Below are positions 1 through 64,000 of a stretch of 64,000 nt of DNA, one piece after another. The notes beneath the pieces are model-generated. The model was not told where the DNA came from, did not search any database, and worked only from the letters and a program-made list of their open reading frames with translations. Position 1 is the stretch's first letter; each line of letters begins with the position of its first letter. This DNA comes from a virus (taxonomy: Duplodnaviria; Heunggongvirae; Uroviricota; Caudoviricetes). Where the stretch lies: IMG/VR virus record IMGVR_UViG_3300011904_000029, positions 6,312 through 70,311 of that record. One strand, given 5' to 3'. The position numbers were made by a program, and so were the translations under genes.

Positions 1-9
1 ACATTAAAA

Positions 10-198
10 CTAATCTTTTAATTCGTCTTGCATTTCTACTGGAGCTACGAAGTAAATATTGTTTCCTAACCCATTACGATCTGCTAATTTATTGAATTTA
101 ATACAATCCTTTTCAGCATTTTCTTTTGAATAATATAAATGATCAATTGAATCTGAATCTTCCCCAATATTTTTTACTCTGATTTCATAAATCTTCAT
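10..198 (-). CDS. hypothetical small protein
   Basis: 62-aa minus-strand ORF with GGAGG-like RBS; no recognisable motif. Confidence 0.35.
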   Translation of the reverse strand: MKIYEIRVKNIGEDSDSIDHLYYSKENAEKDCIKFNKLADRNGLGNNIYFVAPVEMQDELKD

Positions 199-232
199 AT
201 TAAAATCCTCCTTTTATTTTTCTTATATGTAT

Positions 233-427
233 TTATTTAATATTTAAATCTAATTCTGAAATATGGTATATCTGAACGGGCGATGGTTGCTTGTGATTAT
301 GTTTCGGAAATCTAACTTCGTCCACTTTTAAATCTCGATAGCTCTCTTGCTCATCCCAGTAACCAAAGTCACTGTCTAAACTACCAGTCCACCTACCTAG
401 ACCATCTTTAAGTAATGCTTGTCTCAT
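233..427 (-). CDS. hypothetical small protein
   Basis: 64-aa minus-strand ORF, start overlaps stop of downstream DHFR gene (translational coupling). Confidence 0.35.
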   Translation of the reverse strand: MRQALLKDGLGRWTGSLDSDFGYWDEQESYRDLKVDEVRFPKHNHKQPSPVQIYHISELDLNIK

Positions 428-933
428 TTATTAATCCTCCTTTCGTATGTAACGAATGAATAATCATAAGGGTGGTTTGCGTCTTTCTTGTGTTTTTCGT
501 GACTAGTAATCTTAAAATCATCTAAACTATATTTAGGAAAATATACGTCAGTATCGGAAAAACGATGTGAAACAATAGTTAGATAGATTTTATCTGTATG
601 TGGCAGAAATCTCTTATAGACCTGTTCCCCACCACACACGAATAATTCTGTATCTTTGTCGGCGTGATTGTAATAGTGTTGTAGGATTAATTCTGCTGAG
701 TTATATATGTAAAGATCTGGATGAAAATCAATGTCTCCGCTTTTTGATAAGATTAAATTTGTCCTGTTTGGTAAAGGTTTTCCGATTTCCTGGTATGTAC
801 GCCTTCCCATTACTATTACATTCTGTTCAGTTAAACTCTTAAACCTCTTCATGTCATTTGGTAAGCGAATTAATAATTTACCATTGTGCCCGATTGCAGC
901 GTTAAGATCACAGCAAGCTATGATATTAATCAA
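424..933 (-). CDS. folA: dihydrofolate reductase
   Basis: 169 aa; N-terminal IIACCDLNAAIGHNGKLLIRLPNDMKRFK and VIVMGRRTYQEIGKPLPNRTNLILSK match DHFR substrate/NADPH-binding motifs. Confidence 0.85.
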   Translation of the reverse strand: MINIIACCDLNAAIGHNGKLLIRLPNDMKRFKSLTEQNVIVMGRRTYQEIGKPLPNRTNLILSKSGDIDFHPDLYIYNSAELILQHYYNHADKDTELFVCGGEQVYKRFLPHTDKIYLTIVSHRFSDTDVYFPKYSLDDFKITSHEKHKKDANHPYDYSFVTYERRINK

Positions 934-2576
934 ATAATCTCCTCCTTATATTCTCCATTATAGTATTTCTCCATTGAAAATCTGTCGTCCTTTATCTGCA
1001 CTCTATATGAATTTAATTTGCTTTTTATGTATTCATATTTCTCTTTATCGGTTGCTATATGGTAAGGAACAACAATTAGTTTAATCCCCAATTCATTGCA
1101 TAGTTTTTTCTTTAATCTATCTCTTCTTTTACTTTCTTCAAATTCTGAATAGTGTTTGTGAAAGTACTCTATATATCTATAATGCTGTTCTCCGTTATAT
1201 TCTAGTGCAACTCTTAATTCTTCGTTGTACATATCTAGTTCAAGGTAATTTTTAATACCATTATACTTATTATTTAATAGCGTTCTGTTTTTGTAAAACA
1301 CTTTATTTGTAAGTTTTTCTATAATGAATTTGCATTTTGTTTCATTTTTAAATCTGCCAGTACAAATTTGACACCAAGTACCTGAAAACACGCTATCTAG
1401 ATTTAACTCGAATATATGATCATTCGCACACACCCATTGTAGTAACTGCTTAGAATCAGTGTAATACTCATAAGGTGTTAAAAGCTTCCCGTGATTTTTT
1501 TCTAGAAAAGAAAGTATTCTTTCATAAGGAATTCTCCTTTCGTCTAAGGTACATTCTTTACAGCTTCTCATTCCCTTAAAATTACCTGCGGAGCATTCCC
1601 AATTATGATTATTAGGGCATAAAAACCTATACTTTTTAAATTGACCTTTGTATTCACTCGGAGTAGACAGTAGTTTATAACCCCTATCTACGGCAACTTT
1701 TTTTAACCTATAATACTCCAATATTCCCCTCTTATTATCATTACACTCTCTACACCATCTTTCATCTTTGCGAACCAAGTCATTAGCACTACGATCAAAT
1801 ATATGACCTCTGCCACATATCAACTTAACTCTGGTTGTACTATCTAAAAGTGTATGATTTTTTGTCAACACTTGACCACCTTTATATCTAGCCATCCGTT
1901 TAATATTCACCCATGATAACTTCTGTATTATTTTAGGACTAATCTTTGTCTCAACCAGTCTTCTTTTTTCATCTTCTTTACATTGACTACACCACGTTGC
2001 ACCAAATTTTATATTGTAAAATGAATCCTCCCATACGTGCCCATTTTCACATTTCCATAAAAGAATATCTTTTTGATTTCCTTTATAACTTTCTGATAGG
2101 CACTCACCACCTTTATTTCTTGCAAACTCTTTAACTTCTTCAATTGTATGTCTCAATTTTTGAAGATAGCATTCGTAACACCAATATCCAGACTTTAAGT
2201 TATTTAGGTTTATTTCATATTTGTGTCTCTCTCCACAAACTATCTTCAATTTCGTGTGTGCATTTTCGTAATCCTCTTTAGGAGACAATACTTCTCCACC
2301 TTTTGAACTCACTATTTCACAGAATTCGTTGTAATATTTTGTTATCAGTTTTTCTTTGTTGTTTTCTTTCCTACATTCTGGGCATCCTTTAATTTGCTTA
2401 AAAGATCCCCACGATGTTTTAAGCTCTCCATGTTTTAAACAACTGTATTTTACTACCCATTTATTACTGCCATTAAATTTCTCCCAAGAATGATTAACAT
2501 ATTTAAGACCAACACCGTTACACACATCAATGATTTTGTCTTTTTTAAGACGGGGAGCACCCACTCTCATAAGCAA
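930..2576 (-). CDS. free-standing homing-endonuclease-like protein: tandem zinc-ribbon repeats plus C-terminal PD-(D/E)XK-like nuclease module (paralog family 1 of 3)
   Basis: 548 aa; about six repeats of the pattern C-x2-C ... W-x-C-x-N/E-G-H; C-terminal LEYNGEQHY...RD..K...C.ELGIKLIVVPY block shared with ORFs 13736..14569 and 43898..45400; sits between DHFR and thymidylate synthase genes. Confidence 0.55.
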   Translation of the reverse strand: MLMRVGAPRLKKDKIIDVCNGVGLKYVNHSWEKFNGSNKWVVKYSCLKHGELKTSWGSFKQIKGCPECRKENNKEKLITKYYNEFCEIVSSKGGEVLSPKEDYENAHTKLKIVCGERHKYEINLNNLKSGYWCYECYLQKLRHTIEEVKEFARNKGGECLSESYKGNQKDILLWKCENGHVWEDSFYNIKFGATWCSQCKEDEKRRLVETKISPKIIQKLSWVNIKRMARYKGGQVLTKNHTLLDSTTRVKLICGRGHIFDRSANDLVRKDERWCRECNDNKRGILEYYRLKKVAVDRGYKLLSTPSEYKGQFKKYRFLCPNNHNWECSAGNFKGMRSCKECTLDERRIPYERILSFLEKNHGKLLTPYEYYTDSKQLLQWVCANDHIFELNLDSVFSGTWCQICTGRFKNETKCKFIIEKLTNKVFYKNRTLLNNKYNGIKNYLELDMYNEELRVALEYNGEQHYRYIEYFHKHYSEFEESKRRDRLKKKLCNELGIKLIVVPYHIATDKEKYEYIKSKLNSYRVQIKDDRFSMEKYYNGEYKEEII

Positions 2577-2591
2577 ATAACTCCCCCGATT

Positions 2592-3377
2592 CTATATGCT
2601 CACACGCATTTTAATATGCGGATGATATTTGTAATCTAGTAATTTGACATCTTGTTCAGTAAAGTTATAAAAGTTATTAATCTCGGTATTAATAAATAAT
2701 TCAGGAGCCTTATAGGGCTCACGATTAAATATTTCTTGAATTGGTTTAAATTGCTGCTCATACAAATGAGCGTTGGTAAGAACAAATATCATTTTACCTG
2801 GTTTTAATTTTGTTACTTGCGCCAACATATGATTTAATACTGCCATCTGAGCAACATTGAAAGGCAAACCAAGCGCAACATCTGAGCTACGAATTGTTAC
2901 GTGCGTATTGAGATGATCATTGTTCACATCCCATATTGAATTAAACATACATGGAGTTAATTGCATCTTATCTAAATCTTCACATTGCCACAGGTTTACC
3001 ATCATTCTTCTTGATTGATTATTATATTTGAGATCGCTGATAAGTTTATCCATTTGACTATGCTTTTCAACTTGTCTTCCATATGCCTCGCCAATAGTAT
3101 TAAATTCGTCTGTCCACTCGTCCCAAATATGAATATTTCTTTCTTGCAGCCATGTTACATCATTTGATTGAATCTGATATATCCATCTCATCTCATTTAC
3201 TAATGACTTGAAAGGTGTGTATTTTAAAGTTAACATTGGGAACTCTTCTTGCAGATCGACAGTGATCACCTTTCCAAAAACTTTTTTTGTATTGTCTGCC
3301 GTTCTATTTTCTCCATAATATCCGTTGTCTAAGATATCTTTGACTAAAACTCTATACTGTAAATCAAAATTACTCAT
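2592..3377 (-). CDS. thyA: thymidylate synthase
   Basis: 261 aa; FPMLTLKYTPFKSLVNEMRWIY, IHIWDEW, LTPCMFNSIW (catalytic Cys region) typical of ThyA family; adjacent to DHFR. Confidence 0.85.
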   Translation of the reverse strand: MSNFDLQYRVLVKDILDNGYYGENRTADNTKKVFGKVITVDLQEEFPMLTLKYTPFKSLVNEMRWIYQIQSNDVTWLQERNIHIWDEWTDEFNTIGEAYGRQVEKHSQMDKLISDLKYNNQSRRMMVNLWQCEDLDKMQLTPCMFNSIWDVNNDHLNTHVTIRSSDVALGLPFNVAQMAVLNHMLAQVTKLKPGKMIFVLTNAHLYEQQFKPIQEIFNREPYKAPELFINTEINNFYNFTEQDVKLLDYKYHPHIKMRVSI

Positions 3378-3402
3378 ATATCCATCCTCCTGTATTTATA
3401 AT

Positions 3403-3430
3403 AAAAGGTAAGAGGAATCAACCTCTTACC
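3403..3430 (-). terminator. intrinsic terminator (9-bp GC-containing stem GGTAAGAGG / CCTCTTACC, 6-nt loop, followed by U-tract on minus strand)
   Basis: perfect inverted repeat 3407-3415/3422-3430, plus-strand AAAA at 3403-3406 gives UUUUAUU on minus strand; lies between upstream small gene and thyA. Confidence 0.55.
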
Positions 3431-3433
3431 TAG

Positions 3434-3462
3434 ATAATACTAATTTATTTCATTAATGTCAA
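3434..3462 (-). promoter_or_regulatory. sigma-A-type promoter TTGACA-17-TATTAT (member of conserved promoter family)
   Basis: minus-strand reading TTGACAttaatgAAATAAATtagTATTAT; -35 at 3457-3462, -10 at 3434-3439. Confidence 0.55.
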
Positions 3463-3670
3463 TGATTATTTATAATTTATTTAATAAATTCGTTATTTTA
3501 TTTTTGGTTTTTTGATTGATGCTTTAATCTTACTTCCTAGCCAGACAAAAGTAATCTCAGTCTTTGGATTAGATCCAATATGTTCAACTTGACCAAACTT
3601 TCTAGGAATCAATGACCATAAAATAAGAGCTACTTTACCCAATTGCCACTCACCTCACTTTTATTCCGAA

Positions 3671-3895
3671 CTACGCATGAAATTCGCTATTAAAACCCAT
3701 CGACTTATAAACCCTCTTTAGTTGTTCATAAGTCATCACATCAATCGTATTTTGTAGTAACTCACGCAATTCTCTTTCTTTCAGTACTTCCAATTTTTCA
3801 AAGGATTGACTGCCGCAGCCACGGCATTTTTCACCAACATACTGCTCTCTTCCGCATCCGAGACAGCAATAATTTTTAGGCTTACTTTTATACAA
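3671..3895 (-). CDS. small zinc-ribbon protein
   Basis: 74 aa with CxxC...CxxC (CLGCG...CRGCG). Confidence 0.4.
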   Translation of the reverse strand: MYKSKPKNYCCLGCGREQYVGEKCRGCGSQSFEKLEVLKERELRELLQNTIDVMTYEQLKRVYKSMGFNSEFHA

Positions 3896-3951
3896 ATTTA
3901 CACACCCCCTTTACTTCACAGTCGTATCTTATACACAATAAATTATCTGCT

Positions 3952-4668
3952 TTATCGTTTAGATTGTCTTTCAATCTCAGCTTTCAATTTCGGTTCTGGT
4001 GGAGTCCATCCTTCAGGCTTAATGATTTTTCCGTCACTTTCTCTGAATTTAGGTTGTCCATTATGAAGTTTTGCCATATTAGCATCTTGAACAATTTTAA
4101 ATAGATTAAATGGCTTTACCCCTAAAATAGTAAATGATCCCTGGTTGAAGTATTCAACATCAGTAAGCGCATCTGCTTGAGCAGTAAGAATGTCATCAAC
4201 TGGCTTTGCTTCTGTAACTTGCTTTTCTACTGCTGCGGAAATACCACTATTAAATTCATCGACTAACTTCTTAAATTCTTCTGTATTGCCACCTACGGTA
4301 GCATATAATAATTCCACTAATTCTTCCCCTGTCCACACAGCGCGGTTTAGTGCCGTTTCTTTATCCATAGGTGTTGGTTTTTCGTTGTAAGGATGGTTGA
4401 ATGCTTTGTGAAATTCCTGCACCATCCAATACATCTCATTAGGATTGTATTTTTTAGTTCTTCTTTTAGGTTTGCGATAGGGTGAAAGGTATTTGGTTTC
4501 TACATTTCTTAACTCAGTAACTCGTCTTTGCTTTTCTCTATCAAACTCAAGAATGAATTCAACTTGTGCTGTTTTACCCATATCTCTACTAAATGAAATA
4601 AGCTTCCCTTTTCTTTTACTTGATTTATCCCAAACCAGGCTGTTTAGTTGTAGTTTTTGATTTTGCAT
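3952..4668 (-). CDS. MazG-like all-alpha nucleoside triphosphate pyrophosphohydrolase (putative)
   Basis: 238 aa; segment WMVQEFHKAFNHPY...TGEELVELLYATVGGN resembles MazG/HisE EExxE-type metal-binding helix; located in nucleotide-metabolism cluster. Confidence 0.4.
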   Translation of the reverse strand: MQNQKLQLNSLVWDKSSKRKGKLISFSRDMGKTAQVEFILEFDREKQRRVTELRNVETKYLSPYRKPKRRTKKYNPNEMYWMVQEFHKAFNHPYNEKPTPMDKETALNRAVWTGEELVELLYATVGGNTEEFKKLVDEFNSGISAAVEKQVTEAKPVDDILTAQADALTDVEYFNQGSFTILGVKPFNLFKIVQDANMAKLHNGQPKFRESDGKIIKPEGWTPPEPKLKAEIERQSKR

Positions 4669-4738
4669 TAGTATATTTCCCCTTTGTATGTAAATTTATT
4701 TTAGATAAGAGAGGAGAATTAACTCCGCTCTATGTGTA

Positions 4739-4987
4739 TTAATTTAATTTATTAATGATCTCGTCTAATCCGTTTGGATTAAAGCCAACTACACGCTGTA
4801 CCTCTTCATCATTGTCATCAATAAGGATAGTTACTGGAACTGAACCAATATCATATTGGGCTGCAATTTCTGGATTATCCATTGGATTAATTTTTTCAAC
4901 AATCACACCTTTGTCATCTAGATAATTTTGAACCATTTGACATGGTTTACAACCTGGTAGCTCAAATTTAAATAGTTTATTAGACAT
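4739..4987 (-). CDS. nrdH: thioredoxin/NrdH-like redoxin
   Basis: 82 aa with CKPC redox motif near N-terminus; immediately upstream gene order redoxin-NrdI-NrdF-NrdE. Confidence 0.55.
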   Translation of the reverse strand: MSNKLFKFELPGCKPCQMVQNYLDDKGVIVEKINPMDNPEIAAQYDIGSVPVTILIDDNDEEVQRVVGFNPNGLDEIINKLN

Positions 4988-5405
4988 ATATTTTCTCCTT
5001 TACTATTTCGTCAAATTGATAAAAGTCACTTTGCTTTGGATATCCTTCAAACTTAAATTTAAACAGTATTTGATTTTTGTCTTTTAATACCTCTTCTAAC
5101 AAATCTAATGCCCCACAGAAAAATTCAAACTCCACTCTTCCGCTTCCAAATAGTCCGATCTTTTTATGAGTAAGCATTCCAAGTTTATCCCTTATTTCAA
5201 AAAAAGGTCTTGGGGGAATACCTCTCCCCCAGGTGGATGTTCCAAAAATAATCGTATCGTATTTATCAAAATCAATATTTCTCTCTTTTCTTATATTAAA
5301 AATATCAAACTCACTTTCATTAAAATACTTTAACATTGCCCTTGTATTTCCTGTTGCAGAATAGTATATGACAGCTTTAGAGGTCAAAGTCTTCGCCGCT
5401 TTCAT
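4980..5405 (-). CDS. nrdI: NrdI flavodoxin-like ribonucleotide reductase stimulatory protein
   Basis: 141 aa; AVIYYSATGNTRAM flavodoxin FMN-binding signature; start may be slightly downstream because the first codons overlap the nrdF 3-prime end. Confidence 0.7.
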   Translation of the reverse strand: MKAAKTLTSKAVIYYSATGNTRAMLKYFNESEFDIFNIRKERNIDFDKYDTIIFGTSTWGRGIPPRPFFEIRDKLGMLTHKKIGLFGSGRVEFEFFCGALDLLEEVLKDKNQILFKFKFEGYPKQSDFYQFDEIVKEKIYV

Positions 5406-6468
5406 GAGTATAGTTAATTGCGTTAGCTTGGAGAAAATCTGTTCTTGTTACAATTTCATCTTCTCCTCCTGTTCTCTTTTTGCTTCCATATGTAGCAATC
5501 CATCTTGACTTTAATTCTTGGTTTTCAGGATAAGGTTCTTCGAGTCCTGCGTTTCTACAGATTAAGTTGGCTAGATATTCCACGTAATCATGATATTCTT
5601 TAATGGATAAAGTATCTATTCCTTCAAAAATGTAACTAGCCCATACTTTTTCTCGTTTAACAGCCTCTTTTATATAATCCATAACATAATTATAATTATC
5701 TTTTGTGGCTAACTGCGGCTCTTCTTTCATTAGAATTTGAATCAGCATTCCATAAAAAGTCGAGTGCATATTTTCGTCAGTCCGAATCATAGAAATTAAG
5801 TTATTAGAGCCAATCATTTTTTGATCCCTTGCCAGAGAGTGGAAATAAACAAATCCCCCACTAAAATAAATTCCCTCTAAGACAAGGTTAGCTACGATTC
5901 CATAAAGAATATCTTGAAGTACCTCATTAGAAACTCCACCTTCATCTTGTTCAGCCATATATATCTTCGCAGCATCGACCATTTTTTGAATCGGATCAAT
6001 TACAAGTTGATTCCTATACACTAATTCAGGAATATTTCTTGTAAATTCAAATGCTTGCTCCTTCTCTTGTTGATTTAATACAGTGGACGTTAAGTATTGA
6101 TAACTTCGATTATGCAATTGTTCAAATGATGCAATCATAGAAATTACCGATCTAACTGATGAATCGGTGCATAAATAACCTAAAACAAAATTAAAGTCTG
6201 TTGCAATAGAATCTAACCAGTTTAATTTACCTGATATAATGTTATATACTTGTCTTTCTCTTGGCGTAAGTTTTTCTCTATACTCCTCAATATCCTTAGA
6301 CAGTTTCACCTCATCTTCTATCCAGTACTCTGCAAATAAAGACTTATTAAAATCGAGCATTGTAGGATACTTGATATTATCCCAATCTCGTATCCCACTT
6401 GATTTCCCCCCAAACACTTTTGTTGCTACGTTGCTTGCTTCTCCATCGTAAATCCGAAAGTTTGCCAT
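5377..6468 (-). CDS. nrdF: ribonucleotide reductase class Ib beta subunit
   Basis: 363 aa; diiron ligand region LVLEGIYFSGGF...IRTDENMHSTFYG, acidic C-terminus ...ESGEDFDL. Confidence 0.85.
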   Translation of the reverse strand: MANFRIYDGEASNVATKVFGGKSSGIRDWDNIKYPTMLDFNKSLFAEYWIEDEVKLSKDIEEYREKLTPRERQVYNIISGKLNWLDSIATDFNFVLGYLCTDSSVRSVISMIASFEQLHNRSYQYLTSTVLNQQEKEQAFEFTRNIPELVYRNQLVIDPIQKMVDAAKIYMAEQDEGGVSNEVLQDILYGIVANLVLEGIYFSGGFVYFHSLARDQKMIGSNNLISMIRTDENMHSTFYGMLIQILMKEEPQLATKDNYNYVMDYIKEAVKREKVWASYIFEGIDTLSIKEYHDYVEYLANLICRNAGLEEPYPENQELKSRWIATYGSKKRTGGEDEIVTRTDFLQANAINYTHESGEDFDL

Positions 6469-6488
6469 TATTTTTATCTATCCCTTCT

Positions 6489-7889
6489 TTATGCTTCACA
6501 CATAATACAGTCTTCGTCACGCTCATATTCTTCTGTGTATGTATAATAAATAGTCTTAAGTTGCTTCTTCCATGCTCCAAGATCTAATCTTAGAAGTTCT
6601 GAGCCTTTGATTGATTTAGGCACGTGCATATTATGACTTACTCCCTGATCTATGAATTTTTGTGCTGCTGAAATTACATTAATTGCCCACATTTCATCCA
6701 TTTCAAATCCTGACTTATAGAACCATTTTGTTTGATTATTGTAGTTTGAAGGAACATAAATTACGTTCAGCCCAGACTTTTCTTCCCGATATATGACCTC
6801 ATATGGAGGGTCAATTGAAGGTGAAGAGTTCATAATCAATGAGTTTGAGCTTGTAGGCGCAATTGCGCTTAAATAAGCATTTCTCATTCCTTTGCTTGCT
6901 AAATCACGAAGTTCACTCCATTCATCAGAAACAAAACCTCGCTTATCAAAGAACTCTCCGGTTTGCCAGTCAGAACCTTCGAATAATGGATACGATCCTT
7001 TTTCTTGTGCTAATTTAGCTGAAGCTCTAATCATTGCTTTTAAATACTGTTTAAAAATGTCTTCAGTAAACTTAGACGCTTCTTCAGACTCCCATCTAAT
7101 ACCTCTAGAAGTCATTAGTGTAACCAATCCCATAGACCCTGCACCTACTGCTCTATAAAGCTTGTTAGTGTGCGTGGCTTGAGGTACAACAGTCCGATTC
7201 AGTGAAATTACGTTATCTAACATACGAAATTGGATATCAACAACACGTTGCAAATCAACATCCTTAGATTCATCAAATACATTATTCAAGACTAAAGATG
7301 AGAGGTTGCAAGTTACTAAACCATCTCCTATAACTTTCGTAACAACAAAGCCATCTTCATCTAAATTCTCAGATATACACCTATCAACTTCCATATTTTG
7401 TATGACCTCACTACAGAGGTTTGATCCAAAAGGCATCCCAACATGTGCATTCGGGTTCATCCTTGCTGCTGTATCATGGAAGTATAAATAAGGAGTACCA
7501 CCAGTTTTTCTTGATGTAAAAATAGACTTGTAAATATCTGTAGCATTAACCACTCGTTTAATTTCAAACGACATATCTTTTTCTGCCTTGCGATACCAAT
7601 AGGTAAAGGCATGATCTTCTTCATTCGGTTCTTCATCAGCCATTAACTTTTTCTTATCATAAAGACGATTCAAGTCAACACCCATCTTCTTCCTGAATTC
7701 ATAAGGATCAAAGATTGTCCAGTTTTGCTTAGATTCTAATCTTCTCATGTACTCATCAGGAAGAGTAACTGCTGTTTTAATTGAATGCGCCCTAAGTTCT
7801 TGAGATCCTGTTTTTAAGCGTAAGTCTAAAAAATCAAAAATATCATAATGCCATACAGGTAGGTATAATGCGATTCCTGCAACTCTTGA
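6489..7889 (-). CDS. nrdE: ribonucleotide reductase class Ib alpha subunit, exon 2
   Basis: contains AGIALYLPVWHYDIFDFLDLR, SNLCSEV active-site motif, C-terminal CxxC tail; exon start placed after intron terminal G at 7890. Confidence 0.85.
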   Translation of the reverse strand, partial: SRVAGIALYLPVWHYDIFDFLDLRLKTGSQELRAHSIKTAVTLPDEYMRRLESKQNWTIFDPYEFRKKMGVDLNRLYDKKKLMADEEPNEEDHAFTYWYRKAEKDMSFEIKRVVNATDIYKSIFTSRKTGGTPYLYFHDTAARMNPNAHVGMPFGSNLCSEVIQNMEVDRCISENLDEDGFVVTKVIGDGLVTCNLSSLVLNNVFDESKDVDLQRVVDIQFRMLDNVISLNRTVVPQATHTNKLYRAVGAGSMGLVTLMTSRGIRWESEEASKFTEDIFKQYLKAMIRASAKLAQEKGSYPLFEGSDWQTGEFFDKRGFVSDEWSELRDLASKGMRNAYLSAIAPTSSNSLIMNSSPSIDPPYEVIYREEKSGLNVIYVPSNYNNQTKWFYKSGFEMDEMWAINVISAAQKFIDQGVSHNMHVPKSIKGSELLRLDLGAWKKQLKTIYYTYTEEYERDEDCIMCEA

Positions 7890-8946
7890 CAAATTTGTTA
7901 CTACCTTATTAAAAGGCGGATAGGTCATTTCTGCCTATCTCTCTATGTCGCCATAGAGTTCAGACTATATCTTCTTGTGCGTGTGGTTATAAAAATTTAT
8001 TTTATATAATATGTATTTCTTTATTATGTAGTTCCATATGACATTCGAAGCATAATGTCTGTAAGTTTTCCTCTTTATTTGCTTCATTAATATCGTCAAA
8101 CTCCTCTATAGGAATTATGTGATGAACATTTAGTGCGTACTTTTCATAACTTTGAGTGTTGCAAATTTGACAAGTATAATTATCTTTTTTGACTTTTCTT
8201 TCTCGTATTCTTGACCACTTACTTCCATATCTATTTGGATTTTCTCTAGAAAACTGTCTATTTACACATCTATTTGAACAATATATTCTTTTATTTGACG
8301 GAACTGTAAAAGAAGGTCTTTCAAATTCCTTTTTGCAACAATAACATATTAATTTAATTGTATTTTGTTCGTTAGCAATATTGATACATTCTTGTGAGCA
8401 ATAGCTTATTTCTTTCCTATCTGCCCAAAACTCTTTATCACATACCTTACAGTTTAAATTATGTTTGTTTTTTCTACATAAATCAGAGCAATAATTACCG
8501 TCTTGTTGTATTCTCTGCTTAGCAATTTCAAACTCTTCTTTGCAATATTTACAATTAACTTTGACTTTTTTTGAGTTAATTGCTCCTAATTTAGCACTAC
8601 ACTTATGTGAGCATGTTCGTTTGGATCGCTCTCTTTTATTTTTTATATTTACTGTAAAAATGCTTTCACATATCTCACATTCCTTATCAACATATTCTTT
8701 TACTCTAGGTATTTATTATTCCTCCCTTGATCGCAACCACACGCACAAGTTTGGTTCGAGTTATAAAATTACTCTTATAACTACTTAGTCGTTGAACCTT
8801 CTACCTGGGAAACCAGGAAGCTCGGCTGCGAATTGCCCGCACTCTTGGGTTTTTAGGGTTCGCCGTGTCATTACTGCACGGTATCCTACCTTGAGATACT
8901 CGGGGTTCCCCGCAATTGACCAATTTTATACTCGGCTCATAAGTTA
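7890..8946 (-). mobile_element. group I intron interrupting nrdE, with embedded HNH endonuclease ORF
   Basis: exon 1 reads ...YVNQLG then stops; exon 2 resumes SRVAGIALYL (conserved YVNQxGxRxGAxAxYL block reconstituted); 5-prime exon end ACUCGGU pairs with internal guide GCCGAGU (U-G at splice site); intron ends with G; GC-rich structured core at 8760-8945. Confidence 0.7.
8002..8712 (-). CDS. intron-encoded HNH homing endonuclease with N-terminal zinc-ribbon repeats
   Basis: 236-codon open frame with C-terminal CQICN...HHIIP...NLQTLCFECHMELH HNH motif; preceded by GGGAGG RBS and TAATAA; no in-frame ATG/GTG/TTG near 5-prime end (first codon ATA). Confidence 0.65.
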   Translation of the reverse strand: MPRVKEYVDKECEICESIFTVNIKNKRERSKRTCSHKCSAKLGAINSKKVKVNCKYCKEEFEIAKQRIQQDGNYCSDLCRKNKHNLNCKVCDKEFWADRKEISYCSQECINIANEQNTIKLICYCCKKEFERPSFTVPSNKRIYCSNRCVNRQFSRENPNRYGSKWSRIRERKVKKDNYTCQICNTQSYEKYALNVHHIIPIEEFDDINEANKEENLQTLCFECHMELHNKEIHII

Positions 8947-9915
8947 ACCGAGTTGATTTACATATTCAGCTAGTACACTACTTAATCGTGATGGATGGAG
9001 AATTCCTGTTGCACGTCCTTTATATCCTCGAATCCATGAACCACTTGCGCGAAGGAACCCTAAATACTTCCCAATTCCTGCACCATTTTGACTAAATCTT
9101 GCTGTTTGTTCTAGGCTATTCATAATACTGATCAAATCATCATCAGGAGTAATAATGTGACATGATGACAATGTTCCGTGAGGCGCACCCGAACTCAGTA
9201 AAGTTGGTGTAGCTAATCCTACATAATGATTAGATAAAGCCCAATATGCTTCTTTTACTAACTCCATTCGCTTGGACTTCTTCTCATCTTTCATAAGATA
9301 GAGAGCAGAGGTTAAGAATCGCTCTTGTGGTAATTCTAAGACCTCGCCATTATAGCCCTTTTTAAGATAAGTATTGTTAAGCATGTAGAGTCCAGCATAG
9401 CTAAATTTTTTATCCTTTTCTTTTTCGATAAACTTTCCTGCTTTATTTAATTCTTTTTCAGTATATTGCTCCGTCAAGCTTTCATCATAAATGCCTTGCT
9501 CAACCATTTGAACAACAAAAGAGTAATAATCACCATAACCATTTTTATAATCAAAGCCCCTATTTTTAGACGCTTGCTTATACATCTTCCTCCTCAAAGT
9601 TGCTGCACTTAAATATGTGAAGTCTGGAGTTGACGGAGATATACAGTCATTTGAAAATCTAATAATCAAATCAAACAACTTGTCTGCCTCAAGTTTTTCC
9701 TTGGAATAAACGTAGTCGAATACATTTGCTCGGATTTTATTTAGAATATCTTTGTCGTATTCTTTCTCTGAATCTGTAATGATTTCATGGAAGAAGCGAT
9801 CAAACCTTTCTTCCATGAAATCTGATTCTTGAATGTGTGATTTTCTATCTTTAGTAATAACCGTCAAACAACTACACCCTTTCAGTCTTAAATTTGGTAA
9901 TAATTTATTTTGCAT
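8947..9915 (-). CDS. nrdE: ribonucleotide reductase class Ib alpha subunit, exon 1
   Basis: ATPTLLSSGAPHGTLSSCHII (radical-transfer Cys loop) and FTYLSAATLRRKMY; ends at 5-prime splice site. Confidence 0.85.
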
Positions 9916-9925
9916 ATATTATAAT

Positions 9926-10228
9926 TTATAAAAATTTATTCTCTACTAGCTCCCTCATCCCAGATATGTAGTCCTCGTCTTCATTTTGGCTTAAATCACT
10001 CATTTCTCCATAAGCCTTAGCCATATCTTCTATGTCAAACTCTCTCTTCTCAACTCTTTCCACTGGAACATCTATCGACTCTAAATACTTTTCAATCATA
10101 TTCGTTATTCGCTCATCTAAGCCCCTAATTACATACTCATTCTCTTTGGCACGTCCAACAGTAACGCAAAATTTTCGATGTGTATATAATGACACATTGT
10201 TCACCTCATAAGATTTATTTTTCATCAC
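9926..10228 (-). CDS. hypothetical protein
   Basis: 100-aa ORF upstream of nrdE in same operon. Confidence 0.4.
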   Translation of the reverse strand: MMKNKSYEVNNVSLYTHRKFCVTVGRAKENEYVIRGLDERITNMIEKYLESIDVPVERVEKREFDIEDMAKAYGEMSDLSQNEDEDYISGMRELVENKFL

Positions 10229-10446
10229 CTAAAACTGCTGAACGTGTCAACTTTACCGTTATTTCTCTTTGCAATTCTATTAAAATATGACGTTGCTTCA
10301 CTCCTAAACTTTGACTCATATTCATACAATCTATTTACACCATCAATATGAATAACCGCATAGAACCGTTTAAACGGATTTACCTTTCCTTCAAACGTGT
10401 TGCTGTATACTGTCCTTTTTAATCCTTTATTAAACGACCCTCTCAT
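10225..10446 (-). CDS. hypothetical protein
   Basis: 73-aa ORF, overlapping stop/start with neighbour. Confidence 0.4.
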   Translation of the reverse strand: MRGSFNKGLKRTVYSNTFEGKVNPFKRFYAVIHIDGVNRLYEYESKFRSEATSYFNRIAKRNNGKVDTFSSFR

Positions 10447-10458
10447 TAACCCATCTCC

Positions 10459-10662
10459 TCATTTTAAATTTAATTCATTTAATATTTGACTAAGACCCTT
10501 TTTTCTTTTAGGGTCAATCTTATAAACCTTTTCTCTTAGCTTATCAACGCATTCTTTATGTCCATAGAATTCATGCCTATTATCTTTTTTGTCTGTAAGC
10601 TGTAATACCCACCTCCCATAATGTATTAAATCCTTACACATACAACAGGTCACTACATCCAA
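10459..10662 (-). CDS. hypothetical small Cys-rich protein
   Basis: 67 aa; CCMC...H...H..C pattern; first gene after promoter at 10690-10718. Confidence 0.4.
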   Translation of the reverse strand: MDVVTCCMCKDLIHYGRWVLQLTDKKDNRHEFYGHKECVDKLREKVYKIDPKRKKGLSQILNELNLK

Positions 10663-10689
10663 AATCTCACCTCACTTTAATTTATATTG

Positions 10690-10718
10690 ATTATAGTAAT
10701 TTATTTAATATATGTCAA
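10690..10718 (-). promoter_or_regulatory. sigma-A-type promoter TTGACA-17-TATAAT (conserved family)
   Basis: minus strand TTGACAtatattAAATAAATtacTATAAT; -35 10713-10718, -10 10690-10695. Confidence 0.6.
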
Positions 10719-10747
10719 TAGACTAAATAGAATATAATCAACCACTT

Positions 10748-10945
10748 TTATATCTGATGTACTTCACTGATCATATCTTGTAGCGTCAAAAATGTTTTAG
10801 TAATATATTCATCAATTTTATACCACTCATCATCTGACAGTTGTTCATGGTTTTCTAAATGTGTTGCTAAATAACCAAGATGTTCATTTGACTTTTCAAT
10901 TAAATCAAGGAGCCTATTTCTTTGATTTTCACTTATATTGCTCAC
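10748..10945 (-). CDS. hypothetical protein
   Basis: 65-aa ORF. Confidence 0.35.
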   Translation of the reverse strand: MSNISENQRNRLLDLIEKSNEHLGYLATHLENHEQLSDDEWYKIDEYITKTFLTLQDMISEVHQI

Positions 10946-11139
10946 CTAGGTTCACCTTCACCTTTGCTCAATAAATCTCTTGCCAACAAAGCATTTCGAT
11001 AAGACTCTTTGATTAGTGACACAGCTAAATCACATTTAATTTGACTTATAGACGTATCACTTAAATTTTCTACTCCAAAAAACACTTGATCTAATAGATA
11101 CTGTGTTTTGTTAATGTCCGTCAAAATAGTATTTTTCAT
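10942..11139 (-). CDS. hypothetical protein
   Basis: 65-aa ORF, ATGA overlap with neighbour. Confidence 0.35.
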   Translation of the reverse strand: MKNTILTDINKTQYLLDQVFFGVENLSDTSISQIKCDLAVSLIKESYRNALLARDLLSKGEGEPR

Positions 11140-11459
11140 TATTTCTTCATTCTCCCTAGTATTTCCAATCTCCTTTGATGTAAATCTTTAGCATGATCAA
11201 TATTTTTTATGTCTTTTAAATTTACGTCAATCAACAATCCCATTAAACCTACTTCAAAATCAGCATTAAAATTCTCTGAATGGTCTAATTTATCTTCATC
11301 AAACCAAATAGCCCAGTTCTTATTTTCAGTAAGTACTCTATATGTATATCTTTCGATATCTCTACCATTGTTTTCTTCGATTTCATATCTACAATGTACA
11401 ACTTTACCTTTTTCTCCAGTCTCTTTGATGACCACTCCTTGCCTTAATCCAAATCTCAT
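11139..11459 (-). CDS. hypothetical protein
   Basis: 106-aa ORF. Confidence 0.4.
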   Translation of the reverse strand: MRFGLRQGVVIKETGEKGKVVHCRYEIEENNGRDIERYTYRVLTENKNWAIWFDEDKLDHSENFNADFEVGLMGLLIDVNLKDIKNIDHAKDLHQRRLEILGRMKK

Positions 11460-11503
11460 ACTCCTTTCATCTCCTTTAGACTTATTTATTGTCCAATGGC
11501 TAT

Positions 11504-11893
11504 TTACTTATCAATTTCCTCTGCTTTTAGTTGAAGGTAGTCCTGGAGCAAATCCCTCATTGCATCATCTTTTTCTGCCAAGATCTGATATAAATGAATA
11601 TCTTCCAACTCCTTCCTACGCTTGTCCATTTTTGATTTAATTTCTTTTAACTTTGCTTCTTTTTTAAGCCTTTCTTGATGCCTACTTTTATTAACTTTAT
11701 CAACAACCCATTTAAGCACATTAATTTTAGGATTAGCATTTACTTCTGTCACCTTCCCAAGCTGATAGCCTTGTACAGTATCTACAACTACTAAATCACC
11801 TATAGATAAATCTAAATCGTTCTTGAAGTAGTAGGTTTTTGCAGCAAATTTAAAATCTATATGAGTAATTCCAATAATGTTTGTCATAAGCAT
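11504..11893 (-). CDS. hypothetical protein
   Basis: 129-aa ORF with basic/coiled-coil C-terminus. Confidence 0.4.
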   Translation of the reverse strand: MLMTNIIGITHIDFKFAAKTYYFKNDLDLSIGDLVVVDTVQGYQLGKVTEVNANPKINVLKWVVDKVNKSRHQERLKKEAKLKEIKSKMDKRRKELEDIHLYQILAEKDDAMRDLLQDYLQLKAEEIDK

Positions 11894-11932
11894 ATCTCCT
11901 TTTAAAATTTATTTCACAATGAAATATTCATT

Positions 11933-12154
11933 TTATTCATCTTCTGTTGCAAATTCATTCTCAAATTCAACCTCAATTCGTGAATAATATTTTATTACAT
12001 TATTGATATGTTTGAATTTTTCTATAAAGTGATTGGCATCATTTTCCTCATTTTCTGCCAAGCAATCTGCAACAATTCTAGCGTAATTATCCCTCTGTTC
12101 TCTTAGGCATTTCAATTTAGTATATATTTCATGCAACGTCATATTTACCTTCAT
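11933..12154 (-). CDS. hypothetical protein
   Basis: 73-aa ORF. Confidence 0.35.
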   Translation of the reverse strand: MKVNMTLHEIYTKLKCLREQRDNYARIVADCLAENEENDANHFIEKFKHINNVIKYYSRIEVEFENEFATEDE

Positions 12155-12203
12155 TTAATCACCTCTTGATAACATTATCCTTTTATCACATTCCTCCTGC
12201 GAA

Positions 12204-12386
12204 TTAAATAAAACGGTAAATTTCTTCTTTAGTTAATCTGACAACATTACCATAAGGTGAAATTCCTATAAATAATGGTTTGCTAAGACCTCGATGAAAC
12301 TGGATTTCCTTACAGGCTGCGACTCTCTTAGTTCCATCAGAAACGAAATACTCAAAACCTTTACCTATATACTTCACACCTTTCAC
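12204..12386 (-). CDS. hypothetical protein
   Basis: 60-aa ORF. Confidence 0.3.
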   Translation of the reverse strand: MKGVKYIGKGFEYFVSDGTKRVAACKEIQFHRGLSKPLFIGISPYGNVVRLTKEEIYRFI

Positions 12387-12427
12387 TCCTTCACAATTTG
12401 TATCAATTTCCTAATAAAATCCCTGTT

Positions 12428-12637
12428 TTATCGAATGTTAGTGACTGGTTTAATTTGAGTGTCTTTCATACGATCTTCTAGGTCTTTTAGCTCTCTAAAA
12501 TATCTTTGCTTCACTTCTACTAAAATTCTCTTTTGATTTGTAAAGTCATGTGAATCTAGTTTTGAGTTTGCTAACTCTAATGCATCAATAATGTTTTTTA
12601 ATTCATCGCACTTGCTTACAGCCTCAAATACGTTCAT
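12428..12637 (-). CDS. hypothetical protein
   Basis: 69-aa ORF. Confidence 0.35.
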   Translation of the reverse strand: MNVFEAVSKCDELKNIIDALELANSKLDSHDFTNQKRILVEVKQRYFRELKDLEDRMKDTQIKPVTNIR

Positions 12638-12659
12638 TTTACATCTTCCTTCCTAATAT

Positions 12660-13226
12660 TTATTGACTCTTACTTTTTATCAGTTCTTTAATAACAATTT
12701 GATGAGCCTCAATTTGGGCTTGTTTTAAGTCATCATTAACAATCACATAATCAGCGTACTTCTCATTTTCCAATTCGCTAGTGTTGTTTAGATGCTCCAG
12801 CCTTTTTTTAATTTCAAATACACTGTCTCCACGCTTCATCATTCTCATCGCTAATTTATTGGGACTCGGGGGTTTTATGTATATAATCACAGCTCTGTCT
12901 CCAAGCCCTTCTTTTAATGATTTAGCTCCATTAATATCTTTTGTGCAATGATAAGGAGTGCCATTTAACATGCTTTCTATTGAGAATTGAGGAGTTCCAT
13001 AATAGTTTCCTGCATATTCAGTTGTTTCATAAAAAAAGCAACTTCTTTGAAGTTTAATAAATTTATCAAAACTGACTTGATTAATGTGGTATCCATCAAT
13101 TTCTCCTTCTCTAAGGGATCGAGTTGTATAATTTGTCATGAATCTTATAGGAAGAGAATGTTGAATTGATGATTTTCCTGAGCCACTAGCTCCCATGAAA
13201 ATAAATAATTTCAAATGTATCACCAC
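12660..13226 (-). CDS. gmk: guanylate-kinase-like nucleoside monophosphate kinase
   Basis: 188 aa; P-loop GASGSGKSS followed by TTRSLREGEIDGYHINQVSFDKF and NYYGT, the guanylate kinase fold signature. Confidence 0.6.
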   Translation of the reverse strand: MVIHLKLFIFMGASGSGKSSIQHSLPIRFMTNYTTRSLREGEIDGYHINQVSFDKFIKLQRSCFFYETTEYAGNYYGTPQFSIESMLNGTPYHCTKDINGAKSLKEGLGDRAVIIYIKPPSPNKLAMRMMKRGDSVFEIKKRLEHLNNTSELENEKYADYVIVNDDLKQAQIEAHQIVIKELIKSKSQ

Positions 13227-13726
13227 CTCTGTTGTAGCTCTGTAATTATTTCATCCATTAAATTTTCAGGAATATGATATGTATCCTCCTTTTTGTAAGG
13301 AGACAGAAACAATTTAACTAAATCTTGTTCATTGCTTTTGTTTTCACTTTTTCTTTCCATGTCGTTTTCAATCAATTGGAGTGATTCTGGTCTTTCCACT
13401 CTACACGACCCATCCTTAAATTTAACTTCAATTTGATTGTAGAGATAATCAATCTTGACAATCTCACACTCTTCACTTGTTGATTTGTATAATAATTTAT
13501 TTCCTATATTAAACATTAACAAAGGATTGTTTCTACTTATCGTACTGAGTTCAACATCTTTTACACTAATAATCCTTCCATTACAAATTAAACGAACTTT
13601 ATAGTCGTACATTGGAGTTTTATCTGTGTCAGTAATTTTCACTAACTCGCCTACATGTCTTGGAACTCCTATATCTGAATTCTCATTTAAAACAGCAAGA
13701 TCTCCTTTTTGAAAAGACATGTGCAA
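13220..13726 (-). CDS. hypothetical protein
   Basis: 168-aa ORF. Confidence 0.4.
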   Translation of the reverse strand: MHMSFQKGDLAVLNENSDIGVPRHVGELVKITDTDKTPMYDYKVRLICNGRIISVKDVELSTISRNNPLLMFNIGNKLLYKSTSEECEIVKIDYLYNQIEVKFKDGSCRVERPESLQLIENDMERKSENKSNEQDLVKLFLSPYKKEDTYHIPENLMDEIITELQQRW

Positions 13727-13735
13727 ACTCCTTTC

Positions 13736-14569
13736 TTAATTTAAGCTTATATTTAATTTACTTATGTACTCATTAATTAAATCTCCGACTCTACTAAATT
13801 CTGTGTATGGGATACGTAAAATTGAAATTCCATTTTCTTTGCAGAATGCATCTTTTCTATCATCTCTTTCTAAAACATAATCAAGAGTATTTTTAAAAAG
13901 CTCTCTTTCCTCGAAATGATGTATTCCATCATATTCAATAATAAACAAAACATTTCCATTTATATCATAAATTACAAAATCAAAGAACATTGATTCCCCA
14001 CTATTATTTTTATAATGAACCTCACGATCATATGTCACTCCTAAAGACTCCAAATGGTCAATCACTTCTTTTTCACCTAGAGAAAAATGACAATATTTAC
14101 ATCTTATGCCACTGCGTAAGTTACTAAGGAGCATTTCTGTCCTATGACCATTATTGCACACAACAGTCATTTTTTTGTGTGAGTTGACATATTCCCCTAT
14201 TCTCTTATATCCAATTGACTCAAGAAAACTGTCAACTTCCTTAATTGAAAATCTTTGTTGTACACTACTCTTTTGCAACCAACATTTTCTACATCTAACT
14301 CCTTTTAAAAAATGACTCCAATATATTTCAATTTCATGACCAGCGCTACACTTTACTTTTATTTTGGACTTAGAGTCCTTATAGCTATCTGATATAAGAA
14401 TATAATTTTCTTTTTCTAACTCCTCATTTATAAGATTAATACTCCAATTTGTTTTTCCTTTTCCATTCTTATCTTCTTTTTTGCAACTGGAGCACCTTCT
14501 TCCATTTTTATATTTTTGAAATGTCACTTTCCAATCATGCCCATAAGGGCATCTAACTATAATAGGCAC
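13736..14569 (-). CDS. zinc-ribbon / PD-(D/E)XK-like homing endonuclease paralog (family 2 of 3); annotated from GTG but frame stays open upstream to 14850
   Basis: 277 aa from GTG; C-terminal IEYDGIHHFEE...RDDRKDAFCKENGISILRIPY block shared with 930..2576 and 43898..45400; upstream in-frame extension encodes further CxxC...GH repeats. Confidence 0.5.
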   Translation of the reverse strand: MPIIVRCPYGHDWKVTFQKYKNGRRCSSCKKEDKNGKGKTNWSINLINEELEKENYILISDSYKDSKSKIKVKCSAGHEIEIYWSHFLKGVRCRKCWLQKSSVQQRFSIKEVDSFLESIGYKRIGEYVNSHKKMTVVCNNGHRTEMLLSNLRSGIRCKYCHFSLGEKEVIDHLESLGVTYDREVHYKNNSGESMFFDFVIYDINGNVLFIIEYDGIHHFEERELFKNTLDYVLERDDRKDAFCKENGISILRIPYTEFSRVGDLINEYISKLNISLN

Positions 14570-14853
14570 ATTACTATTGACAAAATCACTGACCAGTTCA
14601 TAGCCATCTTTCTCAAGACTTTTTACAACTTCGTGCTTTGTGATTTTAACCCTATTACTACAACGAGGACACCTTCTTCCTGATTTAAATTTTGAAAAGG
14701 AAGCTTCATATTGATGACCTTTTTCGCATCTTAATACGAGTTTTTCTGTGCTATTTTTATACTCATCGGAAACTAGTCTATACCCGATATTTTCTATATA
14801 CTCTTTAATATCTTTATATGCTAATCTTACCCCATGATTATGACCTTCTCCCT

Positions 14854-15570
14854 TTAATTTAAAATTTCAATTTTTAATTTCTTCCTTCCCCATTGCCAAA
14901 CTCTATCCCTATCAGCAATATATAAGTCTAGTATTTTACCTTTTATTGCTCCTCCACGATCTTGGCAAATTCTTGTCCCTACACTCTCAATGTTAATTTT
15001 TGTACCAAATGGAATATGTGGTGGGCAAGCAATAGTTACGCCTTCTTGAACATAAGCTCCACTTGCAGTTTTTCCATAACCTTTATCACCAGGACTCTTG
15101 CCAGTTGACTCATATCCAGCATGGTAAGCAGTAACTTCATAATAATCAACTTTACCAGATGAGTGACTACTTTTATTTGAGCCACTCATATTAGGGCCTG
15201 TATTGCTTTTACTCGTGTTAACACTACTAATGCTTAATCTATTAACCTTATCTTTTAGCCTATGTATTTCATCATCTTTAACTTTAATCTTTTTCCTTAA
15301 ATCTTCATTATTTTTATTTAATTCATTATTATCTTCCTTTAACCCTTTAATTTCTCCTCGCTGCTTTTCCAATTGACTGTTCTTATTGTAAACCTGATCC
15401 ATCAAAACCCTTTTATTTTTCTCTAGCTCATCAATCTCTTTCTGCTTATCTCCAATTGTCTTATTCATATCGTCCACTTTGTTTTCATATTTTACGACTG
15501 TATTCACATTTGCTCCAATCGCAACAGTTAAAGCAAGAGATATGAATATTGCCTTTTGATTAAAATTCAT
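14854..15570 (-). CDS. secreted coiled-coil protein with C-terminal 3D (MltA-like) cell-wall domain
   Basis: 238 aa; N-terminal signal/TM segment, long Lys/Glu-rich coiled coil, C-terminal YYEVTAYHAGYESTG...GKILDLYIADRD 3D-domain signature. Confidence 0.5.
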   Translation of the reverse strand: MNFNQKAIFISLALTVAIGANVNTVVKYENKVDDMNKTIGDKQKEIDELEKNKRVLMDQVYNKNSQLEKQRGEIKGLKEDNNELNKNNEDLRKKIKVKDDEIHRLKDKVNRLSISSVNTSKSNTGPNMSGSNKSSHSSGKVDYYEVTAYHAGYESTGKSPGDKGYGKTASGAYVQEGVTIACPPHIPFGTKINIESVGTRICQDRGGAIKGKILDLYIADRDRVWQWGRKKLKIEILN

Positions 15571-15628
15571 AAGTCCTCCTATTGATTTTTCGTGTTGTTC
15601 TCCGGCCTCCTTTCTATTAATTTATTTA

Positions 15629-15657
15629 ATTGTAATATTTTATTTAATATATGTCAA
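15629..15657 (-). promoter_or_regulatory. sigma-A-type promoter TTGACA-17-TACAAT (conserved family)
   Basis: minus strand TTGACAtatattAAATAAAAtatTACAAT; -35 15652-15657, -10 15629-15634. Confidence 0.55.
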
Positions 15658-15671
15658 TATGTATTTTCAAT

Positions 15672-16916
15672 TTATTTAACATTTAATAGTTGCTGAAATA
15701 ATGCTTCACAAACATTAATAACTATACTATTACCAGTCATGCGATAGAGTCTTGTCTTTGACCTGTCTCTGCCTTTGTAAAACTTATCATTTACTGCTTT
15801 TCTTGCCACTTCGTAATCCCTATCAGTGAAACCCATTAGCCTAAACGCCTCCTTGTTGGTCATTTCCCTAATGAACAAATATTCTCCCTCTGCAATCAAG
15901 TCATCCTCACTCTTGACCAACTTGTATCCATCATCTATTTTTACGGCAAGCTTTAGTCCTTTTATTTGAGTTTTTGACACATTTTCTAATAACTCACTCA
16001 GTTCAATAGGATTTTTTTTATTAAAAATAGCTACCATAAAATCCTTAGTCACAGTCGTCACCGTATTACTTACGTCATCTTTTCTAATCTCCAGTTGTTG
16101 AGGCTGTCCCATATAGCTTCTTGTCCTTAAACTACAGCCCTTAACAATTCTTCTGTCCAAGACAACGTTATATGGAACCCCTTTAGACATATTGGCTGTT
16201 AAACATCTACTAGCATCATGGTCAGAGTCACTATGGTGCTCAAAATCCCAATGGGTTCTACCACCTTTTGTTTTTCTATTCATATACTCGATTGCTTTTT
16301 CAGTATGTATATGATTTTTTAATATATCTAAATCTGTTTCCAATTTATCTGAGAGTGATTTTTGATTAGGCATTGGCTCAGGGAAATCGAATCCTTTATC
16401 AATATCTTTACGAATACTAATCATAAAGATGCGCTCTCTATTTTGAGGAATTCCAAAATCACGAGCATTTAATATTTGCCAGTAGTTGTTATATCCTGCT
16501 TTTTCTAATTCCTCTTGCATTTCTTTAAACTCATTTTCAAACTTTTTACTTGTTAGTCCTTTTACATTTTCCATTAATGCATATTTTGGACTCTTAGCTC
16601 GGATAATTCTGAGAGCATCAAAAAACAATATCCCTCTATGATCATCAAACCCCAATTGTTTACCAGCTGCCGACCATGATTGACATGGTGGAGAGTAGCA
16701 AATAACATCGCAATCCGGTACATCTTCAATGTTTAATGTAGTTATATCCGTAGCAGGAAAATTTGTATTATGTATTGAATTATAGGCGGTAATCGCAAAT
16801 TCATCATTTTCAACTGCTAAAACTGTTTCATGTTCTATATTAAGATTTTCAAGTGATTTTTTCCAGGCTCCTATTCCTGCAAATAATTCAACTACTTTTA
16901 ATTTACCAATAAGAAA
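15672..16916 (-). CDS. DNA (cytosine-5)-methyltransferase (full-length frame; 5-prime end lacks canonical start / apparent frameshift)
   Basis: open frame encodes motif I VELFAGIGAW, motif IV CYSPPCQSWS, motif VI ENV (ALMENVKGL), motif VIII QNRERIFMI; ORF-track call 15672..16655 starts after motif IV at an internal TTG. Confidence 0.75.
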   Translation of the reverse strand, partial: FLIGKLKVVELFAGIGAWKKSLENLNIEHETVLAVENDEFAITAYNSIHNTNFPATDITTLNIEDVPDCDVICYSPPCQSWSAAGKQLGFDDHRGILFFDALRIIRAKSPKYALMENVKGLTSKKFENEFKEMQEELEKAGYNNYWQILNARDFGIPQNRERIFMISIRKDIDKGFDFPEPMPNQKSLSDKLETDLDILKNHIHTEKAIEYMNRKTKGGRTHWDFEHHSDSDHDASRCLTANMSKGVPYNVVLDRRIVKGCSLRTRSYMGQPQQLEIRKDDVSNTVTTVTKDFMVAIFNKKNPIELSELLENVSKTQIKGLKLAVKIDDGYKLVKSEDDLIAEGEYLFIREMTNKEAFRLMGFTDRDYEVARKAVNDKFYKGRDRSKTRLYRMTGNSIVINVCEALFQQLLNVK

Positions 16917-16930
16917 TCATCTCCATAATT

Positions 16931-16959
16931 ATTATAATATATTTATTTTAGTTCAATAA
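16931..16959 (-). promoter_or_regulatory. possible promoter TTATTG-17-TATAAT immediately upstream of methyltransferase gene
   Basis: minus strand TTATTGaactaAAATAAATatatTATAAT, -10 only 4 nt from ATG at 16926. Confidence 0.3.
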
Positions 16960-17058
16960 AAATTTATTTTATAAATCTACGAGTAATCCCTTGTAATCTA
17001 AGATAAAATAAAACTCTTCTTTTATCGGTATCTCCATACTGTGCAACTCATCTTATTC

Positions 17059-17469
17059 TTAAGCCTCTACAATTGGGAAGTGTATACCATTTACAACAAA
17101 CGAACCTACAGAATAGTAATATCCACCATTCCCTGCATCTGCTGTCATTTCCGCCAAAGCGATTGGGTTTTGGTTGTGGAATAATGTAACTTTAACTTCA
17201 TTTACATTTGTATCACTATCTGGAATATTAATTTGTTCACCGACTTGTACGTTTGTAATAACCGCATCCAATTCAACATTGCTGAACGACCCTCCTGCAT
17301 AAGCACAACAATCACTCTCACTCATTTCAAGTGTAATGATTGTACCATCATCTAATACAAGCTTGTTTTCATTCCATTCTACAATACGTTTATAAAGTAA
17401 AAGTTTATTTAAATCATTTAAATCTCCATAGTTCATCCGTATAGCCCTCCTAATCTTTTTATCAATCAC
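17059..17469 (-). CDS. hypothetical protein
   Basis: 136-aa ORF. Confidence 0.4.
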   Translation of the reverse strand: MIDKKIRRAIRMNYGDLNDLNKLLLYKRIVEWNENKLVLDDGTIITLEMSESDCCAYAGGSFSNVELDAVITNVQVGEQINIPDSDTNVNEVKVTLFHNQNPIALAEMTADAGNGGYYYSVGSFVVNGIHFPIVEA

Positions 17470-17486
17470 TTGATAAAATTAAGGTT

Positions 17487-17861
17487 TTATTTGTCTTTAT
17501 GTTGAGGTGATACCTCACGCACCTCAACAGATACAATGATATGATTTAGATCATTTTTGCTTCTTTGGAGTCTTTCAGTGATCATTGTTAAATTATTGGC
17601 GCTCTTGTAGTTGCCATTATCCAATTCAAAGTGAATAGCTTTACTGATATTACTGTGTAGATTTTTTACTCTATCTCTATGTGCTTTCAGTATTTCATTG
17701 TGCGAATTCTCATAATTGCTTGATTTTAAGTCTGTAGTTAACTGTTTTAGAAGATTACAGTAAGTGTTCATTAATGTTTTAATAGCATTATAATGTAAAT
17801 TTCTAAATTCAAATTCTGCATTATCTAGTGTTAGTGTCATATTTTTAATTGTCTTTTCCAT
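17487..17861 (-). CDS. hypothetical protein
   Basis: 124-aa ORF. Confidence 0.4.
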   Translation of the reverse strand: MEKTIKNMTLTLDNAEFEFRNLHYNAIKTLMNTYCNLLKQLTTDLKSSNYENSHNEILKAHRDRVKNLHSNISKAIHFELDNGNYKSANNLTMITERLQRSKNDLNHIIVSVEVREVSPQHKDK

Positions 17862-17927
17862 TTTTTATTCTCCTTTGACGATTGGTCGTCACCCTATAAT
17901 TATTTAAATACTTATTTTGATATGGTA

Positions 17928-18161
17928 TTACTCATCCATCAGTGCAAAGAATGTTGCAATGTTATGATTTCCACCAGCTCGTTGCGCCACTTTAATTTTA
18001 TTTTCTTCTGAAAGAGTGTTCCAAATAGATGACAGTTCACTAATAATCTCTTCAAATGTTTTACCTTCTGTATCGACTTCAACGAAGCTAAGATCTGCGT
18101 TTACTATCGTAAAGTTTAAAGCCTCAATTACTAAAACTATTTCATTTGAGTTCAGCTTCAC
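17928..18161 (-). CDS. hypothetical protein
   Basis: 77-aa ORF. Confidence 0.35.
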   Translation of the reverse strand: MKLNSNEIVLVIEALNFTIVNADLSFVEVDTEGKTFEEIISELSSIWNTLSEENKIKVAQRAGGNHNIATFFALMDE

Positions 18162-18197
18162 TTTTATGTCTCCCTTATTCTCAATAAACCTAAAATT

Positions 18198-18443
18198 TTA
18201 TTTCTTTGTATCCCATTTAACTTTATTATTAATTTCTTTGATTATAAGTTCTGCAATTCTCTTCCCTTTAGTTTCATTTTCTAGAGTGTCAAAGCGTTGC
18301 TCTAATTTTTCTAATCGGTAATTTATATTTGTTAAAAAGCAAACAAAATCATCAAGTGAATTGATACTGGGTTCTTTTATTTCACCCTTAAACTTCATCA
18401 CAACATTTCCATTGTCATCTATAACCTTAATATTCTGATCCAT
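18198..18443 (-). CDS. hypothetical protein
   Basis: 81-aa ORF. Confidence 0.35.
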   Translation of the reverse strand: MDQNIKVIDDNGNVVMKFKGEIKEPSINSLDDFVCFLTNINYRLEKLEQRFDTLENETKGKRIAELIIKEINNKVKWDTKK

Positions 18444-18486
18444 AATTACATCTCCTTTTATTTATTGGATTAAAATAAATTCTAAT

Positions 18487-18762
18487 TTATAACAACGATC
18501 CATCCATGATTAGAATACTAGTGTCTGAGCTATTAAAATCTTCAAGTACCAAATGAGGATCGACCAGCTTTCCGTCCTCGCTTGGTGCTTGACTAAATCT
18601 TACTAATGCATAATCTTCTGGAACTAGCTTACATTCTTCAAGAAGCACTTCAAGTTCACTTTCATCACCAGCGACAACTTCAATGTACTTTTTAACTGCA
18701 TCAACATCGTCCTTAGCTTTAATTAATGCGTAATAAGGATCAACAATTTCATAGATATTCAT
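18487..18762 (-). CDS. hypothetical acidic protein
   Basis: 91-aa ORF with AGGAGG RBS. Confidence 0.4.
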   Translation of the reverse strand: MNIYEIVDPYYALIKAKDDVDAVKKYIEVVAGDESELEVLLEECKLVPEDYALVRFSQAPSEDGKLVDPHLVLEDFNSSDTSILIMDGSLL

Positions 18763-18859
18763 TTTTTTAGCCTCCTCTTAAAATTAATCTCTCGTTTACT
18801 CCGTTTTCCTTCGCTTTTCATCCTCATTTTTACAATAAAATAGTGGTTTTAATTGATTC

Positions 18860-21154
18860 TTAAGCTGTCAATAACTCCACCTCTTCTTTTTCCATCCAGT
18901 TTGTTTCCGTTATTTCTAAGTCAACCACAACTGGAACTTTCATCCATTTTACATCTTCCATAATTTTCTTAATATAAGGGAAAATCCACTCCTCTCCTTC
19001 ATATACTAAAAATTGTAGTTCGTCATGAATATTTGCTAATGGAAGTGTTTTGCAATTATGTTTACGTAGGAACTCGCCAATCTCTACTACATAACTTTTT
19101 AATAGATCAGCACAAGAGCCTTGTACTAAATAGTTCCCAACTTTATATGCTTTTTCCGTGTCAGATAAATAATAAACTCTTCCATACATGTTTGTAGCGA
19201 AGTTGTCTTTTTGAATCTTCTTTGAAACTTCTCTTTGGTACCTTGCTACTTCTGGAAAAGTATTAGACCACCCAGTGACAAGAGCGTTTGCTACTTCCAT
19301 TGAAACTTCAAGAGATTCAGAAGCTTTTTTTGCTCCACCACCGTAATTCCGCATAAAGTTAAAAGTTTTTCCGATATTTCTCCAATATCCTCTAAAAGTT
19401 TTCTCGTCAATTATTGGCTTTTCATTATGTGAGTATTTCTTATATTTTTCTTCTGTAACATATTTCAATGCTTCTAATGCATTATGAGTAGTTTCGCTAT
19501 GTACATCGGTTGGAGTCCAATGGGTACCGTCTTCTTGTATCCAAGCAGATTTTCCTTCTGGAGTTTTTTCTGACCACCTTTTACGATCAGCATCATTCTC
19601 AAATTGATACATTTCACCTGTTAAATAATGTTTGCAGTACAGTGGCATATAAGCTCTGCATAAATTTAAATCAGGTTTTCCTAATAACACACTGTAATTG
19701 GCCTGTGCTCTCAATTCAATCTGGGAAAGGTCAAAATAGGCAATTTTACTATATTTTCCACCTCGTACTACAAATGCCCTCCTGGGAGAAAATATCTCCA
19801 TTTCTATTGGTGCTTTCCCTTCCCCATGCTCTTTTTCATATTTTTCTCCTTCTTCAGTTAAAATTCTTTCTTTAGGAAATTGTTGTGCATCTGATCCCAA
19901 TCTTCCTGAGACAGTGTTAAATTGTCCATACTGGGTATAAAAGTTTCCATCATACTCTGCAACTTCCATAATCCTTGAAATATATGTAGATTGCCATTTT
20001 TCTAGACGCCTTAGCCTCGTTATAATTTGTGCAACTCGGTTATCTTTGTGTTTTTTTAAAAACGCCTTATCAGTAGAACCTATTACTTCTCCTGTAATTT
20101 TTTCAAAGTATTCTCCTATTACTTTGCTTTGTGAGACAGTAAAATACTCTCCTACAATTTCCCACATTTCCTCGTATAACTTTTGGATTTCTTGATCACA
20201 TTTTACAAAAGAATCCTGTAAATAATCCATATTTACAGTCATTCCTACACGTTCCATTCTTAATAATTCCATTAACAATTTATTTTCTTGTTGAAAAAGT
20301 TTTTGTTGTTTTCGTTGTAAAATGTTTATATAAAACTTTTCTACAATTTCTAATGTATAAATTCCGTCACTATGAACATATTCCATCATTACATTTTTAT
20401 CTACTTCTGAATAGTTTGCAAAAGGATGTTCTTCCATCCACCTAAAATAAGCTTCTTCTACTTCTTTTGGAACTTCCAGCCATCTTTGCTTACGTTCTTT
20501 TGTAAACATATCCATATCATTGCGTTTTTTGACTTTATAGGCTTCTTTTAATTTCCCTATGCCCCATCCCAGTTCTTTTAATATCTCCTTTAGGATATTT
20601 CGTTTTTGGTCATTTATTTTTCTTAATTCCTTCTTTACCTCAGATTCAAATTCTGCTGCTCTTTCATCAATGTACTTTTCTGAAACCTTTTTTAGCCCTA
20701 ATAAATCTCCACCATCTCTAGCTGAAACTGCATCGAATGAAAATCTACAAATTCCCATTGTGTCAGAAATATTTGAGAGATTGAAAACTTCCTCTTCTGG
20801 TATCCCCCCATTAATCATCATATGGAGATCGAATTTTGTGTTGTGCCCCACTGCCATTTGAAATTTTTTTATAAGCTCTACAACTTGTTTCAATATTTCT
20901 GTACCATGTTCAAATGCAAACACTCTTCCCTTAAAATTTTCCTTTTGTTTTTGTTTAGGTAAAAGCCAGCCAAATACCCACATAAACGGTTTATCTTTTT
21001 TAATATGTAATCCTGTAGTTTCCGAGTCAAATACACAAAGCTTTGGATTATCTTCATAAAAATAATTATTTATTTCACTAAAACTTGTTACCCAGTATTT
21101 CTTATATTTAAATGTTACTTCAGTTTCTAGTTTAGGAGAGATTAATATAACTTT
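18860..21154 (-). CDS. family A DNA polymerase with 3-prime-5-prime exonuclease domain (true start upstream of track ORF; no canonical start codon in frame)
   Basis: motif A YFDLSQIELRAQ, motif B RNIGKTFNFMRNYGGG, motif C LANIHDELQF; Exo II HNTKFDLHMM; Exo I VFDSETTGL lies in frame upstream of the track start 20983, frame open to 21154. Confidence 0.8.
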   Translation of the reverse strand, partial: KVILISPKLETEVTFKYKKYWVTSFSEINNYFYEDNPKLCVFDSETTGLHIKKDKPFMWVFGWLLPKQKQKENFKGRVFAFEHGTEILKQVVELIKKFQMAVGHNTKFDLHMMINGGIPEEEVFNLSNISDTMGICRFSFDAVSARDGGDLLGLKKVSEKYIDERAAEFESEVKKELRKINDQKRNILKEILKELGWGIGKLKEAYKVKKRNDMDMFTKERKQRWLEVPKEVEEAYFRWMEEHPFANYSEVDKNVMMEYVHSDGIYTLEIVEKFYINILQRKQQKLFQQENKLLMELLRMERVGMTVNMDYLQDSFVKCDQEIQKLYEEMWEIVGEYFTVSQSKVIGEYFEKITGEVIGSTDKAFLKKHKDNRVAQIITRLRRLEKWQSTYISRIMEVAEYDGNFYTQYGQFNTVSGRLGSDAQQFPKERILTEEGEKYEKEHGEGKAPIEMEIFSPRRAFVVRGGKYSKIAYFDLSQIELRAQANYSVLLGKPDLNLCRAYMPLYCKHYLTGEMYQFENDADRKRWSEKTPEGKSAWIQEDGTHWTPTDVHSETTHNALEALKYVTEEKYKKYSHNEKPIIDEKTFRGYWRNIGKTFNFMRNYGGGAKKASESLEVSMEVANALVTGWSNTFPEVARYQREVSKKIQKDNFATNMYGRVYYLSDTEKAYKVGNYLVQGSCADLLKSYVVEIGEFLRKHNCKTLPLANIHDELQFLVYEGEEWIFPYIKKIMEDVKWMKVPVVVDLEITETNWMEKEEVELLTA

Positions 21155-21165
21155 TCACCCCTTTA

Positions 21166-22866
21166 TTAAAAATACAAAACATCATTTATTTTCATTTTTA
21201 CTATTTCTATTTGAGGAATTTGCTTTCCATCCCAATTATTAATTTTAAACCTTCCTACTATATCCATGTAAAAAGTTTCTCCTTCAGAAAAATAGGATTC
21301 GAAAAGATCTTTTTTAAAGTAAAGTTTAATAAATTCAATGCAACTGTTATGTATCATTTTAAGATTCTTAACTCTCTTACCTACTAGACTAATATTTTCT
21401 ATTTGAAATCTAACATCTTTAATAGCAAACTCTGGTTCTTTTAAAACCGACCCCCATTCATCTCTGTACGATGCAATCTCAGTTATTAAATCTTTGTCAA
21501 GGTCACCTTCTTCTAAAATAAAATCAACTTCATAACTGTCTAAATCAATTTCATCTTTAAGATTTTCTTCAAAATATGAATGTAGTTTAGGTATTTCAGC
21601 TTCTTCAATTTCAACTCCAAATGCATTGGGGTGTCCTTCGCATAACTTAAATAATTTTGATCCGATAAGAAATTTTTTAAAATCTTTTATTTCGCCTTGT
21701 TCAAAACCTCTGGCAGATCCTCCATATAAGGATTCTTTTAGTTTTCGCAACAAAATAACTGGTCTTTTATATTTTTTTGCAATTTGATTGGCTGCAAGAC
21801 CTGTAAAGTTTTTATCCATTAAGTCTGTTACATCAATAATTAAAGCTTTCATTTTTAATAAATTCTTTTTTACAACGTATTCTTCAATACTTACTAAACC
21901 CTTATCTTTAGCTTTATTTTGCCTTGCTCTGGTATTTGTTGCAGCTCTTACTGTAGCAACCTGAATAGGTTCGTACTCATTTTTCCGTTTATAAAATAGC
22001 ATATCCTTTGATTCTAAAAAGGATTTCATCATATTGTTTTTCTCTTGTGCTGTTGAAGCTCGTACAATTGCATTTATCAATGGAACAACGTAAAAAGCCA
22101 CATTATGTATATTTACGATTCCTTTCATAGAAAAATCTTGTTTAAAAATAATTTCTTTTATAAAAGGGTTTTTAATTTTCTCTAACCCCTTTTTTACATA
22201 ATACCGTGTCTCTAATTCCCTTAGATCCATCATGTCACCAACATTGCCAATTGCTACTAAATCTAGAAAATCGTCTGCATAGGATTCAGAAAACTTCTCG
22301 TCCAAGGCTTGGCAAAATTTATATACAATTCCTGCACCTGATAAATTTTTATTTAAGTATTGAGGAGAAAGTTGGTTATTTACAATAATCGCATGTTCAG
22401 ATTCCTTTTCACATTCATGATGATCCAAAACAATAACATCTATTCCTTTTTGATTTAACTCTAAATGTTCCTTTTCTTGATTGGAGCCAGCATCAGGAAT
22501 AATTACAAGCGATACATCGTTTGGAACATTTTTTAGAGCAATTCCATGTTGCTTACCAGTCTGAAGACTCCAAACAATATTTACATTGGGATTAATTCTT
22601 CTAAGATAATTTATTAAAATAGCTGCTGAACAATAACCATCACAATCACTATCGACTTGTACAAAAATTTTATTATTTTCTTTCATATGTTTAACTAGAC
22701 ATTTTACAGCCCTGTCTATATTTTTTAAATATTTGTAGGGGATAATATGTTGTTTTCCAACGTTTAGTATTTCTTCAATATTTTCTGGAGCAACACCTCT
22801 ATTCCTAAATATTGTTCCAATAGGATCAAGATTAAAATTGTTTTCACCAATCAGTTTAAAGTTCAA
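21166..22866 (-). CDS. RecJ-like DHH-family single-strand DNA exonuclease
   Basis: 566 aa; DHH motifs VDSDCDGYCS, IIPDAGSN, VLDHHE. Confidence 0.65.
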   Translation of the reverse strand: MNFKLIGENNFNLDPIGTIFRNRGVAPENIEEILNVGKQHIIPYKYLKNIDRAVKCLVKHMKENNKIFVQVDSDCDGYCSAAILINYLRRINPNVNIVWSLQTGKQHGIALKNVPNDVSLVIIPDAGSNQEKEHLELNQKGIDVIVLDHHECEKESEHAIIVNNQLSPQYLNKNLSGAGIVYKFCQALDEKFSESYADDFLDLVAIGNVGDMMDLRELETRYYVKKGLEKIKNPFIKEIIFKQDFSMKGIVNIHNVAFYVVPLINAIVRASTAQEKNNMMKSFLESKDMLFYKRKNEYEPIQVATVRAATNTRARQNKAKDKGLVSIEEYVVKKNLLKMKALIIDVTDLMDKNFTGLAANQIAKKYKRPVILLRKLKESLYGGSARGFEQGEIKDFKKFLIGSKLFKLCEGHPNAFGVEIEEAEIPKLHSYFEENLKDEIDLDSYEVDFILEEGDLDKDLITEIASYRDEWGSVLKEPEFAIKDVRFQIENISLVGKRVKNLKMIHNSCIEFIKLYFKKDLFESYFSEGETFYMDIVGRFKINNWDGKQIPQIEIVKMKINDVLYF

Positions 22867-22881
22867 TTTATTCCTCCTTCA

Positions 22882-23943
22882 TCAATTTATTTTATAAATG
22901 TAATCATTGTAAAGCTTTATCCAGACTTCTTTACCTTTGTCACAGGGCGAGTCTTTTTCATTGAGTAAATTCCCCTTATCAAAAATTACATAACGCAGTC
23001 TGCCTTTTAATTTACTTACCTCGTCAATAATAAAAGCTGTATCTTTATCTTTATCCCAAGCGAATATGAATTTAACCTTTAGACCTAAGTCTTTTAATAA
23101 ACGTATTTGGTGATCTGAAAGACTGTCTCCTTCGATACTAATCACATTTTTGTACCCCCATTGGTATAAAAGCATTACAGTTTTTGCACCCTCTACAATA
23201 ATTACTTCTTGTTTTTTCTTGATTTCGGGCAATGCTCTATGTAGATTGAAGAATTCAATAGATTTGTTGCAGGGCACAAGATAAAGATATTTATACTTAT
23301 CCTCAATTTCCTGATTTTTACCACAGTACCTACCTTTTACCCCAATTAAATCCCCTTGTTTATTGTGTATTGGGAAAGTGATTCTATCACTCAGAACATC
23401 TATACCAACATTAAAATATCTTTGTGTACTTGTGGAGATACCTTCTTTAACCCACCCAAGGTAAGGAATATTCCCAAAGTATTTTAAAATATGTAATGGT
23501 TTGATTTCATTTTCTAATGTTTGAGTCATAGTTTCTTTGTCAATTTTCTTTAACCACTCATTATAACTCGGTTTTACTCTTGTTTCTTCTGCTGTATCTT
23601 TATAAAAATCATCAATAAATTCAAAATACCCTAATTTGTTACATAGCCAATATTTACTTTTGGATAAGTATTCCAGACGCTTTTCAGCCGTAACACCTTC
23701 AAAAATTATATAACTTACAATATCGAAAATACTGCCTTCTATTCCTCGAGATCTTATATGACTCGATAGGTTTTCATTGTTCTTAACTTGCACACTTCGT
23801 TTGTTTTCTCCGTCCGGAAGACCTGCTACATATAGTTTGCCATTTTGCTCAGTATCAATTCCCCAACAACCTAACAATATTAGCACTTCGTCTATTCTTT
23901 TTTCTTTATAGATTCTTAATTTAATTTGCTGAAGGTCAGTCAA
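22882..23943 (-). CDS. DnaG-like DNA primase (TOPRIM domain)
   Basis: 353 aa; VIIVEGAKTVMLL ... ISIEGDSLSD ... FAWDKDKD TOPRIM acidic motifs. Confidence 0.5.
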   Translation of the reverse strand: MTDLQQIKLRIYKEKRIDEVLILLGCWGIDTEQNGKLYVAGLPDGENKRSVQVKNNENLSSHIRSRGIEGSIFDIVSYIIFEGVTAEKRLEYLSKSKYWLCNKLGYFEFIDDFYKDTAEETRVKPSYNEWLKKIDKETMTQTLENEIKPLHILKYFGNIPYLGWVKEGISTSTQRYFNVGIDVLSDRITFPIHNKQGDLIGVKGRYCGKNQEIEDKYKYLYLVPCNKSIEFFNLHRALPEIKKKQEVIIVEGAKTVMLLYQWGYKNVISIEGDSLSDHQIRLLKDLGLKVKFIFAWDKDKDTAFIIDEVSKLKGRLRYVIFDKGNLLNEKDSPCDKGKEVWIKLYNDYIYKIN

Positions 23944-23955
23944 TTTACCACCTAC

Positions 23956-25455
23956 TTAAAAAGAGCCTCCTACTCTTGGAACTTTTACATAAGCAACCTC
24001 TTTAAATGAATTAATGTCATAATTAGCTTCATAGATTATTTGCTCTTCTTCTGATCCAAATCTATTTTTAGCTAAAAATACAACCATATATTGTTTTTTT
24101 GGATCAAGTTTATAAGGTTCTTGAAACCACTCTTCTGATATTTCGTCTTTTTTGTAATTATAGGGTTTTAATGCAAATTTTCCTCCAGGATATTCGTCAG
24201 AGAACAATAATCTTCCCATCATAACTACACTAGCAACTTCATTGATTTCCATACTTTTCCCTGTACTATCTAAGTCTAGAAAACGTGACTCTTTGCCTAA
24301 CTTTAATTGAACCGTAGCCAATGTTCCTACATTATAATTATCTTCCTTGATCAAGTCATGTAACTCTTGTGCAGAATTTGAAAAATGTTCCCAACGTGCC
24401 ATGTCGCTCTGAGAACGATCAGGCTTAAAAGTGTCAATAATCAATTTACTATATCCCTGGGGACGGTACTGTTCTACTCTGCTAAAAATATCCTCCAAAC
24501 GATATTTTTTTAATTCTAAAGTTTTAATAAGTCCTTTTCCATGTTCATTTGCCCATTCCTTAGCTATTTCTAATTTATTTAATGTTTTATCATTGAAATT
24601 ACCTTCAAACATTTTATCTCTATTAATTGGATTCTTATTTATTTTAGATGCAATTGTGGCAAGAAGCAGCGCTCGCCATTTGCTAACACTTTCTTCGTTA
24701 ATTGCTAATAATGCTTTTTCCTGATTTTCAAATAAACTAAGAATAAATTTTTCCATTGCGATTGAACTTTTTCCTACACCAGATGACAGTATTAAATAGT
24801 ATAACGCTCCATTCTTCCACCCCTTAATTTTCCTATTTAACCTTGGGGCATCGTGCAAGGGTATACCCATTGTATCTCCGGCATTTAACTCTTTTATTGT
24901 TTCATCTAAATCTTCAACTAAATCATGCTCTACAACATCTCCTGAATTTATATGAGAAAAAGCTTCTCTGTATTTAACTTGAATGTACAATTCAACTTGT
25001 TTTAAATTCATTTTTGTTAATTTCAAAATTAAGTCTTTATCGTTTATATCAATCAATGATTCTTTTTGTAGCTTTCTTAAACTCTCATACTTCTGAATTT
25101 CATTAAAGTGATACTCTTCATTTTGATCTTGTTCGATACATCTGTCCATTAATTCCTTAATTGTCTCGTATCCTCCAAAATCATTATAAGCATCTATGTA
25201 ACTCTTTTTTCCAACCTCCTTCGGGCGAGAAACTAAAAATGAGTATACAGTTTTATTATCAAAATGTCTTATTCCTTCCTCATACATTTGCCGTCCGACT
25301 GTATAGTAAAAAAACCATACTGATTCAGTAAAAGTTTCATCCGTTATTTTATGTGTTCGGTACTTTTGAAACAAACTAGGATTCGCCCACATGTAACCGT
25401 TAAATAAAGATTCATGTATAAATGAAGGTTCAACAAATTCCTTTAAATATTTCAT
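23956..25455 (-). CDS. DnaB-like replicative DNA helicase
   Basis: 499 aa; Walker A YLILSSGVGKSS, Walker B-like KLIIDTF; positioned between primase and polymerase. Confidence 0.5.
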   Translation of the reverse strand: MKYLKEFVEPSFIHESLFNGYMWANPSLFQKYRTHKITDETFTESVWFFYYTVGRQMYEEGIRHFDNKTVYSFLVSRPKEVGKKSYIDAYNDFGGYETIKELMDRCIEQDQNEEYHFNEIQKYESLRKLQKESLIDINDKDLILKLTKMNLKQVELYIQVKYREAFSHINSGDVVEHDLVEDLDETIKELNAGDTMGIPLHDAPRLNRKIKGWKNGALYYLILSSGVGKSSIAMEKFILSLFENQEKALLAINEESVSKWRALLLATIASKINKNPINRDKMFEGNFNDKTLNKLEIAKEWANEHGKGLIKTLELKKYRLEDIFSRVEQYRPQGYSKLIIDTFKPDRSQSDMARWEHFSNSAQELHDLIKEDNYNVGTLATVQLKLGKESRFLDLDSTGKSMEINEVASVVMMGRLLFSDEYPGGKFALKPYNYKKDEISEEWFQEPYKLDPKKQYMVVFLAKNRFGSEEEQIIYEANYDINSFKEVAYVKVPRVGGSF

Positions 25456-25468
25456 TCAAGCCCCCCCC

Positions 25469-26056
25469 CTACAAAAACTCAGATATATCTAATTCGTCTT
25501 TCTTTTTTTGTTTTATTGGAACTTCATAATCAGATATATTTCTTATCGGTTTTTTATCAATTTTTACTTTTTCTTGATGCTTTATAACCTGTACAACTTC
25601 ATTGACGTTATTTACCATGATTGCGAAGATATACGAAAACTCATTCCATTTATTTTGAAATGTAACATTGTTCAAGGCATATTCGATTTTTCCCTCAGCA
25701 TGTTTATAACTATCCAACATCAATTGAAAGGAGATTCCTTTTTTATACTTCTTGATCTTTCTACCCTTAATTGAGATAGAACCGTTCCTAAAATCTTGTA
25801 ATTTACCTATCATCCTGGTATTAAGAACCTCTAGATTATGAATTTTTAATAGGTAATTATATAGTTTGTCAAATTCCTCAAGTTCCTTTTGTTTTTTCTC
25901 CTTATCATTCAAATACTCAGTATGACATGCGTAGTGAAAATATCTTCTTCGCATTTTTTCTGTTCCATTTTTATTATACTTTCCAGTGGCAGTTGCTTCA
26001 CAATACATTAAACTTTTATCGTGCTTCTCTTTGCACCAAAAGCAGGTTACTTTCAT
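25469..26056 (-). CDS. hypothetical protein with N-terminal zinc finger
   Basis: 195 aa; CFWC...C...H..CH. Confidence 0.4.
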   Translation of the reverse strand: MKVTCFWCKEKHDKSLMYCEATATGKYNKNGTEKMRRRYFHYACHTEYLNDKEKKQKELEEFDKLYNYLLKIHNLEVLNTRMIGKLQDFRNGSISIKGRKIKKYKKGISFQLMLDSYKHAEGKIEYALNNVTFQNKWNEFSYIFAIMVNNVNEVVQVIKHQEKVKIDKKPIRNISDYEVPIKQKKKDELDISEFL

Positions 26057-26121
26057 AAAATTATCCCTCTTTGATAATATTGTGGGAACAGATTTTATTC
26101 TGCCCCCACATTTTTTATAAT

Positions 26122-27276
26122 TTATTTAATAATATTATTTACAATTTTTAAAGCTTTCTTCAAATTTTCAGCATTTCCTTCTTCTTGCTTATAATTTTTA
26201 ATTCCAAATTCCTTATTAAAAGCTTCTGCTGCTTGAACTTTTTGTTCACGTGACATAGAATCTACAATTTTATCAACTTCTGCTAACAAAGCAACTGGAT
26301 CATTTTCAAGTTTATCAGCCACTTCTTTCGCTTTTTCTTCACGATCTTCCTGTTCCTCTTTTTTTAACTCTTCAACTGAACGTGAGGTCTTTTTAAGCTG
26401 TCCTTTTACCGCTTCTTCAAACACTTCTAAAAATTTCTCTGCACTATATTCTACCTTATCTGGAAGGTTAGTGTATCTTCCTCCTGCAATTTCAACGTAT
26501 TCAGAAGGCCGGAAGTACATATAAGTTTTAGTTTCATGGAAATTACTTGCAATCTCACGTTTCTTTTTATCTTGTTTATTATCTTCGAGAATTGTACCGT
26601 CTTTATCTTTTACATATGTCTCATTATGCAAGCAGCAGATTAGACTCGCTTGTGATTCGAAAACTTTTTTTCCTGAATTTGACATCATTAATTGAATTGA
26701 ATTGTATTTTAACCCGTTATGCAAAGTTGTTTCTTTTTCTTTAGTCCATGCTAAGTAGACAAGCCCGTATCCTGCATTTTTTAAAGTATCAAAAGGTTTC
26801 TTAAGTTCTTCATACAGAGCGACCCATCCATTTTCTTTTCCATTGGTGGATTCTGAAATATCTTGTAAGGAATCAAAAGTTTTTCCATACTTTCTCCCAC
26901 GATCATGCATAATCCATGCTGTACAAGCATCAATGGCCCTATCTGCCGTATCTACTCCGATTAATTTTGTAATTCTTCCTTCTTTAGCCTCTTTGACAAG
27001 GGCTGGTACAACTTCTTTCTTAAAGTATTCCCAAACTTTCCATAAATCGCTATCTGTTCCCTCTTCATGTAATGGGACAATGTTATCCAATTCCCACGTC
27101 TCATATCCGTCCTCAAAAGCAAGTAATAAAGATTCGTCTGGTGATTTATAATGAAGTTCTGTTATTTCTTTCCATAACCTGGTTTTTCCGCTTTTGTACC
27201 CCCCAACAATAAGTGTAATAATACTTTCCAATTCCACTTTAGGTACATTTTTTACAACTCTTTTTCTAAATGACAT
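26122..27276 (-). CDS. P-loop ATPase (RecA/AAA-like, replication/recombination associated)
   Basis: 384 aa; Walker A IVGGYKSGKT, Walker B-like LIGVDTAD. Confidence 0.4.
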   Translation of the reverse strand: MSFRKRVVKNVPKVELESIITLIVGGYKSGKTRLWKEITELHYKSPDESLLLAFEDGYETWELDNIVPLHEEGTDSDLWKVWEYFKKEVVPALVKEAKEGRITKLIGVDTADRAIDACTAWIMHDRGRKYGKTFDSLQDISESTNGKENGWVALYEELKKPFDTLKNAGYGLVYLAWTKEKETTLHNGLKYNSIQLMMSNSGKKVFESQASLICCLHNETYVKDKDGTILEDNKQDKKKREIASNFHETKTYMYFRPSEYVEIAGGRYTNLPDKVEYSAEKFLEVFEEAVKGQLKKTSRSVEELKKEEQEDREEKAKEVADKLENDPVALLAEVDKIVDSMSREQKVQAAEAFNKEFGIKNYKQEEGNAENLKKALKIVNNIIK

Positions 27277-27345
27277 ACTACAACATCTCTCCTCGATTTA
27301 TATTTATTTAATTTTAGGTAGACTGATTACATGCTTTTGCATCTA

Positions 27346-28695
27346 TCAAAACGGAAGATCGTCCTCACTTATTTCTACACTAGCAAACGGACTATCTTCA
27401 GGATCTTTTTCTGTTTCTGGCATAATTTCTTCTTCTGTTAAAAGGTTCTTTTTATATGTACCTGTTACATAGTTTAAAATCTCTAACCCTTTTTTAGTTC
27501 CAGTAGATACCTGTTCATAATCAGTAATTTTTTCCCCTACATCTTCAAAAGGATTATCATCTTCTTTCTCTTCAACTTCTACAAGAGTAAATTCGGCACG
27601 GTTATTGTCAATTCCCTCAACCACTAGAAAAGATAAAGGTTCCAATCTTGAAAAAGCATCTGCTAAAGCTGTTTTACCTTCTTCTGGCTCTGTGTAGTAG
27701 ACTTTTAATTCAACATCTTTTGGTATAGATCTTTCTTTACCGTAGTCAAGATAAACAGCATTTACTTTTGTATCTTTGTTTTCTTCTTGATATGTAGATT
27801 TAATTCCAATTTGCATTTCGAATGAATTAATTTCTTTGAAATTTTCATCCTTAAAATCTCTGATATATGGGATATACTCAAAACCACCATCTTTTTTAGG
27901 AACACGTACTTGGCTTTCGGTATTATTACGAACGGTAATTCTTTCACTTTCCACTACATTTTCCGTATATTCTTGCTTGATCCGTTTACCTTCTTTATCA
28001 TCTTCAACTTTACAGATATAAAGTGTTCCTCCTTCGGGTTGCAGCCATCCTACCCGAATTAAAGCGACTCCTTCTTTATTCGCTTTTCCCATACCTAAAT
28101 AATTTCCTTCGGATTCTGAATCATAAACTCTAAATGTTTCGCCCTCTTTTAATCCTTTAATTTCAACTTCACCATTTTTTAACGGATTTACAAAATCAAT
28201 AATTCGTTTTACCGTGTTAATTTCTTCTCCGTCATCATTTACAAATGAATCAAATTCATAGTGACCTCTAACCTCTGCCCACATATCTTTTTTAATAAAT
28301 TTGGATAAACGCTCTGTCTTGTCCCAATCTGTTTCAATAAGATGATAAGTTTCATCAGGATACTGTGCTTTGTCAAAACGATCTTCCCATTCTAAACGAT
28401 GTGTTTTTTTATGTGTAGAACTGTATGCAAACGCTTGGGGCATTTCCATTCCTGCCAATTCCACTTTCAGTTCGTTTCTAAAAGCTGTTTCAATGTTAAA
28501 TTGTAATACTCTACGATCTTTATCTGTTCGTGTTTTGGTTGTATCAAAAATTTCTACATCATACCAACTGTCAGTATCCTGATCTTTTTTTCTTACAGGC
28601 TTCACTAATCCCACAAATTGAAAACTGTTTGAAAACTCCTTACCTTCATGGTTTTTGTTTAATTTGATATCTCCCTTATTCCGCTTTTTCGCCAT
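27346..28695 (-). CDS. putative single-strand DNA-binding / recombination protein with SSB-like acidic C-terminal tail
   Basis: 449 aa ending ...ISEDDLPF, resembling the SSB C-terminal D-D-D-I-P-F protein-interaction tail. Confidence 0.3.
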   Translation of the reverse strand: MAKKRNKGDIKLNKNHEGKEFSNSFQFVGLVKPVRKKDQDTDSWYDVEIFDTTKTRTDKDRRVLQFNIETAFRNELKVELAGMEMPQAFAYSSTHKKTHRLEWEDRFDKAQYPDETYHLIETDWDKTERLSKFIKKDMWAEVRGHYEFDSFVNDDGEEINTVKRIIDFVNPLKNGEVEIKGLKEGETFRVYDSESEGNYLGMGKANKEGVALIRVGWLQPEGGTLYICKVEDDKEGKRIKQEYTENVVESERITVRNNTESQVRVPKKDGGFEYIPYIRDFKDENFKEINSFEMQIGIKSTYQEENKDTKVNAVYLDYGKERSIPKDVELKVYYTEPEEGKTALADAFSRLEPLSFLVVEGIDNNRAEFTLVEVEEKEDDNPFEDVGEKITDYEQVSTGTKKGLEILNYVTGTYKKNLLTEEEIMPETEKDPEDSPFASVEISEDDLPF

Positions 28696-28756
28696 GCGTA
28701 TTCCTCCATTTATTATTTATTTTATATTTATATGTATCAATAAAATTCCTCTTTTA

Positions 28757-28948
28757 TCAATTTAAATATTTTTGGACAACTTTATTCCAATTAGCTTTTC
28801 TGGTTTTATAGTCTGTGTGAACTTTTTCGACTGTATAAAATTCACTTTCAATACTACTATTCATTTGCGATGCATTTTCTCTTTGCAGACTTCCAAATAA
28901 CACCTCCAAATCACTCACTCTTTCCTCTAAAGTCTTCATCATCCTCAC
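28757..28948 (-). CDS. hypothetical protein
   Basis: 63-aa ORF, first gene after promoter 28983-29011. Confidence 0.35.
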   Translation of the reverse strand: MRMMKTLEERVSDLEVLFGSLQRENASQMNSSIESEFYTVEKVHTDYKTRKANWNKVVQKYLN

Positions 28949-28982
28949 CTCCTTAAAGTTTATAAATCAATATTACTCTTCT

Positions 28983-29011
28983 ATAATACTAATTTATTTA
29001 ATATATGTCAA
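28983..29011 (-). promoter_or_regulatory. sigma-A-type promoter TTGACA-17-TATTAT (conserved family)
   Basis: minus strand TTGACAtatattAAATAAATtagTATTAT; -35 29006-29011, -10 28983-28988. Confidence 0.55.
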
Positions 29012-29015
29012 CCGT

Positions 29016-29273
29016 TTAAATGAAATTTATTTTATGTAATTCTTCAGTAGCAATATCAAAACTTTTATAACCGTCTACAACAATAAATTTGCATCCATCA
29101 GGTTCTCTAAGACCAATTACTAAATTTGATCCGGCACTGGCACACTTAAACTCTCCCACATTCGCATCCATTAATTCCACTCTTATTTCTTCCAACCATC
29201 TCTTGATCTGCCATTCACTAAATAACATACCTTCACTGTAGTCGTAAAACTTTCCTGGATAAATGTCACTCAA
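29016..29273 (-). CDS. hypothetical protein
   Basis: 85-aa ORF. Confidence 0.35.
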   Translation of the reverse strand: MSDIYPGKFYDYSEGMLFSEWQIKRWLEEIRVELMDANVGEFKCASAGSNLVIGLREPDGCKFIVVDGYKSFDIATEELHKINFI

Positions 29274-29513
29274 TTATTTCGCCTTCTTTATATTTAAGTT
29301 TACTACCCTATGAAACACTTCGGCCATTGCTGACCCACCAAGTATAAATATGATCAATGCTTTGCCTGACAAATTCAACATATTATATATGTTCATTAAA
29401 TCCTCGATCTCATCCGGCACATTATCCGTATGTTTCATTATTAAATCCATTAATATCATCAAGATAATGCCGAGTAGCCAGGTTAAACTTATAATTAATG
29501 ATAAGTATTCCAT
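29274..29513 (-). CDS. small membrane protein
   Basis: 79 aa with two hydrophobic helices. Confidence 0.4.
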   Translation of the reverse strand: MEYLSLIISLTWLLGIILMILMDLIMKHTDNVPDEIEDLMNIYNMLNLSGKALIIFILGGSAMAEVFHRVVNLNIKKAK

Positions 29514-29552
29514 TACTCAACTCCTTTTGTATTAAAACACTCATTTTATCAC

Positions 29553-29834
29553 TTAAAAATAATAATTTGGCAATCTTTCTCCACATGTTTTCACTTGATC
29601 AGAAAGAAGAAAGTCCTCTTCGCTGCTCACTTTGGTGTAAGCACAATAGTATACAGGCGATTTGCAGGGATGCTCTTCACCATTGTTATCTACTAAAGCA
29701 TCATCAACATATCCAATAATTTTATAATGTGGGCATTTTTTAGTTTTAATTATTCCATTTTCAATGCGCCCAGTGATTTCATAACAATAATCAGTGTCTT
29801 TCGGAATAAGTTTTTTCTTTTGTCGCTTATTCAT
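29553..29834 (-). CDS. hypothetical Cys-rich protein
   Basis: 93-aa ORF. Confidence 0.35.
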   Translation of the reverse strand: MNKRQKKKLIPKDTDYCYEITGRIENGIIKTKKCPHYKIIGYVDDALVDNNGEEHPCKSPVYYCAYTKVSSEEDFLLSDQVKTCGERLPNYYF

Positions 29835-29870
29835 ACTATCCCTTCTCTCATTTAATCTCCGTACTGTGAA

Positions 29871-30128
29871 CTAAGATAAAATTAAAAGTTCTTCCATTTT
29901 TTCCTCTGAAATAGACACATCAATTTCACTATCATCTTGTTTGAAACAAATATCATAACTAACAACAAAATTATTAACACTACTCCATCCCATTGATTCA
30001 ACTACGCCTTCAGTGCCTTTTCTAATAACAACCGTTTCGGTTATTTCGATATTCTCATCATGCTTATACACTTCGAAATCTTGTTTAGCAACTACGCTTT
30101 CAACGTCTGGATATTTGTATTCAACCAT
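29871..30128 (-). CDS. hypothetical protein
   Basis: 85-aa ORF. Confidence 0.35.
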   Translation of the reverse strand: MVEYKYPDVESVVAKQDFEVYKHDENIEITETVVIRKGTEGVVESMGWSSVNNFVVSYDICFKQDDSEIDVSISEEKMEELLILS

Positions 30129-30188
30129 TTCTTACATCCTTTCTTTACTTCACATTTGTATCTGATCCACAGTAAAATCACCATTTCA

Positions 30189-30404
30189 TTAAAAATTCTT
30201 ATGTACATTAAGACCATGAGGATCATTATAAATAATGACTTTATGATAATTTAAGCTATCCAATACTTCTTTATCTGAAACATAAACACTTCCAGAAAAT
30301 AAGTCCTTTCTATCTTTAAAAACCTTGAAGATTGTTTCGGTAACTTTCAAAAATCCTAAATCTGCCGTTTCTTTATATTGATTACTTGTTATTTTTCTTT
30401 CCAT
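30189..30404 (-). CDS. hypothetical protein
   Basis: 71-aa ORF. Confidence 0.35.
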   Translation of the reverse strand: MERKITSNQYKETADLGFLKVTETIFKVFKDRKDLFSGSVYVSDKEVLDSLNYHKVIIYNDPHGLNVHKNF

Positions 30405-30429
30405 ACTACATCTCCCCTTTTTAATCTAA

Positions 30430-30627
30430 TCACTCTCCATGAATCCCATCTCTATATCCCTTATCATAAATTTCTTTAATGGTTTCATTATCAATAATAT
30501 CTAATAGCTGCTCCAATTCTTCTTTGTTTAATCCACCATTTTGATCTTCACGGTTGAAAAATAGCCATCCTAGTTTATTCAGACACTTCCAGTTACTGTC
30601 CATCAATTTATTTACTTTAAGTATCAT
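30430..30627 (-). CDS. hypothetical protein
   Basis: 65-aa ORF. Confidence 0.3.
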   Translation of the reverse strand: MILKVNKLMDSNWKCLNKLGWLFFNREDQNGGLNKEELEQLLDIIDNETIKEIYDKGYRDGIHGE

Positions 30628-30877
30628 CTCTAATCATCCCCTTTCCATGCAATATCAGATAAGTTATAACTATAGCAGCTACTCCTATACCGATCATCCC
30701 TACTCCAAATAGCGCACCTCCTTGGCCAGTAGATAAGGCTGTATATCCTAAACCTATAAAGAACAAAGATACCAACGCTATGAAGGAGAGAATCAGAATC
30801 TTTTCTGAAGGATGTAAATTAACCTTGCTTGGTTTAAATAGATTCATTTCTATCTCCTTTTGATAAATATTCTTCAC
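30617..30877 (-). CDS. small membrane protein
   Basis: 86 aa with two predicted TM helices. Confidence 0.4.
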   Translation of the reverse strand: MKNIYQKEIEMNLFKPSKVNLHPSEKILILSFIALVSLFFIGLGYTALSTGQGGALFGVGMIGIGVAAIVITYLILHGKGMIRDDT

Positions 30878-31088
30878 TCATATGTGTTACACTATTTTCT
30901 CTACCCAAGTAATTTCATCGTTGCTTATTCCTGCGCCCCAGTAACCACTCAAATTATCATTAAGTTCTTCTAAAACCGCACCTACGTCTTCATTGTTTAC
31001 TGATCCTTCACCTGAGTAGTAAATATGTAAAGGCTTTTCTTTGATTCTATCCATTATGTTCTCCTCTCAATGAAACCTACAATTTATT

Positions 31089-31481
31089 TCAATCTATTTT
31101 TACTTTAACTGTAAATTTATTGTTTTTGAGCAGTCTTCTGATTTCATCTTCCTTAGACTTTCTGGCAATCTGTCTATCAGTTACTCCCATTGATTTTTTA
31201 ACCATCTGTTCCACTGCCTGTTCTATATATTCTTTATTAGATAATACATTTATTACATCATCATAGAACTCATTTTCATTCTCATATTCATCTCCAATCC
31301 AACCTTTGCTACATAAAACCATTGACCTTTTAGTTTTAGCAATCTTACCTGGTTTTCTAAAATTTATATCAAGTGTCAGTTTTAGATAATCAAAAGAACG
31401 TGCCATATAATTTAATTTAGCATTAACAGTTAATTCCATTGTTAGCTCCTTTATTAGAGTCCTCTCACAGTGTAAAACCAT
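31089..31481 (-). CDS. hypothetical protein
   Basis: 130-aa ORF. Confidence 0.4.
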   Translation of the reverse strand: MVLHCERTLIKELTMELTVNAKLNYMARSFDYLKLTLDINFRKPGKIAKTKRSMVLCSKGWIGDEYENENEFYDDVINVLSNKEYIEQAVEQMVKKSMGVTDRQIARKSKEDEIRRLLKNNKFTVKVKID

Positions 31482-31504
31482 GAGAGGCTGTATGTATTTA
31501 ATTA

Positions 31505-32461
31505 TTATTTGTCTTTTTTATTATCATTGTCGATATTCAACATGAAATTTTCTGATCCGTTACCGGAAACAACAGAAGGTACTTCACCATTCCACTTCTT
31601 AATCCACTCTTCTTGGATTTCAAGCTCACGCAATTTAATAGATTTCTCAAGTGTTGCTTGACGCTCTTCAATGGCCTTTCTGTCTGCTTTTGCTTTTTCA
31701 ATTTCTCTTTTGTTGTCAATGTCTTGAGACTTTTTCTTCTCTTCTGCAATGAAAGCAGCATTAATTGACTCTTGGACATCTTTATCTACATAGTCTAAAT
31801 CTCCAACATATCCAATATTTGAAAGAGTAATTCCTCTCTTTTTAAAATAAGGAACGACATCATTGCGAACTGTTTCAATTACTTTCTTTTTGTTCTCTCT
31901 AATTTCTTTCATACTCATTGATCCATATGTTTCTAGGAGAATAGTTCCAATTTTATTTCGAATTTCGTAGTCCATAATCTTCTCTAATGTTTCACCTTTG
32001 TATTGATAAAGGAATTTAGCAGTATCCTCTTCATTAATACTTGCTGTAGCGCTCATTCCAACATAAAACTTGATTGAGTCTTTAGATTCACCAATGAATC
32101 CTTCGGCTTTATTGGATGTTCCTCTTGTAGTATCTGACAGCCACTCTCTCGTTTCTGGAGCACGATCAACAACTAGTACAGCTACATCATCCCTATACTT
32201 TCCTTTCCACCATCCCCATCCAGTTTTATACCATGTGCGGGTAACTTTAATACGCTTTGCAGCAACTTGGTTTTTTGCCAAATACTCTTCACTTTGAAAT
32301 TTATCTTGATCGCCAGTTTTTCCCTCTAATGGAATAACGAAAGCAGTCTGATTAGACTGAATCTCTACAACTTTTGGTTTGTTGTATGGTTTTACACACC
32401 CTGATAAAGTGATTCCTGCTACTAAAACTACTGGTAAAATTGCTTTTGATTTAATTGACAT
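31505..32461 (-). CDS. putative lipoprotein (lipobox LSGC) with SPFH/band-7-like C-terminal coiled-coil region
   Basis: 318 aa; signal peptide ...AGITLSGC; C-terminal EKAKADRKAIEE... coiled coil. Confidence 0.35.
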   Translation of the reverse strand: MSIKSKAILPVVLVAGITLSGCVKPYNKPKVVEIQSNQTAFVIPLEGKTGDQDKFQSEEYLAKNQVAAKRIKVTRTWYKTGWGWWKGKYRDDVAVLVVDRAPETREWLSDTTRGTSNKAEGFIGESKDSIKFYVGMSATASINEEDTAKFLYQYKGETLEKIMDYEIRNKIGTILLETYGSMSMKEIRENKKKVIETVRNDVVPYFKKRGITLSNIGYVGDLDYVDKDVQESINAAFIAEEKKKSQDIDNKREIEKAKADRKAIEERQATLEKSIKLRELEIQEEWIKKWNGEVPSVVSGNGSENFMLNIDNDNKKDK

Positions 32462-32489
32462 ATTCTCATTTCTCCCTTTTGATATGATT

Positions 32490-32759
32490 TTATATTACTT
32501 TTGTTAATAAGTTTTTAATGTTGTTAGCGAATAGTACTACAACAAACAATACATAACCAATGAGCCAATTATTTTTGAATAATAGCCAAAACTTAACTCC
32601 TGCATGTGATGAATAATCATCGTTTAATTGCTCTATTGCAAACTGCGCTCCAACAACAGGTTCATATATAGACGTGATCATTATACATGCGATTAACACC
32701 AGTGTTGCAATTGATGCTTTGGCTGCCAGTCCTGAACTTATTCTCACACATTTCACCAC
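32490..32759 (-). CDS. small membrane protein
   Basis: 89 aa, two hydrophobic segments. Confidence 0.35.
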   Translation of the reverse strand: MVKCVRISSGLAAKASIATLVLIACIMITSIYEPVVGAQFAIEQLNDDYSSHAGVKFWLLFKNNWLIGYVLFVVVLFANNIKNLLTKVI

Positions 32760-32777
32760 CTTAATTACAGTTGTAAT

Positions 32778-33068
32778 TTATTTCCTAAATGGCTCAATAA
32801 ACTGCCACATAAACCAATTTTTAATACTATTCCACTCCGCTAAAACAGGAATAATAACAATTAAAACAAAAAACCACCACATTGCATAATCACCTATAAG
32901 AAATTCCAACAACCAAATGGGCAAAACAACTATTAAAGCAACTACCAATAAGATAAAAATCAGTACCCCGATCAAAGCGAAGATAAAACCCATAACATTT
33001 AAACAACTTTCTTTCAATCTATTTAAAAACTCCTTCAAATCATCACCTCTTTTCACGATAAAAACCAA
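32778..33068 (-). CDS. small membrane protein
   Basis: 96 aa, strongly hydrophobic. Confidence 0.35.
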   Translation of the reverse strand: MVFIVKRGDDLKEFLNRLKESCLNVMGFIFALIGVLIFILLVVALIVVLPIWLLEFLIGDYAMWWFFVLIVIIPVLAEWNSIKNWFMWQFIEPFRK

Positions 33069-33199
33069 GATTCATTGATATTTATTTTAAAAGAATTTCC
33101 AATCCGCCCAAGTATGTATTTACAAATTCTTCAAATGTTATGTTAAGTTTTTCCTCCATGTTTCTATTTACAAAATAATCTCCTAGGTATTCTAATAGC

Positions 33200-33430
33200 T
33201 CATCGTTCATCATATTCTTTCCTCACTCTCTGCATCTCTATAATTTTATTGGCTTTTAGCCTTGATAGTTTATTCATTGTTTTGTTACATGATGGACAAT
33301 ACAAATCACAATAATTATCAAAGCTATAATACTCATTTGCTATTTTATACTCACTTACAACATGCCACTCATGAGGACATTGAGACTGAATTCTTCTTAA
33401 CTCTCTCTTTTGTCTCCATTCGCTAAACAT
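33200..33430 (-). CDS. hypothetical Cys-containing protein
   Basis: 76-aa ORF. Confidence 0.35.
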   Translation of the reverse strand: MFSEWRQKRELRRIQSQCPHEWHVVSEYKIANEYYSFDNYCDLYCPSCNKTMNKLSRLKANKIIEMQRVRKEYDER

Positions 33431-33812
33431 TTATTTTATCCTTTAGGCTTTTGGGCAATTTGCTATTAATTTTTCTTATTCGCTTATCTCTGTTCATCAT
33501 CCAATCTTGTATCTCCATAGTTTCAAAATAGTCATTGGCATTTGGTATGAAGCCCAAATCTTCTAATATATGTTGCTCTCCAACATATCTAGTAAAAACA
33601 GTCCTACCATCAGAATTTATAAAAGACTCTCCAAAAATTTTTGCGCATTCAAAAATACCTTCTGAATGATGTCTCATGGCTCGATGTCTCATATCTGGAA
33701 TCCAAGCTTTTGTTACATCAAACCAATTATGGATTTCAATATAGTCTTTTGGCTGGCCTCCAAATCTTCTTGCAGAACTTTTAGCATGAATTTCTGGGTG
33801 TGACATTATCAC
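33423..33812 (-). CDS. hypothetical protein
   Basis: 129-aa ORF. Confidence 0.4.
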   Translation of the reverse strand: MIMSHPEIHAKSSARRFGGQPKDYIEIHNWFDVTKAWIPDMRHRAMRHHSEGIFECAKIFGESFINSDGRTVFTRYVGEQHILEDLGFIPNANDYFETMEIQDWMMNRDKRIRKINSKLPKSLKDKINV

Positions 33813-34425
33813 TCATCTCCTTTTTTACTATTATATGCTTCCAAGTCATACCGTTTTTAATTTGATAAAGCATAGATGGGGTAATATCGTGCTTTTTTCT
33901 TATCTCTTTGCTGCTAGCTCCGTTGAATATCATATTTTTTATGTCTATAACTTGTTCAGTAGTTAGTCTTGCCGTTGGATTATTCTCGCCTCTCGCTTTT
34001 TTACTTAGCATTTCCCTGTTTTCTTTTGTGTGAGTTTTCCCGTAAAAACTGTTATTTTCCCCAGCTTGAGATTTTCTTATTTTCTCTTTTGATTCTTTTG
34101 AGTGCTTATAATCAAGTAGCGAATATGAATTTGGTGCTAAATTGTATTTGTTCTTTATTTTGTCAAGAAAGTATTGCTCTCTTTGACTAAGCTCATCTTT
34201 ATCTTTAACTTCTTCGAGTATTTCGAATGTAAATGATGATTCGCCAAATTGATCAAAGTCTTGTTGAAGCGATCCGTTATGATGAACCCCTTTCCTCAAT
34301 GCCCACCTATGAGTTAACCATCTTTCATATGTGTCTACCGTGCTTCCTATGTAAACCATGTTATTTTCTTTGCATATAATTTGATATATTCCTAGTTTTC
34401 TCTCTGCTTTTTTAGTGATTGGCAT
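33781..34425 (-). CDS. GIY-YIG homing endonuclease (I-TevI-like, with NUMOD-type linker repeats and C-terminal HTH)
   Basis: 214 aa; GIYQIICKENNMVYIGST...YERW GIY-YIG core; repeated KxxxGExNxxYGKTH modules. Confidence 0.75.
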   Translation of the reverse strand: MPITKKAERKLGIYQIICKENNMVYIGSTVDTYERWLTHRWALRKGVHHNGSLQQDFDQFGESSFTFEILEEVKDKDELSQREQYFLDKIKNKYNLAPNSYSLLDYKHSKESKEKIRKSQAGENNSFYGKTHTKENREMLSKKARGENNPTARLTTEQVIDIKNMIFNGASSKEIRKKHDITPSMLYQIKNGMTWKHIIVKKEMSDNVTPRNSC

Positions 34426-34437
34426 ATATCCTCCTCC

Positions 34438-34857
34438 TTAAAACACCAATTCTTCAATATCATACTCATATAAATCAGAGCTATATCCATGCAATTTATC
34501 GCTGACATATTCGAAAATATCATATGTGAAAACATAGTCACTATAGGTAGATTTTTCTTTAATCACGATGTTTTCAATTTCCTCTGAACCTTCTTCAATT
34601 TCTCCATTCTTACTGAAGATTTGAATGTATGAAGGCCAGTAGTCTGTTCCACCTTCATCATCATATTCACCCTGAAACTCCCAAGTGATTTTATCTAATT
34701 TCCCAATCCCATGTTGTGTAAATGCTTTTTGTATTGTTTCCCTTAATTCACTTGTGATAGATTCTACTACCACTTTCTCCAGTTCCTCTTCTAATGCCTT
34801 ACGTCTTTCTTTTAAATCTTCTACAGGTAATGTCAATGTTTCTTTAAATTTGCTCAT
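34438..34857 (-). CDS. hypothetical acidic protein
   Basis: 139-aa ORF. Confidence 0.4.
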   Translation of the reverse strand: MSKFKETLTLPVEDLKERRKALEEELEKVVVESITSELRETIQKAFTQHGIGKLDKITWEFQGEYDDEGGTDYWPSYIQIFSKNGEIEEGSEEIENIVIKEKSTYSDYVFTYDIFEYVSDKLHGYSSDLYEYDIEELVF

Positions 34858-34903
34858 ATTTGACTCTCCTTTGTATTAGTTTATTTAAGATAAAAGATTT
34901 GTT

Positions 34904-35131
34904 TTACTCGGTTGGAAATAAACCAACAATATCAGAATATTTTACTAACAACATTTGTTCGCTATCTTTATTCCAAAAAGCGTTTATATTAGTTGGGTTT
35001 GTAACAAAATTTTCGCATACACCAATAAACTTACAGATTTTTTCACTGTTTGGTTTTTTATAATAAACAAAATACTCTTTGTCTCCTATGTAATACGGTT
35101 CTCTCTTCATAATTTTCACCTCGCATTTCAA
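34904..35131 (-). CDS. hypothetical protein
   Basis: 75-aa ORF. Confidence 0.35.
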   Translation of the reverse strand: MKCEVKIMKREPYYIGDKEYFVYYKKPNSEKICKFIGVCENFVTNPTNINAFWNKDSEQMLLVKYSDIVGLFPTE

Positions 35132-35740
35132 GATAAAAAGATTCTTTTATCTTGTTTATTAGTCCTTATATTCTTCATCGTCTTCGCTGTCATAGTTATT
35201 CATCCAACAATCGCATCCACAACATGGGCAATATGAGAAGCCGCATATCCCACAAATTGGATCGCCAAGGAAATCATCTTCATACTCATATTCATCAAAC
35301 TCTTCATTTGAATCATTCATACCAAAAGCCTCCTCAATAAATGAAATATTTTATTTAATTATTATTGATCAATAACCCTTCATTCCTGATTGATTTATAT
35401 TCGTACTCATTAACCCATTTTTCTTTATTTGTGTTGATATTTTTTAATAAATAAAACTTGTGCATATATGGCTGTACCCCATCAGTCGAATGTTCAATAT
35501 CAAAGTCAATCATCTTAAACATTTAATCTTCCCTTTCAGTAGATACATAGTTACTTATATAATCTAATGCATCTTCTTTTTTATTAAATTTAACTGGGAT
35601 CGGAAGGTCTCCCTTTTCTAATAATAAAACCTTGCCAAAATCATCTGTAGCTACTTCAATATACCACTCGCCTTCTATTAGTTTAGGAACCATTATATTT
35701 ACACCTCTTTTTCTAAATGAAAGAACTCTTTTATTGTGCT

Positions 35741-36058
35741 TTAATAGTTTTCGTGTTGATATTCAGGCAATATACTTTTTAATGTCTCAACAATGTATTT
35801 AATTGGTTCCTTGTCAGATCGAATGTGTGTATCAATTTCTCTTAAAGCATCAACATAGTACTCAATATCATCGCATCTATCTTGATACACGTCTTTCAAT
35901 CTATCTATTTCTTTCTGTTGCTCAAAAAATACTACTAATAGTCTTTTTGTGTACTCAATAACTTGGCCTTCCCATTCTTTATTGCCATGTCTTTCAAACA
36001 TTGCAGATGATTGTACTAGCGAACTTAGGAATACTTTATATACTTTTTCAGTTGTCAC
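35741..36058 (-). CDS. hypothetical protein
   Basis: 105-aa ORF. Confidence 0.4.
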   Translation of the reverse strand: MTTEKVYKVFLSSLVQSSAMFERHGNKEWEGQVIEYTKRLLVVFFEQQKEIDRLKDVYQDRCDDIEYYVDALREIDTHIRSDKEPIKYIVETLKSILPEYQHENY

Positions 36059-36090
36059 TTGATCACCTCACTGTGAACTAATAGCACATA

Positions 36091-36285
36091 CTATTTACCT
36101 TCAATTAAAATCTCACATGCACTTTCTAAAACCTGTTCTTTAGACAATTGAAATTTTTCTTTATTTTTATCATAGTACACACAAAACATTGGATATAATT
36201 GCATTTCATTGTGGCCTTCTTTTTTGAGTTTCATTCTAAAAAGTTTTAAATGTCTACTGAGTCTTTCAAGCGAATCTATATTCAT
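36091..36285 (-). CDS. hypothetical protein
   Basis: 64-aa ORF. Confidence 0.3.
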   Translation of the reverse strand: MNIDSLERLSRHLKLFRMKLKKEGHNEMQLYPMFCVYYDKNKEKFQLSKEQVLESACEILIEGK

Positions 36286-36313
36286 TTATACCTCTCCTAT
36301 TAAAATAGTAATT

Positions 36314-36963
36314 TTATAGATTTTCTCTTATATAAATCTTATAGTCTTCGTTAAGCCACCTATCTATTTTATTCAATCTATCAGCACTATAAAAATTTAA
36401 TTCTTTTGTATACCAGTCAGTATAGTCATATGCCCACTTTTTACTATTGCAATACCTGCATGAAGGTACACAATTACTTAAATCATTTAATCCGTCATTT
36501 ATAGCATGTTCCATATGTAGATGATGTCCTTGCTCTTGTTTCGCAGTCTCCTCCTCGACTCCACAATAAGCACACTTGTAGTCAAAATACGCCTTGCACC
36601 TTTCCCATTCTAAAGGTGAAATGTCATGCTGCTTATGCATGTGTTTATAATTATACTCCTTGAGTTTTTCTTTATTATCTCTTCTCCATCTTCTTTGATA
36701 TCCCCTCTCTCTCTTTGTTGTTTCCCATATTCTCTATTCTTTTTCTGCCAATCTGGACTAGACATATATCTATTAATCTTATTTTGTACAAGCTCTGCAT
36801 ATCTTTCAGGATTCTCCTCTTGCCATCTCATACTTCTCTCCACAGCACAGTCTTTACAATAGGGCTGATAGTAAATATACTCATCTCCAGACGATTTCTT
36901 TTTATTTTGAGAATAAAATGAGTCTAGGCTTTTTTCTAAGTTGCAATCTGAGCATACTTTCAC
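36314..36963 (-). CDS. HNH endonuclease, apparently split by a frameshift (two overlapping ORFs 36610..36963 and 36314..36640)
   Basis: downstream part has HNH core GHHLHMEH...NCVPSCRYCNSKK; upstream part has zinc finger CSDC...CKDC and W..N.E..Y repeat modules that continue in the other frame; frames switch inside (CT)5CCCC tract at 36702-36714. Confidence 0.5.
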
Positions 36964-37004
36964 CTCTTTGATTTCACCTCCAAAAACACAATATAATTGT
37001 ACTT

Positions 37005-37364
37005 TTATTGATCTAAGTCGTAGTCTTCATAAATGTTATAGGCCACAAAAATTTCAGTATGTTTATTAAAATACTCGTGAGCATTCCAAGCACCAAACAT
37101 AAAGCAGCCATTAAGAAAAGTAACCTCCTGCTCTAGCTTCTCTTCTGTAATTCTATTAGTGCCGATAACGATATCTCCTTCGTATATCTCTTCTCCAAAC
37201 CTGTCTTTTAAACCTGAGAATAGACATACGGTATTGAAATAAACTTCTTGTGAGCCTATGTACGCTTTTCTATCATCGTAATTTATGTAAATTTCACTTC
37301 CATATAGCCAATCATCTTCTTTTACTAATGGCTCGATACTAATACCACGGAATTTAAGCTTCAT
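37005..37364 (-). CDS. hypothetical protein
   Basis: 119-aa ORF. Confidence 0.4.
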   Translation of the reverse strand: MKLKFRGISIEPLVKEDDWLYGSEIYINYDDRKAYIGSQEVYFNTVCLFSGLKDRFGEEIYEGDIVIGTNRITEEKLEQEVTFLNGCFMFGAWNAHEYFNKHTEIFVAYNIYEDYDLDQ

Positions 37365-37376
37365 TTTTAATCTCCT

Positions 37377-37577
37377 TTAGTCTTCATCATAATTAAAAAA
37401 TTTATGTCCAGTATATCCTTTAAAAAATAGCTTCTTTTTAGGGTGGTCTGAGCACTCAGCATCAAAGAATATTCCGCCAGTTTTAATTAGCTCACAAGTC
37501 GAACACTCTGGCTCATGAACTTTTGTTCCGTTCATATAGTCCTCAGAACGCTCCATGATAATCTCTTCAATTGGCAA
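37377..37577 (-). CDS. hypothetical Cys-rich protein
   Basis: 66-aa ORF. Confidence 0.35.
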   Translation of the reverse strand: MPIEEIIMERSEDYMNGTKVHEPECSTCELIKTGGIFFDAECSDHPKKKLFFKGYTGHKFFNYDED

Positions 37578-37914
37578 TCCATTTCATTTTTTGATTTTTC
37601 ATAAATAATAAGGCAGATACTACCGTGCAAGCTATTATCAAGAACATTAACAGAAATGCTAGCGCAAGCACTTAATCACCACACTTTCTTTATTTTTATC
37701 TTCCTCAACTATCACTCATTTTAGTTGTTCTCTCAATAAATTCAGGAATTTATTGAGTTATTTGCTCTTTAATTCCTCTTCGATATCTTTAAGAATGTCT
37801 TTTGCCTGATCTTTTGTATAACCATATAATGTTAAAAGACAATATGCTTCAAGGTATTCCTCTGGAGACAATGTTTTCCCTCCTTAATATTTAGATAAAA
37901 TTCGCATTTTATAA

Positions 37915-38388
37915 TTAAATAATTTGCATTGGAAATTTAAAACCTTTCGACAATAACTCTTCTTCTGTATGCAATTCAACAACTTGAAAGTTTAAATCAA
38001 TATCTAATTTTCCAATAAAGTTATACTCATCATCTAAGAGTCCGATTTCAGCAAAATAATCTAACAAATCAAAGAGAAATGTATTCTTTGGAACTTTAAA
38101 ATTTCCTTTATTAGAGCACCTTAATATCATTTTCTTCATTATTTCATACCCGTTTAATGTTGGCTCTGCGTATTCAATATAAACATGTCTATTTGTAACA
38201 TTGTCAAATTTATAAGGGTTTACTCTTTTATAGTTGCTACCTTTCCCTATTAGAGATAGCTCTTTGGCCAGTAAGGGGATAACTGTTTTTGGCAACATAC
38301 TAGTTTCAACATTCCATCTATTGTCAACTACAACTGATCGCTTTTGAAACCCACCTTTTTCATATCGGAATAACTTATTATATTTCAT
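37915..38388 (-). CDS. hypothetical protein
   Basis: 157-aa ORF. Confidence 0.4.
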   Translation of the reverse strand: MKYNKLFRYEKGGFQKRSVVVDNRWNVETSMLPKTVIPLLAKELSLIGKGSNYKRVNPYKFDNVTNRHVYIEYAEPTLNGYEIMKKMILRCSNKGNFKVPKNTFLFDLLDYFAEIGLLDDEYNFIGKLDIDLNFQVVELHTEEELLSKGFKFPMQII

Positions 38389-38434
38389 TTTTCATATCTC
38401 CTTTCTTTATGAAGAACTGTGTATAATTATTTTT

Positions 38435-38716
38435 TTATTTATTTTCCTTTTCAAATAGCAGATTTTTTAAATGATCAATCTCTTGATTTTGTTTAATTAT
38501 TGCTCTTCTATATGAATCTATAACACGCTCAAAAGTGATGAAGACATATGCAGCCATGAAGAAAATAGGAGTTGTTATTACCCACTTAGCAACATTATTA
38601 CCTTGAAACATGTTATTCTCATTAATTTCTATTAATACTCCCGAAAGAATAATCGAAAAGAAAACACTAACCAATACTGCTTCTGCACCTTTATTTTCTT
38701 TCAAGAACTTAATCAT
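38435..38716 (-). CDS. small membrane protein
   Basis: 93 aa, two TM segments. Confidence 0.4.
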   Translation of the reverse strand: MIKFLKENKGAEAVLVSVFFSIILSGVLIEINENNMFQGNNVAKWVITTPIFFMAAYVFITFERVIDSYRRAIIKQNQEIDHLKNLLFEKENK

Positions 38717-39056
38717 CTTTTACCTCCCTTAGTTTCTTTCTTAGTGTAACTACCTTCCCTTCTTGCCCTGTAATCTCATATCCGCCCTTATGTACTTCAT
38801 TGTAATCTGTAATAATAACCTTATATTCCACATCTGGGCCATTCTTATAGGTAAAATACCCACCAAGACTAAAAGCAACGGCAAATAGAAAGATAATGGC
38901 TCCGGGCGCTATGTATTCACCAACGCTCTGTTCCTTCTTGATTAGATCAACGGCAATACCAACTATAAGAAGAAGTGCCAATGCCGCTATTGTGGTGAAA
39001 AGACCCACAAGACCGTAATACTCAAAATTCAAAACCTGTTCTGAAAGAATTTCCAT
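38709..39056 (-). CDS. small membrane protein
   Basis: 115 aa, two TM segments. Confidence 0.4.
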   Translation of the reverse strand: MEILSEQVLNFEYYGLVGLFTTIAALALLLIVGIAVDLIKKEQSVGEYIAPGAIIFLFAVAFSLGGYFTYKNGPDVEYKVIITDYNEVHKGGYEITGQEGKVVTLRKKLREVKDD

Positions 39057-39086
39057 ATACTATCTCCTCTCATTAAAACTCATATT

Positions 39087-40031
39087 TTATTTTGAATACT
39101 TTCCCGCTTCTAGGTCAGAAATGAAACTCTTAATCTCTCTTATTGCTGTATTATAGTCATCATAGGATTTAACTTTGTAATCAATTTTTTGAACCATCTC
39201 TGAAATACGTTTCATCTTATTGACAACATCTTGAACTGATGGGTTTTGCATAGTGGTTCTAATATAAGTATCAATCTTATCCTCAATCCACTTTTTATCT
39301 TCTTGATATTTCTTTTCAACAATATGGAGTTCGTCACTAAAGCTATGTACTGTTATATCAAACAACTGTTTACCCTCAATAAACAAATTAACCATGCCTT
39401 GGTTATATTCATACAATTTAAATGTTCCTTTACCGGATTTACCAAATCCATCTGATTCGTCTTCAAATCCTTTATCGCTAAGATATTTTCTTATGTATTG
39501 TTTATAGAATTCCCAACGATCATATGTAGCTGCTTGAGATGTGATGTCCTTACCGATATGTCTATACAAAGATATAAAGGGTTTATCAGATTCTAATTTT
39601 TTAATAATATTTAACTGTAATGTTTGAATATACTCTTCATCTGTTCTGTTAATAATTTCGTAATCCCTGAGAAATTTTCTGTATTCAAATTCTTCTTCCA
39701 GGCTCTTAAAAATCCTTGTCTCGTTATATTCATCCAACTCTCTTTTTGACTCTAGCCTCTCTTTTTCTTTTTCATATTCTTCTATGGTCAAATCGGGACG
39801 ATCTGCGTTCAAACTTTTTGCTTTTACTTTTACTGAATGAGTTGAGTAGATTTCAATCACTGGCTCAGTTTCAGTTGTGTATGTCTTATTTGCTTCAGAC
39901 TTTTCTCCATTTACTTTATAGTATTTATTTGAACTGTATGTATATCCTATAGATGGAAGTTTAAATATAAAACCTTTTTCACTTTTTAACACGTCTATAA
40001 TCATATCTGTTCTTTTGCTTGGCCCACACAT
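39087..40031 (-). CDS. hypothetical protein
   Basis: 314-aa ORF, no recognisable motif. Confidence 0.45.
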   Translation of the reverse strand: MCGPSKRTDMIIDVLKSEKGFIFKLPSIGYTYSSNKYYKVNGEKSEANKTYTTETEPVIEIYSTHSVKVKAKSLNADRPDLTIEEYEKEKERLESKRELDEYNETRIFKSLEEEFEYRKFLRDYEIINRTDEEYIQTLQLNIIKKLESDKPFISLYRHIGKDITSQAATYDRWEFYKQYIRKYLSDKGFEDESDGFGKSGKGTFKLYEYNQGMVNLFIEGKQLFDITVHSFSDELHIVEKKYQEDKKWIEDKIDTYIRTTMQNPSVQDVVNKMKRISEMVQKIDYKVKSYDDYNTAIREIKSFISDLEAGKYSK

Positions 40032-40465
40032 TTTACCTATCTCCTTTTATCTCAGTTTTTCTCTTGCTTATTCCGTTTTTCACCGTCAATTTCTCATTAA
40101 AATAATTGTTTTATACATAAATTTATTTTCCTTTTGATTCTTGTAATAAATGATCTGTTAATAAATAAATAATTTCCTGTGCATTCTCAAGTATGTAATG
40201 TATATCACCTACAACTGCTTTGTTATTACCATCTTTATAATTTATTATTCCCCTATGACAACTATCAATAATTTTCAAAAGTTTATCTTGAACAATCACA
40301 TTATCAACCTCCTCCTTAACTATAAGTCACATTATTTTAATTGTCAACAATATTTTATTTTATATTTAATAGACGTTACAATGAGCACTCTAGGCATCTT
40401 TTACTTAATAATTTCTAAAAGATGCCTAATAAAATTCGATAGCAGGCAAGTTAATTTTCATGATT

Positions 40466-40798
40466 TTATGATGATGCTGCTTTAAGTGAATAAGAAGTGT
40501 TTAATGACACCCCTTCACTTTGTGGCAACTTAACTCCTAGTGTTTCCAATAAAAACTTTCTCATAATATTCTTTTCAGTCTTATGTAAATCAAATCCAGA
40601 ATCATCAAAACCATAATCAATCTCTTCTACTGGGTGCATTGTTATTTTATTTTGTATAAAATCTATATGTGTGTAGACATAATGCTTACTATCGACAAAT
40701 CCTCTAGTGATAAACTTAACTGGTATAATTGCAACTAACTCCTCTTCGTCCCATTCTTCAATGTAATCAAAAAATTCCTTCTCTAAGTTGATTTTCAA
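40466..40798 (-). CDS. hypothetical protein
   Basis: 110-aa ORF. Confidence 0.4.
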   Translation of the reverse strand: MKINLEKEFFDYIEEWDEEELVAIIPVKFITRGFVDSKHYVYTHIDFIQNKITMHPVEEIDYGFDDSGFDLHKTEKNIMRKFLLETLGVKLPQSEGVSLNTSYSLKAASS

Positions 40799-40957
40799 GA
40801 CAATATCCCCTTTTTCATTTATTTTTCTCTAGCCCATCAAACAGCAATTAAATTATTTCTCCTTTCTTTAATATCAAAAAACAGAACGAATGTTCCCTTT
40901 AATTATATGGCTTGTTCTGTTTTTATGCAACAGTCAAAGTTTTAATATTTTTATCTA

Positions 40958-40986
40958 TTGCCAACACTTACCAGAACAAATAAAAT
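40958..40986 (+). promoter_or_regulatory. plus-strand promoter TTGCCA-17-TAAAAT for XRE regulator
   Basis: -35 40958-40963, 17-nt spacer, -10 40981-40986, AAAGGAG RBS 41009-41015, ATG 41023. Confidence 0.5.
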
Positions 40987-41022
40987 TAAATTGTACGTCT
41001 AATAATAAAAAGGAGCTTTCCG

Positions 41023-41235
41023 ATGAAAAAGATAGAAGTCGGAAAGTGCTTACTTCCTGAACTTTTGTATGAGCGTAAAATGACACAAGTTGATCTTGAA
41101 ACTAAAACCGGAATTGATCGTAGACAAATTAATTCCTATATCAAAGGTCATAGGAGGATGTCTCTAGTTAATGCGAAAATTATTGCTACCGCATTAAAGT
41201 GTGTCATTGATGACTTATACGAGTGGAAAGGGTAA
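41023..41235 (+). CDS. XRE-family helix-turn-helix transcriptional regulator (YopS-like position)
   Basis: 70 aa; LLYERKMTQVDLETKTGIDRRQINSYIKGHRRMSLVNAKIIATAL is a classic Cro/CI-type HTH; divergent from the repressor-like operon. Confidence 0.65.
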   Translation: MKKIEVGKCLLPELLYERKMTQVDLETKTGIDRRQINSYIKGHRRMSLVNAKIIATALKCVIDDLYEWKG

Positions 41236-41466
41236 GTACGGTGGCTGAATGCCACTGGTTGCTAATCATCGAAAACGATGATTTAACACTACCTTTTTCC
41301 TATAAATTATACAACGCTTATATAGTATTTACTATATAAAATTCCAAATTATACTAGTTATTGTTCGTTGTACAATTTATACAAAAACCACTTCATATAT
41401 TTATTTAATTTTTATGTATAAATCTTAACCTATTCTATACAGTAGGTCAAGATTTAGAAGCATATA

Positions 41467-42462
41467 TTACCCATATAATTTTTCGACATTTTTTTCATTT
41501 ACAAACTGTTTTATATATGCCGTATTGTAATAAGTGTAGTCCTTCACAGTTATGGGGCTTAAATTGTACTTAATTGCTATCTTTTCAAATTCTTCATATT
41601 CGATTTCATTTGAGAACCCTTTTTCTTTTTTATCTTGAAGCAGCTTATATGCCATATAAATCATCCCTGATCTTGTCAATGACTTTGGTGTTATATCTTG
41701 AAAGTCGAAAAGTTCCGCAATCATTTTTATTCTATTCAATATTGTTATCTGACTAACTCTTTCTCCTTCCTTAACTCTGCCTCTTCTAACGTTTTTAATT
41801 ACATAATCACTCTCAACGATCTGAGAAGTTGAAAATCTCCCTTCTTCAACTGTTCCATTCCTGTTTAAATATTCATCATTACTATAATGAGCCTGTCTTA
41901 TTAACTCAATAACATCGTCTTCAAAATAGACAAATCTTTCTCCTTTTACATCATCATATAATCTCACTTTCCCAGTTTCTTCTTCTACATCAGCCCATCT
42001 TAAGTTTCTTAACTCACTGCTCTCTGTGCCATAAACTCCCTCAAATAATAAACGTAAAACCACTCTATCTTGAATATTTACTAAGTTGTTATATATATAA
42101 TCGAGTTCCTGTTTTGAAATAAACTGCTTAATGTCTTTATCAATAAACTGTCTATACCATTCTCTGTCTAAATTCTGCATAGGATGAATGTTGCTTGTTC
42201 GTAAATTATTCTTAATAGCCCACGCTATATATTGTGAAATAAAATTTCCTCTTGTTACTGCTACATTTAACGATTTGGGGTTTGAGTTAGCAATTACAGA
42301 ACCAATTTGATCTAGTGAAAAATCATACAAATCTTTCCCTAAAGGGACTTCATTCCCATAGGCATAATAAAAAATATACTCTACAACGTTTCTTGTCGTT
42401 TCACTATCATAGGCATCATTTAAAAATCTTTTTTTGATATCTTCATTATACATTTTATGCAT
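41467..42462 (-). CDS. tyrosine-recombinase-fold protein with degenerate active site (YopR-like repressor candidate)
   Basis: 331 aa; box I-like VLRLLFEGVYGTESSELRNLRWADV retained but box II reads SLTRSG (His replaced by Ser). Confidence 0.45.
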   Translation of the reverse strand: MHKMYNEDIKKRFLNDAYDSETTRNVVEYIFYYAYGNEVPLGKDLYDFSLDQIGSVIANSNPKSLNVAVTRGNFISQYIAWAIKNNLRTSNIHPMQNLDREWYRQFIDKDIKQFISKQELDYIYNNLVNIQDRVVLRLLFEGVYGTESSELRNLRWADVEEETGKVRLYDDVKGERFVYFEDDVIELIRQAHYSNDEYLNRNGTVEEGRFSTSQIVESDYVIKNVRRGRVKEGERVSQITILNRIKMIAELFDFQDITPKSLTRSGMIYMAYKLLQDKKEKGFSNEIEYEEFEKIAIKYNLSPITVKDYTYYNTAYIKQFVNEKNVEKLYG

Positions 42463-42463
42463 A

Positions 42464-43828
42464 CTAAGATTTCACCATACCCTTTACGTCTATTTCTTTA
42501 AAGTAATTTGCAATATTTTTTCTTAATTGATTTGTGTCTCTTTCAATATTACCTTTCTCATTTAACACACCAATATCTTTCCATAATGGATTGTCTTTTG
42601 AGAAATCAATGCTCTTTACAACCTTTCTGATTTCTTTTGCTTTTATATCAGATTCATACATACGTCTTGCTATGACAATATATCCCACAAACACGTTATT
42701 GTCATTAATCAATGAATTCTTTCTTGTTTCTTCAACTTTAAAAATAAACTCGTCTTGATAAGACCCAATTAGCATATTGAAAAATTCAACAAGAAAATCT
42801 CCTACATCCGCTGCGTCTGCACGGGTATTCATGATAAATTCTTGATCTATTGTATCTGCCAACACGTTATACGAAACTAATTCGTTTGCAATTGTTCTTA
42901 CTCTATTCGTTTGAGAAATCCTACCCTCTAGATCGCTTTCCGTCTTAAGCTGCTGAACAACACTGTCCGAGTACCTTTTCGATTCCCACTCTTGAACTCT
43001 TACGGTAGAGATAGGGGTAGCTTTTGCTACCTGAGCCTGTTCAGCTCTAAATTTCTTTTTTGTAAAATTACTTATGACAACAATGAAGTCATGCTGAATA
43101 TCTTTGTTGTTCATCAAAGCGTTTCTAATGGCAGTAATTCTGTGAAACCCATCACCAATCGCAAGTTCAGTTCCTTTATTTATCTGTAATGTCTGATGCG
43201 TGGGATCATACTCTAATTCATTTCCGGTTTCACTACTTCTTACTAACGCATTCCAAACTAATGGAGGAGTTGTTTTTGCTAATGTTCCATTGATGAGATG
43301 TTGCTCAATTTCTCTTACATTTGTCATCATCAACTTTGGCTTTTTTCTTACTGTCCCATCTTTGCCCTTCACTAATACAGCCTCTCTTTGTAATTCGTAA
43401 TCGTAAATTAATAATTGATTTTCAACTAACTCATTAATAGTATGCATATCGATCCTTACAGAAAATACGCCATCTCCCTCTACTCTAGCGTTTTTCAAAA
43501 CTATAGGAAAGTCAACTTCTTCACGATAGACAGATGCATCATATGTTTTTGCTATATCTTTTTCAACATCAGTAAAATAATCACTTGGATTTATATTATA
43601 AGTAACGCCGCATTTTGCGTAAATCTGCTCAGTAATTAAATATAACTCCCTAATATCTAAATTAGATAGCGATTCTTTCGCATTACTGATCCATGTTTGA
43701 ACTTCTCCAGCTAATATATTGTGTTTGCTTACTAAGTGTAATTTAATATCATTAATAATTTTCTTATCTCTTTTAATAGCTTGGATAGCTTGAGTAAGAT
43801 TTTCTTCTAATAACTCTCTATCATTCAT
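42464..43828 (-). CDS. DGQHR-domain (DndB/ParB-like nuclease superfamily) protein
   Basis: 454 aa; motif ELAIGDGFHRITAIRNAL corresponds to the DGQHR signature of DndB-like proteins. Confidence 0.5.
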   Translation of the reverse strand: MNDRELLEENLTQAIQAIKRDKKIINDIKLHLVSKHNILAGEVQTWISNAKESLSNLDIRELYLITEQIYAKCGVTYNINPSDYFTDVEKDIAKTYDASVYREEVDFPIVLKNARVEGDGVFSVRIDMHTINELVENQLLIYDYELQREAVLVKGKDGTVRKKPKLMMTNVREIEQHLINGTLAKTTPPLVWNALVRSSETGNELEYDPTHQTLQINKGTELAIGDGFHRITAIRNALMNNKDIQHDFIVVISNFTKKKFRAEQAQVAKATPISTVRVQEWESKRYSDSVVQQLKTESDLEGRISQTNRVRTIANELVSYNVLADTIDQEFIMNTRADAADVGDFLVEFFNMLIGSYQDEFIFKVEETRKNSLINDNNVFVGYIVIARRMYESDIKAKEIRKVVKSIDFSKDNPLWKDIGVLNEKGNIERDTNQLRKNIANYFKEIDVKGMVKS

Positions 43829-43897
43829 CTATTTCACCTCATTTATATATTACATTAAGCAATGACACCTGTAAAACAGTTATTAATATAAATTTAT

Positions 43898-45400
43898 TTA
43901 CCCAATTTGATCATAGTCTTCTTTATACATCCATCTGTATCCACCAGCTGATTTTCGGCGACCTTGGCAAACTAGTGATATTCCATTAGCACTTTTCATA
44001 TTTAAATGCTTTCTTGCTTTTCCCATACTTTCCCATGATTTGATAAATCTTCCATCATGTGTCAGCTGAACAATTTCTTTTGATTTTATTAGCGCCCCTG
44101 TATTTTTCTTTGAATCATAATCACACCAACCGATTTTGGCTCCCTGTTTTAAGAATTTAATTGCTGTATTTCTTCCTATATTAAGTGTTTTAGATATCTT
44201 TAATGAGCACCTTACTCCCATATTCCATAAATCACTTGCATCTTTTACTAATGTTGAACAAGCAAATTCGTGACACTTTAACCACTCAATATTGGAAAAA
44301 TTGATTAGATTTATAATATCGCTATTTAGAATACCTACTTTTATCCAGTCTATATTTGAATATCTACAATCCAATACAATATAATTAGCAATTCCGTTTT
44401 CTTTAGCTAATTCTTTTTTTAATTTGTCGTTCTTTTTAACTTCAATTAGGCTACCTCCTTTAAATCCTTCTTCATAATGCTGTAACCCATGTGTCTCTAT
44501 TATCATATTTAAATCAGGAATATAAAAGTCATACCTCTTATATCCAACAATATCCTCATCTTTAAGTTTTACATTTTTTGACCAACTAAATATTTTCTGT
44601 GTTTCAAATTCCATGTTTAATTGCATGAATATGCCAATAACGAATTTTTCTGGATAACTAAATCCATCAGAACATCTTGAGCAGCTAAATCCTTGATTGA
44701 CAACATTATCTATAAATTTCATTTCTGAGTTACTACATTTTGGACAAGTAAACCTTAGTTTTCTTTGACTCCCTTTAGATACTTCATATCCTATGCGGGG
44801 ATCAGATAAAAGACTCGCTACATCAGGATTAGTCGCCCATAGGCAATTCGTATGATTTACTTTTTTTCCAGTACAATATGGGCAATTATTACCATTAACT
44901 TTATTAGCTATTGTCATGGAATATTCACTTTTGCATAATAAACAATTCCACTTATACTTGATTCCAGAAGACTTAAATATCTTGTCTGGCGTACAATCAT
45001 TTTTATTACTAAACTCAAGCAATATATAGTTTTTATTATTTTCTTTTACCCAATATTCTAAAGTGTGTTCATACGACATAATTTCTCTTTTAGTTATTTC
45101 GGCTTTTATACTACCACATCTTCTACACCTATCAATTCCATCTCCAGCTTGTCGACTTGAGATAATTTTAGAATAACTTTGATTCTTAATCACCTCATTA
45201 CAGTCATCACAAATCTTAGTAACCTTTACATTAGAATTTTTAGGTAGATCGCTGACGCTTATTAGTATTTTTGTATTAGGTGGAACTGTTAGTCTTCCTT
45301 GATTATTTTTACGTCTTGGTATGTGATACCCCAATAATTCATAATATTTATCAGTTTTTAATCCACATCTTACCCATATTTCTTTCTCTAATATAGCCAA
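43898..45400 (-). CDS. zinc-ribbon / PD-(D/E)XK-like homing endonuclease paralog (family 3 of 3) with C-terminal NUMOD1-like DNA-binding tail
   Basis: 500 aa; CxxC...GH repeats; YDFYIPDLNMIIETHGLQHYEE...KENGIANYIVLD nuclease block; C-terminal ...SAGGYRWMYKEDY. Confidence 0.55.
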   Translation of the reverse strand: MAILEKEIWVRCGLKTDKYYELLGYHIPRRKNNQGRLTVPPNTKILISVSDLPKNSNVKVTKICDDCNEVIKNQSYSKIISSRQAGDGIDRCRRCGSIKAEITKREIMSYEHTLEYWVKENNKNYILLEFSNKNDCTPDKIFKSSGIKYKWNCLLCKSEYSMTIANKVNGNNCPYCTGKKVNHTNCLWATNPDVASLLSDPRIGYEVSKGSQRKLRFTCPKCSNSEMKFIDNVVNQGFSCSRCSDGFSYPEKFVIGIFMQLNMEFETQKIFSWSKNVKLKDEDIVGYKRYDFYIPDLNMIIETHGLQHYEEGFKGGSLIEVKKNDKLKKELAKENGIANYIVLDCRYSNIDWIKVGILNSDIINLINFSNIEWLKCHEFACSTLVKDASDLWNMGVRCSLKISKTLNIGRNTAIKFLKQGAKIGWCDYDSKKNTGALIKSKEIVQLTHDGRFIKSWESMGKARKHLNMKSANGISLVCQGRRKSAGGYRWMYKEDYDQIG

Positions 45401-45424
45401 TATTACACCCCCTGTAAAACTTTT

Positions 45425-46465
45425 TCAGTCGCCTAATTGTGTCATTTCTTTTAGTTTTAAATTTAACAATAATATTTGATCCTTAGTAAGAGATGAAATG
45501 CCTTTCAACAACTCTTCATGAGAAACTTTTTTAAATAATTGATCATCAATATCACCCTTGCTAGACACAGCTCCCAATACACCCAAATCACGTTCGCCAA
45601 TATATATCAGCAGATTCTCCATATTCTTATGTCCAGAAGCCTTTTTTGCTTGTAGTAAGTCATTTGTCAAGCGATACTGGAACGTTACTCCGGCTTTACG
45701 AAATGAATGGAAGACCACATTTCTCTTATCTTCAAATTTTAATTGCCTTTTTATATAATTCATCATACTTTGAATTGAGGTATCACTTATATCAAATACT
45801 TTATTTGTACCTGATTCATTTTTTATTTGAACTAATTCTTCATAAAACTCTTTAGAGATTCTTAAATTCCTCTCTTCATTCCCCTTATCAACTGCCCTAA
45901 TCTCAACCTCATCATCATGTAAAATAAAATCATCCCAAGTCAAATTTAATAATGCACTTTTACGTAGGCATGTATCCATTGCAGTAAGGATTAGATAATA
46001 TTTTGTTAGACGCTTTCTACCTCTAGGTTGATTTTTTACTAGTTCTGCTGCCTGAAAAACCTCCTCAACTGTTAACACTCCATGATGATTTTTTCCTTCC
46101 TTAAGCCTATCTGCCTCATCAAATGCTGCCAGATTTTCTATATAACCTCTTCTATATAGCTGTCCATAAAATTGATTAACCGTTGAAATTTTCCTGTTTA
46201 TAGATTTATTTAATAATCCTCTGTCATTCTTTAGATAAATTTGAAACTTTACTATATCATCATCATTTAATTTAACATCATTTTTATTTAAAAATTCAAT
46301 TTCTTTTTTAGCTTTAAACTTAAAAAAATCTCTAATGTCGCTATCATAAGCTTCTCTTGTTTTTAGACTCTCACTTCTCATTGTTTTCTTTTCTAAGAAT
46401 AATATGATCTGTTCGTATATTTCTGATCGATTAATTTCAACGACCTCAGCCAACATTATAACCAC
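45425..46465 (-). CDS. tyrosine recombinase / integrase-family protein (catalytic residues intact)
   Basis: 346 aa; box I AMDTCLRKSALLNLTWDDF, box II VVFHSFRKAGVTFQYRL, GHKNMENLLIYIGE with candidate Tyr nucleophile. Confidence 0.65.
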   Translation of the reverse strand: MVIMLAEVVEINRSEIYEQIILFLEKKTMRSESLKTREAYDSDIRDFFKFKAKKEIEFLNKNDVKLNDDDIVKFQIYLKNDRGLLNKSINRKISTVNQFYGQLYRRGYIENLAAFDEADRLKEGKNHHGVLTVEEVFQAAELVKNQPRGRKRLTKYYLILTAMDTCLRKSALLNLTWDDFILHDDEVEIRAVDKGNEERNLRISKEFYEELVQIKNESGTNKVFDISDTSIQSMMNYIKRQLKFEDKRNVVFHSFRKAGVTFQYRLTNDLLQAKKASGHKNMENLLIYIGERDLGVLGAVSSKGDIDDQLFKKVSHEELLKGISSLTKDQILLLNLKLKEMTQLGD

Positions 46466-46682
46466 TCCTTAATAATTTAATTCCTTCTCAAGAATCATTA
46501 CAATATTCTTTGCTTCCCTATAAAGCCTTTGTTTGTCCTTTTTAGTCCATTTCTTAAGGTTTCTCTTTATGTATCCAAACGTATTTGACGACACTTCTCC
46601 CATCCTCTCCATTCATTATATATTATTATGTTCAAAAGTACAAATTATAACTATTATATAAATTTATTTATCTTTAGTTCTT

Positions 46683-46710
46683 ATTATAGCACAAATTGTT
46701 CTTAATTCAA
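46683..46710 (-). promoter_or_regulatory. promoter TTGAAT-16-TGcTATAAT (extended -10) upstream of recombinase operon
   Basis: minus strand TTGAATtaagaacaatttgtgcTATAAT; -35 46705-46710, -10 46683-46688. Confidence 0.45.
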
Positions 46711-46741
46711 TGCAAAAATGCCAGTTTTTTAATTTATTAAA

Positions 46742-46767
46742 TAAAAAAGACCTGTATTAAACAGATC
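46742..46767 (-). terminator. intrinsic terminator (7-bp stem with one G-U, U-tract)
   Basis: minus strand GAUCUGUuuaauACAGGUC followed by UUUUUUAUUU. Confidence 0.45.
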
Positions 46768-47007
46768 CATTACTATGCATTAAAAGAGAGTTTTTATTTA
46801 GTATTCTAAGTATTCAATGTCAATTGAAATTAGATCCCCCCCTAAAATCCTCAATTCGATAGCAATTGTCTCCATCATAACTAATTACAATTCCTTTCGT
46901 CTCCCACCACATAGCATCATATGGATACATTACTTTAACTTTTTCGCCTTTTGCCAACATATTTTCAATACTCCCTCCAATAAATGCATGATTTTATTAT
47001 TGATTTG

Positions 47008-47340
47008 TTAAAGCTCTTTTATTATCTTCTCGATTGTTTTATACGGTATTGGATATAATGCAGTTAAAGTATTTTTAAAAATATCTTTATTCGAATCATA
47101 GATCTTTTTTATTCCTGACTCCGGAGAACAAGGACATTTTACTCTGCTGCAATATCTAATATCGTTAACAAACTTAGTGACTTCAATAATCATACTGTTC
47201 GTCACTTGTTTGGCTCGCTCAACGTCAAATTTTGAATAGTGTGTAGCATCAGTAGCTGCAACTAAATCATTTTCATAATAACCAATTAGCTGTCTCAATA
47301 AATTCACATATTCTGTTTTATCATTACTCATTATCTTCAT
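47008..47340 (-). CDS. hypothetical protein
   Basis: 110-aa ORF. Confidence 0.4.
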   Translation of the reverse strand: MKIMSNDKTEYVNLLRQLIGYYENDLVAATDATHYSKFDVERAKQVTNSMIIEVTKFVNDIRYCSRVKCPCSPESGIKKIYDSNKDIFKNTLTALYPIPYKTIEKIIKEL

Positions 47341-47393
47341 CTCCTCAAAAATTTTATGAATTTATTTAATGTTTTATCCAAACTACGCATTAA

Positions 47394-47666
47394 CTACTTA
47401 ACATATTCAACAAACTCTTGTCCTCTTTCACAAAATTCTCTTACCATAGCACAAACTAGTCCAAATGACATTCCCGAATGGCCTTGATTTTCGATTATTG
47501 TTTTTGCTTCATCAAGTGTTCCGTTACTATTTAACACACTTACTATATCTAGGCAATTTCCTAATTCCATACCATGATACAAATCATCAAGTCTGACAGG
47601 AACAATTTGATCCCAATAAGCCCATTTGTCTTCTGTTAAGACTTCTCTGCCTTTTTTTTCATCCAC
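47394..47666 (-). CDS. hypothetical protein
   Basis: 90-aa ORF. Confidence 0.35.
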   Translation of the reverse strand: MDEKKGREVLTEDKWAYWDQIVPVRLDDLYHGMELGNCLDIVSVLNSNGTLDEAKTIIENQGHSGMSFGLVCAMVREFCERGQEFVEYVK

Positions 47667-47941
47667 ATTTTTGCTAACTCTGGTATTTTTTCTTTATGCT
47701 CTTTTTCTTTTCTATCGTATTCATCACGCCAATTTTTCTGATCTCTGTCAAATTCCGCTTTTGTTTTGCCAGTTATATCTTTATAAGCACCGTCCATAGT
47801 TACAGTATCTGAATATAGGGTGACTCCATTAAATTCCCCTTTTACTAACAACCCTTTACTCTTGTAATTTAACAATTCTTTTACGGCTTCTTCGATTGTT
47901 TCACCTGCTAAAAAACTTATATCCTTATAATTTTTAACCAT
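47636..47941 (-). CDS. hypothetical protein
   Basis: 101-aa ORF. Confidence 0.35.
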   Translation of the reverse strand: MVKNYKDISFLAGETIEEAVKELLNYKSKGLLVKGEFNGVTLYSDTVTMDGAYKDITGKTKAEFDRDQKNWRDEYDRKEKEHKEKIPELAKMWMKKKAEKS

Positions 47942-48003
47942 CTCAATCCCTACTTTCTACATAATTTGTATTTTTTATATGATAAATTCCATATTTTATT
48001 TAT

Positions 48004-48546
48004 TTAGTTAATCTCACATGTTTTAGGGTGTAGTTTTGTTATTGTTCTATTTTTCTTCTTGGCATAATTTACACAGTTTGCTGTGCCACCCTTTGTTCCA
48101 TCCCAAACTGCTATAACATAATTAGAGTTATCCACCATCCACTTATTTCTCTCCTGCATACACCAGGGAGTGTATTCATCTTCTGATACATAATGGACTG
48201 TATCGGCCCTGTCTATTATTGATTGCCATTCATCTTGAGATTTTTTAGGCCATTTATTAGGGTGATTTTTACATGGAACTGCTGCAATCAGTTTAATATG
48301 AGGATATTTTTCCTTTAGTTTCAAAACAATTCTTGCTGCCCACATATCAATTCCTAATGCCATCCCAGAGATAAATGTATCAACATTATGTAACTCTATA
48401 TGATTAATAATTATTTCTCTAAGAGTGAACAGCATCTCTTTATTTCCTTCTGAAAACGGATCGTATCCATGTAATTTATTAGGTCTATGTCCAGTAAAAC
48501 AACAAACATACTCTCTTTCCAATATTGCAATCTCCTCCTCACACAT
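48004..48546 (-). CDS. DUF1273 / YpsA-YoqJ-like SLOG-family protein
   Basis: 180 aa; CCFTGHRPNKLHG, TFISGMALGIDMWAARIV and VIAVWDGTKGG align with the YpsA/YoqJ family pattern as recalled (ITGYKPFELG, ISGQLGVELWAAEAA). Confidence 0.5.
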   Translation of the reverse strand: MCEEEIAILEREYVCCFTGHRPNKLHGYDPFSEGNKEMLFTLREIIINHIELHNVDTFISGMALGIDMWAARIVLKLKEKYPHIKLIAAVPCKNHPNKWPKKSQDEWQSIIDRADTVHYVSEDEYTPWCMQERNKWMVDNSNYVIAVWDGTKGGTANCVNYAKKKNRTITKLHPKTCEIN

Positions 48547-48796
48547 TTAATTTGCTTACAATAAACTTCTCAATACGCTCTAAATCCTCTACTAGCTCTT
48601 TTAATGTGGTTGCAGTTGTTTCCATTACCTTCTTCTTAATCAGCCCATTCATAGCTGACTTAACGGTGCTGTAGTTCCCATGTACCTTCGGAATTTCTTT
48701 ACCGTCTTTATTAAAGTTCTTTCCTGTATACTCTCGAATAGAAAAAGCAGTTCCATCTGATTCCAAGTAAATATTTTTCTCAATATGCACTTTCAC
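48539..48796 (-). CDS. hypothetical protein
   Basis: 85-aa ORF. Confidence 0.35.
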   Translation of the reverse strand: MKVHIEKNIYLESDGTAFSIREYTGKNFNKDGKEIPKVHGNYSTVKSAMNGLIKKKVMETTATTLKELVEDLERIEKFIVSKLNV

Positions 48797-48865
48797 TTTC
48801 GTATCTCCTTTATTAATTTATTTCAATAAAACCAAACCATTAACTATTTGTACGTATTAATTTAA

Positions 48866-49648
48866 TTAATCTTTATCAATCAATGCCTCTATCCCTTTGC
48901 TGGAAAGAATGCTATGTATAAACAGCCTGCCTTTTTGCGTCCACTTTGTGTTCATTCGTGAATTTCCATGCTTATCTACATGTGTATTTGACTTTGTATA
49001 TCCCTTGTCGGCATGTTCAGCGTATAATAACCATTGCTTACTAAGTTTATATTGAACTTTTTCATTATGTAAAATCTTATTGAGTTTTTGAGCAGTAAGT
49101 CCATAATCTTTTGCAATCTGACTAATAGTTATTGTTCCCTTGGATTTTAGTATCTCATCATAATATGTAACTTTAGGCTCATATTCTTTAACCTGCTGTT
49201 CAAGCATTAGCTTTTCAGTTTCTATACGTTTCTTCTCTTCTTGTTCTTTAATCCATTGCTTTGCTCGTTCGATTGGATCTTCAATCATGTACGAATGTAA
49301 AACTACGCCTTGTTTTAATGTTTTCTCCATTTCCTCAAACTTTGTAACGTAAGTAGCAGTGAATAAAATCCCTTTTTCTCCAGTTAATTTATTTGCTACC
49401 ATATCGCAGCCTTTTTTAGTCAATAGATAATGTGGCTTCTCTCTTTTATAACTATCTAAATATGTGCTTTCTTTGAAGAAATTAGATGGGTTCAATTTTG
49501 TACCCATGTTAGAATTAGTCAAATAACCAATATATGTTCTAATATCCCTCATTAAGATTTTGTGCTCTTTACCAACCATATCTGCAACTTCTCTACTATC
49601 CACTAACAACTGACCATTTCGCTCCATAATTTCTAATTCTTTTATCAT
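48866..49648 (-). CDS. phage regulatory protein Rha / antirepressor (Rha N-domain plus Ant C-domain)
   Basis: 260 aa; N-terminal RNGQLLVDSREVADMVGKEHKILMRDIRTY matches the Rha family signature. Confidence 0.55.
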   Translation of the reverse strand: MIKELEIMERNGQLLVDSREVADMVGKEHKILMRDIRTYIGYLTNSNMGTKLNPSNFFKESTYLDSYKREKPHYLLTKKGCDMVANKLTGEKGILFTATYVTKFEEMEKTLKQGVVLHSYMIEDPIERAKQWIKEQEEKKRIETEKLMLEQQVKEYEPKVTYYDEILKSKGTITISQIAKDYGLTAQKLNKILHNEKVQYKLSKQWLLYAEHADKGYTKSNTHVDKHGNSRMNTKWTQKGRLFIHSILSSKGIEALIDKD

Positions 49649-49728
49649 TAAATCAATCTCCTTTTATCTTCTGTTTACTCCATTTTTATCTATCACACTT
49701 GCAATAAATCCAGTCATTTATTTAGAAT

Positions 49729-49983
49729 TTATTTAACAGTCCACATAAAATGCATACAATTATCTATCACATAGTCTTTTGTTTCATATGGCTTATCTTT
49801 AAATTCCCAAAAGTACCCATATTTTAGTATACTTACAAAGTCGTGGGTTCTACTAAATGCATCTAAACGTCTATCATTGTCAATTGCACTATGTAACTCT
49901 TCTATCGTATCACCTATATAAGCCCCGCTAAGACTACCTGTGGTACCAAACTCAACACGATATTTAGTCCATACTGTCTTCAT
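49729..49983 (-). CDS. hypothetical protein
   Basis: 84-aa ORF. Confidence 0.35.
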   Translation of the reverse strand: MKTVWTKYRVEFGTTGSLSGAYIGDTIEELHSAIDNDRRLDAFSRTHDFVSILKYGYFWEFKDKPYETKDYVIDNCMHFMWTVK

Positions 49984-50102
49984 ATTTCATCCCCTAATGA
50001 AAGATTTATTTTACTAATTTATTTTTTTTACAATAACTTACCAACATCAATATCCATGACTCAATTAATCTCAACGTGATAAAATTCACTTGAGGTGTTT
50101 AT

Positions 50103-50927
50103 ATGTTTATTTCTCCTATGTTATTGCATAAATCCGATAAACCATTCGATAATGACTCCTGGATAACAGAACTTAAATTAGATGGATTTCGCTGTATATG
50201 GACAAAGTTTAATAACAAGGTCAAAATTTATACACGACACAACAATGAGATAACTGCATTATTCCCAGAGCTTCAATCACTTGATATCCCCGATGGCACT
50301 ATCCTTGATGGTGAATTAGTAGTAACAGATCATCAAGGGAAGCCAAACTTTGAATATCTCTTAGAACGTTTTAAATCAAAGAAGTCACAACACAAAATAA
50401 CATTTTGTCCATTTGATATAATTTATTTAAGTAATGATAATCTATGTAGACTTCCTCTTATTGAAAGGAAAGAAATTATAAATGAGCTAATACCAAAAGA
50501 CACGCAATTACTCACAAAAGTTAGTTGGTTAAGTGGTAATGGTATAGTTTATTTTGAACTAATTAAACAACACGATCTTGAGGGTATTGTCCTTAAGAAA
50601 GCAAATTCTACTTATCAAGTAAACAAACGATCACAAAATTGGATAAAAGTAATCAATTATAAATATGAAAATGTGCTTGTTTCCGGCTTACGAAGAGATA
50701 AATTTGGCCTTCTATTATGTTATGAGAATGGCAATTATGCTGGATTGTTAGAGTTCATGCCACCGCAAAACCGGAAACAATTTTATAGAGTCTATAGAGA
50801 TTGCACTATTAAGGAAGATGATAAGTATTTTTATTTAGACCCAAAAATTAAGATGAAAGTTAAGTTTCGCAATTATACAAGTAAAGGTTTGCTTAGAATT
50901 CCTAGTTTTGTGGAGTGGGTGTCATAG
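50103..50927 (+). CDS. ligB: ATP-dependent DNA ligase (minimal adenylation + OB domain type)
   Basis: 274 aa; motif I ELKLDGFR (KxDG), further nucleotidyltransferase motifs; GAGGTG RBS. Confidence 0.8.
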   Translation: MFISPMLLHKSDKPFDNDSWITELKLDGFRCIWTKFNNKVKIYTRHNNEITALFPELQSLDIPDGTILDGELVVTDHQGKPNFEYLLERFKSKKSQHKITFCPFDIIYLSNDNLCRLPLIERKEIINELIPKDTQLLTKVSWLSGNGIVYFELIKQHDLEGIVLKKANSTYQVNKRSQNWIKVINYKYENVLVSGLRRDKFGLLLCYENGNYAGLLEFMPPQNRKQFYRVYRDCTIKEDDKYFYLDPKIKMKVKFRNYTSKGLLRIPSFVEWVS

Positions 50928-50953
50928 CTCCACACATACATAAAAGATCATCC

Positions 50954-51307
50954 CTAAGACAATTTCACATCAATAATTTTTTCTATTGAAATCTTCTCAG
51001 ATTTACCATTCAATACTATATGCAATTTCTTTTCAATATGGTCATACTTGTTAATATGGCACTTCTTCTCAGTAATGCTTCCCAAATGATAAACGGACAA
51101 GTATACAGGAACATAGTCTTCAATAGCAATTGTCAACAAATCATTTATCTCCATCCATTTTTGCTCATCTAAAATTGGCTTATTAATCAGCTTTTTATTA
51201 GAATTATGGGAAATGATTTTCTCTGTATGTTCAGGCAACATCATCCTACTTGATTCCCACCTTAGATTTTGATTTTTTGTTAATTTATTGATTTTCATTG
51301 CAATCAT
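50954..51307 (-). CDS. YolD-like protein (accessory to Y-family polymerase)
   Basis: 117-aa ORF immediately downstream of and co-oriented with the Y-family polymerase gene. Confidence 0.45.
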   Translation of the reverse strand: MIAMKINKLTKNQNLRWESSRMMLPEHTEKIISHNSNKKLINKPILDEQKWMEINDLLTIAIEDYVPVYLSVYHLGSITEKKCHINKYDHIEKKLHIVLNGKSEKISIEKIIDVKLS

Positions 51308-51310
51308 CCT

Positions 51311-52546
51311 TTATTTATAGTGACCACCAATTTTTGAAGCTCTTTCGGATGCTTGACCTGCTTTAGTTAATGACGATGCCCTATATAATGCTGTACGTCC
51401 GTATTTATCCCAAATTTCATCTAGTGCTGTATTCAGTTGCTCCCTATATGAATAGTTATCAAATAAATCAATCTGGTAGTTGTCTGCTGGCTGTAAGTTA
51501 GAAATACTCACACCTAAACTGCGTATTGGCTCTTTATTCCAAAACTTTAACAGTAATTTATAAGCTGCATTAAAAATATCTAGATCATAATTTGTTGGCA
51601 CTGATAAAGTAACTTGTCGATTAAATCCGGTTGGAAAATCAAAATCCGCACCTCTAACGCCACAAGAAATTGTTGTTCCCATGTATCCTTTCTTTCTACA
51701 TCTTCTAGCTACTTCAGTACATAGTTCTAATAGTACAACCTTAATTTCATCTAAATCCATATAATCTCTGGGCAAAGTCATATGATGGCCAACTGCTTTT
51801 TGTTGATTGTGCGTCTTAACAGTGACTGGCGAATAGTCGATACCGTTGGCTGTCTGCCATAATACCTCTCCATTAATGCCCCATCTTTTCTTCAGCAATT
51901 CAACTGGAAATTTAGCCAGTCCTCCAATTGTAAAGATGCCCATCCCGTTTAAATTACGTTTCATTCGTTTGCCTACACCAAACATTTTTTCTACTGGCAG
52001 CTTCCATAACTGGTCAATGTTGTTTTGATCTAGACGGAATATGCCTTCTTTGTTCTTTTTAGCAAAGTTATCACAAGCCATTTTTGCTAATATCTTATTT
52101 GATCCTATACCTACTCTGGCATATACTCCAGTATCATATAATATTTTTTCCTGAACTTTTTTAGCTATTTCAAACTGATTACCAAATAACTTTTGACTAC
52201 CAGTTACATCCATAAATTGTTCATCAATACTAAACTGCTCAACTAAATCAGTAAACTCTTCCATAATTTTGCTAATTTGCATAGAAACATTAATATATAA
52301 CTGCATATGAGGTTTAACTACCTCAACATTAGGACATTTCAATAAAGCAGATCCCAATGTTTCGGCTGTTGTGATGCCAAATTTCTTTGCAATTGGACAT
52401 GCAGCTAGGACTATGCCACTTCTACGCTCAGGGTCTCCCGCAACAATAACAGGCTTATCCTTTAATGAGTTATTATTAACTTTTTCAACTGAAGCATAGA
52501 ATGATTGCATATCAACTAAGAAAATCACTTTTTCTGCCAATGACAA
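51311..52546 (-). CDS. Y-family translesion DNA polymerase (UmuC/UvrX-like)
   Basis: 411 aa; N-terminal VIFLVDMQSFYASVE, FSIDEQFMDVTG, GVGKRMKRNLNGMGIFTIG motifs. Confidence 0.85.
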   Translation of the reverse strand: MSLAEKVIFLVDMQSFYASVEKVNNNSLKDKPVIVAGDPERRSGIVLAACPIAKKFGITTAETLGSALLKCPNVEVVKPHMQLYINVSMQISKIMEEFTDLVEQFSIDEQFMDVTGSQKLFGNQFEIAKKVQEKILYDTGVYARVGIGSNKILAKMACDNFAKKNKEGIFRLDQNNIDQLWKLPVEKMFGVGKRMKRNLNGMGIFTIGGLAKFPVELLKKRWGINGEVLWQTANGIDYSPVTVKTHNQQKAVGHHMTLPRDYMDLDEIKVVLLELCTEVARRCRKKGYMGTTISCGVRGADFDFPTGFNRQVTLSVPTNYDLDIFNAAYKLLLKFWNKEPIRSLGVSISNLQPADNYQIDLFDNYSYREQLNTALDEIWDKYGRTALYRASSLTKAGQASERASKIGGHYK

Positions 52547-52562
52547 TCACCTCAATTAATAA

Positions 52563-52574
52563 GAACGTTCGTTC
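52563..52574 (-). promoter_or_regulatory. LexA (Cheo) box GAACN4GTTC downstream of polY promoter
   Basis: GAACGTTCGTTC exactly fits GAAC-N4-GTTC; second near-match AAACACTTGTTC at 52590-52601 inside spacer of TTGCAT-18-TATAAT promoter (52581-52610). Confidence 0.55.
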
Positions 52575-52845
52575 CCTAATATTATATACAAACACTTGTT
52601 CTTTATGCAAGGTGATTTTAATTGGTAAAAATTTTACACTTTATTCCAGCGATATTCTAATACGTCTGTTATGTATTTATGTATATTCACTATTAATCTC
52701 TCTTGGTTCTATAACACCTTCATAGTGAAGTCCTTCATTTTTTAAGCTTTTCATGATCTTATGTATAAGTTCCTTGGCATCTATTTCTTCTTCTGTCCTC
52801 AACTCCCCATTTATCCTAAAAGTTTTCAACACAAATACACCTCCA

Positions 52846-53046
52846 TTACTTTATTTCATGGCTAAGAAGCTTCAAATAACCCTTAATCATTTTCTTGCGA
52901 ATATCTCTAGCTTCTTTCTTGTTACTATGTGCGTAAGTATCTGCTGTCAAGAAATCAAAATTAGCACACTTTTGATATGCTTTAGTATATCTATGTTCTT
53001 GTAAAGATAATACTCTCCTCTCCATACCCAAATATCCCCCATGCAT
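52846..53046 (-). CDS. hypothetical small basic protein
   Basis: 66-aa ORF (possibly starting at internal MERR...) downstream of TTTACT-16-TGcTATAAT promoter near 53060-53090. Confidence 0.35.
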   Translation of the reverse strand: MHGGYLGMERRVLSLQEHRYTKAYQKCANFDFLTADTYAHSNKKEARDIRKKMIKGYLKLLSHEIK

Positions 53047-53269
53047 TATTTTATTTAACTATTATCATTATAGCACATGGAGGATTAAAGTAAACATTTT
53101 TACAATAAATATTTATTTTGTTTTTGATTTTCTTTAAATCTATACATAACAAATCCATCATCCAGGTTAATAATTAGCCCCTTTCCAAATTCATTTCTTA
53201 AATCCTTAATAATTTTATTTTTTTGTCTATAAGTATTGAATGGAACGCAACCAGTAATAAACACCTACC

Positions 53270-53413
53270 TTACTCACCCTTTCTTTTATCAGTTTTATCA
53301 ACCGAACTTAAAAACTCTCTTATGTCATCTACACTCATCCCCAATTCTTTAGCAGTCACAATTAATTCATACCATTCCTGATCTAATTGTTCTCGCTGAG
53401 ATTCCAATTCCAC
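53270..53413 (-). CDS. SinI-like (Sin-domain) small protein
   Basis: about 46 aa from GTG/TTG after GGAGGTG RBS: ESQREQLDQEWYELIVTAKELGMSVDDIREFL resembles SinI LDQEWVELMVEAKEANISPEEIRKYL. Confidence 0.45.
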   Translation of the reverse strand: MELESQREQLDQEWYELIVTAKELGMSVDDIREFLSSVDKTDKRKGE

Positions 53414-53595
53414 ACCTCCATTTATTCATATGTATTTATTTTATTAATAGAAGCTATAAATTGATCTTGCTGTTATTTCAAATTGAAGTGAGTGATTTTT
53501 ATGTTTGGCTGATATATGACTGTTTTAATTTTAAAACTTATCTCTAAATGAATTGACTGTTTTATTGAATTAATCTTCAATAATATTTTTTCGCA

Positions 53596-53772
53596 CTATG
53601 CATTAACCAATTTGGAATATGCTACTTTCAATCCGTCCACTTCATCAACGCTATATCCTTCAAAGGCTTTGCTTCCTGCATCTAATAACATTTCATCTTC
53701 TGTATCGTATTTAATAACTAACTTCTCTTTGTGCACAGTCTCCATCGACAAGGTTTTGCTGATTTGCTCCAC
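53596..53772 (-). CDS. hypothetical small protein
   Basis: 58 codons from GTG with AGGAGGG RBS; coupled to upstream ORF. Confidence 0.4.
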   Translation of the reverse strand: MEQISKTLSMETVHKEKLVIKYDTEDEMLLDAGSKAFEGYSVDEVDGLKVAYSKLVNA

Positions 53773-53784
53773 TTTTAAGCCCTC

Positions 53785-54021
53785 CTATTGCTCCTTCTCA
53801 TACCAGGTAAATTGTTCTCCAACTTGCTCAAAAACCCACTCAATATACTCTTTTGTTATTTCTTCTTCAGTATCATCATCTTCAAATTCAAATTCCTCTT
53901 CATAAACATGGTGATCTCCTAATCCGTATCTGTGACGAAAAACAATTGTTCTCATTTTATTTCCTCCTTGTTCCATTAAAATCAGATATTTATTTAGTTG
54001 CCTATTTATATTAACGTTCAT
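53785..54021 (-). CDS. hypothetical acidic protein
   Basis: 78-aa ORF. Confidence 0.4.
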   Translation of the reverse strand: MNVNINRQLNKYLILMEQGGNKMRTIVFRHRYGLGDHHVYEEEFEFEDDDTEEEITKEYIEWVFEQVGEQFTWYEKEQ

Positions 54022-54320
54022 CCAATTCTTACCCTTGTTACAGCCTCTCCATATCCTTTTAATGACCCATCAATTTCACTTCGTTCTTGATTGAACAGGT
54101 TAATTTCCTCTAGCGTGGCTTTGCGTTGTAAGAACTCTGAAAGCCAGTCATTTGAATATAAGTCCCCTATTTTACCATCTGTAATCCAAAGTGTTTCAGT
54201 TTTAAATGAACCTTCAAGATTATTTTTTGAGACAACTAGAATAATATTTTTTTCAGCCTTACCATCTTCATAAATAAAGTCATTAGCATAAAATCTGCCG
54301 ATTTCAATTTTACTCTTCAT
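54018..54320 (-). CDS. hypothetical protein
   Basis: 100-aa ORF. Confidence 0.4.
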   Translation of the reverse strand: MKSKIEIGRFYANDFIYEDGKAEKNIILVVSKNNLEGSFKTETLWITDGKIGDLYSNDWLSEFLQRKATLEEINLFNQERSEIDGSLKGYGEAVTRVRIG

Positions 54321-54360
54321 TTATATCATCCCTCCATACATTGATAAAAGTCGCATTTTA

Positions 54361-54552
54361 TCAATACTCTTTTCCCTTTTGTTCACACTCAATAAATTTT
54401 ATAGATTCATTAACTCCTTTTTTAAAACCATAATTGTGTGATTTAATTATTAGCTTTGCTATACTTTCAATTTTCATAACATTTTCATCAATGCCTTTTA
54501 ACATTTCAATATCAACATTACTTAGTCCTGCTTCTTTTAATTCATCATACAT
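54361..54552 (-). CDS. hypothetical protein
   Basis: 63-aa ORF. Confidence 0.3.
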   Translation of the reverse strand: MYDELKEAGLSNVDIEMLKGIDENVMKIESIAKLIIKSHNYGFKKGVNESIKFIECEQKGKEY

Positions 54553-54591
54553 ATAAATGCCTCCCTCAATATATGCAATACTTTATCTTAC

Positions 54592-54801
54592 CTAGATTCC
54601 ATACATTTCTCGTTCTTTTTCTCTTATCATTTCTTGAAATTCATACGGCATTTCCTCAGCAAAATTACTAATGATTGTAACATCTTCTTTTGACATTCCT
54701 TTTTCAATTCTTGATATTACCTCAAAAGCTTCCTTAATAATTTTTACACCTTCTTCAGTGTATATGTTCATATTTTTAACTACTTGATACAAATCTCTCA
54801 T
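54592..54801 (-). CDS. hypothetical protein
   Basis: 69-aa ORF. Confidence 0.3.
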   Translation of the reverse strand: MRDLYQVVKNMNIYTEEGVKIIKEAFEVISRIEKGMSKEDVTIISNFAEEMPYEFQEMIREKEREMYGI

Positions 54802-54817
54802 TTAGACCATCTCCAAT

Positions 54818-55123
54818 TTACATTTTATAGTGTAAATTAATATTAAAATCTTGTTGTAATTGGTAAATCATATATAAACCATCTAAGCCAAACTCTTTCG
54901 CATATTTAAAGGCCAAATCACGTTCAAATCCATAAGCAATATATTTAGCAGCAGTCTTGATGATTAAAGGAGAGTGTTTTGTGAAGTCTATATCTTTATG
55001 ATCCGTACACACTGCCATAAACTCATTAATTGCACTTTGGAATTTGTTCTCTTTATGCATACGTGTATCCAATGCCTTGAAAGCTTCGGACAGTAATTTT
55101 GCATTACTCATTTCTTCAGTCAA
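54818..55123 (-). CDS. hypothetical protein
   Basis: 101-aa ORF. Confidence 0.4.
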   Translation of the reverse strand: MTEEMSNAKLLSEAFKALDTRMHKENKFQSAINEFMAVCTDHKDIDFTKHSPLIIKTAAKYIAYGFERDLAFKYAKEFGLDGLYMIYQLQQDFNINLHYKM

Positions 55124-55325
55124 CTTAGTCCCTCCCCTCCATAAAATTAGAATTTTACTGTGAAATCCAGTGATAATTTTCTAATGCTGTTATATTAAAA
55201 TCTCATTTTGCAGATCTTTTTCTCTCTTCTTTATATATGTTGATTGCAATCTCTACCATAGATCTGTAAAACTCATCAATTTACTGTAAATACCTGGCGA
55301 TAAAGCCATTATGCTGTTATATAAA

Positions 55326-55673
55326 TTATAACCCCTCTGCCATCCCCAGGCTTACCATAATAGCATTATCAACTTTATTCATTGTGAATTGATCCAAGGC
55401 GGTTATTTTGCCTTCTAATCGCTTCTTATCAATGGTTCTTATCTGCTCTAATAATACCACGGAATCTTTAGAAAGACCGTATCTTTTAGCATCTAATTCA
55501 ACATGAGTAGGCATCTTCGCTTTTTGTATTTGACTAGTCACAGCAGCAACAACGGTTGTTGGACTATAGTGGTTCCCAATATTATTTTGAATTACGAGTA
55601 CAGGTCTATATCCACCTTGTTCACTTCCTCTTGTAGGACTTAGATCTGCGAAGTAAATGTCACCTCTTTTCAC
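55326..55673 (-). CDS. mazF: MazF/EndoA (PemK-family) mRNA interferase toxin
   Basis: 115 aa from GTG; [66 protein letters not shown]... closely matches the Bacillus EndoA sequence as recalled. Confidence 0.85.
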
Positions 55674-55798
55674 CCCTGAACACTCCCTCTTGTTTATAAT
55701 TTAATTTATTTTTATCTCTAATTACGCCAGCGATTTTAAGCTAATGCTGATATATGTATTTTTCAATCACTGGCCTGGTTAGAAATAGAAACATTGTT

Positions 55799-56173
55799 TT
55801 ATTGATTTATGATATAACCATGCATCAAGCTTGCCAATTTAGCTGCTCTTTTTACCGATAACTCAATCCAATTATCATCATTTTTATCTGTGTAGCAAAT
55901 CAAAGATAATTTCATATTTCCGTTCATGTCTTTACCAATAAATAGTGATCTCTCTACATCTTTGGAGTAAGTGCTAATTTCTTCATTATAAGCCTTATCT
56001 TCTGGGATTACCTTTTCAATTTTGTTAATACCATTTAAATGTTTTTCAATTTTATTTAATATATATAAAGCTTCATTGTCATCAAGAATCGCTCTATAAT
56101 AACCTCTCTTATCAGAATCACTGGTGAATCTCATTATTACTGATTTCCCTTTTGTTTGAAGTTCAATGCTCAT
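55799..56173 (-). CDS. hypothetical protein
   Basis: 124-aa ORF. Confidence 0.4.
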   Translation of the reverse strand: MSIELQTKGKSVIMRFTSDSDKRGYYRAILDDNEALYILNKIEKHLNGINKIEKVIPEDKAYNEEISTYSKDVERSLFIGKDMNGNMKLSLICYTDKNDDNWIELSVKRAAKLASLMHGYIINQ

Positions 56174-56268
56174 GTTAGACCTCCTAAATATCTCAATATA
56201 TTTATGTATTTGTTGTAATAAAACCCTTCTTTTATTAAATTATTAACTACATACTTTCTCCGTACTGT

Positions 56269-56460
56269 TCACCAAATTCTTTTACCGTTGGGTTCTCCTA
56301 ATAGCCTATTTGCTTTGCAATACAAGAAGTATTGGTCATTGTGCGAAATACGCATATTCTCATTGGTGCGCCTAGATTCAAGGAATACTCTGTAATATGT
56401 TTTGGCAAACTCCTCAAGCTCGGAAAGTCTCTTCTCTAAGTCCTTTGTCAAAAAAATCAC
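56269..56460 (-). CDS. hypothetical protein
   Basis: 63-aa ORF (probable TTG start a few codons in). Confidence 0.3.
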   Translation of the reverse strand: MIFLTKDLEKRLSELEEFAKTYYRVFLESRRTNENMRISHNDQYFLYCKANRLLGEPNGKRIW

Positions 56461-56490
56461 TCCTTCACAACTTATATCTAAACTTGTTTA

Positions 56491-56589
56491 TTAAAACCAT
56501 CCAAATTCAGATGCTAAAATTTGAATAATAATCCATAGAAATGCCAATGTGAATGGGACTTGTATGATAGCTATTATAACCCAGAGCAT
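56491..56589 (-). CDS. 32-aa hydrophobic peptide (small membrane protein)
   Basis: GGAGTG RBS 7 nt before ATG; MLWVIIAIIQVPFTLAFLWIIIQILASEFGWF. Confidence 0.3.
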   Translation of the reverse strand: MLWVIIAIIQVPFTLAFLWIIIQILASEFGWF

Positions 56590-56622
56590 ATCTTCACTCC
56601 TTCACAGTTTCTCGGTACTGTT

Positions 56623-56808
56623 TTAATCAAAATGCAGTAAATTAGTCTTTATCACATGTTCCTTTTCTAAAGAGTATAGTTTTGCATTATGTTTTTCAGC
56701 ATATTCTTTTGCCAATTTGATAGCATCCTCATCATTTTTAGCTTCGTGAAGTATTTTTACTGAATTGGATTTTTGTTTATGTTTTCTTATCAGCAACCTA
56801 TATTCCAC
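56623..56808 (-). CDS. hypothetical protein
   Basis: 61-aa ORF. Confidence 0.3.
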   Translation of the reverse strand: MEYRLLIRKHKQKSNSVKILHEAKNDEDAIKLAKEYAEKHNAKLYSLEKEHVIKTNLLHFD

Positions 56809-56861
56809 ATATTCGATTTTAATCCCTCCTTTTATTCTTTAATAAAAACCCTTCTTATACG

Positions 56862-57053
56862 CTAATCGTGTAATTTATATTGCTCCAGTTTTACCAGATC
56901 GCTTTTAAGTTCATTTAACCTTTTTTCTAATAAGTTTCTACTGGCGTTCAGTAAATGATCGTTTGTCAGGCTTTTCGTAATTGCATTGATTTCATTTTGT
57001 ATAAATAAAACCGCATACTTGAACGCCATACGTTCGTGTTGTATTGGAATCAT
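56862..57053 (-). CDS. hypothetical protein
   Basis: 63-aa ORF. Confidence 0.3.
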   Translation of the reverse strand: MIPIQHERMAFKYAVLFIQNEINAITKSLTNDHLLNASRNLLEKRLNELKSDLVKLEQYKLHD

Positions 57054-57140
57054 TCCTCTTTCACCCTCCTACACCTGTATTATTCTAAGATAAATCGCTC
57101 GTTTATCTCATATAAAAGAATAGCCTAATATCATTGTTAA

Positions 57141-57335
57141 TTAATTTTTATTTGATATTTTAAATTGCACCTTTTCAAAAGTAGTGCCATCTGCGACTCC
57201 GACATAGCCATCGTTAGCATTTTCATAATATTCTTTTGCCTGTTTTAAAGCTTTTGCTTGGCTATCTGCTTTTACATCAATCTCATAAGTGTATGTTTCA
57301 GTGATTTTAACTTTAAAATCTTTCATTTTCTCCAC
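57141..57335 (-). CDS. hypothetical protein
   Basis: 64-aa ORF. Confidence 0.3.
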   Translation of the reverse strand: MEKMKDFKVKITETYTYEIDVKADSQAKALKQAKEYYENANDGYVGVADGTTFEKVQFKISNKN

Positions 57336-57341
57336 CTCTTT

Positions 57342-57533
57342 CTATGAACTATAAGTAAAAAGTTTAACGCCAATAACATTATTTCTTTCGCTTGATTCTA
57401 ATTTATTCAAAACCATATTCATAGCAGTTATGTTGTCGTTGGATTCAGCTATTATTTCTCTAGGAGGTTTACTGATAAAAGATATTTTAATCATAAATTT
57501 TTTCATTTCGATTTTTCCTTTCTTTGTTTGCAC
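57342..57533 (-). CDS. hypothetical protein
   Basis: 63-aa ORF. Confidence 0.3.
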   Translation of the reverse strand: MQTKKGKIEMKKFMIKISFISKPPREIIAESNDNITAMNMVLNKLESSERNNVIGVKLFTYSS

Positions 57534-57566
57534 AAATTGTATCTATCGCTTGATAAATCGCTCGTT

Positions 57567-57944
57567 TTATTCATTTCTATAAAGATCGTTCAATAGTTCT
57601 CTTGCTATATCAGCTAACTTTGAAATATCACCTGTATACACACACTCATTAATTAATTGTCTAATCTCTTCCTCGTTCATATGCTCCAACATTGTTAAAC
57701 CCACATCTTCTCCTGTCTTATTTACTTCTTCCTGCTTTTCAAAAGAATCGTCAAATGTAATCAATTCATCTTCATCAATTCTACCTTCGTTCAAAATATA
57801 TGGATTCCAGTCTTTATATTCACATACTTTTTCCCATAGTCCTAAATTCATTATTTGTCTTGCTGTCATTGTAATTTCCGACATTATGCATACCCCTCTA
57901 TAAATTAAATGTACCAGACTTCGAAAGACTCTCAATTTGATCAA
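57567..57944 (-). CDS. hypothetical protein
   Basis: 125-aa ORF. Confidence 0.35.
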   Translation of the reverse strand: MIKLRVFRSLVHLIYRGVCIMSEITMTARQIMNLGLWEKVCEYKDWNPYILNEGRIDEDELITFDDSFEKQEEVNKTGEDVGLTMLEHMNEEEIRQLINECVYTGDISKLADIARELLNDLYRNE

Positions 57945-58143
57945 TTGCTTCTTGAAACTTTTTATACTCTCTTGGCAATATTCCCAAACTACCCATTAAA
58001 ACTGCTGAGTCATGATTATATCTATTAGCCTCGCAAATGGTTTTAAACTTGTATAACAATTCATCTACAGAATCACTACTCTCAATATACGCCTGTGTCG
58101 ATCTAATATTTGAATGGTCTGCTTGACTCATGTTTTTATTCAC
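57898..58143 (-). CDS. hypothetical protein
   Basis: 81-aa ORF. Confidence 0.3.
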   Translation of the reverse strand: MNKNMSQADHSNIRSTQAYIESSDSVDELLYKFKTICEANRYNHDSAVLMGSLGILPREYKKFQEAIDQIESLSKSGTFNL

Positions 58144-58345
58144 TCCTGACTTTCTCTATTCCTTTAAATTCATAGGTATAAATTAGTTCGCTTAAAAACT
58201 TATCTTTATCCCAAACTTCAATTCTATTTTCATTTTCTTCAACATCTTTAACTTCTACAATGTCACCATTAGACCACAAGTAGTCTCCTTGTGCTATGCA
58301 GGATACATCAACGATCTTAATTAAGTCTCCTTTTTGTACTTCCAA
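58136..58345 (-). CDS. hypothetical protein
   Basis: 69-aa ORF. Confidence 0.3.
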   Translation of the reverse strand: MEVQKGDLIKIVDVSCIAQGDYLWSNGDIVEVKDVEENENRIEVWDKDKFLSELIYTYEFKGIEKVRSE

Positions 58346-58769
58346 GCTAATCCTCCCTTATTAAGTCAATCTCTAATTCTACTGTGCCGTTAATTATCTC
58401 TCCACAATTATAAACTTCTGCCTGTGAACCATCGGTAAAATTTATTATCAAGCCATCATCATTGTTTGTTATTTCTGAAATTATTTTCCCCTTAAATTCA
58501 TCGTACATTTGGTTATTTCTCCTTATTTCCTTAGTTGTCCCCGACTTATTGATATACTTCTATTTCATTATAGGTTTGTTTTAAATCTCTTATTTTTGGC
58601 TCAGTATAGCCAGCATTCCTAGTTTCGATTATTGCATCAGTTAAACTTATATAATCCCATCTTGACAGCCAAAATGCTTTTATTTGATTCTTCATGTGTT
58701 TTGTCATTGTTTATTCCTCCCGTTTCTTTTTTAAGATTTTATTGCATCACGTTAAGATGTCTATTTTAT

Positions 58770-58961
58770 TTAGATATCGCTATTCTGACAATTGTTACAA
58801 AATAAGTGATAGCTTTCTCCGATAACATTATCCTCCTCATCACATAATTCATGGTCAAATATACTGCAATCTGTACTTCCACATTTCAAACATTTAATTT
58901 GAAATAAATCATCATTATATCCTTCTATATTACTCATACTAATCTCCTTTAAAATGCTCAC
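58770..58961 (-). CDS. hypothetical Cys-rich protein
   Basis: 63-aa ORF with CxxC pairs. Confidence 0.3.
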   Translation of the reverse strand: MSILKEISMSNIEGYNDDLFQIKCLKCGSTDCSIFDHELCDEEDNVIGESYHLFCNNCQNSDI

Positions 58962-58962
58962 T

Positions 58963-59250
58963 TTATCTATATTTTCCTATCAGAAACTCAATGTACCTAT
59001 TCATCTCATCTTTAACTGCCAGTCTTGATTGAATAATTCCATGTCCAATTTCAACATGACTAATTTCTGTATTGATTTTTGTCTTGTATGGCTCTTCGAC
59101 ATTTGATCTAATCTGTAACCATCTCCTCCTGCCTTTTGCAAAAGAATGAGTCGACCAAATATTGTTTAATATATAATCAAAATGATTTGCAGTCTCCCAA
59201 GCTTCACTAACCTTTTTTAGTTTTTCTTCATAATCTTTAAATTGATTCAT
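58963..59250 (-). CDS. hypothetical protein
   Basis: 95-aa ORF. Confidence 0.35.
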   Translation of the reverse strand: MNQFKDYEEKLKKVSEAWETANHFDYILNNIWSTHSFAKGRRRWLQIRSNVEEPYKTKINTEISHVEIGHGIIQSRLAVKDEMNRYIEFLIGKYR

Positions 59251-59275
59251 ATTTCACCTCTGTGTAAAAATCATT

Positions 59276-59617
59276 TCATTCTGAAATAATTTCCATAATT
59301 CTTTTTAACTGATCTAGTGTTAAATCTTTTTTAGCCCACATACTAAACTTACTTTCTATTCGAGAAAATAACTGCTCATATTCTCGTTCGTCTAAAATTT
59401 CTTGCCTTGAAAAGTATAGTTCATAATCTGGAGCATAGTCTGTTGCTTGTTTAAGAGTCTCAATGTAATATTTCTTTGCTCTAGCTATGTCTAACTCAAA
59501 ATATTTTCTCCCCACTTTTACAATCTCTGCCTCTAGTATTTCTTTGTTTCCCCATCTTTCCGCATTATTCACTGGCTTTAAATAGACTTTTCTTCCAACT
59601 TTAATTTTCTCTTTCAT
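59276..59617 (-). CDS. hypothetical protein
   Basis: 113-aa ORF. Confidence 0.35.
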   Translation of the reverse strand: MKEKIKVGRKVYLKPVNNAERWGNKEILEAEIVKVGRKYFELDIARAKKYYIETLKQATDYAPDYELYFSRQEILDEREYEQLFSRIESKFSMWAKKDLTLDQLKRIMEIISE

Positions 59618-59635
59618 TTTTATTAGTCTCCTTAT

Positions 59636-59878
59636 TTACTTCTTTTCTAAATCATCTAAATCGATCCCGTAAATGCTTTGAATCCAATCTTTAATAGTAT
59701 AGTCCCATCCACCAAGTAAACCATTCCAAGATAACACTTCTTTAAACACTTTACTACTTGTTATATGTAGAAATTTTCTATCCATTGAATTATCATCTTT
59801 TTCAAGACCTGCACGTTGTCTTAAATATTCGACAATTTCCATCGGATACCTTTTCTCTAATTGCTTCGTATAATCCAT
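59636..59878 (-). CDS. hypothetical protein
   Basis: 80-aa ORF. Confidence 0.3.
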   Translation of the reverse strand: MDYTKQLEKRYPMEIVEYLRQRAGLEKDDNSMDRKFLHITSSKVFKEVLSWNGLLGGWDYTIKDWIQSIYGIDLDDLEKK

Positions 59879-59970
59879 TAGCGTCGTCCTCCTGTTTCAG
59901 TTATTTTCGATCAGATAAAAAGATCATTTTATTAAATAGGCAGCTTAGTTCATCACTTATTTAAATATTA

Positions 59971-60252
59971 TTATTTTCTAATTTCCATTTCATCAATGGT
60001 CAGCCATTTTTTACCTTCAATTTCAGAGTGATAGCCATTAATATGTTTAATAATTTCATCGGCAATTTCATATTCATCACTTGTTCTTAGTTGCCATATT
60101 GATTGGTGAGTCCCATATCCACCAAAAATTAATACATCCTCATCTTGAATTTCCATACGTGTTAAACCAAAAGCAAATGTACTAGTATCAAACATTATCT
60201 CTTCGTCTAGCTCAATATTTTCTATTGCTTTCACCAACTGATCATATGTCAT
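59971..60252 (-). CDS. hypothetical protein
   Basis: 93-aa ORF. Confidence 0.35.
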   Translation of the reverse strand: MTYDQLVKAIENIELDEEIMFDTSTFAFGLTRMEIQDEDVLIFGGYGTHQSIWQLRTSDEYEIADEIIKHINGYHSEIEGKKWLTIDEMEIRK

Positions 60253-60375
60253 GATAAAACCTCCTAAATGTTTGTGTTTAATTTTACCATATTACAATCT
60301 TTATTTACCTTTCTAAATAGCGTTTCTTTTTAGTATTTAACACACCTCTCCTTTCTTAATGAAAGATGGATATTA

Positions 60376-60573
60376 TTAATTTATTAGATGTTCATTTTCA
60401 GTGTAGCATGTTGAGGCTTCAAAGAAATTACTGCCTTCATACAATAGTTTGTGAAAGTGGTCATTGTTGTTTATGATAACTTGATAAAACATTCCTTGAT
60501 CGTCCATTCCACTTTCAAATGTAATATAAGTCCCTTTCTTAATTCCTTCTTTTTCTTTAATTGTTGAAATCAT
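60376..60573 (-). CDS. hypothetical protein
   Basis: 65-aa ORF. Confidence 0.3.
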   Translation of the reverse strand: MISTIKEKEGIKKGTYITFESGMDDQGMFYQVIINNNDHFHKLLYEGSNFFEASTCYTENEHLIN

Positions 60574-60644
60574 CCAACTTACTCCTCAGCGATATTTTTC
60601 ACTTTCTGTTATGTAACTTAAATTAATTATACTATTTTATTTCA

Positions 60645-60923
60645 TTAATGTAAAGTGTTTTCTTGATTATCTTCCCAAATACATCCTTCAACTGTCCAAC
60701 AATTTTTTATTAATGTATACTTAATATCTTTAACCTGGATTACTTCAATAGTACATGATGCAGCTACTTCATAGCCATTGTAAATAATTAATTCTTGATT
60801 CTCATACACTCTGTACTCTTCTCCAGTGATTAAAGTCTGTATGACATTCTCCGGTAGTTCATTCCAGTTATGAATCAATCTTGGCAAGTCTTTGACCTTT
60901 CCAGTTAGATGGTAAACTAACAT
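60645..60923 (-). CDS. hypothetical protein
   Basis: 92-aa ORF. Confidence 0.35.
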   Translation of the reverse strand: MLVYHLTGKVKDLPRLIHNWNELPENVIQTLITGEEYRVYENQELIIYNGYEVAASCTIEVIQVKDIKYTLIKNCWTVEGCIWEDNQENTLH

Positions 60924-61006
60924 TAATATCCTCCTTTTTAGCGATAATTGAAGGCGACTGTTATATAGTGAAATGCAGTGATATTTTCAGTCGCCTGTTA
61001 TATGCT

Positions 61007-63964
61007 TTAAACTACCTTCTGAGTATTCCATTGAATGTAGCTTTTGCCTTCTTCATCTTTTTCTTTAATTAGAAGCATGTTTAAAATATCAAAATCAACT
61101 CCAAACCTTTCTAAGATTTCATCATCATCTATGGAATCATTTTTCATAAAGTTGTTTAGTTTCTCTTTATTCATAATCAACTTAAGTAAATTAGACTCAA
61201 TACTGTTTCTAATTGTTAAAAAGTGTATTTCTTTTTGCTCTGTAGAGGTATATCTTATAAACCTTGCAAAAAACTGATGCATTGCTGCAAAGTTCCATTG
61301 TAGCTCAATAAGTAATACACGGTTCACAAAATCAATATTCATGCTGCTTGATAAAGATTGTTGAGTACAAATAAGTATTCCATTTTTTGTTTCTTTTAGT
61401 TTCTTTATTATCTCTTTTCTCTTGCTCAATGTTGTGCTGTCACCAGTAATTATAAACAATGGCCTTTCAGGGAATTTGTTTTTAATATAACTTGCATACA
61501 TATTAACTGTTTTAATGTGAGTACACCCTATTACAACATGCTCGTTATCCCATTCATGAAGCATATTAACCATTTCAATTGCTTTGGAAGGTGTTTGACT
61601 TGAATAGTAATCTTTAAAGATATTAGGTGTTACACATGCTTTTAACAGGCTGTTAAGTTGTTGTATAATCCTCAACAAAGCATCTTTTCTGCTGTTCCCT
61701 GTTGATCTGTACATATGAGTGAGTTTATAGAATTCTTCAATTACAATTCTATAAAGTTCTTTTTCAGCATGGTTAAACTCTGTTGTTTTCTGTATGATTT
61801 TATAAATATTCTTGCCGCTAACCTCTTCAAATGTTCGAGTTATCATTGTTTTATTAATTAGTTCGCTTAATTCTTCACTGTTATATATATCTTGATTCAT
61901 TTTCCCTACACCAAATACTGTTGCTTTCTCCGGTGAAAATGATCTTTTAAAATGTGTATGGCCTTTCTTATATGCAGGAAACGGCCACATATAAAATTTA
62001 TTAAATTCCTCCTTAATCTCTTTTGTCTTTTTATCCTCAATAAATATAATGTCATTCTTTGACAGCATATTAACTGAATTATTATAGAGCAATTCAAATG
62101 CTGTAAACGATTCTGGAATGTTATTTCTGGTACTTGTAGCACTCATAAGCAATTTAAACTTAACTCTTCTAAAACAGTTTAAAATGGCCTTTGTACGTTT
62201 AGATGATGGATTACAAATACCATCTGCTTCATCTAGTACCAACATAACTTTTTGACTTTGCATTTTTACAAACTTTTTAATTTGCTTTTGATATTTAGTT
62301 ATCATTCCAAAAGTCATAATTACTATTTGTCCATGTTTAATATTGTCAATATCTTTAAGTGATTTGATCCTAATAAAATCTATATCGTATGCCTTTAGAA
62401 TTTCGTCCCAATTGTTATTAATTGCAATTGCAGGTGCAATAAGGAATATATTTCTAATGCTGTTATGCTGCTTTCTATATAACATCTGTGCAATGGCCGA
62501 TAAACTTTTCCCTGCTCCTGTTCCCCATTGCAGATAACCATAATTTTTAGATAGCATTTTTATTGTATCTTCTTTTTGAATATTATTTAGTTTAATCTCC
62601 TGGCTATTTTCTTTATCATAAATCACCAAGTTTTCAAGAAAAGATTTTATTTTTTCGTCTTGTTTTATATTTTTAAATGAGCAATTCTGCTTCTGATATT
62701 CCTTGCTTTTCTTTTCAAATAATTTTATATACTTATGATCTTGAAAAGGATAGTTATCATTAATAATCATGTCATTAAAGCTTATCTCTTTGACTCCATT
62801 ATATGATTTTAAAAATTTTCTCTCCTTTGTGCTGTATGCTTTTAGCTTCAGACCATAGCGATTTTTTACAAGTCTTGTTATATGAACTTCTGGTTTTTTA
62901 TGCTGCTTTTTTAAAGTGTTTTTAAGATACCGAATAACTTTGTTTTTTGTTATCCTTACTTTCTGCCATTCCTCATAAGTCATTCCCTCTGGCTGCTCTT
63001 GTGTATAATACCTATTCAAATAGGCTTCACATTTAGAATAGTATTTATTGATTTTCGGATTACTCTTGATATCAAATAACAACTTATTTACTTTATAATG
63101 AAATTCATTTTCATCTTTATTTTGTGACATTGTTTCAAGAATAATTTTATTTTTAACTTGCTGCTTTTCATCAAGAATTGGTTTTATGTAATTGTTATAA
63201 ATATAATTTGATTCTGATTCAATTATTTCTAGCGATTTTATAGTATTGCTTTTATATGGCCTCTCTGTTACATGTTCGCTCTTTTTCTGGAAAAACATAA
63301 TCTTTGTTTCAAAATTATTGACCCCGACATGATTAAATGAGTCTGAAGGCAAAGTGAATTGTGACACAAAATTGAACATCTTATTAATCTCTGTTATCAT
63401 TCCACCGTCTACAAAGTCATCGCTTAGAAAGGATCTAGGTACAATTAATGCCATGATCCCACCAGGTTTTAATACTTCATATGATTTAATACAATAATAC
63501 AGTTGACTTAAATATTCATCATTTCCAACATCCCATTTTAAATTAAATGGTGGATTCCCTAAAACAATGTCAAACTGGATATCAGTTTTATAATTTCTAA
63601 TATCTTGATTTGTTATATTTGCATGTGGATATAAGTATTTTGAAACTTTATAAGCCTTTATATCTAATTCATTGCCATATACATTTAACTCGTTTGGAAG
63701 ATAGTTAAAAAAGTTACCCATCCCACTTGTTAAATCAATAATTAAATCATGCTCATTAGGTTTTAAACAGTCTATAAGAAATTTAGAAATTGTATGAGAT
63801 GTAAAGAATTGACCATTTTCTAATTCCTTTTTGGCTTCTGTATAATCATGAAAAGATGAATAGTCTTTAAAATCTAACCCATGCAGCCCACCATCACCAG
63901 TATAAGAATTAAATATATCCTCTTTTGAAATATTGTGTTGATCACATAAGTTATTATCAATCAA
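61007..63964 (-). CDS. N6-adenine DNA methyltransferase fused to SF2 (DEAD-box-type) helicase
   Basis: 985 aa; N-terminal amino-MTase motifs FFTSHTISKFLID, DLTSGMGNFF (motif I) and NPPFN (motif IV); C-terminal helicase motifs GTGAGKS (Walker A), LVLDEAD (motif II), LMSATS (motif III). Confidence 0.75.
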   Translation of the reverse strand: MIDNNLCDQHNISKEDIFNSYTGDGGLHGLDFKDYSSFHDYTEAKKELENGQFFTSHTISKFLIDCLKPNEHDLIIDLTSGMGNFFNYLPNELNVYGNELDIKAYKVSKYLYPHANITNQDIRNYKTDIQFDIVLGNPPFNLKWDVGNDEYLSQLYYCIKSYEVLKPGGIMALIVPRSFLSDDFVDGGMITEINKMFNFVSQFTLPSDSFNHVGVNNFETKIMFFQKKSEHVTERPYKSNTIKSLEIIESESNYIYNNYIKPILDEKQQVKNKIILETMSQNKDENEFHYKVNKLLFDIKSNPKINKYYSKCEAYLNRYYTQEQPEGMTYEEWQKVRITKNKVIRYLKNTLKKQHKKPEVHITRLVKNRYGLKLKAYSTKERKFLKSYNGVKEISFNDMIINDNYPFQDHKYIKLFEKKSKEYQKQNCSFKNIKQDEKIKSFLENLVIYDKENSQEIKLNNIQKEDTIKMLSKNYGYLQWGTGAGKSLSAIAQMLYRKQHNSIRNIFLIAPAIAINNNWDEILKAYDIDFIRIKSLKDIDNIKHGQIVIMTFGMITKYQKQIKKFVKMQSQKVMLVLDEADGICNPSSKRTKAILNCFRRVKFKLLMSATSTRNNIPESFTAFELLYNNSVNMLSKNDIIFIEDKKTKEIKEEFNKFYMWPFPAYKKGHTHFKRSFSPEKATVFGVGKMNQDIYNSEELSELINKTMITRTFEEVSGKNIYKIIQKTTEFNHAEKELYRIVIEEFYKLTHMYRSTGNSRKDALLRIIQQLNSLLKACVTPNIFKDYYSSQTPSKAIEMVNMLHEWDNEHVVIGCTHIKTVNMYASYIKNKFPERPLFIITGDSTTLSKRKEIIKKLKETKNGILICTQQSLSSSMNIDFVNRVLLIELQWNFAAMHQFFARFIRYTSTEQKEIHFLTIRNSIESNLLKLIMNKEKLNNFMKNDSIDDDEILERFGVDFDILNMLLIKEKDEEGKSYIQWNTQKVV

Positions 63965-64000
63965 ATATAAAATTTTATCGTTTATCTCCTTCCTGTTCTC

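What the first reader, a model, noticed from the sequence alone, without database searches (positions are those of the whole stretch)
8002..8712. Intron-encoded HNH endonuclease has no canonical start codon
The HNH ORF is open for 236 codons behind a GGGAGG RBS, but the first codons after TAATAA are ATA CCT AGA...; the nearest ATG is in the +1 frame and terminates after 14 codons. This could be non-AUG initiation, a decaying homing endonuclease, or an indel. The ORF caller missed the gene entirely.
Basis: seen in the sequence. Interest (0 to 1): 0.5.

Follow-up and report, generated by a model that had tools for sequence, protein, structure and literature searches.

The report
Intron homing endonuclease starting at ATA
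A selfish DNA-cutting gene inside a self-splicing intron of a Bacillus-type phage's ribonucleotide reductase gene is intact but begins with ATA, a weak start codon that the same phage also uses for its DNA polymerase, so it is most likely a deliberately low-expressed gene that gene finders miss.

Summary
On the minus strand, a 236-codon frame (8712..8002) encodes an intact four-zinc-module HNH endonuclease. TAA TAA precedes it, then ATA, with GGGAGG 8 nt upstream. There is no in-frame ATG/GTG/TTG until codon 226.

The ORF lies in the P8 loop of a 1057-nt group I intron (8946..7890) that splits nrdE at VNQLG|SR.

The ATA sits exactly where homologues in the same intron have their start: ATG in 7 lineages, TTG in 1, GTG in 1. 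Two other lineages also have SD+ATA with intact ORFs, and one of these is identical in independent sequencing runs.

In this window the YorL-like DNA polymerase also starts at SD+ATA, where 36/36 homologues start with M/L/V. A C5 methyltransferase starts at SD+ATT.

Best explanation: SD-driven AUA initiation giving attenuated expression. Reported values are about 1-30% of AUG, and Bacillales infC, ccpN and citZ use it. This fits the known down-regulation of intron ORFs.

Rivals are a freshly start-disabled, decaying endonuclease gene or a base-call error. Two other endonuclease-like genes here are frameshifted.

It is a new member of a known kind, of modest interest. The main lesson concerns annotation.

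The parts
8947..9915 (-). nrdE (class Ib ribonucleotide reductase large subunit), exon 1. It ends ...CAA CTC GGT (VNQLG). The likely real start is the SD-supported TTG near 9867.
   Evidence: Conceptual splice gives a 773-aa gapless match to uninterrupted NrdE P0020 (86% identity). SD scan.
7890..8946 (-). Group I intron, 1057 nt. It begins with the in-frame stop TAA and ends ...AAATTTG (omega-G).
   Evidence: Splice junction defined by alignment to intron-less NrdE. Same insertion site CAACTCGGT| in L004, L006, L007, L008, L010 and L124.
8930..8936 (-). Internal guide sequence GCCGAGU, which pairs with the exon-1 end ACUCGGU (P1, with U.G at the 5' splice site).
   Evidence: Read. The P1 hairpin appears in the MFE fold.
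8767..8927 (-). Intron catalytic core (J3/4-P4-P6-P7 region).
   Evidence: Rfam RF00028 Intron_gpI, 30.4 bits, E=3e-6, model positions 47-158. This is below the gathering score of 50 because the ORF interrupts the model.
8735..8749 (-). P8 5' arm, CUUGUGCGUGUGGUU.
   Evidence: 15-bp perfect complement to 7988-7974. Every homologous intron has a stem in the same place with a different sequence, i.e. covariation.
8721..8726 (-). Shine-Dalgarno GGGAGG, 8 nt upstream of ATA.
   Evidence: Duplex with the 16S 3' end is -11.8 kcal/mol, within the range of ATG-starting relatives (-8.4 to -22.8).
8710..8712 (-). ATA, the proposed near-cognate initiation codon.
   Evidence: Aligns with the start codon of homologues: ATG in L006/L007, TTG in L002. 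It is the only SD-supported start candidate in the frame.
8002..8712 (-). HNH homing endonuclease ORF, 236 codons plus TAA, lying in the P8 loop.
   Evidence: AlphaFold model with mean pLDDT 87.
8266..8679 (-). Four tandem CxxC...CxxxC zinc modules (residues 12-149), presumed DNA-recognition array.
   Evidence: Invariant Cys at 12/15/34/38, 54/57/75/79, 88/91/105/109 and 123/126/145/149. Bead-like model with weak zinc-finger-array matches.
8020..8172 (-). HNH (beta-beta-alpha-metal) nuclease domain, residues 181-231.
   Evidence: Pfam PF01844, E=1.2e-9. Invariant C181, C184, H197, H198, N216, C221, C224, H225. PDB 5h0m (GVE2 HNH): hmmsearch E=1.4e-6 and Foldseek probability 1.00.
7974..7988 (-). 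P8 3' arm, AACCACACGCACAAG.
7958..7971 (-). Conserved GAUAUAGUCUGAAC (J8/7-P7' strand). It pairs with GUUCAACGACUA at about 8796-8785.
   Evidence: Read. Conserved in all family introns. A 57-nt megablast match to Lysinibacillus phage introns covers it.
6489..7889 (-). nrdE exon 2, beginning TCA AGA GTT (SRVAGIALYLPVWH...).

Best explanation
The ORF is a real, intact homing endonuclease gene: four zinc modules followed by an HNH nuclease. It is carried in the P8 loop of a group I intron that interrupts nrdE of an SPbeta-like phage of Bacillaceae.

Its ancestral canonical start codon has been replaced by ATA. Translation most likely still begins there. The strong Shine-Dalgarno sequence (GGGAGG, 8-nt spacer) places the 30S P site on AUA. 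Initiator tRNA then pairs with the first two bases and tolerates the third-position mismatch. IF3 discriminates against such starts, so output is a small fraction of what AUG would give.

Low output suits an intron-borne endonuclease. A little enzyme is enough for homing, and fewer ribosomes enter the intron RNA that must fold and splice.

Shown here: the gene, the intron, the position of ATA at the family's start, the SD, the recurrence in the family, and the use of ATA/ATT by other genes of this genome.

Inferred: that AUA is actually decoded as a start here, and that the attenuation is selected rather than merely tolerated.
For: (1) ATA aligns codon-for-codon with the homologues' start. IPRVKE aligns with MPRVKV/MGRVKV. 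The DNA has ATG in L006/L007 and TTG in L002.

(2) The SD pairing energy is -11.8 kcal/mol with correct spacing. This is inside the range of canonical-start relatives.

(3) Among 12 independent loci of the same intron-borne family, the starts are ATG x7, TTG x1, GTG x1 and ATA x3. The ATA lineages are window, L001 and L124/L125, and they are dispersed on the tree. In L124 the caller's ATG is the Met inside the first CxxC and has no SD (-3.3). An SD-supported ATA lies 10 codons upstream and restores the conserved Cys. L124 and L125 are identical over 970 nt from different sequencing runs.

(4) The window protein keeps all 33 invariant and 15 near-invariant family residues and has no internal lesion.

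(5) Same genome, DNA polymerase. It has SD AAAGGGGTGA, 6 nt, then ATA (21148-21146). All 36 homologues examined begin at this position with M/L/V, and phage Goe12 has GTG there. The first ATG lies 55 residues further in, beyond the conserved DSETTGL exonuclease motif.

(6) Same genome, C5 methyltransferase. Pfam profile position 2 aligns 4 codons after an SD-supported ATT (16910-16908). Only 6 codons are open upstream and none is canonical.

(7) Five of about 57 minus-strand ORFs of at least 100 codons that lie within the window lack an SD-supported canonical start. Three of them are these genes, each with an SD-supported ATA or ATT instead. The other two are the frameshifted endonuclease-like gene opening at 14866 and a flavodoxin-like ORF opening at 5447. 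Fragments that need no start of their own (nrdE exon 2, and the downstream half of the split HNH gene) are not counted.

(8) Literature.
- In S. aureus, AUA (infC, ccpN, citZ; ccpN also in B. subtilis) and AUU (cvfC1) starts with extended SD give about 10%, and up to 30%, of AUG (PMC13009471).
- AUA gives 1-2% of AUG in E. coli (bioRxiv 10.1101/063800).
- T4 rIIB AUG to AUA causes about 85% reduction, and the HB-3 hydrolase AUA start gives 7.5% (PMC5499595).
- Non-AUG codons and weak ribosome-binding sites are listed ways of down-regulating prokaryotic intron ORFs (PMC3073962).
Against: There is no direct evidence of translation: no proteomics or ribosome profiling.

Only one assembly of this exact locus could be read, so a G-to-A base error at 8710 is not excluded.

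ATG to ATA is the commonest kind of mutation in a 32% GC genome and could simply be the first lesion of a decaying endonuclease gene. Two other endonuclease-like genes in the same window carry frame-disrupting changes, so decay of such genes does occur here.

In L001 an in-frame TTG lies two codons upstream of the ATA and might serve instead.

The date of each ATG to ATA change is unknown. With at most 65% protein identity to the nearest relative, dN/dS on the ATA branches could not be estimated.

No conserved RNA hairpin around the ribosome-binding site was found that would indicate additional regulation.
Confidence: 0.62

Rival explanations
1. Freshly disabled homing endonuclease. The ATG to ATA transition is a null or near-null mutation and the first step of the usual degeneration of an endonuclease gene once its intron is fixed. 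The ORF is intact only because too little time has passed for further lesions.
For: Relatives have canonical starts at this codon. The change is a single G-to-A transition in a 32% GC genome. Other endonuclease-like genes in the window are frame-disrupted: 14866..13736 needs a -1 shift right after its ATG, and the free-standing HNH at 37026/36733 is split at (AG)5GGGG. AUA initiates only at about 1-30% of AUG.
Against: Three dispersed lineages would all have to be caught in the brief state of start lost but 230+ codons intact, while none of the 12 loci shows an internal stop or frameshift. By inference, a start codon is a far smaller mutational target than roughly 700 nt of ORF. The SD is retained at full strength. 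The same genome uses ATA for its DNA polymerase and ATT for its methyltransferase, while the core replication genes align full-length with Goe12, so ATA/ATT are not null here.
Confidence: 0.27
2. Sequencing or assembly artefact. The true codon is ATG, and a consensus error in the metagenome-assembled contig produced ATA.
For: The window comes from a single MAG contig and reads could not be inspected. No second copy of this exact locus was found in IMG/VR, JGI metagenomes, GTDB genomes or GenBank phages.
Against: The contig shows no scatter of errors. NrdE aligns without gaps over 773 aa, and the core replication genes align full-length with Goe12. Two more ATA/ATT starts occur at SD-supported, homologue-aligned positions in the same contig. 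Going from GTG (Goe12) to ATA in the polymerase would take two errors. The same SD+ATA arrangement in L124/L125 is reproduced in independent runs. The polymerase ORF truncated for lack of a canonical start is on record from NCBI, JGI and Logan.
Confidence: 0.07
3. Expression by recoding rather than by ATA initiation. Examples are initiation at the +1-frame ATG (8693) followed by a frameshift, or read-through or fusion from upstream sequence.
For: An ATG exists 19 nt downstream in the +1 frame. Another endonuclease-like gene in the window does look as if it needs a -1 shift after ATG GGG TAA.
Against: Homology to relatives starts at codon 1 of the ATA frame, upstream of that ATG. The +1 ATG has no SD of its own and its frame stops after 14 codons with no slippery run. 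The exon-1 frame stops at the first intron triplet (TAA, 8946-8944), and TAA TAA immediately precedes ATA.
Confidence: 0.02

Closest known systems
Group I introns with homing endonuclease ORFs in nrdE/nrdF of Bacillus (pro)phages (SPbeta bnrdE/bnrdF introns) and of the B. cereus group (PMC2504315; Lazarevic et al. recalled from memory)
   Same: Same host gene and same kind of host (SPbeta-like phage of Bacillaceae). The intron begins with an in-frame stop codon, sits in a highly conserved RNR motif, and carries the ORF looped out of a peripheral stem.
   Different: No DNA-level match to any GenBank phage intron beyond a 57-nt core segment. The endonuclease family (four zinc modules plus PF01844 HNH, phrog_1271) has no cultured-phage relative above 37% identity. 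Whether the insertion site equals one of the described nrdE sites (IVS2-5, SPbeta) was not checked.
Translational down-regulation of prokaryotic intron ORFs: non-AUG start codons and weak ribosome-binding sites (Bonocora & Shub 2001; Bechhofer et al. 1994, as cited in PMC3073962), and RBS sequestration for I-TevI (Gibb & Edgell 2010)
   Same: An intron-borne endonuclease ORF with a sub-optimal initiation signal. Across the family the starts are ATG, TTG, GTG and ATA.
   Different: Here the ribosome-binding site is strong and unsequestered and only the codon is weak. The two cited primary papers could not be read, so which non-AUG codons they report is not known to me.
SD-driven AUA/AUU initiation in Bacillales: S. 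aureus infC, ccpN (also B. subtilis), citZ and cvfC1 (PMC13009471)
   Same: A near-cognate AUA/AUU start preceded by a strong or extended SD at the proper spacing. The measured effect is attenuation to about 10-30% of AUG. The same architecture occurs at the HNH, polymerase and methyltransferase genes here.
   Different: Those are chromosomal regulatory genes with conserved near-cognate starts. Here the genes are phage genes, and within both the endonuclease and the polymerase families ATA is the exception among canonical starts.
GVE2 HNH endonuclease (PDB 5H0M) and McrA-type HNH nucleases (PF01844)
   Same: The C-terminal beta-beta-alpha-metal domain has CxxC...HH...N...CxxCH. Sequence E=1.4e-6 and Foldseek probability 1.00, with 86 aligned columns.
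   Different: The GVE2 protein is a small terminase-associated HNH without the four N-terminal zinc modules. The target site and nick-versus-cut chemistry of the window protein are unknown.

Membership tests
Group I intron | Precise removal restores an uninterrupted, conserved host ORF | tested here: met
   Joining 8947 to 7889 gives a 773-aa gapless alignment to intron-less NrdE P0020 (86% identity). The junction is VNQLG|SRVAGIALYL.
Group I intron | P1 formed by the exon end plus internal guide with U.G at the 5' splice site, and a terminal G at the 3' end | tested here: met
   ACUCGGU pairs with GCCGAGU (8936-8930). The intron ends ...UUUG (7890).
Group I intron | Conserved catalytic core (P3-P9) recognised by a covariance model | tested here: inconclusive
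   RF00028 scores 30.4 bits, E=3e-6, for the 5' half only, below the gathering score of 50 because the ORF splits P8. There was no hit when 7 kb was scanned. P8 shows full covariation across 12 loci.
Group I intron | Self-splicing activity | not testable with these tools
   Needs an in vitro or in vivo splicing assay.
HNH endonuclease (PF01844) | Profile match above the curated cut-off with the H-N-H / zinc-ligand residues present | tested here: met
   38.6 bits against 21.4. Invariant C181, C184, H197, H198, N216, C221, C224, H225. Matches 5h0m by sequence and by fold.
Homing endonuclease gene (intron-borne, mobile) | ORF in a peripheral intron loop, the same intron plus ORF at the same site in divergent hosts, and intron-less alleles in close relatives | tested here: met
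   P8 loop. Identical insertion site in 7 loci. Endonuclease identity is 40-74% while hosts differ. Most NrdE relatives are uninterrupted.
Homing endonuclease gene (intron-borne, mobile) | Site-specific cleavage of the intron-less allele, and homing | not testable with these tools
   Needs protein expression and a cleavage assay on CAACTCGGT|TCAAGAGTT.
Near-cognate (AUA/AUU) SD-driven initiation | No canonical in-frame start upstream of conserved residues, and the near-cognate codon aligned with the homologues' start | tested here: met
Near-cognate (AUA/AUU) SD-driven initiation | Strong Shine-Dalgarno sequence at functional spacing | tested here: met
   GGGAGG, 8 nt, -11.8 kcal/mol.
Near-cognate (AUA/AUU) SD-driven initiation | Initiating ribosomes or an fMet N-terminus at the codon | not testable with these tools
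   Needs retapamulin-type start-site profiling, N-terminal proteomics or reporters.
Decaying (pseudogenised) homing endonuclease | Internal stops, frameshifts or loss of conserved residues | tested here: not met
   236 codons are open and all 48 invariant or near-invariant residues are kept.

The most novel reading that the evidence does not exclude
AUA/AUU initiation may be a systematic, IF3-sensitive expression layer in this SPbeta-like phage lineage. At least 3 of about 58 genes in 64 kb use it, including the replicative DNA polymerase and a DNA methyltransferase. The nrdE-intron endonuclease family would then have converged on AUA at least three times as a throttle that protects intron splicing while keeping homing possible. 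The neighbouring endonuclease-like gene that needs a -1 slip at ATG GGG TAA would be a second kind of throttle.
Probability: 0.3. Interest if true: 0.55.

Novelty: new member of a known kind. Interest (0 to 1): 0.35.

Why it matters
Three points make it worth recording.

(1) Annotation. Standard callers allow only ATG/GTG/TTG. On the public contig they dropped this endonuclease entirely. They also truncated the phage DNA polymerase by 55 residues, removing its exonuclease motif. The methyltransferase has no ATG/GTG/TTG before codon 88, downstream of its AdoMet-binding motif I, so it would be cut in the same way. The same happened to the L124 homologue. Surveys of mobile introns and of phage replication genes in low-GC Firmicutes phages will be biased in the same way.

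(2) Biology. It adds a natural, recurrent example of AUA initiation behind a strong SD in phages of Bacillales. This mode was only recently shown experimentally for a few chromosomal genes. It also links that mode to the long-standing idea that intron-borne endonucleases must be kept at low translation so as not to disturb splicing.

(3) Testability. It gives a simple system: swap ATA for ATG in an intron ORF and read out both homing and splicing.

Tried and rejected
- An Rfam scan of 7 kb around the locus found nothing. Only a 261-nt scan recovered the intron core.
- Megablast against GenBank phages gave just a 57-nt intron-core match.
- tblastn against GenBank phages found no endonuclease relative above 37% identity.
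- IMG/VR, JGI metagenome and GTDB scans with the family alignment found only distant HNH genes, plus one truncated 77% relative without its start (L092).
- An exact-pattern search for the start region in IMG/VR found nothing. No second copy of this exact locus was therefore available.
- I looked for an RNA hairpin sequestering the SD or start, as for I-TevI. Local folds of 12 loci show no conserved sequestration, and the window's SD is mostly unpaired.
- I looked for a phage tRNA that might decode AUA as a start. There are no tRNA genes in the window.
- I considered a frameshift from the +1 ATG. It is rejected because homology begins upstream of it, at codon 1.
- I considered genome-wide prophage decay. 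It is rejected because the core replication genes align full-length with Goe12 and the only two frame disruptions are both in endonuclease-like genes.
- dN/dS on the ATA branches was not attempted, because the nearest relatives are at most 65% identical in protein.
- The primary paper by Bechhofer et al. 1994 was not available.
Full report
**Observation**

On the minus strand the sequence reads ...CAAGGGAGGAATAATAA ATA CCT AGA GTA AAA....
- GGGAGG is at 8726-8721.
- The 8-nt spacer contains the in-frame TAA TAA.
- ATA is at 8712-8710, and the frame runs 236 codons to TAA at 8004-8002.
- The only in-frame ATG/GTG/TTG is codon 226.
- The nearest ATG (8693-8691) is in the +1 frame and stops after 14 codons.
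- Nothing is called here, either by the ORF lister or on the public contig, GCA_032100165.1 DAMDKB010000005.1.
- From the ORF's base composition, a 236-codon open frame has a probability of about 5e-11.

**What the ORF encodes**

- Pfam HNH scores 38.6 bits against a cut-off of 21.4, and phrog_1271 gives 2e-38.
- Sixteen homologues of 223-258 aa align end to end. There are 33 invariant columns: four CxxC...CxxxC modules, then C181, C184, H197, H198, N216, C221, C224 and H225. The window protein keeps all of them.
- The AlphaFold model is locally confident (pLDDT 87) and bead-like (pTM 0.43).
- The closest solved relative is the GVE2 phage HNH endonuclease, 5H0M.

**Where it sits**

- The flanking ORFs are the two halves of nrdE. 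Joining 8947 to 7889 gives a 773-aa gapless match (86% identity) to uninterrupted NrdE proteins, with the junction VNQLG|SRVAGIALYL.
- The 1057-nt insert (8946..7890) starts with the in-frame stop TAA.
- It has an internal guide GCCGAGU that pairs with the exon end ACUCGGU, and it ends in G.
- Its 5' half matches Rfam Intron_gpI at 30.4 bits, E=3e-6. This is below the gathering score because the ORF splits the model.
- The ORF, including its SD, lies in the loop of a 15-bp stem (8749-8735 with 7988-7974). The conserved GAUAUAGUCUGAAC follows immediately.
- In all 12 homologous loci a 12-20-bp stem of quite different sequence occupies the same place. This covariation identifies it as P8.
- Every homologue for which flanks were available lies between Ribonuc_red_lgN and lgC ORFs. 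Where exon 1 is visible, the insertion site is the same, CAACTCGGT|.
- The window itself is an SPbeta-like phage or prophage of Bacillaceae. Its RecJ-like gene and YorL-like polymerase are syntenic with Bacillus phage Goe12 (Spbetavirus), with about 70-73% identity in the polymerase. Its NrdE is about 69% identical to that of Bacillus phages.

**The start codon in relatives**

I read the DNA of 12 independent loci.
- At the position homologous to the window's ATA: L006 and L007 have ATG (MGRVKV, MPRVKV) and L002 has TTG.
- L003 has GTG, and L004, L005, L010 and L122 have ATG.
- L008 has an SD-supported internal ATG. The caller had over-extended it.
- Two further lineages have ATA.
- L001 reads AAGAAGGGAAGG ttgctt ATA GTA AAA TAT, where its sister L005 reads ATG GTA AAG TAT. 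An in-frame TTG two codons upstream abuts the SD and cannot be excluded.
- L124/L125 read AAGGTAGGAGAT tgt ATA AAA CAG ... AAT TGT GAA ATG TGT. The caller's ATG is the Met inside the first CxxC and has no SD (-3.3 kcal/mol). No canonical codon exists in the 23 open codons upstream. SD+ATA restores the otherwise near-invariant first Cys.
- L124 and L125 come from different runs and are identical over 970 nt.
- All twelve starts have SD pairing of -8 to -23 kcal/mol at normal spacing. The window's value is -11.8.
- The three ATA lineages are scattered on the protein tree.

So the ATA is a substitution of a canonical start, not a frame problem, and the same state has arisen or persisted repeatedly with intact ORFs.

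**The rest of the genome**

A scan of all 52 open frames of at least 120 codons showed four with long stretches before the first canonical start. Besides the HNH gene, these are as follows.

(i) The YorL-like DNA polymerase.
- It has SD AAAGGGGTGA, 6 nt, then ATA (21148-21146).
- Phage Goe12 has GTG at exactly this codon.
- 36 of 36 homologues (65-79% identity) begin there with M, L or V.
- The window's own public gene call is 55 residues short and lacks the DSETTGL exonuclease motif.

(ii) A C5 DNA methyltransferase.
- Pfam profile position 2 aligns to the Lys at 16898.
- Only six codons are open upstream and none is canonical.
- An ATT (16910-16908) follows SD GGAGATGA by 6 nt.

(iii) An endonuclease-like gene, discussed below.

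An SD-aware scan covered about 57 minus-strand ORFs of at least 100 codons within the window.
- Five lack an SD-supported canonical start: the three ATA/ATT genes, the frameshifted endonuclease-like gene opening at 14866, and a flavodoxin-like ORF opening at 5447.
- Fragments that need no start of their own, namely nrdE exon 2 and the downstream half of the split HNH gene, are not counted.
- Each of the three ATA/ATT genes has an SD-supported ATA or ATT within two codons of the upstream stop.
- The core replication genes align full-length with Goe12, so the element is not decaying at large.
- No tRNA gene is present in the window.

**Mechanism**

Published work supports each step.
- In E. coli, AUA initiates at 1-2% of AUG (bioRxiv 10.1101/063800).
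- T4 rIIB AUG to AUA lowers translation by about 85%, and an AUA start gave 7.5% for a phage hydrolase (PMC5499595).
- In S. aureus, start-site profiling and reporters show AUA starts for infC, ccpN (conserved in B. subtilis) and citZ, and AUU for cvfC1. All lie behind extended SD motifs and give about 10%, up to 30%, of AUG. IF3 is the discriminating factor (PMC13009471).
- A review of mobile introns lists non-AUG codons and weak ribosome-binding sites among the ways prokaryotic intron ORFs are kept at low translation, so that ribosomes do not disturb intron folding (PMC3073962).

The window locus has exactly this architecture. My best reading (0.62) is therefore SD-driven AUA initiation giving a low level of a still-functional homing endonuclease.

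**Rivals**

*A freshly start-disabled, decaying endonuclease gene (0.27).*
- In its favour, two other endonuclease-like genes in the window are frame-disrupted.
- The gene 14866..13736 has four repeat modules plus a DUF2726-type C-terminus. Its only SD is followed by ATG GGG TAA (14835-14827), and the long ORF is in the -1 frame.
- A free-standing HNH gene is split between 37026..36610 and 36733..36314 at an (AG)5GGGG run.
- Against it: the recurrence of intact ATA copies, the retained SD, and the polymerase and methyltransferase precedents in the same genome.
- The two views overlap. Even if the change was not selected, AUA behind this SD should still give some protein.

*A base-call error (0.07).* It cannot be excluded without reads. 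It is unlikely given the clean contig and the three concordant near-cognate starts.

*Recoding from the +1 ATG (0.02).* It is contradicted by homology that begins at codon 1.

**Comparison with what is known, and verdict**

- nrdE group I introns carrying endonuclease genes are well known in Bacillus and its phages (PMC2504315).
- Non-AUG starts of intron ORFs are described.
- AUA/AUU initiation behind strong SDs is now established in Bacillales.

This locus is a new member of those known kinds. New here are an uncultured endonuclease family with recurrent ATA starts, and the use of ATA/ATT by a polymerase and a methyltransferase in the same phage. Interest is modest (0.35), and the main practical consequence is for gene calling.

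Noticed in passing
window 18860-21164 (-): The YorL-like family A DNA polymerase starts at ATA (21148-21146) behind SD AAAGGGGTGA (21164-21155). 36/36 homologues start at this codon with M/L/V, and Goe12 has GTG. The public gene call (P0139, 707 aa) is truncated by 55 residues and lacks the DSETTGL exonuclease motif.
   Followed up: yes
window 15672-16924 (-): The C5 cytosine DNA methyltransferase has no canonical start before motif I (KVVELFAGIG). An in-frame ATT (16910-16908) follows SD GGAGATGA (16924-16917) by 6 nt. An out-of-frame mini-ORF, ATG GAG ATG ATT TCT TAT TGG TAA, overlaps the site.
   Followed up: partly
window 13736-14866 (-): An endonuclease-like gene has four GY.LVSD...C..GH...F..G.RC..C repeats (CapR / treble-clef zinc hits) and a DUF2726-type C-terminus. 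The first canonical start (GTG 14569) would delete 1.5 repeats. The only SD (AAAGGGAGAAGG, 14855-14844) is followed after 8 nt by ATG GGG TAA (14835-14827), and the long ORF is in the -1 frame. This could be a -1 slip on the G run with a stop in the A site, a G4/G5 indel, or decay.
   Followed up: partly
window 36314-37026 (-): A free-standing HNH gene, homologous to one Goe12 ORF (residues 8-93 and 86-213), is split into two overlapping frames (37026..36610 and 36733..36314). The switch lies at an (AG)5GGGG run, about 36712-36699. This is either a slippage-type frameshift or a pseudogene.
   Followed up: partly
window 9865-9915 (-): The nrdE exon-1 ORF as listed starts at an ATG (9915) without an SD. 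Homologues align from residue 17, where an SD-supported TTG (about 9867) lies, so the listed N-terminus is probably 16 residues too long.
   Followed up: partly
L004 990-5245: The closest intron-bearing relative of the window's nrdE (exon 2 about 84% identical) carries a second endonuclease ORF (HNH_3/NUMOD4, 190 aa, 1958-2530) upstream of the homologous HNH ORF. This suggests two introns, or a twin arrangement, in one nrdE gene.
   Followed up: no
L008 3001-3747 and L001 140-907: Public gene calls for two homologues are over-extended upstream into intron structural sequence. The frame happens to be open, and the callers took the first ATG/TTG rather than the SD-supported start.
   Followed up: yes
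window 8002-8712 (-) and family ORFs: Family ORFs contain few internal ATG/GTG/TTG codons (1-8 per roughly 235 codons). The window copy has just one, the conserved Met of the HNH motif. It is unclear whether this is chance, AT bias or avoidance of internal starts.
   Followed up: partly

Follow-up and report, generated by a model that had tools for sequence, protein, structure and literature searches.

A C5 DNA methyltransferase gene with a probable ATT start codon in an SPbeta-like phage genome

The methyltransferase frame and its annotation

The window, that is, the whole 64,000-nucleotide stretch of phage DNA analysed here, lies within NCBI assembly GCA_032100165.1, on contig DAMDKB010000005.1 (163,871 bp). 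Its genomic context is SPbeta-like, with a YosH_C domain gene, a polA gene and a ribonucleotide reductase gene interrupted by an HNH endonuclease. On the minus strand, with the polA side and a 3D-domain gene as immediate neighbours, a frame of 414 open codons (16916..15672) begins directly after an in-frame TGA and reads FLIGKLKVVELFAGIGAW...DVICYSPPCQSWS...ENV...QNRER...GNS (table 1). The whole frame matches the PF00145 profile with E=3.3e-74 and 250.7 bits (cutoff 22), the match covering profile positions 1-323 of 324 and protein residues 6-411, so that the occurrence of the upstream motifs in this frame is not a matter of chance. By sequence, the product is a complete Dcm-type C5 DNA methyltransferase of the PF00145 family, the activity of which is predicted. 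When the hallmarks of a pseudogene were sought, the frame was found to be free of internal stops and frameshifts, the catalytic residues were kept and all motifs were present over the 414 codons.

The earliest in-frame ATG, GTG or TTG is TTG 16655, at codon 88, so 87 codons precede any canonical start. An earlier note on this DNA had placed motifs I and IV upstream of any such codon, in a frame that opens right after a TGA, and both statements hold, the TGA being that at 16919-16917. The 84 codons before the earliest canonical start were compared with those of two relatives (L002 and L003), giving dN/dS values of 0.135-0.142 with synonymous sites near saturation (pS ~0.68); therefore, the N-terminus of the methyltransferase has been under protein-level constraint along these two lineages.

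Public annotation leaves this region out to different extents. The NCBI call is a 300-residue protein that starts at MENVKGL (P0003) and is devoid of motifs I and IV, while the JGI record, from a contig of 384,302 bp, has the methyltransferase as a truncated protein of 327 residues (P0121). Judging from the protein calls, the upstream frame structure is apparently the same in this second assembly.

Table 1. Coordinates of the methyltransferase gene, its start region and the other genes discussed (A1, alignment of the methyltransferase with its homologues; SD, Shine-Dalgarno sequence).
Feature	Position	Strand	Remarks
Proposed full C5 DNA methyltransferase CDS	15672..16910	-	ATT 16910 to stop TAA 15674-15672, 412 codons
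Promoter-like TTGAAC-17 nt-AATAAT	16928..16956	-	putative; 9/12 matches in consensus scan; overlaps perfect TATAAT 16936-16931
Out-of-frame mini-ORF ATG GAG ATG ATT TCT TAT TGG TAA (MEMISYW*)	16903..16926	-	contains both upstream ATGs; stop TAA 16905-16903
Extended SD GGAGATGAT	16916..16924	-	contains ATG 16920
In-frame TGA opening the methyltransferase frame	16917..16919	-	
TTT run	16914..16916	-	deletion of one T puts ATG 16920 in frame; SD-to-start spacer on the preferred reading
ATT, proposed non-canonical start codon	16908..16910	-	on the homologues' start column; 9 nt past the GGAGA core
Motif I (ELFAGIGAW), AdoMet-binding loop	16863..16889	-	F-x-G-x-G; columns nearly invariant in A1
Motif IV (DVICYSPPCQSWS; SPPCQSWS)	16671..16709	-	P-C-Q; catalytic Cys TGT 16685-16683; columns nearly invariant in A1
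Motif VI (ENV)	16563..16571	-	E116 N117 V118, invariant columns in A1
Motif VIII (QNRER, QxRxR)	16431..16445	-	Q158-R162, invariant columns in A1
Motif X (GNS)	15726..15734	-	G395 N396 S397, invariant columns in A1
polA ORF	18860..21154		SD AAAGGGGTGA, 9 nt, then ATA 21148-21146
Intron HNH endonuclease	8002..8712		SD AAGGGAGG, 8 nt, then ATA 8712-8710, first codon after in-frame TAA
Zinc-ribbon/DUF2726 gene	13736..14866		~2 kb from the methyltransferase; well-spaced ATG 14835 (dG -13.5) reads ATG GGG TAA

The start region

The start region reads ...TATAATAATT ATGGAGATGATTTCTT ATT GGT AAA TTA AAA GTA GTT... on the minus strand. Its extended Shine-Dalgarno sequence (SD) is identical at eight of nine positions to GGAGGTGAT, the complement of the 3' end of Bacillus-type 16S rRNA. 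The SD:anti-SD pairing energy calculated for ATT 16910 (-10.2 kcal/mol) equals the median of 51 genes of the window and lies at the 5th percentile of the background; the SD is, therefore, no stronger than that of the median gene, although it extends beyond the GGAGG core. In the 45 genes of the window that have a clear SD, the distance to the start codon peaks at 6-8 nt and reaches up to 12 nt; the 9 nt of ATT 16910 are acceptable, although rather long.

The only upstream ATGs, 16926 and 16920, were correctly assigned to another frame in the earlier note. Both belong to a mini-ORF that probably has no functional start. For ATG 16920, which is embedded in the SD, the pairing energy is -5.2 kcal/mol at a spacing of zero, and an alternative SD is not found, the ~40 nt upstream being without any G; for ATG 16926, the value is +1.5 kcal/mol and the computation detects no SD upstream. 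No SD was found by the same computation before TTG 16655 or before ATG 16574-16572, from which MENVKGL is translated. With one ATG within the SD and the other without an SD, neither is a credible start that would call for repair of the frame and, thus, the description of the region as a frame break at a T-run is probably wrong; the removal of one T at 16916-16914 does yield ATG ATT CTT ATT GGT AAA, as had been pointed out.

The TATAAT that had been noticed 4 nt before ATG 16926 is present, but significance cannot be attached to it: the promoter scan returned eight promoter-like sites against 10.2 expected from shuffled sequence, with no enrichment in this AT-rich window. A search of the whole window with Rfam models at gathering thresholds detected no leader RNA upstream of the methyltransferase.

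Homologues and the start column

Near-identical DNA of the locus was not found in the phage collection, the best annotated methyltransferases of which share at most ~38% identity with that of the window. A large protein database supplied relatives at 50-77% identity, P0001 and P0002 being 64-77% identical over the full length. Alignment with homologous methyltransferases, which the earlier note had proposed as a check, places ATT 16910 on their start column. In detail, the ATT coincides exactly, in alignment A1, with the initiator Met of five homologues (P0006, P0008, P0013, P0016 and P0020) and with the Leu derived from TTG in three more (P0010, P0025 and P0027), and the N-termini at this column read M-x-K-L-K-V-V or, for TTG starts rendered literally, L-x-K-L-K.

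The annotation extends the closest homologues (P0001, P0002, P0009 and P0011) by three residues, to M-x-x-I-x-K-L-K, with N-termini such as MNAISKLK, MVDIEKLK and MINIEKLK. The DNA of three such start regions is AGGAG ATG AAT GCA ATA AGT AAG (L003), AAGGA GTG GTT GAT ATA GAA AAA (L002) and GAGG GTG ATT AAT ATA GAA AAA (L005): in each one of them the start codon of the annotation (ATG or GTG) adjoins the SD or belongs to it, and an ATA stands on the column of the window's ATT, 7-8 nt past the SD core. A plain ATG occupies the column in L101, with the layout AGGAGGTGATAAAT ATG AAC AAG (aggaggtgataaatATG). The distance from GGAG to the column codon is 8 nt in L002, 9 nt in L003 and L101 and 10 nt in the window and, therefore, does not respect the frame, a variation to be expected of an untranslated spacer and not of coding sequence.

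The survey of start regions was extended to 171 fetched loci, from which 130 distinct start regions were recovered. The automatic classifier over-called non-canonical starts (e.g. in the L066 group, L042, L055, L109 and L110), and the manually checked set was used. In this set, the start column holds ATA in L002, L003/4, L005, L008, L016, L018, L036/37, L047 and L063, ATT in the window, L015 and L125, and TTG in L012, L014/L092, L017 and L019. ATA or ATT is, thus, found in at least 12 distinct relatives, the two closest included; the column codons lie ~5-10 nt past the SD, mostly 7-8 nt, and all those observed are one-base neighbours of ATG. As in the window, the stretch from the upstream stop to motif I is without any in-frame ATG, GTG or TTG in L016, L018, L063 and L125, and the sole upstream canonical codon of L047 is a GTG inside beta-strand 1; the ORFs of all five are long and open.

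The relatives nearest to the ATA and ATT cases frequently have canonical starts: L015 shares 84% identity with L101 (ATG), L018 82% with L092 (TTG) and L063 85% with L060 (TTG). Therefore, the non-canonical state arose or reverted in at least ~8 independent lineages. Of the 15 distinct relatives that are at least 59% identical, four have ATG at the column, five TTG, four ATA and two ATT, and one of the four with ATG (L093) is interrupted by a TAG within motif I, a sign that the methyltransferase family is sometimes inactivated, as far as can be judged from the sequence. AUG is the minority state at the start column of this clade, which suggests selection for low enzyme dosage.

Other genes of the window

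Four ORFs were picked out by their long open leaders, and the same four emerged from the stop-to-stop ORF map of the window, the full extent of which contains no other obviously broken gene.

In polA, the ExoI motif FDSETTG is encoded within the 54 codons that follow the ATA and is missing from the public gene call. Six relatives of the polymerase (72-76% identity) have an ATG or TTG start exactly on ATA 21148, the alignment being x-L-I-S-P-K-L-E-T-E-V in the window versus M-L-I-Q-P-K-L-E-T-E-V. In the HNH endonuclease gene, 225 of 236 codons are without a canonical start. This ORF splits the ribonucleotide reductase large subunit in two, the flanking parts meeting at Pfam barrel positions 74/75; the Rfam search of the whole window (gathering thresholds) gave no match to a group I intron model around it, and the matches of the endonuclease to its relatives are confined to the C-terminal HNH motif, none of them spanning the ATA start column. 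ATA 21148 of polA and ATA 8712 of the endonuclease behave like the ATT of the methyltransferase and are predicted to be non-canonical starts. Elsewhere in the window, an ATC at 56817 is a possible start for a 71-codon ORF.

The zinc-ribbon/DUF2726 gene is of a different kind. Its long ORF is in the -1 frame with respect to ATG 14835, the window having four G where five would be needed, and its homologues start with M-G-x-K/R-L; relatives were not retrieved from IMG/VR by the pattern scan, and protein homologues were used instead. By this comparison the gene has what reads as a genuine 1-nt frame break in the G-run directly after the ATG and, therefore, indels near starts do occur in this sequence.

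Initiation at ATT and the alternatives

The earlier note had left three possibilities, namely that the methyltransferase gene is inactivated, that it is mis-assembled at a homopolymer or that it is initiated at ATT. The last is favoured here and the other two are less supported: with a probability of about 0.65, the locus would be an intact, functional C5 methyltransferase gene with a weak ATT start at 16910, belonging to a Bacillota phage or prophage of the SPbeta-like type. The SD, of ordinary strength but extended, would pair with the 3' end of 16S rRNA and, by doing so, place ATT 16910-16908, 9 nt downstream, in the P site; the apparent frame break would be an artefact of taking the SD-internal ATG as the start. 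What is expected of a near-cognate start is observed, in that the SD spacing is normal and no canonical start gives a complete protein; on the comparative side, the ATT is on the start column of the orthologues, and the non-canonical state recurs. Both the use of the ATT in vivo and a reduced expression from it are what we infer from these features, and the recurrence of ATT, ATA and TTG could find its reason in a low translation of a DNA-modifying enzyme being favoured by selection.

A point against initiation at ATT is that the deletion of one T gives MILIGKLKVV, an N-terminus as long as those annotated for the closest homologues. It could be taken to mean that a true one-T insertion separated the gene from an ancestral start at ATG 16920 (M-I-L-I-G-K-L-K...), leaving a young pseudogene or an inactive, N-truncated product; the real 1-nt break just after the start of the zinc-ribbon gene (ATG 14835) and the TAG in motif I of L093, by which the family can be inactivated, lend some support to this explanation. 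It is, however, judged unlikely. ATG 16920 overlaps the SD at zero spacing and has no other SD; the upstream ATG or GTG of homologues is SD-embedded too, and several relatives have no upstream canonical codon at all. Furthermore, the 414-codon frame has stayed open with every motif intact in DNA of 32% GC, and neither TTG 16655 nor the ATG of MENVKGL (16574-16572), from which a truncated product could start, has an SD.

A sequencing or assembly error, the real sequence being TT at 16916-14 and the start ATG 16920 or 16926, is less probable still. The record is a third-party assembly (DAMDKB010000005.1) and the anomaly of the zinc-ribbon gene is likewise at a homopolymer; however, a consensus indel is not likely in a run of three bases, the ~115 densely packed ORFs of the window are without a mid-gene frameshift, and the corrected ATG would still lack usable SD spacing. 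Moreover, a comparison of protein calls shows both genes to be truncated in the same way in the JGI record (P0121 and P0122), on its different 384,302-bp contig, with the proviso that one set of reads may underlie both the JGI and the NCBI (TPA) assembly.

Programmed recoding or a leaderless mRNA, with a start at ATG 16926 or 16920 and a +1 shift before TAA 16905, is very improbable: the TATAAT 4 nt before ATG 16926, the TTGAAC-17-AATAAT that would set the transcription start near A16920 and the slippery G GGG TAA of the neighbouring zinc-ribbon gene, which could support a -1 slip, speak for it, but ATG ATT TCT TAT TGG TAA offers no site for +1 re-pairing of a tRNA, relatives have not kept the out-of-frame arrangement and the promoter-like matches are not above chance. 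A programmed +1 frameshift of the prfB type was rejected, as there is no slippery re-pairing codon and relatives do not have the arrangement.

Initiation at ATT also bears on annotation. Gene callers truncate or mis-start genes of this type, so that the methyltransferase is deprived of its catalytic Cys and the polymerase of its ExoI motif, and place the public starts of relatives at an ATG or GTG inside the SD; therefore, active methyltransferases would be under-called in the methylome and in the defence/anti-defence annotation of Bacillota phages. A broader and rather doubtful proposal is that the lineage throttles its DNA-acting enzymes (methyltransferase, polA and intron endonuclease) by combining weak AUA, AUU or UUG starts with good SDs, the zinc-ribbon gene being perhaps controlled through a -1 slip on AUG GGG UAA. 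Expression might, in that case, be coupled to host physiology, because weak start codons are under the surveillance of IF3 and work with an efficiency that can depend on the growth medium (PMC13009471).

Comparison with known systems

Initiation at AUU or AUA and C5 methyltransferases of phages are both already known. What is of interest here is that weak starts predominate at the start column of this methyltransferase clade and turn up again in further genes of the phage whose products act on DNA.

With regard to the fold, the N-terminal half of the window enzyme aligns to residues 12-202 of M.HhaI (E=2e-40) and to M.HaeIII from residue 3 of the latter; a start two residues before beta-strand 1 is, therefore, normal for the fold. 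Compared with M.HhaI and M.HaeIII, the window enzyme has a longer variable region of modular build. In this part, between motifs VIII and IX, the proteins of alignment A1 differ by whole modules, with A+C in the window, A+B+C in P0001 and P0002, and B+C in P0004 and others, and this presence or absence of modules is suggestive of multiple target-recognising domains. A tblastn search with the variable region (16340-15870) gave no match at E<=1e-3 in 50,697 phage records, SPbeta/SPR-type domains included.

The methyltransferases of the SPbeta group (MtbP/M.SPBetaI, M.SPRI and M.Phi3TI) are self-protective and, in part, multispecific. In SPbeta itself, MtbP shields the phage DNA from host restriction (PMC8270828). 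The enzyme of the window resembles them in being a PF00145 protein in an SPbeta-like context and is set apart from them by an identity of at most ~38% to any methyltransferase of the phage collection.

As to the start codon, infC of Escherichia coli starts at AUU. In Staphylococcus aureus, ribosome profiling with retapamulin (Ribo-RET) and reporters have identified starts at AUU (cvfC1) and AUA (ccpN, infC and citZ), which are directed by extended SD motifs, yield ~10-30% of the output of AUG and can vary in efficiency with the growth medium; the AUA of ccpN and its SD are conserved in Bacillus subtilis (PMC13009471). The methyltransferase gene shares with these cases a near-cognate Ile codon at normal spacing, an SD extended into GGAGxTGAT, the lack of a canonical alternative and the retention of a non-canonical codon by close relatives, and an attenuated translation would be expected for it as well. 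The S. aureus examples are, on the other hand, regulatory and housekeeping genes of the host with mapped starts, whereas the present ones are phage genes for which the evidence is comparative and, unlike in S. aureus, the start column of the methyltransferase switches often among ATG, TTG, ATA and ATT across the clade.

Start codons and reading frames of other genes in the window

The genes and sites considered here are collected in the table below. The ATA triplet at 21148-21146 appears to be the start codon of the DNA polymerase A gene; a Shine-Dalgarno sequence (SD; AAAGGGGTGA) lies 9 nt upstream, and six relatives carry ATG or TTG exactly at the column of the ATA. The public gene call places the start 55 codons downstream of this triplet, by which the ExoI motif, FDSETTG, is lost. 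Within the HNH endonuclease ORF, 225 codons are devoid of any ATG, GTG or TTG, and at its start region the SD AAGGGAGG is followed, after 8 nt, by ATA 8712, which is found immediately 3' of a TAA. A possible ATC start is found in the 71-codon ORF, where a strong SD (AAGGAGGGATT) precedes the in-frame ATC by 7 nt, the closest in-frame GTG being 16 nt from the SD and the neighbouring ATG being out of frame.

Features of the window and their coordinates
Feature	Position	Strand	Remark
Ribonucleotide reductase large subunit, two pieces	6492-7934 and 8947-9918		flank the HNH ORF
HNH endonuclease ORF	8002-8712	-	236 codons
Gene with four zinc-ribbon repeats and DUF2726	13736-14866	-	start region 14858-14828
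Site of absence of ~50-aa methyltransferase module	~16190-16130	-	protein residues ~240-262; comparison with P0001/P0002
DNA polymerase A gene	18860-21154	-	start region 21164-21146
71-codon ORF	56623-56838	-	candidate ATC start at 56817
Large ORF	61007-64000	-	>985 aa; continues past window edge

In the zinc-ribbon gene, ATG 14835 is at good SD spacing and reads ATG GGG TAA, whereas the 365-codon ORF, whose homologues begin M-G-x-K/R-L, is in the -1 frame relative to it; the window has G4, as opposed to the G5 required for frame with this ATG. There are three readings of the break: a true frameshift, misassembly, or -1 slippage at G GGG ahead of the stop. The public call, of 277 aa, cuts repeat 2.

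The interrupted ribonucleotide reductase

The HNH ORF interrupts the ribonucleotide reductase large subunit precisely between positions 74 and 75 of the Pfam barrel. A whole-window Rfam search gave no match to a group I intron around the ORF; the HNH-bearing interruption resembles the SPbeta bnrdE intron. The junction of the intervening sequence with the downstream exon (57 bp, 7918-7974) is 96.6% identical to unannotated DNA of the Lysinibacillus phages vB_LfM_LysYB1 and LysYB2, the sole near-identical match to phage DNA across the first 25 kb.

DNA methyltransferases and their modules

Beside the C5 methyltransferase, the second DNA-modification-type gene of the window is the large edge ORF, in which an N6 DNA methylase domain is fused with a DEAD/ResIII helicase.

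Among relatives of the C5 enzyme, the closest homologue (P0001, 657 aa; loci L003/L004) carries a ~260-aa Hint-domain (intein-like) insertion exactly within catalytic motif IV, at the PP / CQ boundary. Another, L093 (IMGVR_UViG_2831987924_000001; 71% identical), starts at a canonical ATG, but its motif I Glu codon is replaced by TAG in frame (MNTLKVV*LF); it is likely a pseudogene. In a separate methyltransferase group from gut viral contigs (L066, L088, L159, L162, L165, L167 and L171), AAGG abuts ATG (ataAGGATGaagaat) and an in-frame ATA lies 9 nt downstream, either being a candidate start; the group, flagged by the automatic classifier, was left out of the count of non-canonical starts.

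The window enzyme cleanly lacks a ~50-aa module present in P0001 and its fellow close homologue P0002 (..LIDYLEEDATLPILHNIYGGFKE..SPTIRTSAGGGH.PSV); other homologues have this module, but not the one preceding it in the window enzyme (..SRCLTANMSKGVPYNVV), a pattern of presence and absence that suggests module shuffling like that described for multispecific phage methyltransferases.

Follow-up and report, generated by a model that had tools for sequence, protein, structure and literature searches.

In an SPbeta-like prophage, the start codon of a family A DNA polymerase gene is most likely ATA, a rare and weak initiator that here follows a strong ribosome-binding site, rather than a frameshifted GTG. 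Public gene calls for this gene most likely drop 55 residues, including the catalytic proofreading motif. The gene lies in a 64,000-nucleotide stretch of DNA, analysed here as a whole and referred to as the window, which is AT-rich (~32% G+C). We put the probability that the polymerase is translated from the near-cognate AUA at 21148-21146 at roughly three in four. The features on which the argument turns are as follows.

18860..21148, minus strand: family A DNA polymerase with 3′-5′ exonuclease domain, proposed full coding sequence (762 codons from ATA, plus stop)
From ATG 20983, minus strand: public gene calls for the polymerase (707 aa)
20981..20983, minus strand: first canonical start ATG, Met56; the start in public calls, probably not the real one
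21020..21028, minus strand: Exo I motif D41-S-E43 (GAC TCG GAA), with GAC at 21028-21026 and GAA at 21022-21020
21146..21148, minus strand: ATA, proposed near-cognate initiation codon, at the homologous start position and with the best Shine-Dalgarno (SD) sequence among the ORF candidates
21152..21155, minus strand: AAAA run, read here as the last part of the SD plus spacer ahead of the start codon, rather than as a frame break
21155..21164, minus strand: Shine-Dalgarno sequence AAAGGGGTGA, containing the out-of-frame GTG 21158-21156 and the in-frame TGA 21157-21155
21166..21168, minus strand: TAA that ends the upstream RecJ-like (YorK-like) gene, with 17 nt between it and ATA
22866..21166, minus strand: RecJ-like ORF with DHH and RecJ_OB domains

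The polymerase and its proofreading domain

All genes of the RecJ-like/polymerase start region lie on the minus strand. After the in-frame TGA at 21157-21155 the polymerase frame is open for 764 codons, from 21154 to the stop at 18862-18860, and the first ATG, GTG or TTG in it is ATG 20983, with none between 21154 and that codon. The 57-codon translation 5′ of ATG 20983, KVILISPKLETEVTFKYKKYWVTSFSEINNYFYEDNPKLCVFDSETTGLHIKKDKPF, includes VFDSETTG. At the junction itself, the TAA of the RecJ-like gene is followed by TAAAGGGGTGAAAAGTT and then by ATA TTA ATC TCT CCT AAA CTA GAA ACT, while the GTG at 21158-21156 sits one base off the polymerase frame, in a frame of its own that ends after 8 codons. 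A preliminary description of this DNA had placed an Exo I DxE motif upstream of the called Met, in a frame open to 21154 without a canonical start, and had found the GTG to be out of frame by one base; both observations were confirmed here, with D41 and E43 invariant in 59 sequences.

The polymerase domain is matched well by PF00476 (DNA_pol_A; 147.2 bits against a cutoff of 34.3, E 8.2e-43). The match of residues 41-175 to PF01612 (DNA_pol_A_exo1) falls below the gathering cutoff (19.1 against 23.6 bits, E 0.0012), and several close homologues have a precomputed PF01612 match. The exonuclease motifs in the window protein read VFDSETTG, HNTKFD and YVHSD. In the 59-sequence alignment Asp107 of Exo II and Y257 and D261 of Exo III are invariant, like the two Exo I residues, and N103 of Exo II is nearly so. 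An AlphaFold (AF2) model built on the 59 homologues has a mean pLDDT of 93.1 and a pTM of 0.90, and its top Foldseek match is the Klenow fragment (1kfs_A; E 5.6e-27, target-normalised TM 0.75, 791 alignment columns). A sequence search of solved structures aligned only the polymerase domain, and the exonuclease domain needed fold comparison. The fold matches the Escherichia coli Klenow fragment and the Bacillus fragment, family A enzymes with a DEDDy-type exonuclease, over the whole length of the protein, and the Exo I (D41, E43), Exo II (N103, D107) and Exo III (Y257, D261) residues of these enzymes are all present, although identity to them is only ~18% and the window protein has extra insertions (762 aa versus ~600). 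By its motifs and modelled fold, the polymerase is a predicted proofreading family A enzyme with Exo I encoded upstream of the first ATG.

These observations bear directly on the possibility that the annotated ORF is correct, in which case ATG 20983 would start a 707-residue polymerase lacking Exo I and hence proofreading. No canonical start precedes ATG 20983 in the frame, and public calls use it. It has no SD, however (anti-SD duplex of -1.5 kcal/mol at a spacing of 7 nt), and the 55 codons upstream of it are open and conserved. In the exonuclease core of the AF2 model, strand 37-44 carries D41 and E43, and Met56 falls within strand 54-62; the product from ATG 20983 would lose core elements of the exonuclease, namely strand 15-19, helix 24-33 and the catalytic strand 37-44. 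A start within a core beta-strand makes such a product implausible. Additionally, no homologue with a genuine start at the position equivalent to 20983 was found. The preliminary description had named homologues starting there and lacking an Exo I motif as the case against its upstream N-terminus, and P0059, which is called near that position, proved to be a second ATA lineage. We therefore consider a start at ATG 20983 very unlikely.

The aligned start position in homologous loci

The element is an SPbeta-like, Bacillus-type prophage, probably in a metagenome-derived bacterial contig. Among phages it comes closest to the SPbeta-like Bacillus phages vB_BsuS-Goe11, Goe12 and Goe14, whose polymerases share 72.5% identity with that of the window across its N-terminal 432 residues. 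Helicase, primase, RecJ-like gene and PolA follow one another in the window as they do in the PolA-type replication module reported for Spbetavirus (PMC11348598). In Goe11, Goe12 and Goe14 the DnaG primase, YorK (RecJ-like) and polymerase genes have the same order and orientation as in the window. In both Goe11 and the window, 15-17 nt that include an SD separate the RecJ-like gene from the polymerase, and a tight junction is found in prophage loci as well. The polymerases of these phages differ from that of the window in starting with GTG instead of ATA, and the window element is only ~72-79% related at the protein level to any known member. A megablast search of the region against the phage collection found no close DNA relatives, and relatives came from protein search. 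Pattern scans of metagenome and viral contigs for the exact start region, with NNN at the start codon, returned no match, while wider profile scans gave mostly distant polymerases and only two further useful close loci, L107 and L123.

We compared the start-region DNA of Goe11, Goe14, four bacterial genomes, eight viral contigs and three contigs from exact protein look-ups. In 13 distinct loci, a TTG, GTG or ATG stands exactly four codons before a conserved Pro-(Lys/Ser)-Leu-Glu-Thr, each with an SD upstream. The window codon aligned with those 13 starts is ATA 21148-21146, likewise four codons before the conserved CCN Pro. The window N-terminus, (M)LISPKLETEVT, matches that of L016/P0017, LLISPKLETEVT. 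More than 50 homologues align from residue 1-3 of the upstream-extended protein at ~75% identity, those of 760-772 aa doing so from residue 1. The earlier proposal that the ORF called from 20983 is truncated, with its true N-terminus further upstream, is borne out by this alignment. Because the upstream stretch can be aligned across homologues, it is coding sequence and not a chance open frame. Conservation is also even along the protein, the N-terminal 60 residues being 78% identical to P0003 and the whole protein 78% as well; the nearest relative in the databases searched is 79% identical.

Among ~50 homologues with an intact N-terminus, ATA at the start occurs in two lineages only, and it is absent from the 13 other loci. 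The second lineage was met as P0059, a short-called homologue of 561 aa in the NCBI record of Alkalihalobacillus sp. NPDC078783, for which DNA of the locus was taken from GCA_044901205.1 (L023) and from an independent Logan assembly (L024). The L023 locus reads GAAGGGAGGAAACTTAG ATA TTA ATC TCT CCT AAG TTA GAG ACT, and its opening ATA TTA ATC TCT CCT is the same as the first five codons of the window polymerase. Here the ATA is directly preceded by an in-frame TAG, there is no GTG and no A-run, and an SD of GGGAGG lies 8 nt upstream (-15.3 kcal/mol). The two ATA polymerases are 69% identical. Each is nearer to canonical-start homologues (window 78%, Alkalihalobacillus 73%) than to the other, which places ATA in two non-sister lineages. 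A shared recombination tract was considered for the identical first 15 nt of the window and L023 and found no support: identity over the first 60 nt is 82%, but other parts of the gene reach comparable levels, and the two loci differ upstream of it.

The ribosome-binding site and the out-of-frame GTG

With a B. subtilis-type 16S 3′ tail, the anti-SD duplex ahead of ATA 21148 reaches -12.9 kcal/mol with 10 pairs at a spacing of 9 nt, against a mean of -11.8 kcal/mol in a comparison set of the 59 strong-SD genes of the window. SD spacing in window genes is mostly 6-8 nt (range 1-18), which makes that of the ATA slightly longer than usual, and the codon occupying the modal spacing ahead of it is GTT, a non-start codon. 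Initiation at this GTT (21151-21149) would add one residue before the ATA, and it stands 6 nt from the SD, the commonest spacing in window genes. GUU, however, mismatches the initiator anticodon at two positions and belongs to a codon class that initiates at or below 0.1-1% of AUG in E. coli (bioRxiv 10.1101/063800). It is aligned with no homologue's start, and L023 has TAG there; of the starts weighed here, we hold GTT to be the least probable. A stronger SD was also considered as a mark of the ATA lineages and discarded, as the two values (-12.9 and -15.3 kcal/mol) fall among those of canonical-start homologues (-10.3 to -16.2 kcal/mol).

The preliminary description had taken GTG 21158-21156 as the true start, with a frame break in the A-run. 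For this to hold, the polymerase frame would have to be reached within AAAA 21155-21152, either because one A too many was assembled or by +1 slippage on AAA-A. Deleting one A does give an in-frame MKVILISPKLE, and homopolymer differences exist between assemblies of the element, at the C-run 23337-23340. Several lines of evidence speak against it. First, the GTG is itself part of the SD and lacks a separate one (-3.2 kcal/mol, spacing -1). The homologues carry GTGA-type SDs at the same place (GAGGTGA, GGGTGA or AGGTGA, versus GGGGTGA in the window) and the SD consensus GGAGGTGA itself carries GTG, which makes the out-of-frame GTG a by-product of that consensus and not a start codon. Second, the product would be 3 residues longer than the aligned start in every homologous locus examined. 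Third, the Alkalihalobacillus ATA, following its TAG with neither GTG nor A-run, leaves a frameshift explanation unavailable in the second lineage. Searches around the start for a stimulatory element or significant RNA structure that might support slippage found none; the minimum-energy fold pairs GGGG with CUCC, and with a z-score of +0.55 and no counterpart in L023 it was rejected.

The reading of the A-run itself is consistent between assemblies. From the RecJ-like stop to the polymerase N-terminus, the start region is base-identical in the Logan assembly of SRR1749974 and in NCBI GCA_032100165.1, and the AAAA run is the same in all three assemblies. Over the stretches compared, the window equals the SRR1749974 Logan assembly exactly across 7.2 kb, start region included, and differs from GCA_032100165.1 at two positions, both in the primase gene. 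This agreement, at the level of assemblies, makes a substitution or an A-run error in the consensus unlikely. We hold the GTG reading to be highly improbable.

Probable weak initiation, possible loss of the start codon and other unusual gene starts

The alternative that carries most weight is that an ancestral ATG became ATA by a G-to-A transition, knocking the gene out and leaving a very young pseudogene, with little or no protein made, in a prophage that does not need its own polymerase. Inactivating mutations are common in prophages. Canonical starts are found in nearly all homologues, and public gene callers find no start (P0001). Elsewhere in this prophage, a homing-endonuclease-like gene is frame-broken and a methyltransferase gene lacks a canonical start. 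As the nearest relative is only 79% identical, a very recent loss is conceivable for the window taken alone. Against this, the 762 codons are otherwise intact, with an N-terminus conserved like the rest, and the pairing of ATA and a strong SD is met again in an isolate genome of a non-sister lineage. All three anomalies of the window are at gene starts, which is unlike random decay and argues against random sequencing error as well, while being no proof of selection. A knockout would moreover be leaky, as AUA behind an extended SD gives ~10% expression in S. aureus (PMC13009471). Given ATA in a second lineage and no other lesion in the 762 codons, a working weak start is more likely than a recent knockout, which we regard as unlikely.

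Translation from the near-cognate AUA can be pictured as follows. The initiator anticodon can pair with the first two positions of AUA but not with the third, and IF3 selects against such a codon. The extended SD AAAGGGGUGA, with its core 9 nt upstream, would put the P site of the 30S subunit on AUA. Initiation could be by a free 30S subunit or by ribosomes fresh from termination at the RecJ-like stop, 17 nt upstream, and such terminating ribosomes may help initiation. fMet-tRNA would then pair with AUA despite the third-position mismatch and the discrimination by IF3, and the full-length, 762-residue proofreading polymerase (fMet-LISPKLETEV...) would be made at a fraction of the AUG rate. That initiation actually takes place at AUA, and that its low efficiency is tolerated or useful, is what we infer from the alignment of starts and the SD. 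Phage-encoded tRNA cannot account for AUA decoding from this element, as no tRNA genes were found in the window.

Near-cognate starts have precedents. In E. coli, infC and pcnB have AUU starts. AUA, AUU, AUC and CUG initiate at 1-2% of AUG in that species (bioRxiv 10.1101/063800). In S. aureus, infC, ccpN and citZ (AUA) and cvfC1 (AUU), all with extended SDs, gave ~10% of AUG expression in reporters, with ccpN reaching up to 30% of AUG in rich medium and its start being conserved in B. subtilis (PMC13009471). Much like the window gene, these S. aureus genes have a near-cognate codon at the position of their relatives' canonical start. By analogy with them, the long SD duplex at normal spacing in the window would be expected to go with IF3-sensitive, several-fold lower initiation. 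Unlike these host regulators, the window gene is a prophage replicative polymerase whose initiation at ATA is predicted, and its codon is found in two scattered lineages only instead of being kept across the family. On the best explanation, the ATA start belongs to a type already documented in Bacillales, of which the SPbeta-like prophage polymerase is a new instance, and a phage replication gene joins the few AUA-initiated genes of that group.

Biologically this is ordinary, and its main consequence is one of annotation. Standard gene callers accept ATG, GTG and TTG only. Public records consequently truncate the polymerase, to 707 aa in the window and to 561 aa in Alkalihalobacillus, and with Exo I lost from these records, surveys of phage polymerases could mistake it for a non-proofreading enzyme or a pseudogene.

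A further hypothesis could be that AUH starts are a recurrent, selected throttle on DNA-acting enzymes of SPbeta-like prophages. It is prompted by the ATA polymerase in two non-sister lineages together with an ATT methyltransferase start in the same element, which suggests that weak starts may limit DNA-acting prophage enzymes. We consider it doubtful. If it were true, expression would be tied to IF3 activity or growth state, adding an extra translational layer to the control of prophage replication.

All long ORFs of the window were scanned for start-less leaders, giving two cases besides the polymerase. In the homing-endonuclease-like gene (14866..13736), ATG GGG TAA at 14835-14827 marks a one-base break in a G-run at the very start, and the gene looks like it carries a true 1-nt frame break there. 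The other case is a C5 DNA methyltransferase (stop at 15672), 4 kb from the polymerase, which shows the same pattern as the polymerase with ATT at 16910. Its in-frame TGA at 16919-16917 is followed by TTT CTT ATT GGT AAA TTA AAA GTA GTT GAA TTA TTT GCA GGA ATA GGA, and the first canonical start comes only after both motif I (FAGIG) and the PPCQ motif. The ATT aligns with the Met of homologues beginning MTKLKVVELFAG or MLKLKVVELFSG and stands behind GGAGATGA, with an anti-SD duplex of -10.2 kcal/mol at a spacing of 8.

Start regions of the methyltransferase genes

16910..15672, minus strand: C5 DNA methyltransferase gene, start region 16908-16924
64000..61007, minus strand: N6-methyltransferase-like ORF with an NPPF motif, start region 63964-64000

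The start region of the C5 DNA methyltransferase gene follows the same pattern as that of the polymerase gene. The catalytic motifs are encoded without any canonical start ahead of them, and ATT 16910, preceded by GGAGATGA, falls at the position of the Met in homologues (M-x-K-L-K-V-V-E-L-F-A-G). An in-frame TGA lies at 16919-16917. The public call of this gene, P0123, is truncated at 300 aa. A homologue on the 130-kb, SPbeta-sized viral contig IMGVR_UViG_3300020156_000002 (L017, about 590-620), matched over residues 1-177 only, also lacks a canonical start: its start region reads TAG CCG ATC CAA AAA TTA AAG GTT..., in which ATC occupies the position equivalent to the start and is preceded by no obvious SD.

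At the window end, the large N6-methyltransferase-like ORF carries a strong SD, AGGAAGGAGA (-12.2 kcal/mol), followed by an in-frame ATT at 63973, while its first canonical start, a TTG, has no SD. The ORF extends past the window end and its frame is open up to the edge, leaving ATT 63973 as a candidate start only.

Apparently interrupted homologues of the polymerase and methyltransferase

Many polymerase homologues are called short (P0040-P0053 and P0059), stopping just past a conserved ...GK(M/T)FNFMR, after which the residues are unrelated. In L024, an independent Logan assembly of the Alkalihalobacillus sp. NPDC078783 locus, the stretch at 2501-4186 is followed about 270 nt downstream by a separate 144-aa DNA_pol_A fragment (4461-4895). 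The pattern suggests that an element, probably an intron, has inserted at one fixed site of the polymerase gene. In the window, this gene runs without interruption.

The closest homologue of the C5 methyltransferase, P0121 (657 aa, 69% identity), contains a Hint-domain insertion (PF13403) inside the catalytic PPC(Q) motif (CYSPPC|FKAGTY...VHN|CQTFS). The insertion has the appearance of an intein within that motif, and is absent from the window methyltransferase.

Primase and homing-endonuclease-like genes

23943..22882: primase gene, differing between assemblies at 23335 and 23337-23340
14866..13736, minus strand: homing-endonuclease-like ORF, start region 14827-14835

Over the stretches compared, the window and GCA_032100165.1 (DAMDKB010000005.1), an NCBI assembly holding another copy of the element, differ only at 23335 (T/C) and in the C-run at 23337-23340, which has 3 C in that assembly instead of 4. 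Because of these differences, the primase in GCA_032100165.1 is split into two calls of 201 aa and 131 aa, whereas the window copy is intact.

The homing-endonuclease-like gene encodes zinc-ribbon repeats; its called product matches DUF2726, and its homologues are annotated as HNH or homing endonucleases. The gene opens with ATG GGG TAA (14827-14835, minus strand), and no near-cognate start is available for the ORF. The long ORF resumes in a frame shifted by one base (CAT GGG GTA AGA...), reading as if the G-run were short by one G. The sequence of this start in GCA_032100165.1 is identical to that of the window.

Follow-up and report, generated by a model that had tools for sequence, protein, structure and literature searches.

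A 64,000-nucleotide viral sequence (the window, 64 kb of a 164-kb contig in NCBI assembly GCA_032100165.1) carries, around positions 40,958 to 46,710, an XRE-type regulator, two recombinase-fold proteins, a DndB-like protein and a homing-endonuclease-family gene. Does this cassette control lysogeny, or does it serve integration or DNA modification, or persist as a relic? We consider lysogeny control in a SPbeta-type temperate phage or prophage of a Bacillaceae host, with the endonuclease gene as a selfish insertion, to be the most plausible reading, with a probability of about 0.8. This kind of cassette is already known from Bacillus phage SPbeta; here it occurs in an uncultured relative. Module function is assigned by homology alone, the characterised proteins of SPbeta being 28–43% identical. 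The window shows neither an integrase nor an attachment site, so a temperate lifestyle is deduced only from relatives.

Genes of the cassette

Five ORFs are present, and for all of them the domain calls of an initial annotation held in profile searches.

41023..41235, plus strand: YopS ortholog, 70-aa XRE/Cro-C1 HTH protein (HTH_26/HTH_3, similarity to YopS)
41467..42462, minus strand: predicted SroF/MrpR/YopR-family integrase-fold repressor, 331 aa, catalytically degenerate (profile and structure matches)
42464..43828, minus strand: SroE/YopQ-like DndB-family protein, 454 aa, DGFHR motif at residues 226-230 (Pfam DndB, phrog_5732)
43868..43877, minus strand: right copy of the 10-nt repeat GTTTTACAGG (sequence comparison)
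43898..45400, minus strand: free-standing homing-endonuclease-family gene, 500 aa, own RBS, TTG start
45411..45420, minus strand: 10-nt repeat GTTTTACAGG, left copy, where the endonuclease cassette joins (sequence comparison)
45425..46465, minus strand: SroD/YopP-like tyrosine recombinase, 346 aa (Phage_integrase and SAM_1)

Comparison with record NC_001884 confirmed the synteny given in the initial annotation: order and orientation are those of SPbeta yopP-yopQ-yopR, with yopS on the opposite strand. Both are also matched in Perkons and E3, and the same module occurs in eight further loci.

The gene for the 331-aa protein is the last of the operon, directly after the DndB-like (SroE) and recombinase-like (SroD) genes. 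The protein matches the Pfam models MrpR_N_CB (5.7e-25, 88.2 bits) and MrpR_C_cat (5.1e-23, 82.3 bits), each with a cut-off of 27 bits, as well as phrog_5830 (1e-76). Residues 1-330 match PDB entries 9rd5 (1.7e-33), 8a0a and 8bj6 (E 1e-33 to 1e-30), which are solved structures of YopR/MrpR/SroF, and close homologs are named 'phage lytic cycle repressor MrpR family protein' by NCBI. Experiments on members of this family have demonstrated that they act as repressors, bind DNA and no longer recombine (PMC10516654; bioRxiv 10.1101/2025.11.27.690993). In SPbeta and phi3T, MrpR/SroF is a monomer that binds long AT-rich boxes. Catalytic positions were mapped on Table 3 of PMC10516654. Box II reads K260-S-L-T263-R264-S-G, the degenerate SLTRSG pointed out previously, and the loss extends well beyond it: Arg I is replaced by V143/Y144, His II by K260, Arg II by T263 (with R264 adjacent, as in MrpR) and His/Trp III by I304 or P, depending on the alignment, while F320 occupies the MrpR Y304 position. 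The sole catalytic residue retained is E150. Catalytic degeneracy is at least equal to that of MrpR. Homology identifies the protein as a putative MrpR/SroF-family repressor, a tyrosine-recombinase fold with catalysis lost, and family membership supports the previous proposal of a DNA-binding repressor rather than an enzyme.

The two upstream partners are likewise assigned by homology. The 454-aa protein (Pfam DndB 6.6e-11; phrog_5732 6e-101) is 28% identical to YopQ, with D226, G227, H229 and R230 invariant; the protein described as DGQHR/DndB-like is confirmed as a YopQ/SroE homolog in which the motif reads DGFHR, and it corresponds to the SroE/YopQ partner. The 346-aa protein, 28% identical to YopP and 59% to Perkons ORF64, has the full hexad expected of the intact tyrosine recombinase annotated here (R168-K194-H253-R256-H279-Y288), with A171 at the auxiliary acidic position, and corresponds to the SroD/YopP recombinase-like protein. 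The XRE protein shares 43% identity with YopS over 70 aa (E 8e-17) and 83% with the S. fordii copy. Its gene, initially described as divergent from the operon, is in fact convergent (tail-to-tail) with it, like yopS with yopR in NC_001884, and is divergent only from a 110-aa ORF at 40466-40798.

The 500-aa protein has three CxxC-CxxC Zn ribbons, corresponding to DUF4379 treble-clef Zn fingers, and a weak I-HmuI NUMOD-like match at its C-terminus (E 0.011). Family members match NUMOD1 (2e-17) and I-HmuI-like (5e-12) models, and the protein matches PHROGs 559 and 9084, annotated as HNH/homing endonuclease; none of the curated nuclease domains was matched. Within the family D291, E302, Q307, H308 and K328 are invariant and H304 nearly so, and these residues suggest a PD-(D/E)xK-like core. 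We know of no cleavage activity for this family. The paralogy noted previously does exist, but it is distant (24-27% identity to 930-2576); the genome has several more endonuclease-type genes. The spacer between the SroD-like and SroE-like genes (D-E spacer) is occupied by the endonuclease in the window and in two other loci, L009 and L010, and is empty in S. fordii (the closest relative), L012, L013, Perkons, E3 and SPbeta. The empty site in S. fordii and the 10-nt repeat at the junctions support the suggested insertion between the DGQHR and recombinase genes, and loci compared with and without the endonuclease are polymorphic at one spacer. The two other occupied loci are distant relatives, and there have been at least two independent insertions. 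The gene is best described as a selfish free-standing homing-endonuclease-family gene.

Putative regulatory sites

Sites that may govern the module lie on both sides of it and elsewhere in the window.

3438-3464, 10694-10720, 15633-15659, 28987-29013 and 60630-60656, minus strand: five near-identical 27-nt elements, each TTGACA-TATATTAAATAAATTAC-TATAAT
40319..40347, minus strand: strong promoter-like site TTGACA-17-TATAGT, ahead of a downstream gene block with a 58-aa ORF first
40466..40798, minus strand: 110-aa acidic ORF, pI 4.9, near-orphan, Sar/YopT positional analogue
40884..40895, no strand: perfect Cheo/LexA box GAACGAATGTTC, 6 nt past the -10 of the 110-aa ORF
40902..40930, minus strand: promoter-like site TTGCAT-17-TATAAT of the 110-aa ORF (sequence reading; both hexamers conserved in S. 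fordii)
40958..40986, plus strand: promoter-like site TTGCCA-17-TAAAAT of the XRE gene
41236..41466, no strand: convergent spacer between the MrpR-like and YopS-like genes, with several hairpins, strongly structured (z = -7.6)
43847..43875, minus strand: internal promoter-like site TTTACA-17-TAATAT before the DndB-like and MrpR-like genes
46469..46612, minus strand: 47-aa basic ORF immediately 5' of the recombinase gene, kept in the AimR-less loci L010 (49% identity) and L012
46683..46710, minus strand: operon promoter-like site TTGAAT-16-TATAAT with TG extension (consensus match only, 10/12)
46730..46742, minus strand: 13-nt core copy with 1 mismatch, minus-strand reading ATTTAATAAATTA, some 20 nt before the operon promoter-like site
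46748..46768, minus strand: terminator-like hairpin and T-run ending the upstream transcription unit, the only such site in 40300-47100

The XRE promoter proposed previously is present as a match at 40958-40986, but promoter-like matches in this AT-rich stretch occur at chance density (39 found versus 37.1 expected), and its only support is its conserved position in S. fordii. It stands back-to-back with the promoter-like site of the 110-aa ORF. The convergent spacer, which likely provides bidirectional termination, includes one copy resembling the core motif, near 41396-41422. S. fordii, L013, L012, Perkons and E3 each have an equivalent of the internal site in their D-E spacer.

LexA boxes are overrepresented in the window (3 versus 0.36 expected). 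One lies upstream of a Y-family polymerase/YolD pair, a typical SOS target, and the box at 40884-40895 is conserved in S. fordii. The layout of YopS, LexA box and small acidic ORF recurs in six of seven relatives, including the experimentally validated SPbeta yopT/sar (PyopT). The 110-aa ORF is one gene downstream of sroF and behind the LexA box, as in the Sar layout, an arrangement shared with SPbeta and four further relatives; its structure prediction did not give the YopT-like fold (dimeric, operator DNA mimic), and it matched no known Sar. By analogy of position, it is a candidate SOS-induced antirepressor. Further downstream, a hairpin with a 12-bp stem (40390-40426) precedes the promoter-like site at 40319..40347.

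A repeated AT-rich element could supply the operator. Its PWM gave six hits of at least 14 bits, versus 0.1 in shuffles, and the 13-mer core ATTAAATAAATTA has 15 matches, versus 2.4 expected, all on one strand. Copies of the element lie within TTGACA-17-TATAAT promoter-like sites. S. fordii, whose SroF has 77% identity, also has the motif; SPbeta lacks it. We regard this strand-biased element as a candidate operator, the five 27-nt elements as candidate repressor-controlled promoters, and the core copy at 46730..46742, whose positional counterpart in S. fordii lies about 290 bp before the recombinase gene, as a candidate autoregulatory operator. Alternatively, the copies could be no operator at all but related strong early promoters whose spacer has been homogenised.

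AimR had no NCBIfam or Pfam match among the large ORFs of the window, and a tblastn search of the 64 kb with three AimR queries (two from relatives) gave no match. The gene is at its canonical place in L009 and L013, and because the window covers 64 kb of the 164-kb contig, aimR could lie elsewhere on it. The initial interpretation is supported, but was incomplete: it did not include the candidate antirepressor under LexA control beside the XRE gene, or that arbitrium appears to be absent, or that an endonuclease recurs at this spacer in other lineages.

A candidate switch and its alternatives

We propose that, in a lysogen, the operon promoter (46710-46683) and the internal promoter (43875-43847) would drive SroD, SroE and SroF. 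SroF with SroE would occupy the AT-rich element in at least five consensus early-region promoters, and also the element adjoining their own promoter, so that lytic genes stay off. Upon DNA damage, LexA would leave the 40884-40895 box, and the 110-aa acidic protein would be produced and inactivate SroF. Arbitrium peptide signalling, which gates the SPbeta switch, appears not to be encoded in the window, where a conserved 47-aa ORF instead stands upstream of the recombinase gene. The 500-aa gene would have inserted into the D-E spacer, ahead of the internal promoter, leaving the repressor genes intact.

Both recombinase-fold proteins could instead function as integrases or resolvases, in a cassette that serves integration/excision or DNA resolution. 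Homologs are so annotated in Perkons, E3 and many other genomes, and a 2026 Perkons paper presents ORF64 and ORF66 as 'bona fide integrases' and describes no repressor module. The complete hexad of the 346-aa protein is conserved in eight of nine relatives at just 31-68% identity, which suggests selection on catalysis, and for the SroD-like protein on its own this alternative could hold in part. For the cassette it is unlikely, given that the 331-aa protein has lost Arg I, His II and His/Trp III and has no Tyr where MrpR has Y304, that MrpR is a non-catalytic repressor (PMC10516654), that a serine recombinase does the integration in SPbeta and Perkons, and that no att-like repeats flank the module.

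Another possibility, quite unlikely in our view, is that the module is an inactive relic of a virulent or defective phage, its genes kept by descent without lysis-lysogeny control. The 64-kb window shows no arbitrium gene, integrase or att site, an endonuclease gene sits within the operon, and Cytobacillus solani loci are decayed: their recombinase gene is partial and YopS is missing. However, the four module ORFs are all full-length with family-invariant residues intact, the LexA box and promoter hexamers are conserved relative to a 72%-identical relative, and the insertion spared the internal promoter-like site. An identical MrpR-like protein was also found on a metagenome contig that, at 384 kb, exceeds phage genome size, suggesting an integrated prophage. 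We give hardly any credence to the DndB-like protein marking a phage-borne DNA phosphorothioation or anti-phage defence island with accessory neighbours. Its Pfam DndB match and DGQHR-type motif point that way, but scores are far under the cut-offs of the NCBIfam DndB equivalog TIGR03233 (19.4 bits versus 328) and the DGQHR domain model (18.5 versus 58.85), no dndA/C/D/E-like gene occurs among the neighbours scanned, and SPbeta YopQ/SroE is reported to be a second repressor required for lysogeny.

Comparison with known systems

Read as a lysogeny-control cassette, the locus most resembles the sro module of SPbeta and phi3T (sroD-sroE-sroF = yopP-yopQ-yopR). Gene order and orientations are alike, as are the MrpR/SroF fold with lost catalytic residues, the DndB-like partner directly upstream preceded by a tyrosine-recombinase-like gene, the convergent YopS ortholog, the LexA box directly behind the -10 of the small acidic ORF that comes next in divergent orientation, and a repeated cis-element across promoter regions of early genes. 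The window differs in having no aimR/aimP/aimX or sroA-C homologs, with the 47-aa ORF preceding the recombinase gene, and in the interruption of its operon by an endonuclease gene. Its MrpR-like protein has Phe at the Y304 position of MrpR, and its recombinase retains Arg II, which is Lys in SPbeta YopP. Unlike YopT, the candidate antirepressor has 110 aa and a predicted beta-sheet-plus-helix fold, and the repeated element differs from SPBRE in sequence and in position, being inside the promoter spacer and not close to the RBS.

The three-gene block recurs in the closest cultured phages, Psychrobacillus phage Perkons (ORF64-66) and Geobacillus virus E3 (gp148-146). Their copies are 44% and 39% identical, respectively, to the MrpR-like protein of the window and share its Phe at the MrpR Y304 position. 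Perkons, the closest, is experimentally temperate and is integrated by its serine integrase rather than by the two recombinase-fold proteins of this block (2026 Perkons paper). The D-E spacer of both phages is free of an endonuclease gene; the ~3.5 kb examined upstream gave no AimR, and tblastn found no YopS ortholog next to the MrpR-like gene.

The endonuclease gene resembles T4 seg/mob and the NUMOD enzymes I-TevI and I-HmuI in being intergenic and co-oriented with conserved neighbours and in having its own RBS. Presence/absence polymorphism at one site and a family with NUMOD1 and I-HmuI-like DNA-binding modules are also shared with free-standing phage homing endonucleases. It departs from them in that three treble-clef Zn ribbons (DUF4379) precede a core lacking a curated-domain match, and in that its target is a spacer within a master-repressor operon.

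Module genes and their relation to SPbeta

Our comparisons support the region as a further instance of the known SPbeta-type repression module, in agreement with the overall interpretation of the initial annotation. All five ORFs were found where that annotation had placed them.

Genes of the module, with Pfam matches
41023-41235, plus strand: XRE (YopS-like) gene; HTH_26 and HTH_3
41467-42462, minus strand: 331-aa SroF/YopR/MrpR-like gene; MrpR_N_CB (5.7e-25) and MrpR_C_cat (5.1e-23)
42464-43828, minus strand: 454-aa SroE/YopQ-like gene; DndB (6.6e-11)
43898-45400, minus strand: 500-aa endonuclease gene; DUF4379 treble-clef zinc fingers and a weak I-HmuI NUMOD-like match
45425-46465, minus strand: 346-aa SroD/YopP-like recombinase gene; Phage_integrase and an N-terminal SAM-like domain

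PHROGs agree with Pfam (phrog_5830 at 1e-76, phrog_5732 at 6e-101, and endonuclease families 4538, 559 and 9084), and together the profile searches bear out the family calls for the module proteins. The 331-aa protein matches, over its full length, PDB entries 8a0a and 8bj6 (SPbeta YopR/MrpR) and a 325-residue chain of 9rd5, presumably phi3T SroF (E 1e-30 to 1e-33), and close homologs are labelled by NCBI as 'phage lytic cycle repressor MrpR family protein'. For this family an alignment of 25 sequences was too diverse for pattern design, and one of 11 sequences was usable. The DndB-like protein shares 28% identity with YopQ and 48-62% with nearer relatives, and contains an invariant D226-G227-x-H229-R230 motif. 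Over its entire length, the XRE protein shares 43% identity with YopS (E 8e-17). No match was found for the 5.9-kb region in phage records by megablast, or for the DndB-like protein in single-protein pattern scans of genome and viral collections.

In SPbeta (NC_001884) the genes are ordered yopK(aimR)-yopL(aimP)-yopM-yopN-yopO-yopP-yopQ-yopR, with yopS on the opposite strand, tail-to-tail with yopR. The initial annotation had likened the module to the P-Q-R-S part of this arrangement, and gene order and orientation of that part do agree with the window. The XRE gene, previously described as divergent from the operon, is therefore convergent with it. The yopR gene of NC_001884 (6001-6978 of the SPbeta locus used here) encodes Glu at position 136, where the PDB sequences have Gly; G136E is the heat-sensitive c2 allele of YopR, matching the SPBc2 reference record (PMC10516654).

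The master repressor of SPbeta, MrpR/YopR, is recombinase-like in fold though inactive, and binds a repeated element (SPBRE) in ~10 promoter regions (PMC10516654). We mapped the 331-aa protein onto the catalytic positions of MrpR compared with Cre, XerH and lambda Int (PMC10516654, Table 3). Arg I corresponds to V143/Y144, the Lys column to V172 (with K173 adjacent), His II to K260, Arg II to T263/R264, and His/Trp III to I304 or Pro, depending on the alignment; the acidic residue is kept (E150). The tyrosine position (MrpR Y304) is F320, and Phe at this position is common to the window protein, Psychrobacillus phage Perkons, Geobacillus virus E3 and Siminovitchia fordii (S. fordii). Box II reads SLTRSG, as originally noted. 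On alignment the protein is at least as degenerate as MrpR and does not retain all catalytic residues.

The closest relatives differ along the module. The recombinase is nearest to that of a Robertmurraya siralis prophage (L013; 68% amino acid identity) and only 42% identical to that of S. fordii, and the DndB-like protein is nearest to those of L013 and a further relative locus, L009 (62%). The MrpR-like and YopS proteins are nearest to S. fordii (77% and 83%). Nucleotide similarity to S. fordii (72%; window 40098-42940 versus 9523-12342 of that locus) starts inside the DndB-like gene and spans the repressor, YopS, the 110-aa ORF described below and a 58-aa ORF. The module is, on these identities, mosaic. 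As the block runs from 42940 through 40098, the repressor moves together with YopS, a candidate antirepressor and the next ORF, in line with the co-evolution reported for SroF-Sar pairs (bioRxiv 10.1101/2025.11.27.690993).

Two Cytobacillus solani chromosomes carry apparently decayed copies of the module, in which the DndB-like and MrpR-like genes are intact. The recombinase is only a partial remnant in one (L008) and was not detected in the other (L011); a YopS ortholog was not found at either locus, and host genes (ABC transporters, SpoOE-like) are close by.

The window, part of the 164-kb contig DAMDKB010000005.1 (assembly GCA_032100165.1), is AT-rich (~31% GC), and almost all of its genes are on the minus strand. 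They include an SPbeta-type early region encoding ThyA, a split RNR large subunit, the RNR small subunit, Dcm, PolA, RecJ, a primase, a DnaB-like helicase, a ligase and a Y-family polymerase. The two RNR large-subunit ORFs (6489-7928 and 8944-9915) abut in the Pfam/NCBIfam barrel-domain model (positions 1-74 and 75-523). The gap of ~1 kb between them (7929-8943) has no long ORF and no Rfam match at the gathering threshold, and may be an ORF-less intron. An Rfam scan over the whole window gave no match, i.e. no known regulatory RNA. Elsewhere, a 985-aa ORF (61007-63964) has weak matches, far below cut-offs, to models of SNF2-type helicases and of a defence-linked DNA methyltransferase (MADS2, DISARM DrmD).

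LexA boxes, a small acidic gene and a repeated promoter-like element

In phi3T, SroF is a monomer that encircles DNA on a 26-bp AT-rich box and is switched off by Sar, a small antirepressor under LexA control; the Sar of SPbeta is YopT, encoded one ORF downstream of sroF (bioRxiv 10.1101/2025.11.27.690993). We found three GAAC-N4-GTTC sequences in the window, against 0.36 expected.

Perfect Cheo/LexA boxes in the window
37517-37528: perfect box
40884-40895: perfect box GAACGAATGTTC, 6 nt downstream of the -10 of TTGCAT-17-TATAAT
52563-52574: perfect box immediately upstream of a Y-family polymerase (51311-52546) and YolD (50954-51307) pair

Y-family polymerase/YolD pairs are typical SOS targets, and the box here suggests an SOS-controlled phage translesion module. 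The TTGCAT-17-TATAAT site (40930-40902, minus strand) faces a 110-aa ORF (40466-40798) and is back-to-back with the promoter-like site of the XRE gene; S. fordii conserves the LexA box and both promoter hexamers. SPbeta has the same layout ahead of yopT, with TATAAT followed by GAACGCACGTTC. Of the seven loci with a YopS ortholog, six have a perfect box in the interval from yopS to a small acidic ORF (68-110 aa, pI 4.4-4.9). The box, the shared yopT layout and these small acidic ORFs make the 110-aa ORF an analogue of Sar in position, regulation and charge.

A word-indexed search with the 110-aa ORF returned only itself, and an exhaustive HMMER search three proteins, making it a near-orphan. 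The S. fordii copy shares 50% identity with it, compared with 77% for the adjoining MrpR-like protein. The single-sequence AF2 model was unusable (pLDDT 37.6); that from four sequences was usable (pLDDT 79.7) and consists of a beta-sheet and one helix, for which we found no match among solved structures. Given its near-orphan status, its divergence from the S. fordii copy and the unmatched model fold, we put the odds that the protein works like Sar at about even. We did not file it as a member of the Sar family, to which it has no detectable homology.

Five near-identical 27-nt elements occur in the window (3438, 10694, 15633, 28987 and 60630), with a weaker copy at 56045. These are intergenic, 32-63 nt upstream of minus-strand ORFs, and a position weight matrix (PWM) gave six matches of at least 14 bits versus 0.1 in shuffles. 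A 13-mer core, with one mismatch allowed, has 15 matches versus 2.4 expected, all on one strand and most intergenic. One core copy (46730-46742) has a terminator-like hairpin (46768-46748) on one side and the promoter-like site of the operon (46710-46683) on the other. In the 21-kb S. fordii locus the PWM gave no strong matches; since the equivalent part of the window likewise has only weak copies, that comparison is uninformative, and the shorter core was used instead. In S. fordii the core is enriched and strand-biased (six forward and none reverse, versus 0.8 expected), and one of its copies has the corresponding position upstream of the recombinase gene. SPbeta lacks the core, as do two further relative loci (L012 and L015). 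The SPBRE of SPbeta differs from it in sequence, as expected for phage-specific repressor-operator pairs.

These distributions make the element and its core a candidate cognate operator of the 331-aa repressor. Read on the minus strand, the element is TTGACA-TATATTAAATAAATTAC-TATAAT, which matches the sigma-A promoter consensus around a conserved spacer, and a family of early promoters that had become homogenised would give the same picture. We give the operator assignment roughly an even chance.

The endonuclease and recombinase of the operon

The 500-aa endonuclease belongs to a family with >850 matches, mostly in Bacillaceae, many members of which carry NUMOD1 and I-HmuI-like modules. Across 17 members, including a distant paralog in the window, three CxxC-CxxC ribbons and a core of D291, E302, H304, Q307, H308 and K328 are (nearly) invariant; our reading of this core is a PD-(D/E)xK-like fold. 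A PDB sequence search matched the Zn-ribbon region only, and Pfam identified no nuclease domain in the central part. The distant paralog (930-2576) is a 548-aa DUF4379/CapR protein beside thyA, with 24-27% identity to the 500-aa gene. The window also encodes a GIY-YIG and NUMOD3 protein (33781-34425) and a small ORF with a weak HNH match (36314-36640).

That the endonuclease gene is an insertion is supported by S. fordii, the nearest relative, which has an empty site containing …CTGATAAAGTTTTACAACAGTCAATAAATAATG…. In the window, the cassette lies 24 nt past the stop codon of the recombinase gene, between two copies of a 10-nt repeat, GTTTTACAGG (45411-45420 and 43868-43877). The copy on the right keeps the -35 of an internal TTTACA-17-TAATAT site ahead of the DndB-like gene. 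Comparable promoter-like sites occur in the spacer between the recombinase and DndB-like genes in S. fordii, L013, L012, Perkons and E3, which fits the reported transcription of yopQ and yopR in SPbeta lysogens.

Family members also occupy this spacer in L009, where the position is equivalent and the MAILEK N-terminus is shared, and in another relative, L010. In L010 the gene is 168 nt past the stop codon and downstream of the promoter-like site, with an 11-nt overlap with the DndB-like start. This different placement indicates at least two independent insertions into the spacer. The three endonucleases share ~42-48% identity, similar to the divergence of their neighbours, and are co-oriented with the operon.

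The initial annotation had also described the 346-aa recombinase as catalytically intact. In a profile of four YopP-like proteins aligned with XerD and XerH, R168, K194, H253, R256, H279 and Y288 occupy the hexad positions, confirming that description; the sole departure is Ala at the auxiliary acidic position (A171). The R-K-H-R-H-Y hexad is kept in eight of nine lineages at 31-68% identity (window, Perkons, S. fordii, L003, L009, L010, L012 and L013). The exception is SPbeta YopP, with Lys at Arg II, and we know of no other member of the SroD/YopP-like recombinases that has been studied. A catalytic role of these proteins may have been overlooked, and the SroD-like protein is possibly a working recombinase beyond an auxiliary repressor alone. 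Brady and colleagues, in 2023, reportedly described SroD as an auxiliary repressor and SroA-C as tying the module to arbitrium.

In a reading that we consider unlikely, the endonuclease would be more than a chance passenger. Given its co-orientation within the operon spacer and the L010 overlap with the DndB-like start, it would come from the lysogeny transcript and would cut the endonuclease-free repressor operons of incoming relatives; a working SroD-like recombinase is a possibility linked to this. If true, the endonuclease would be both a homing drive dragging linked immunity genes and a superinfection-exclusion weapon. The polymorphism provides a natural occupied/empty-site pair for homing into an immunity region.

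Comparison with arbitrium-wired and other SPbeta-like phages

To our knowledge, work on the SPbeta repressor system has been confined almost entirely to two Bacillus subtilis phages, in which it is tied to arbitrium (AimR/AimP peptide signalling). Upstream of the operon, the window encodes small ORFs, a YpsA/SLOG protein, an Ant/Rha protein, a DNA ligase, YolD and the Y-family polymerase. AimR models had no match among the large ORFs of the window, and tblastn with AimR of SPbeta, L009 and L013 found nothing within it; the description 'arbitrium-less' is valid within the 64-kb window only. AimR is encoded 2-2.6 kb upstream of the recombinase gene in L009 and L013, and in the remaining full three-gene loci it was not detected in the 3.5-7.5 kb of upstream sequence fetched. 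Of these AimR-less loci, those of the window, L010 and L012 have in common a 47-aa ORF immediately ahead of the recombinase gene.

A common repressor core and LexA-controlled small acidic gene occur in the window locus and in relatives in Siminovitchia, Fictibacillus, Psychrobacillus and Geobacillus, in whose examined sequence AimR was not detected. This suggests that the repression module is an older, independent unit that arbitrium joined in some lineages. Nothing in the region is categorically new. It differs by three modest twists: the absence of arbitrium from the window, a candidate antirepressor that is not YopT-like, and recurrent endonucleases in the operon spacer.

In the literature, sroDEF serves as a signature of SPbeta-like phages, and SroE is described as a second repressor that is needed for lysogeny. 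The same three genes are contiguous in Perkons (ORF64-66) and Geobacillus virus E3 (gp148-146). A 2026 study of Perkons described its YopP and YopR homologs (ORF64 and ORF66) as 'bona fide integrases' and did not mention MrpR (PMC13245101). Genes of this kind continue to carry integrase annotations. Assignment to the MrpR family would go some way to explaining the 'multiple integrases' puzzle in Perkons, and a useful consequence is the re-annotation of 'extra integrases' in such large Bacillaceae siphoviruses.
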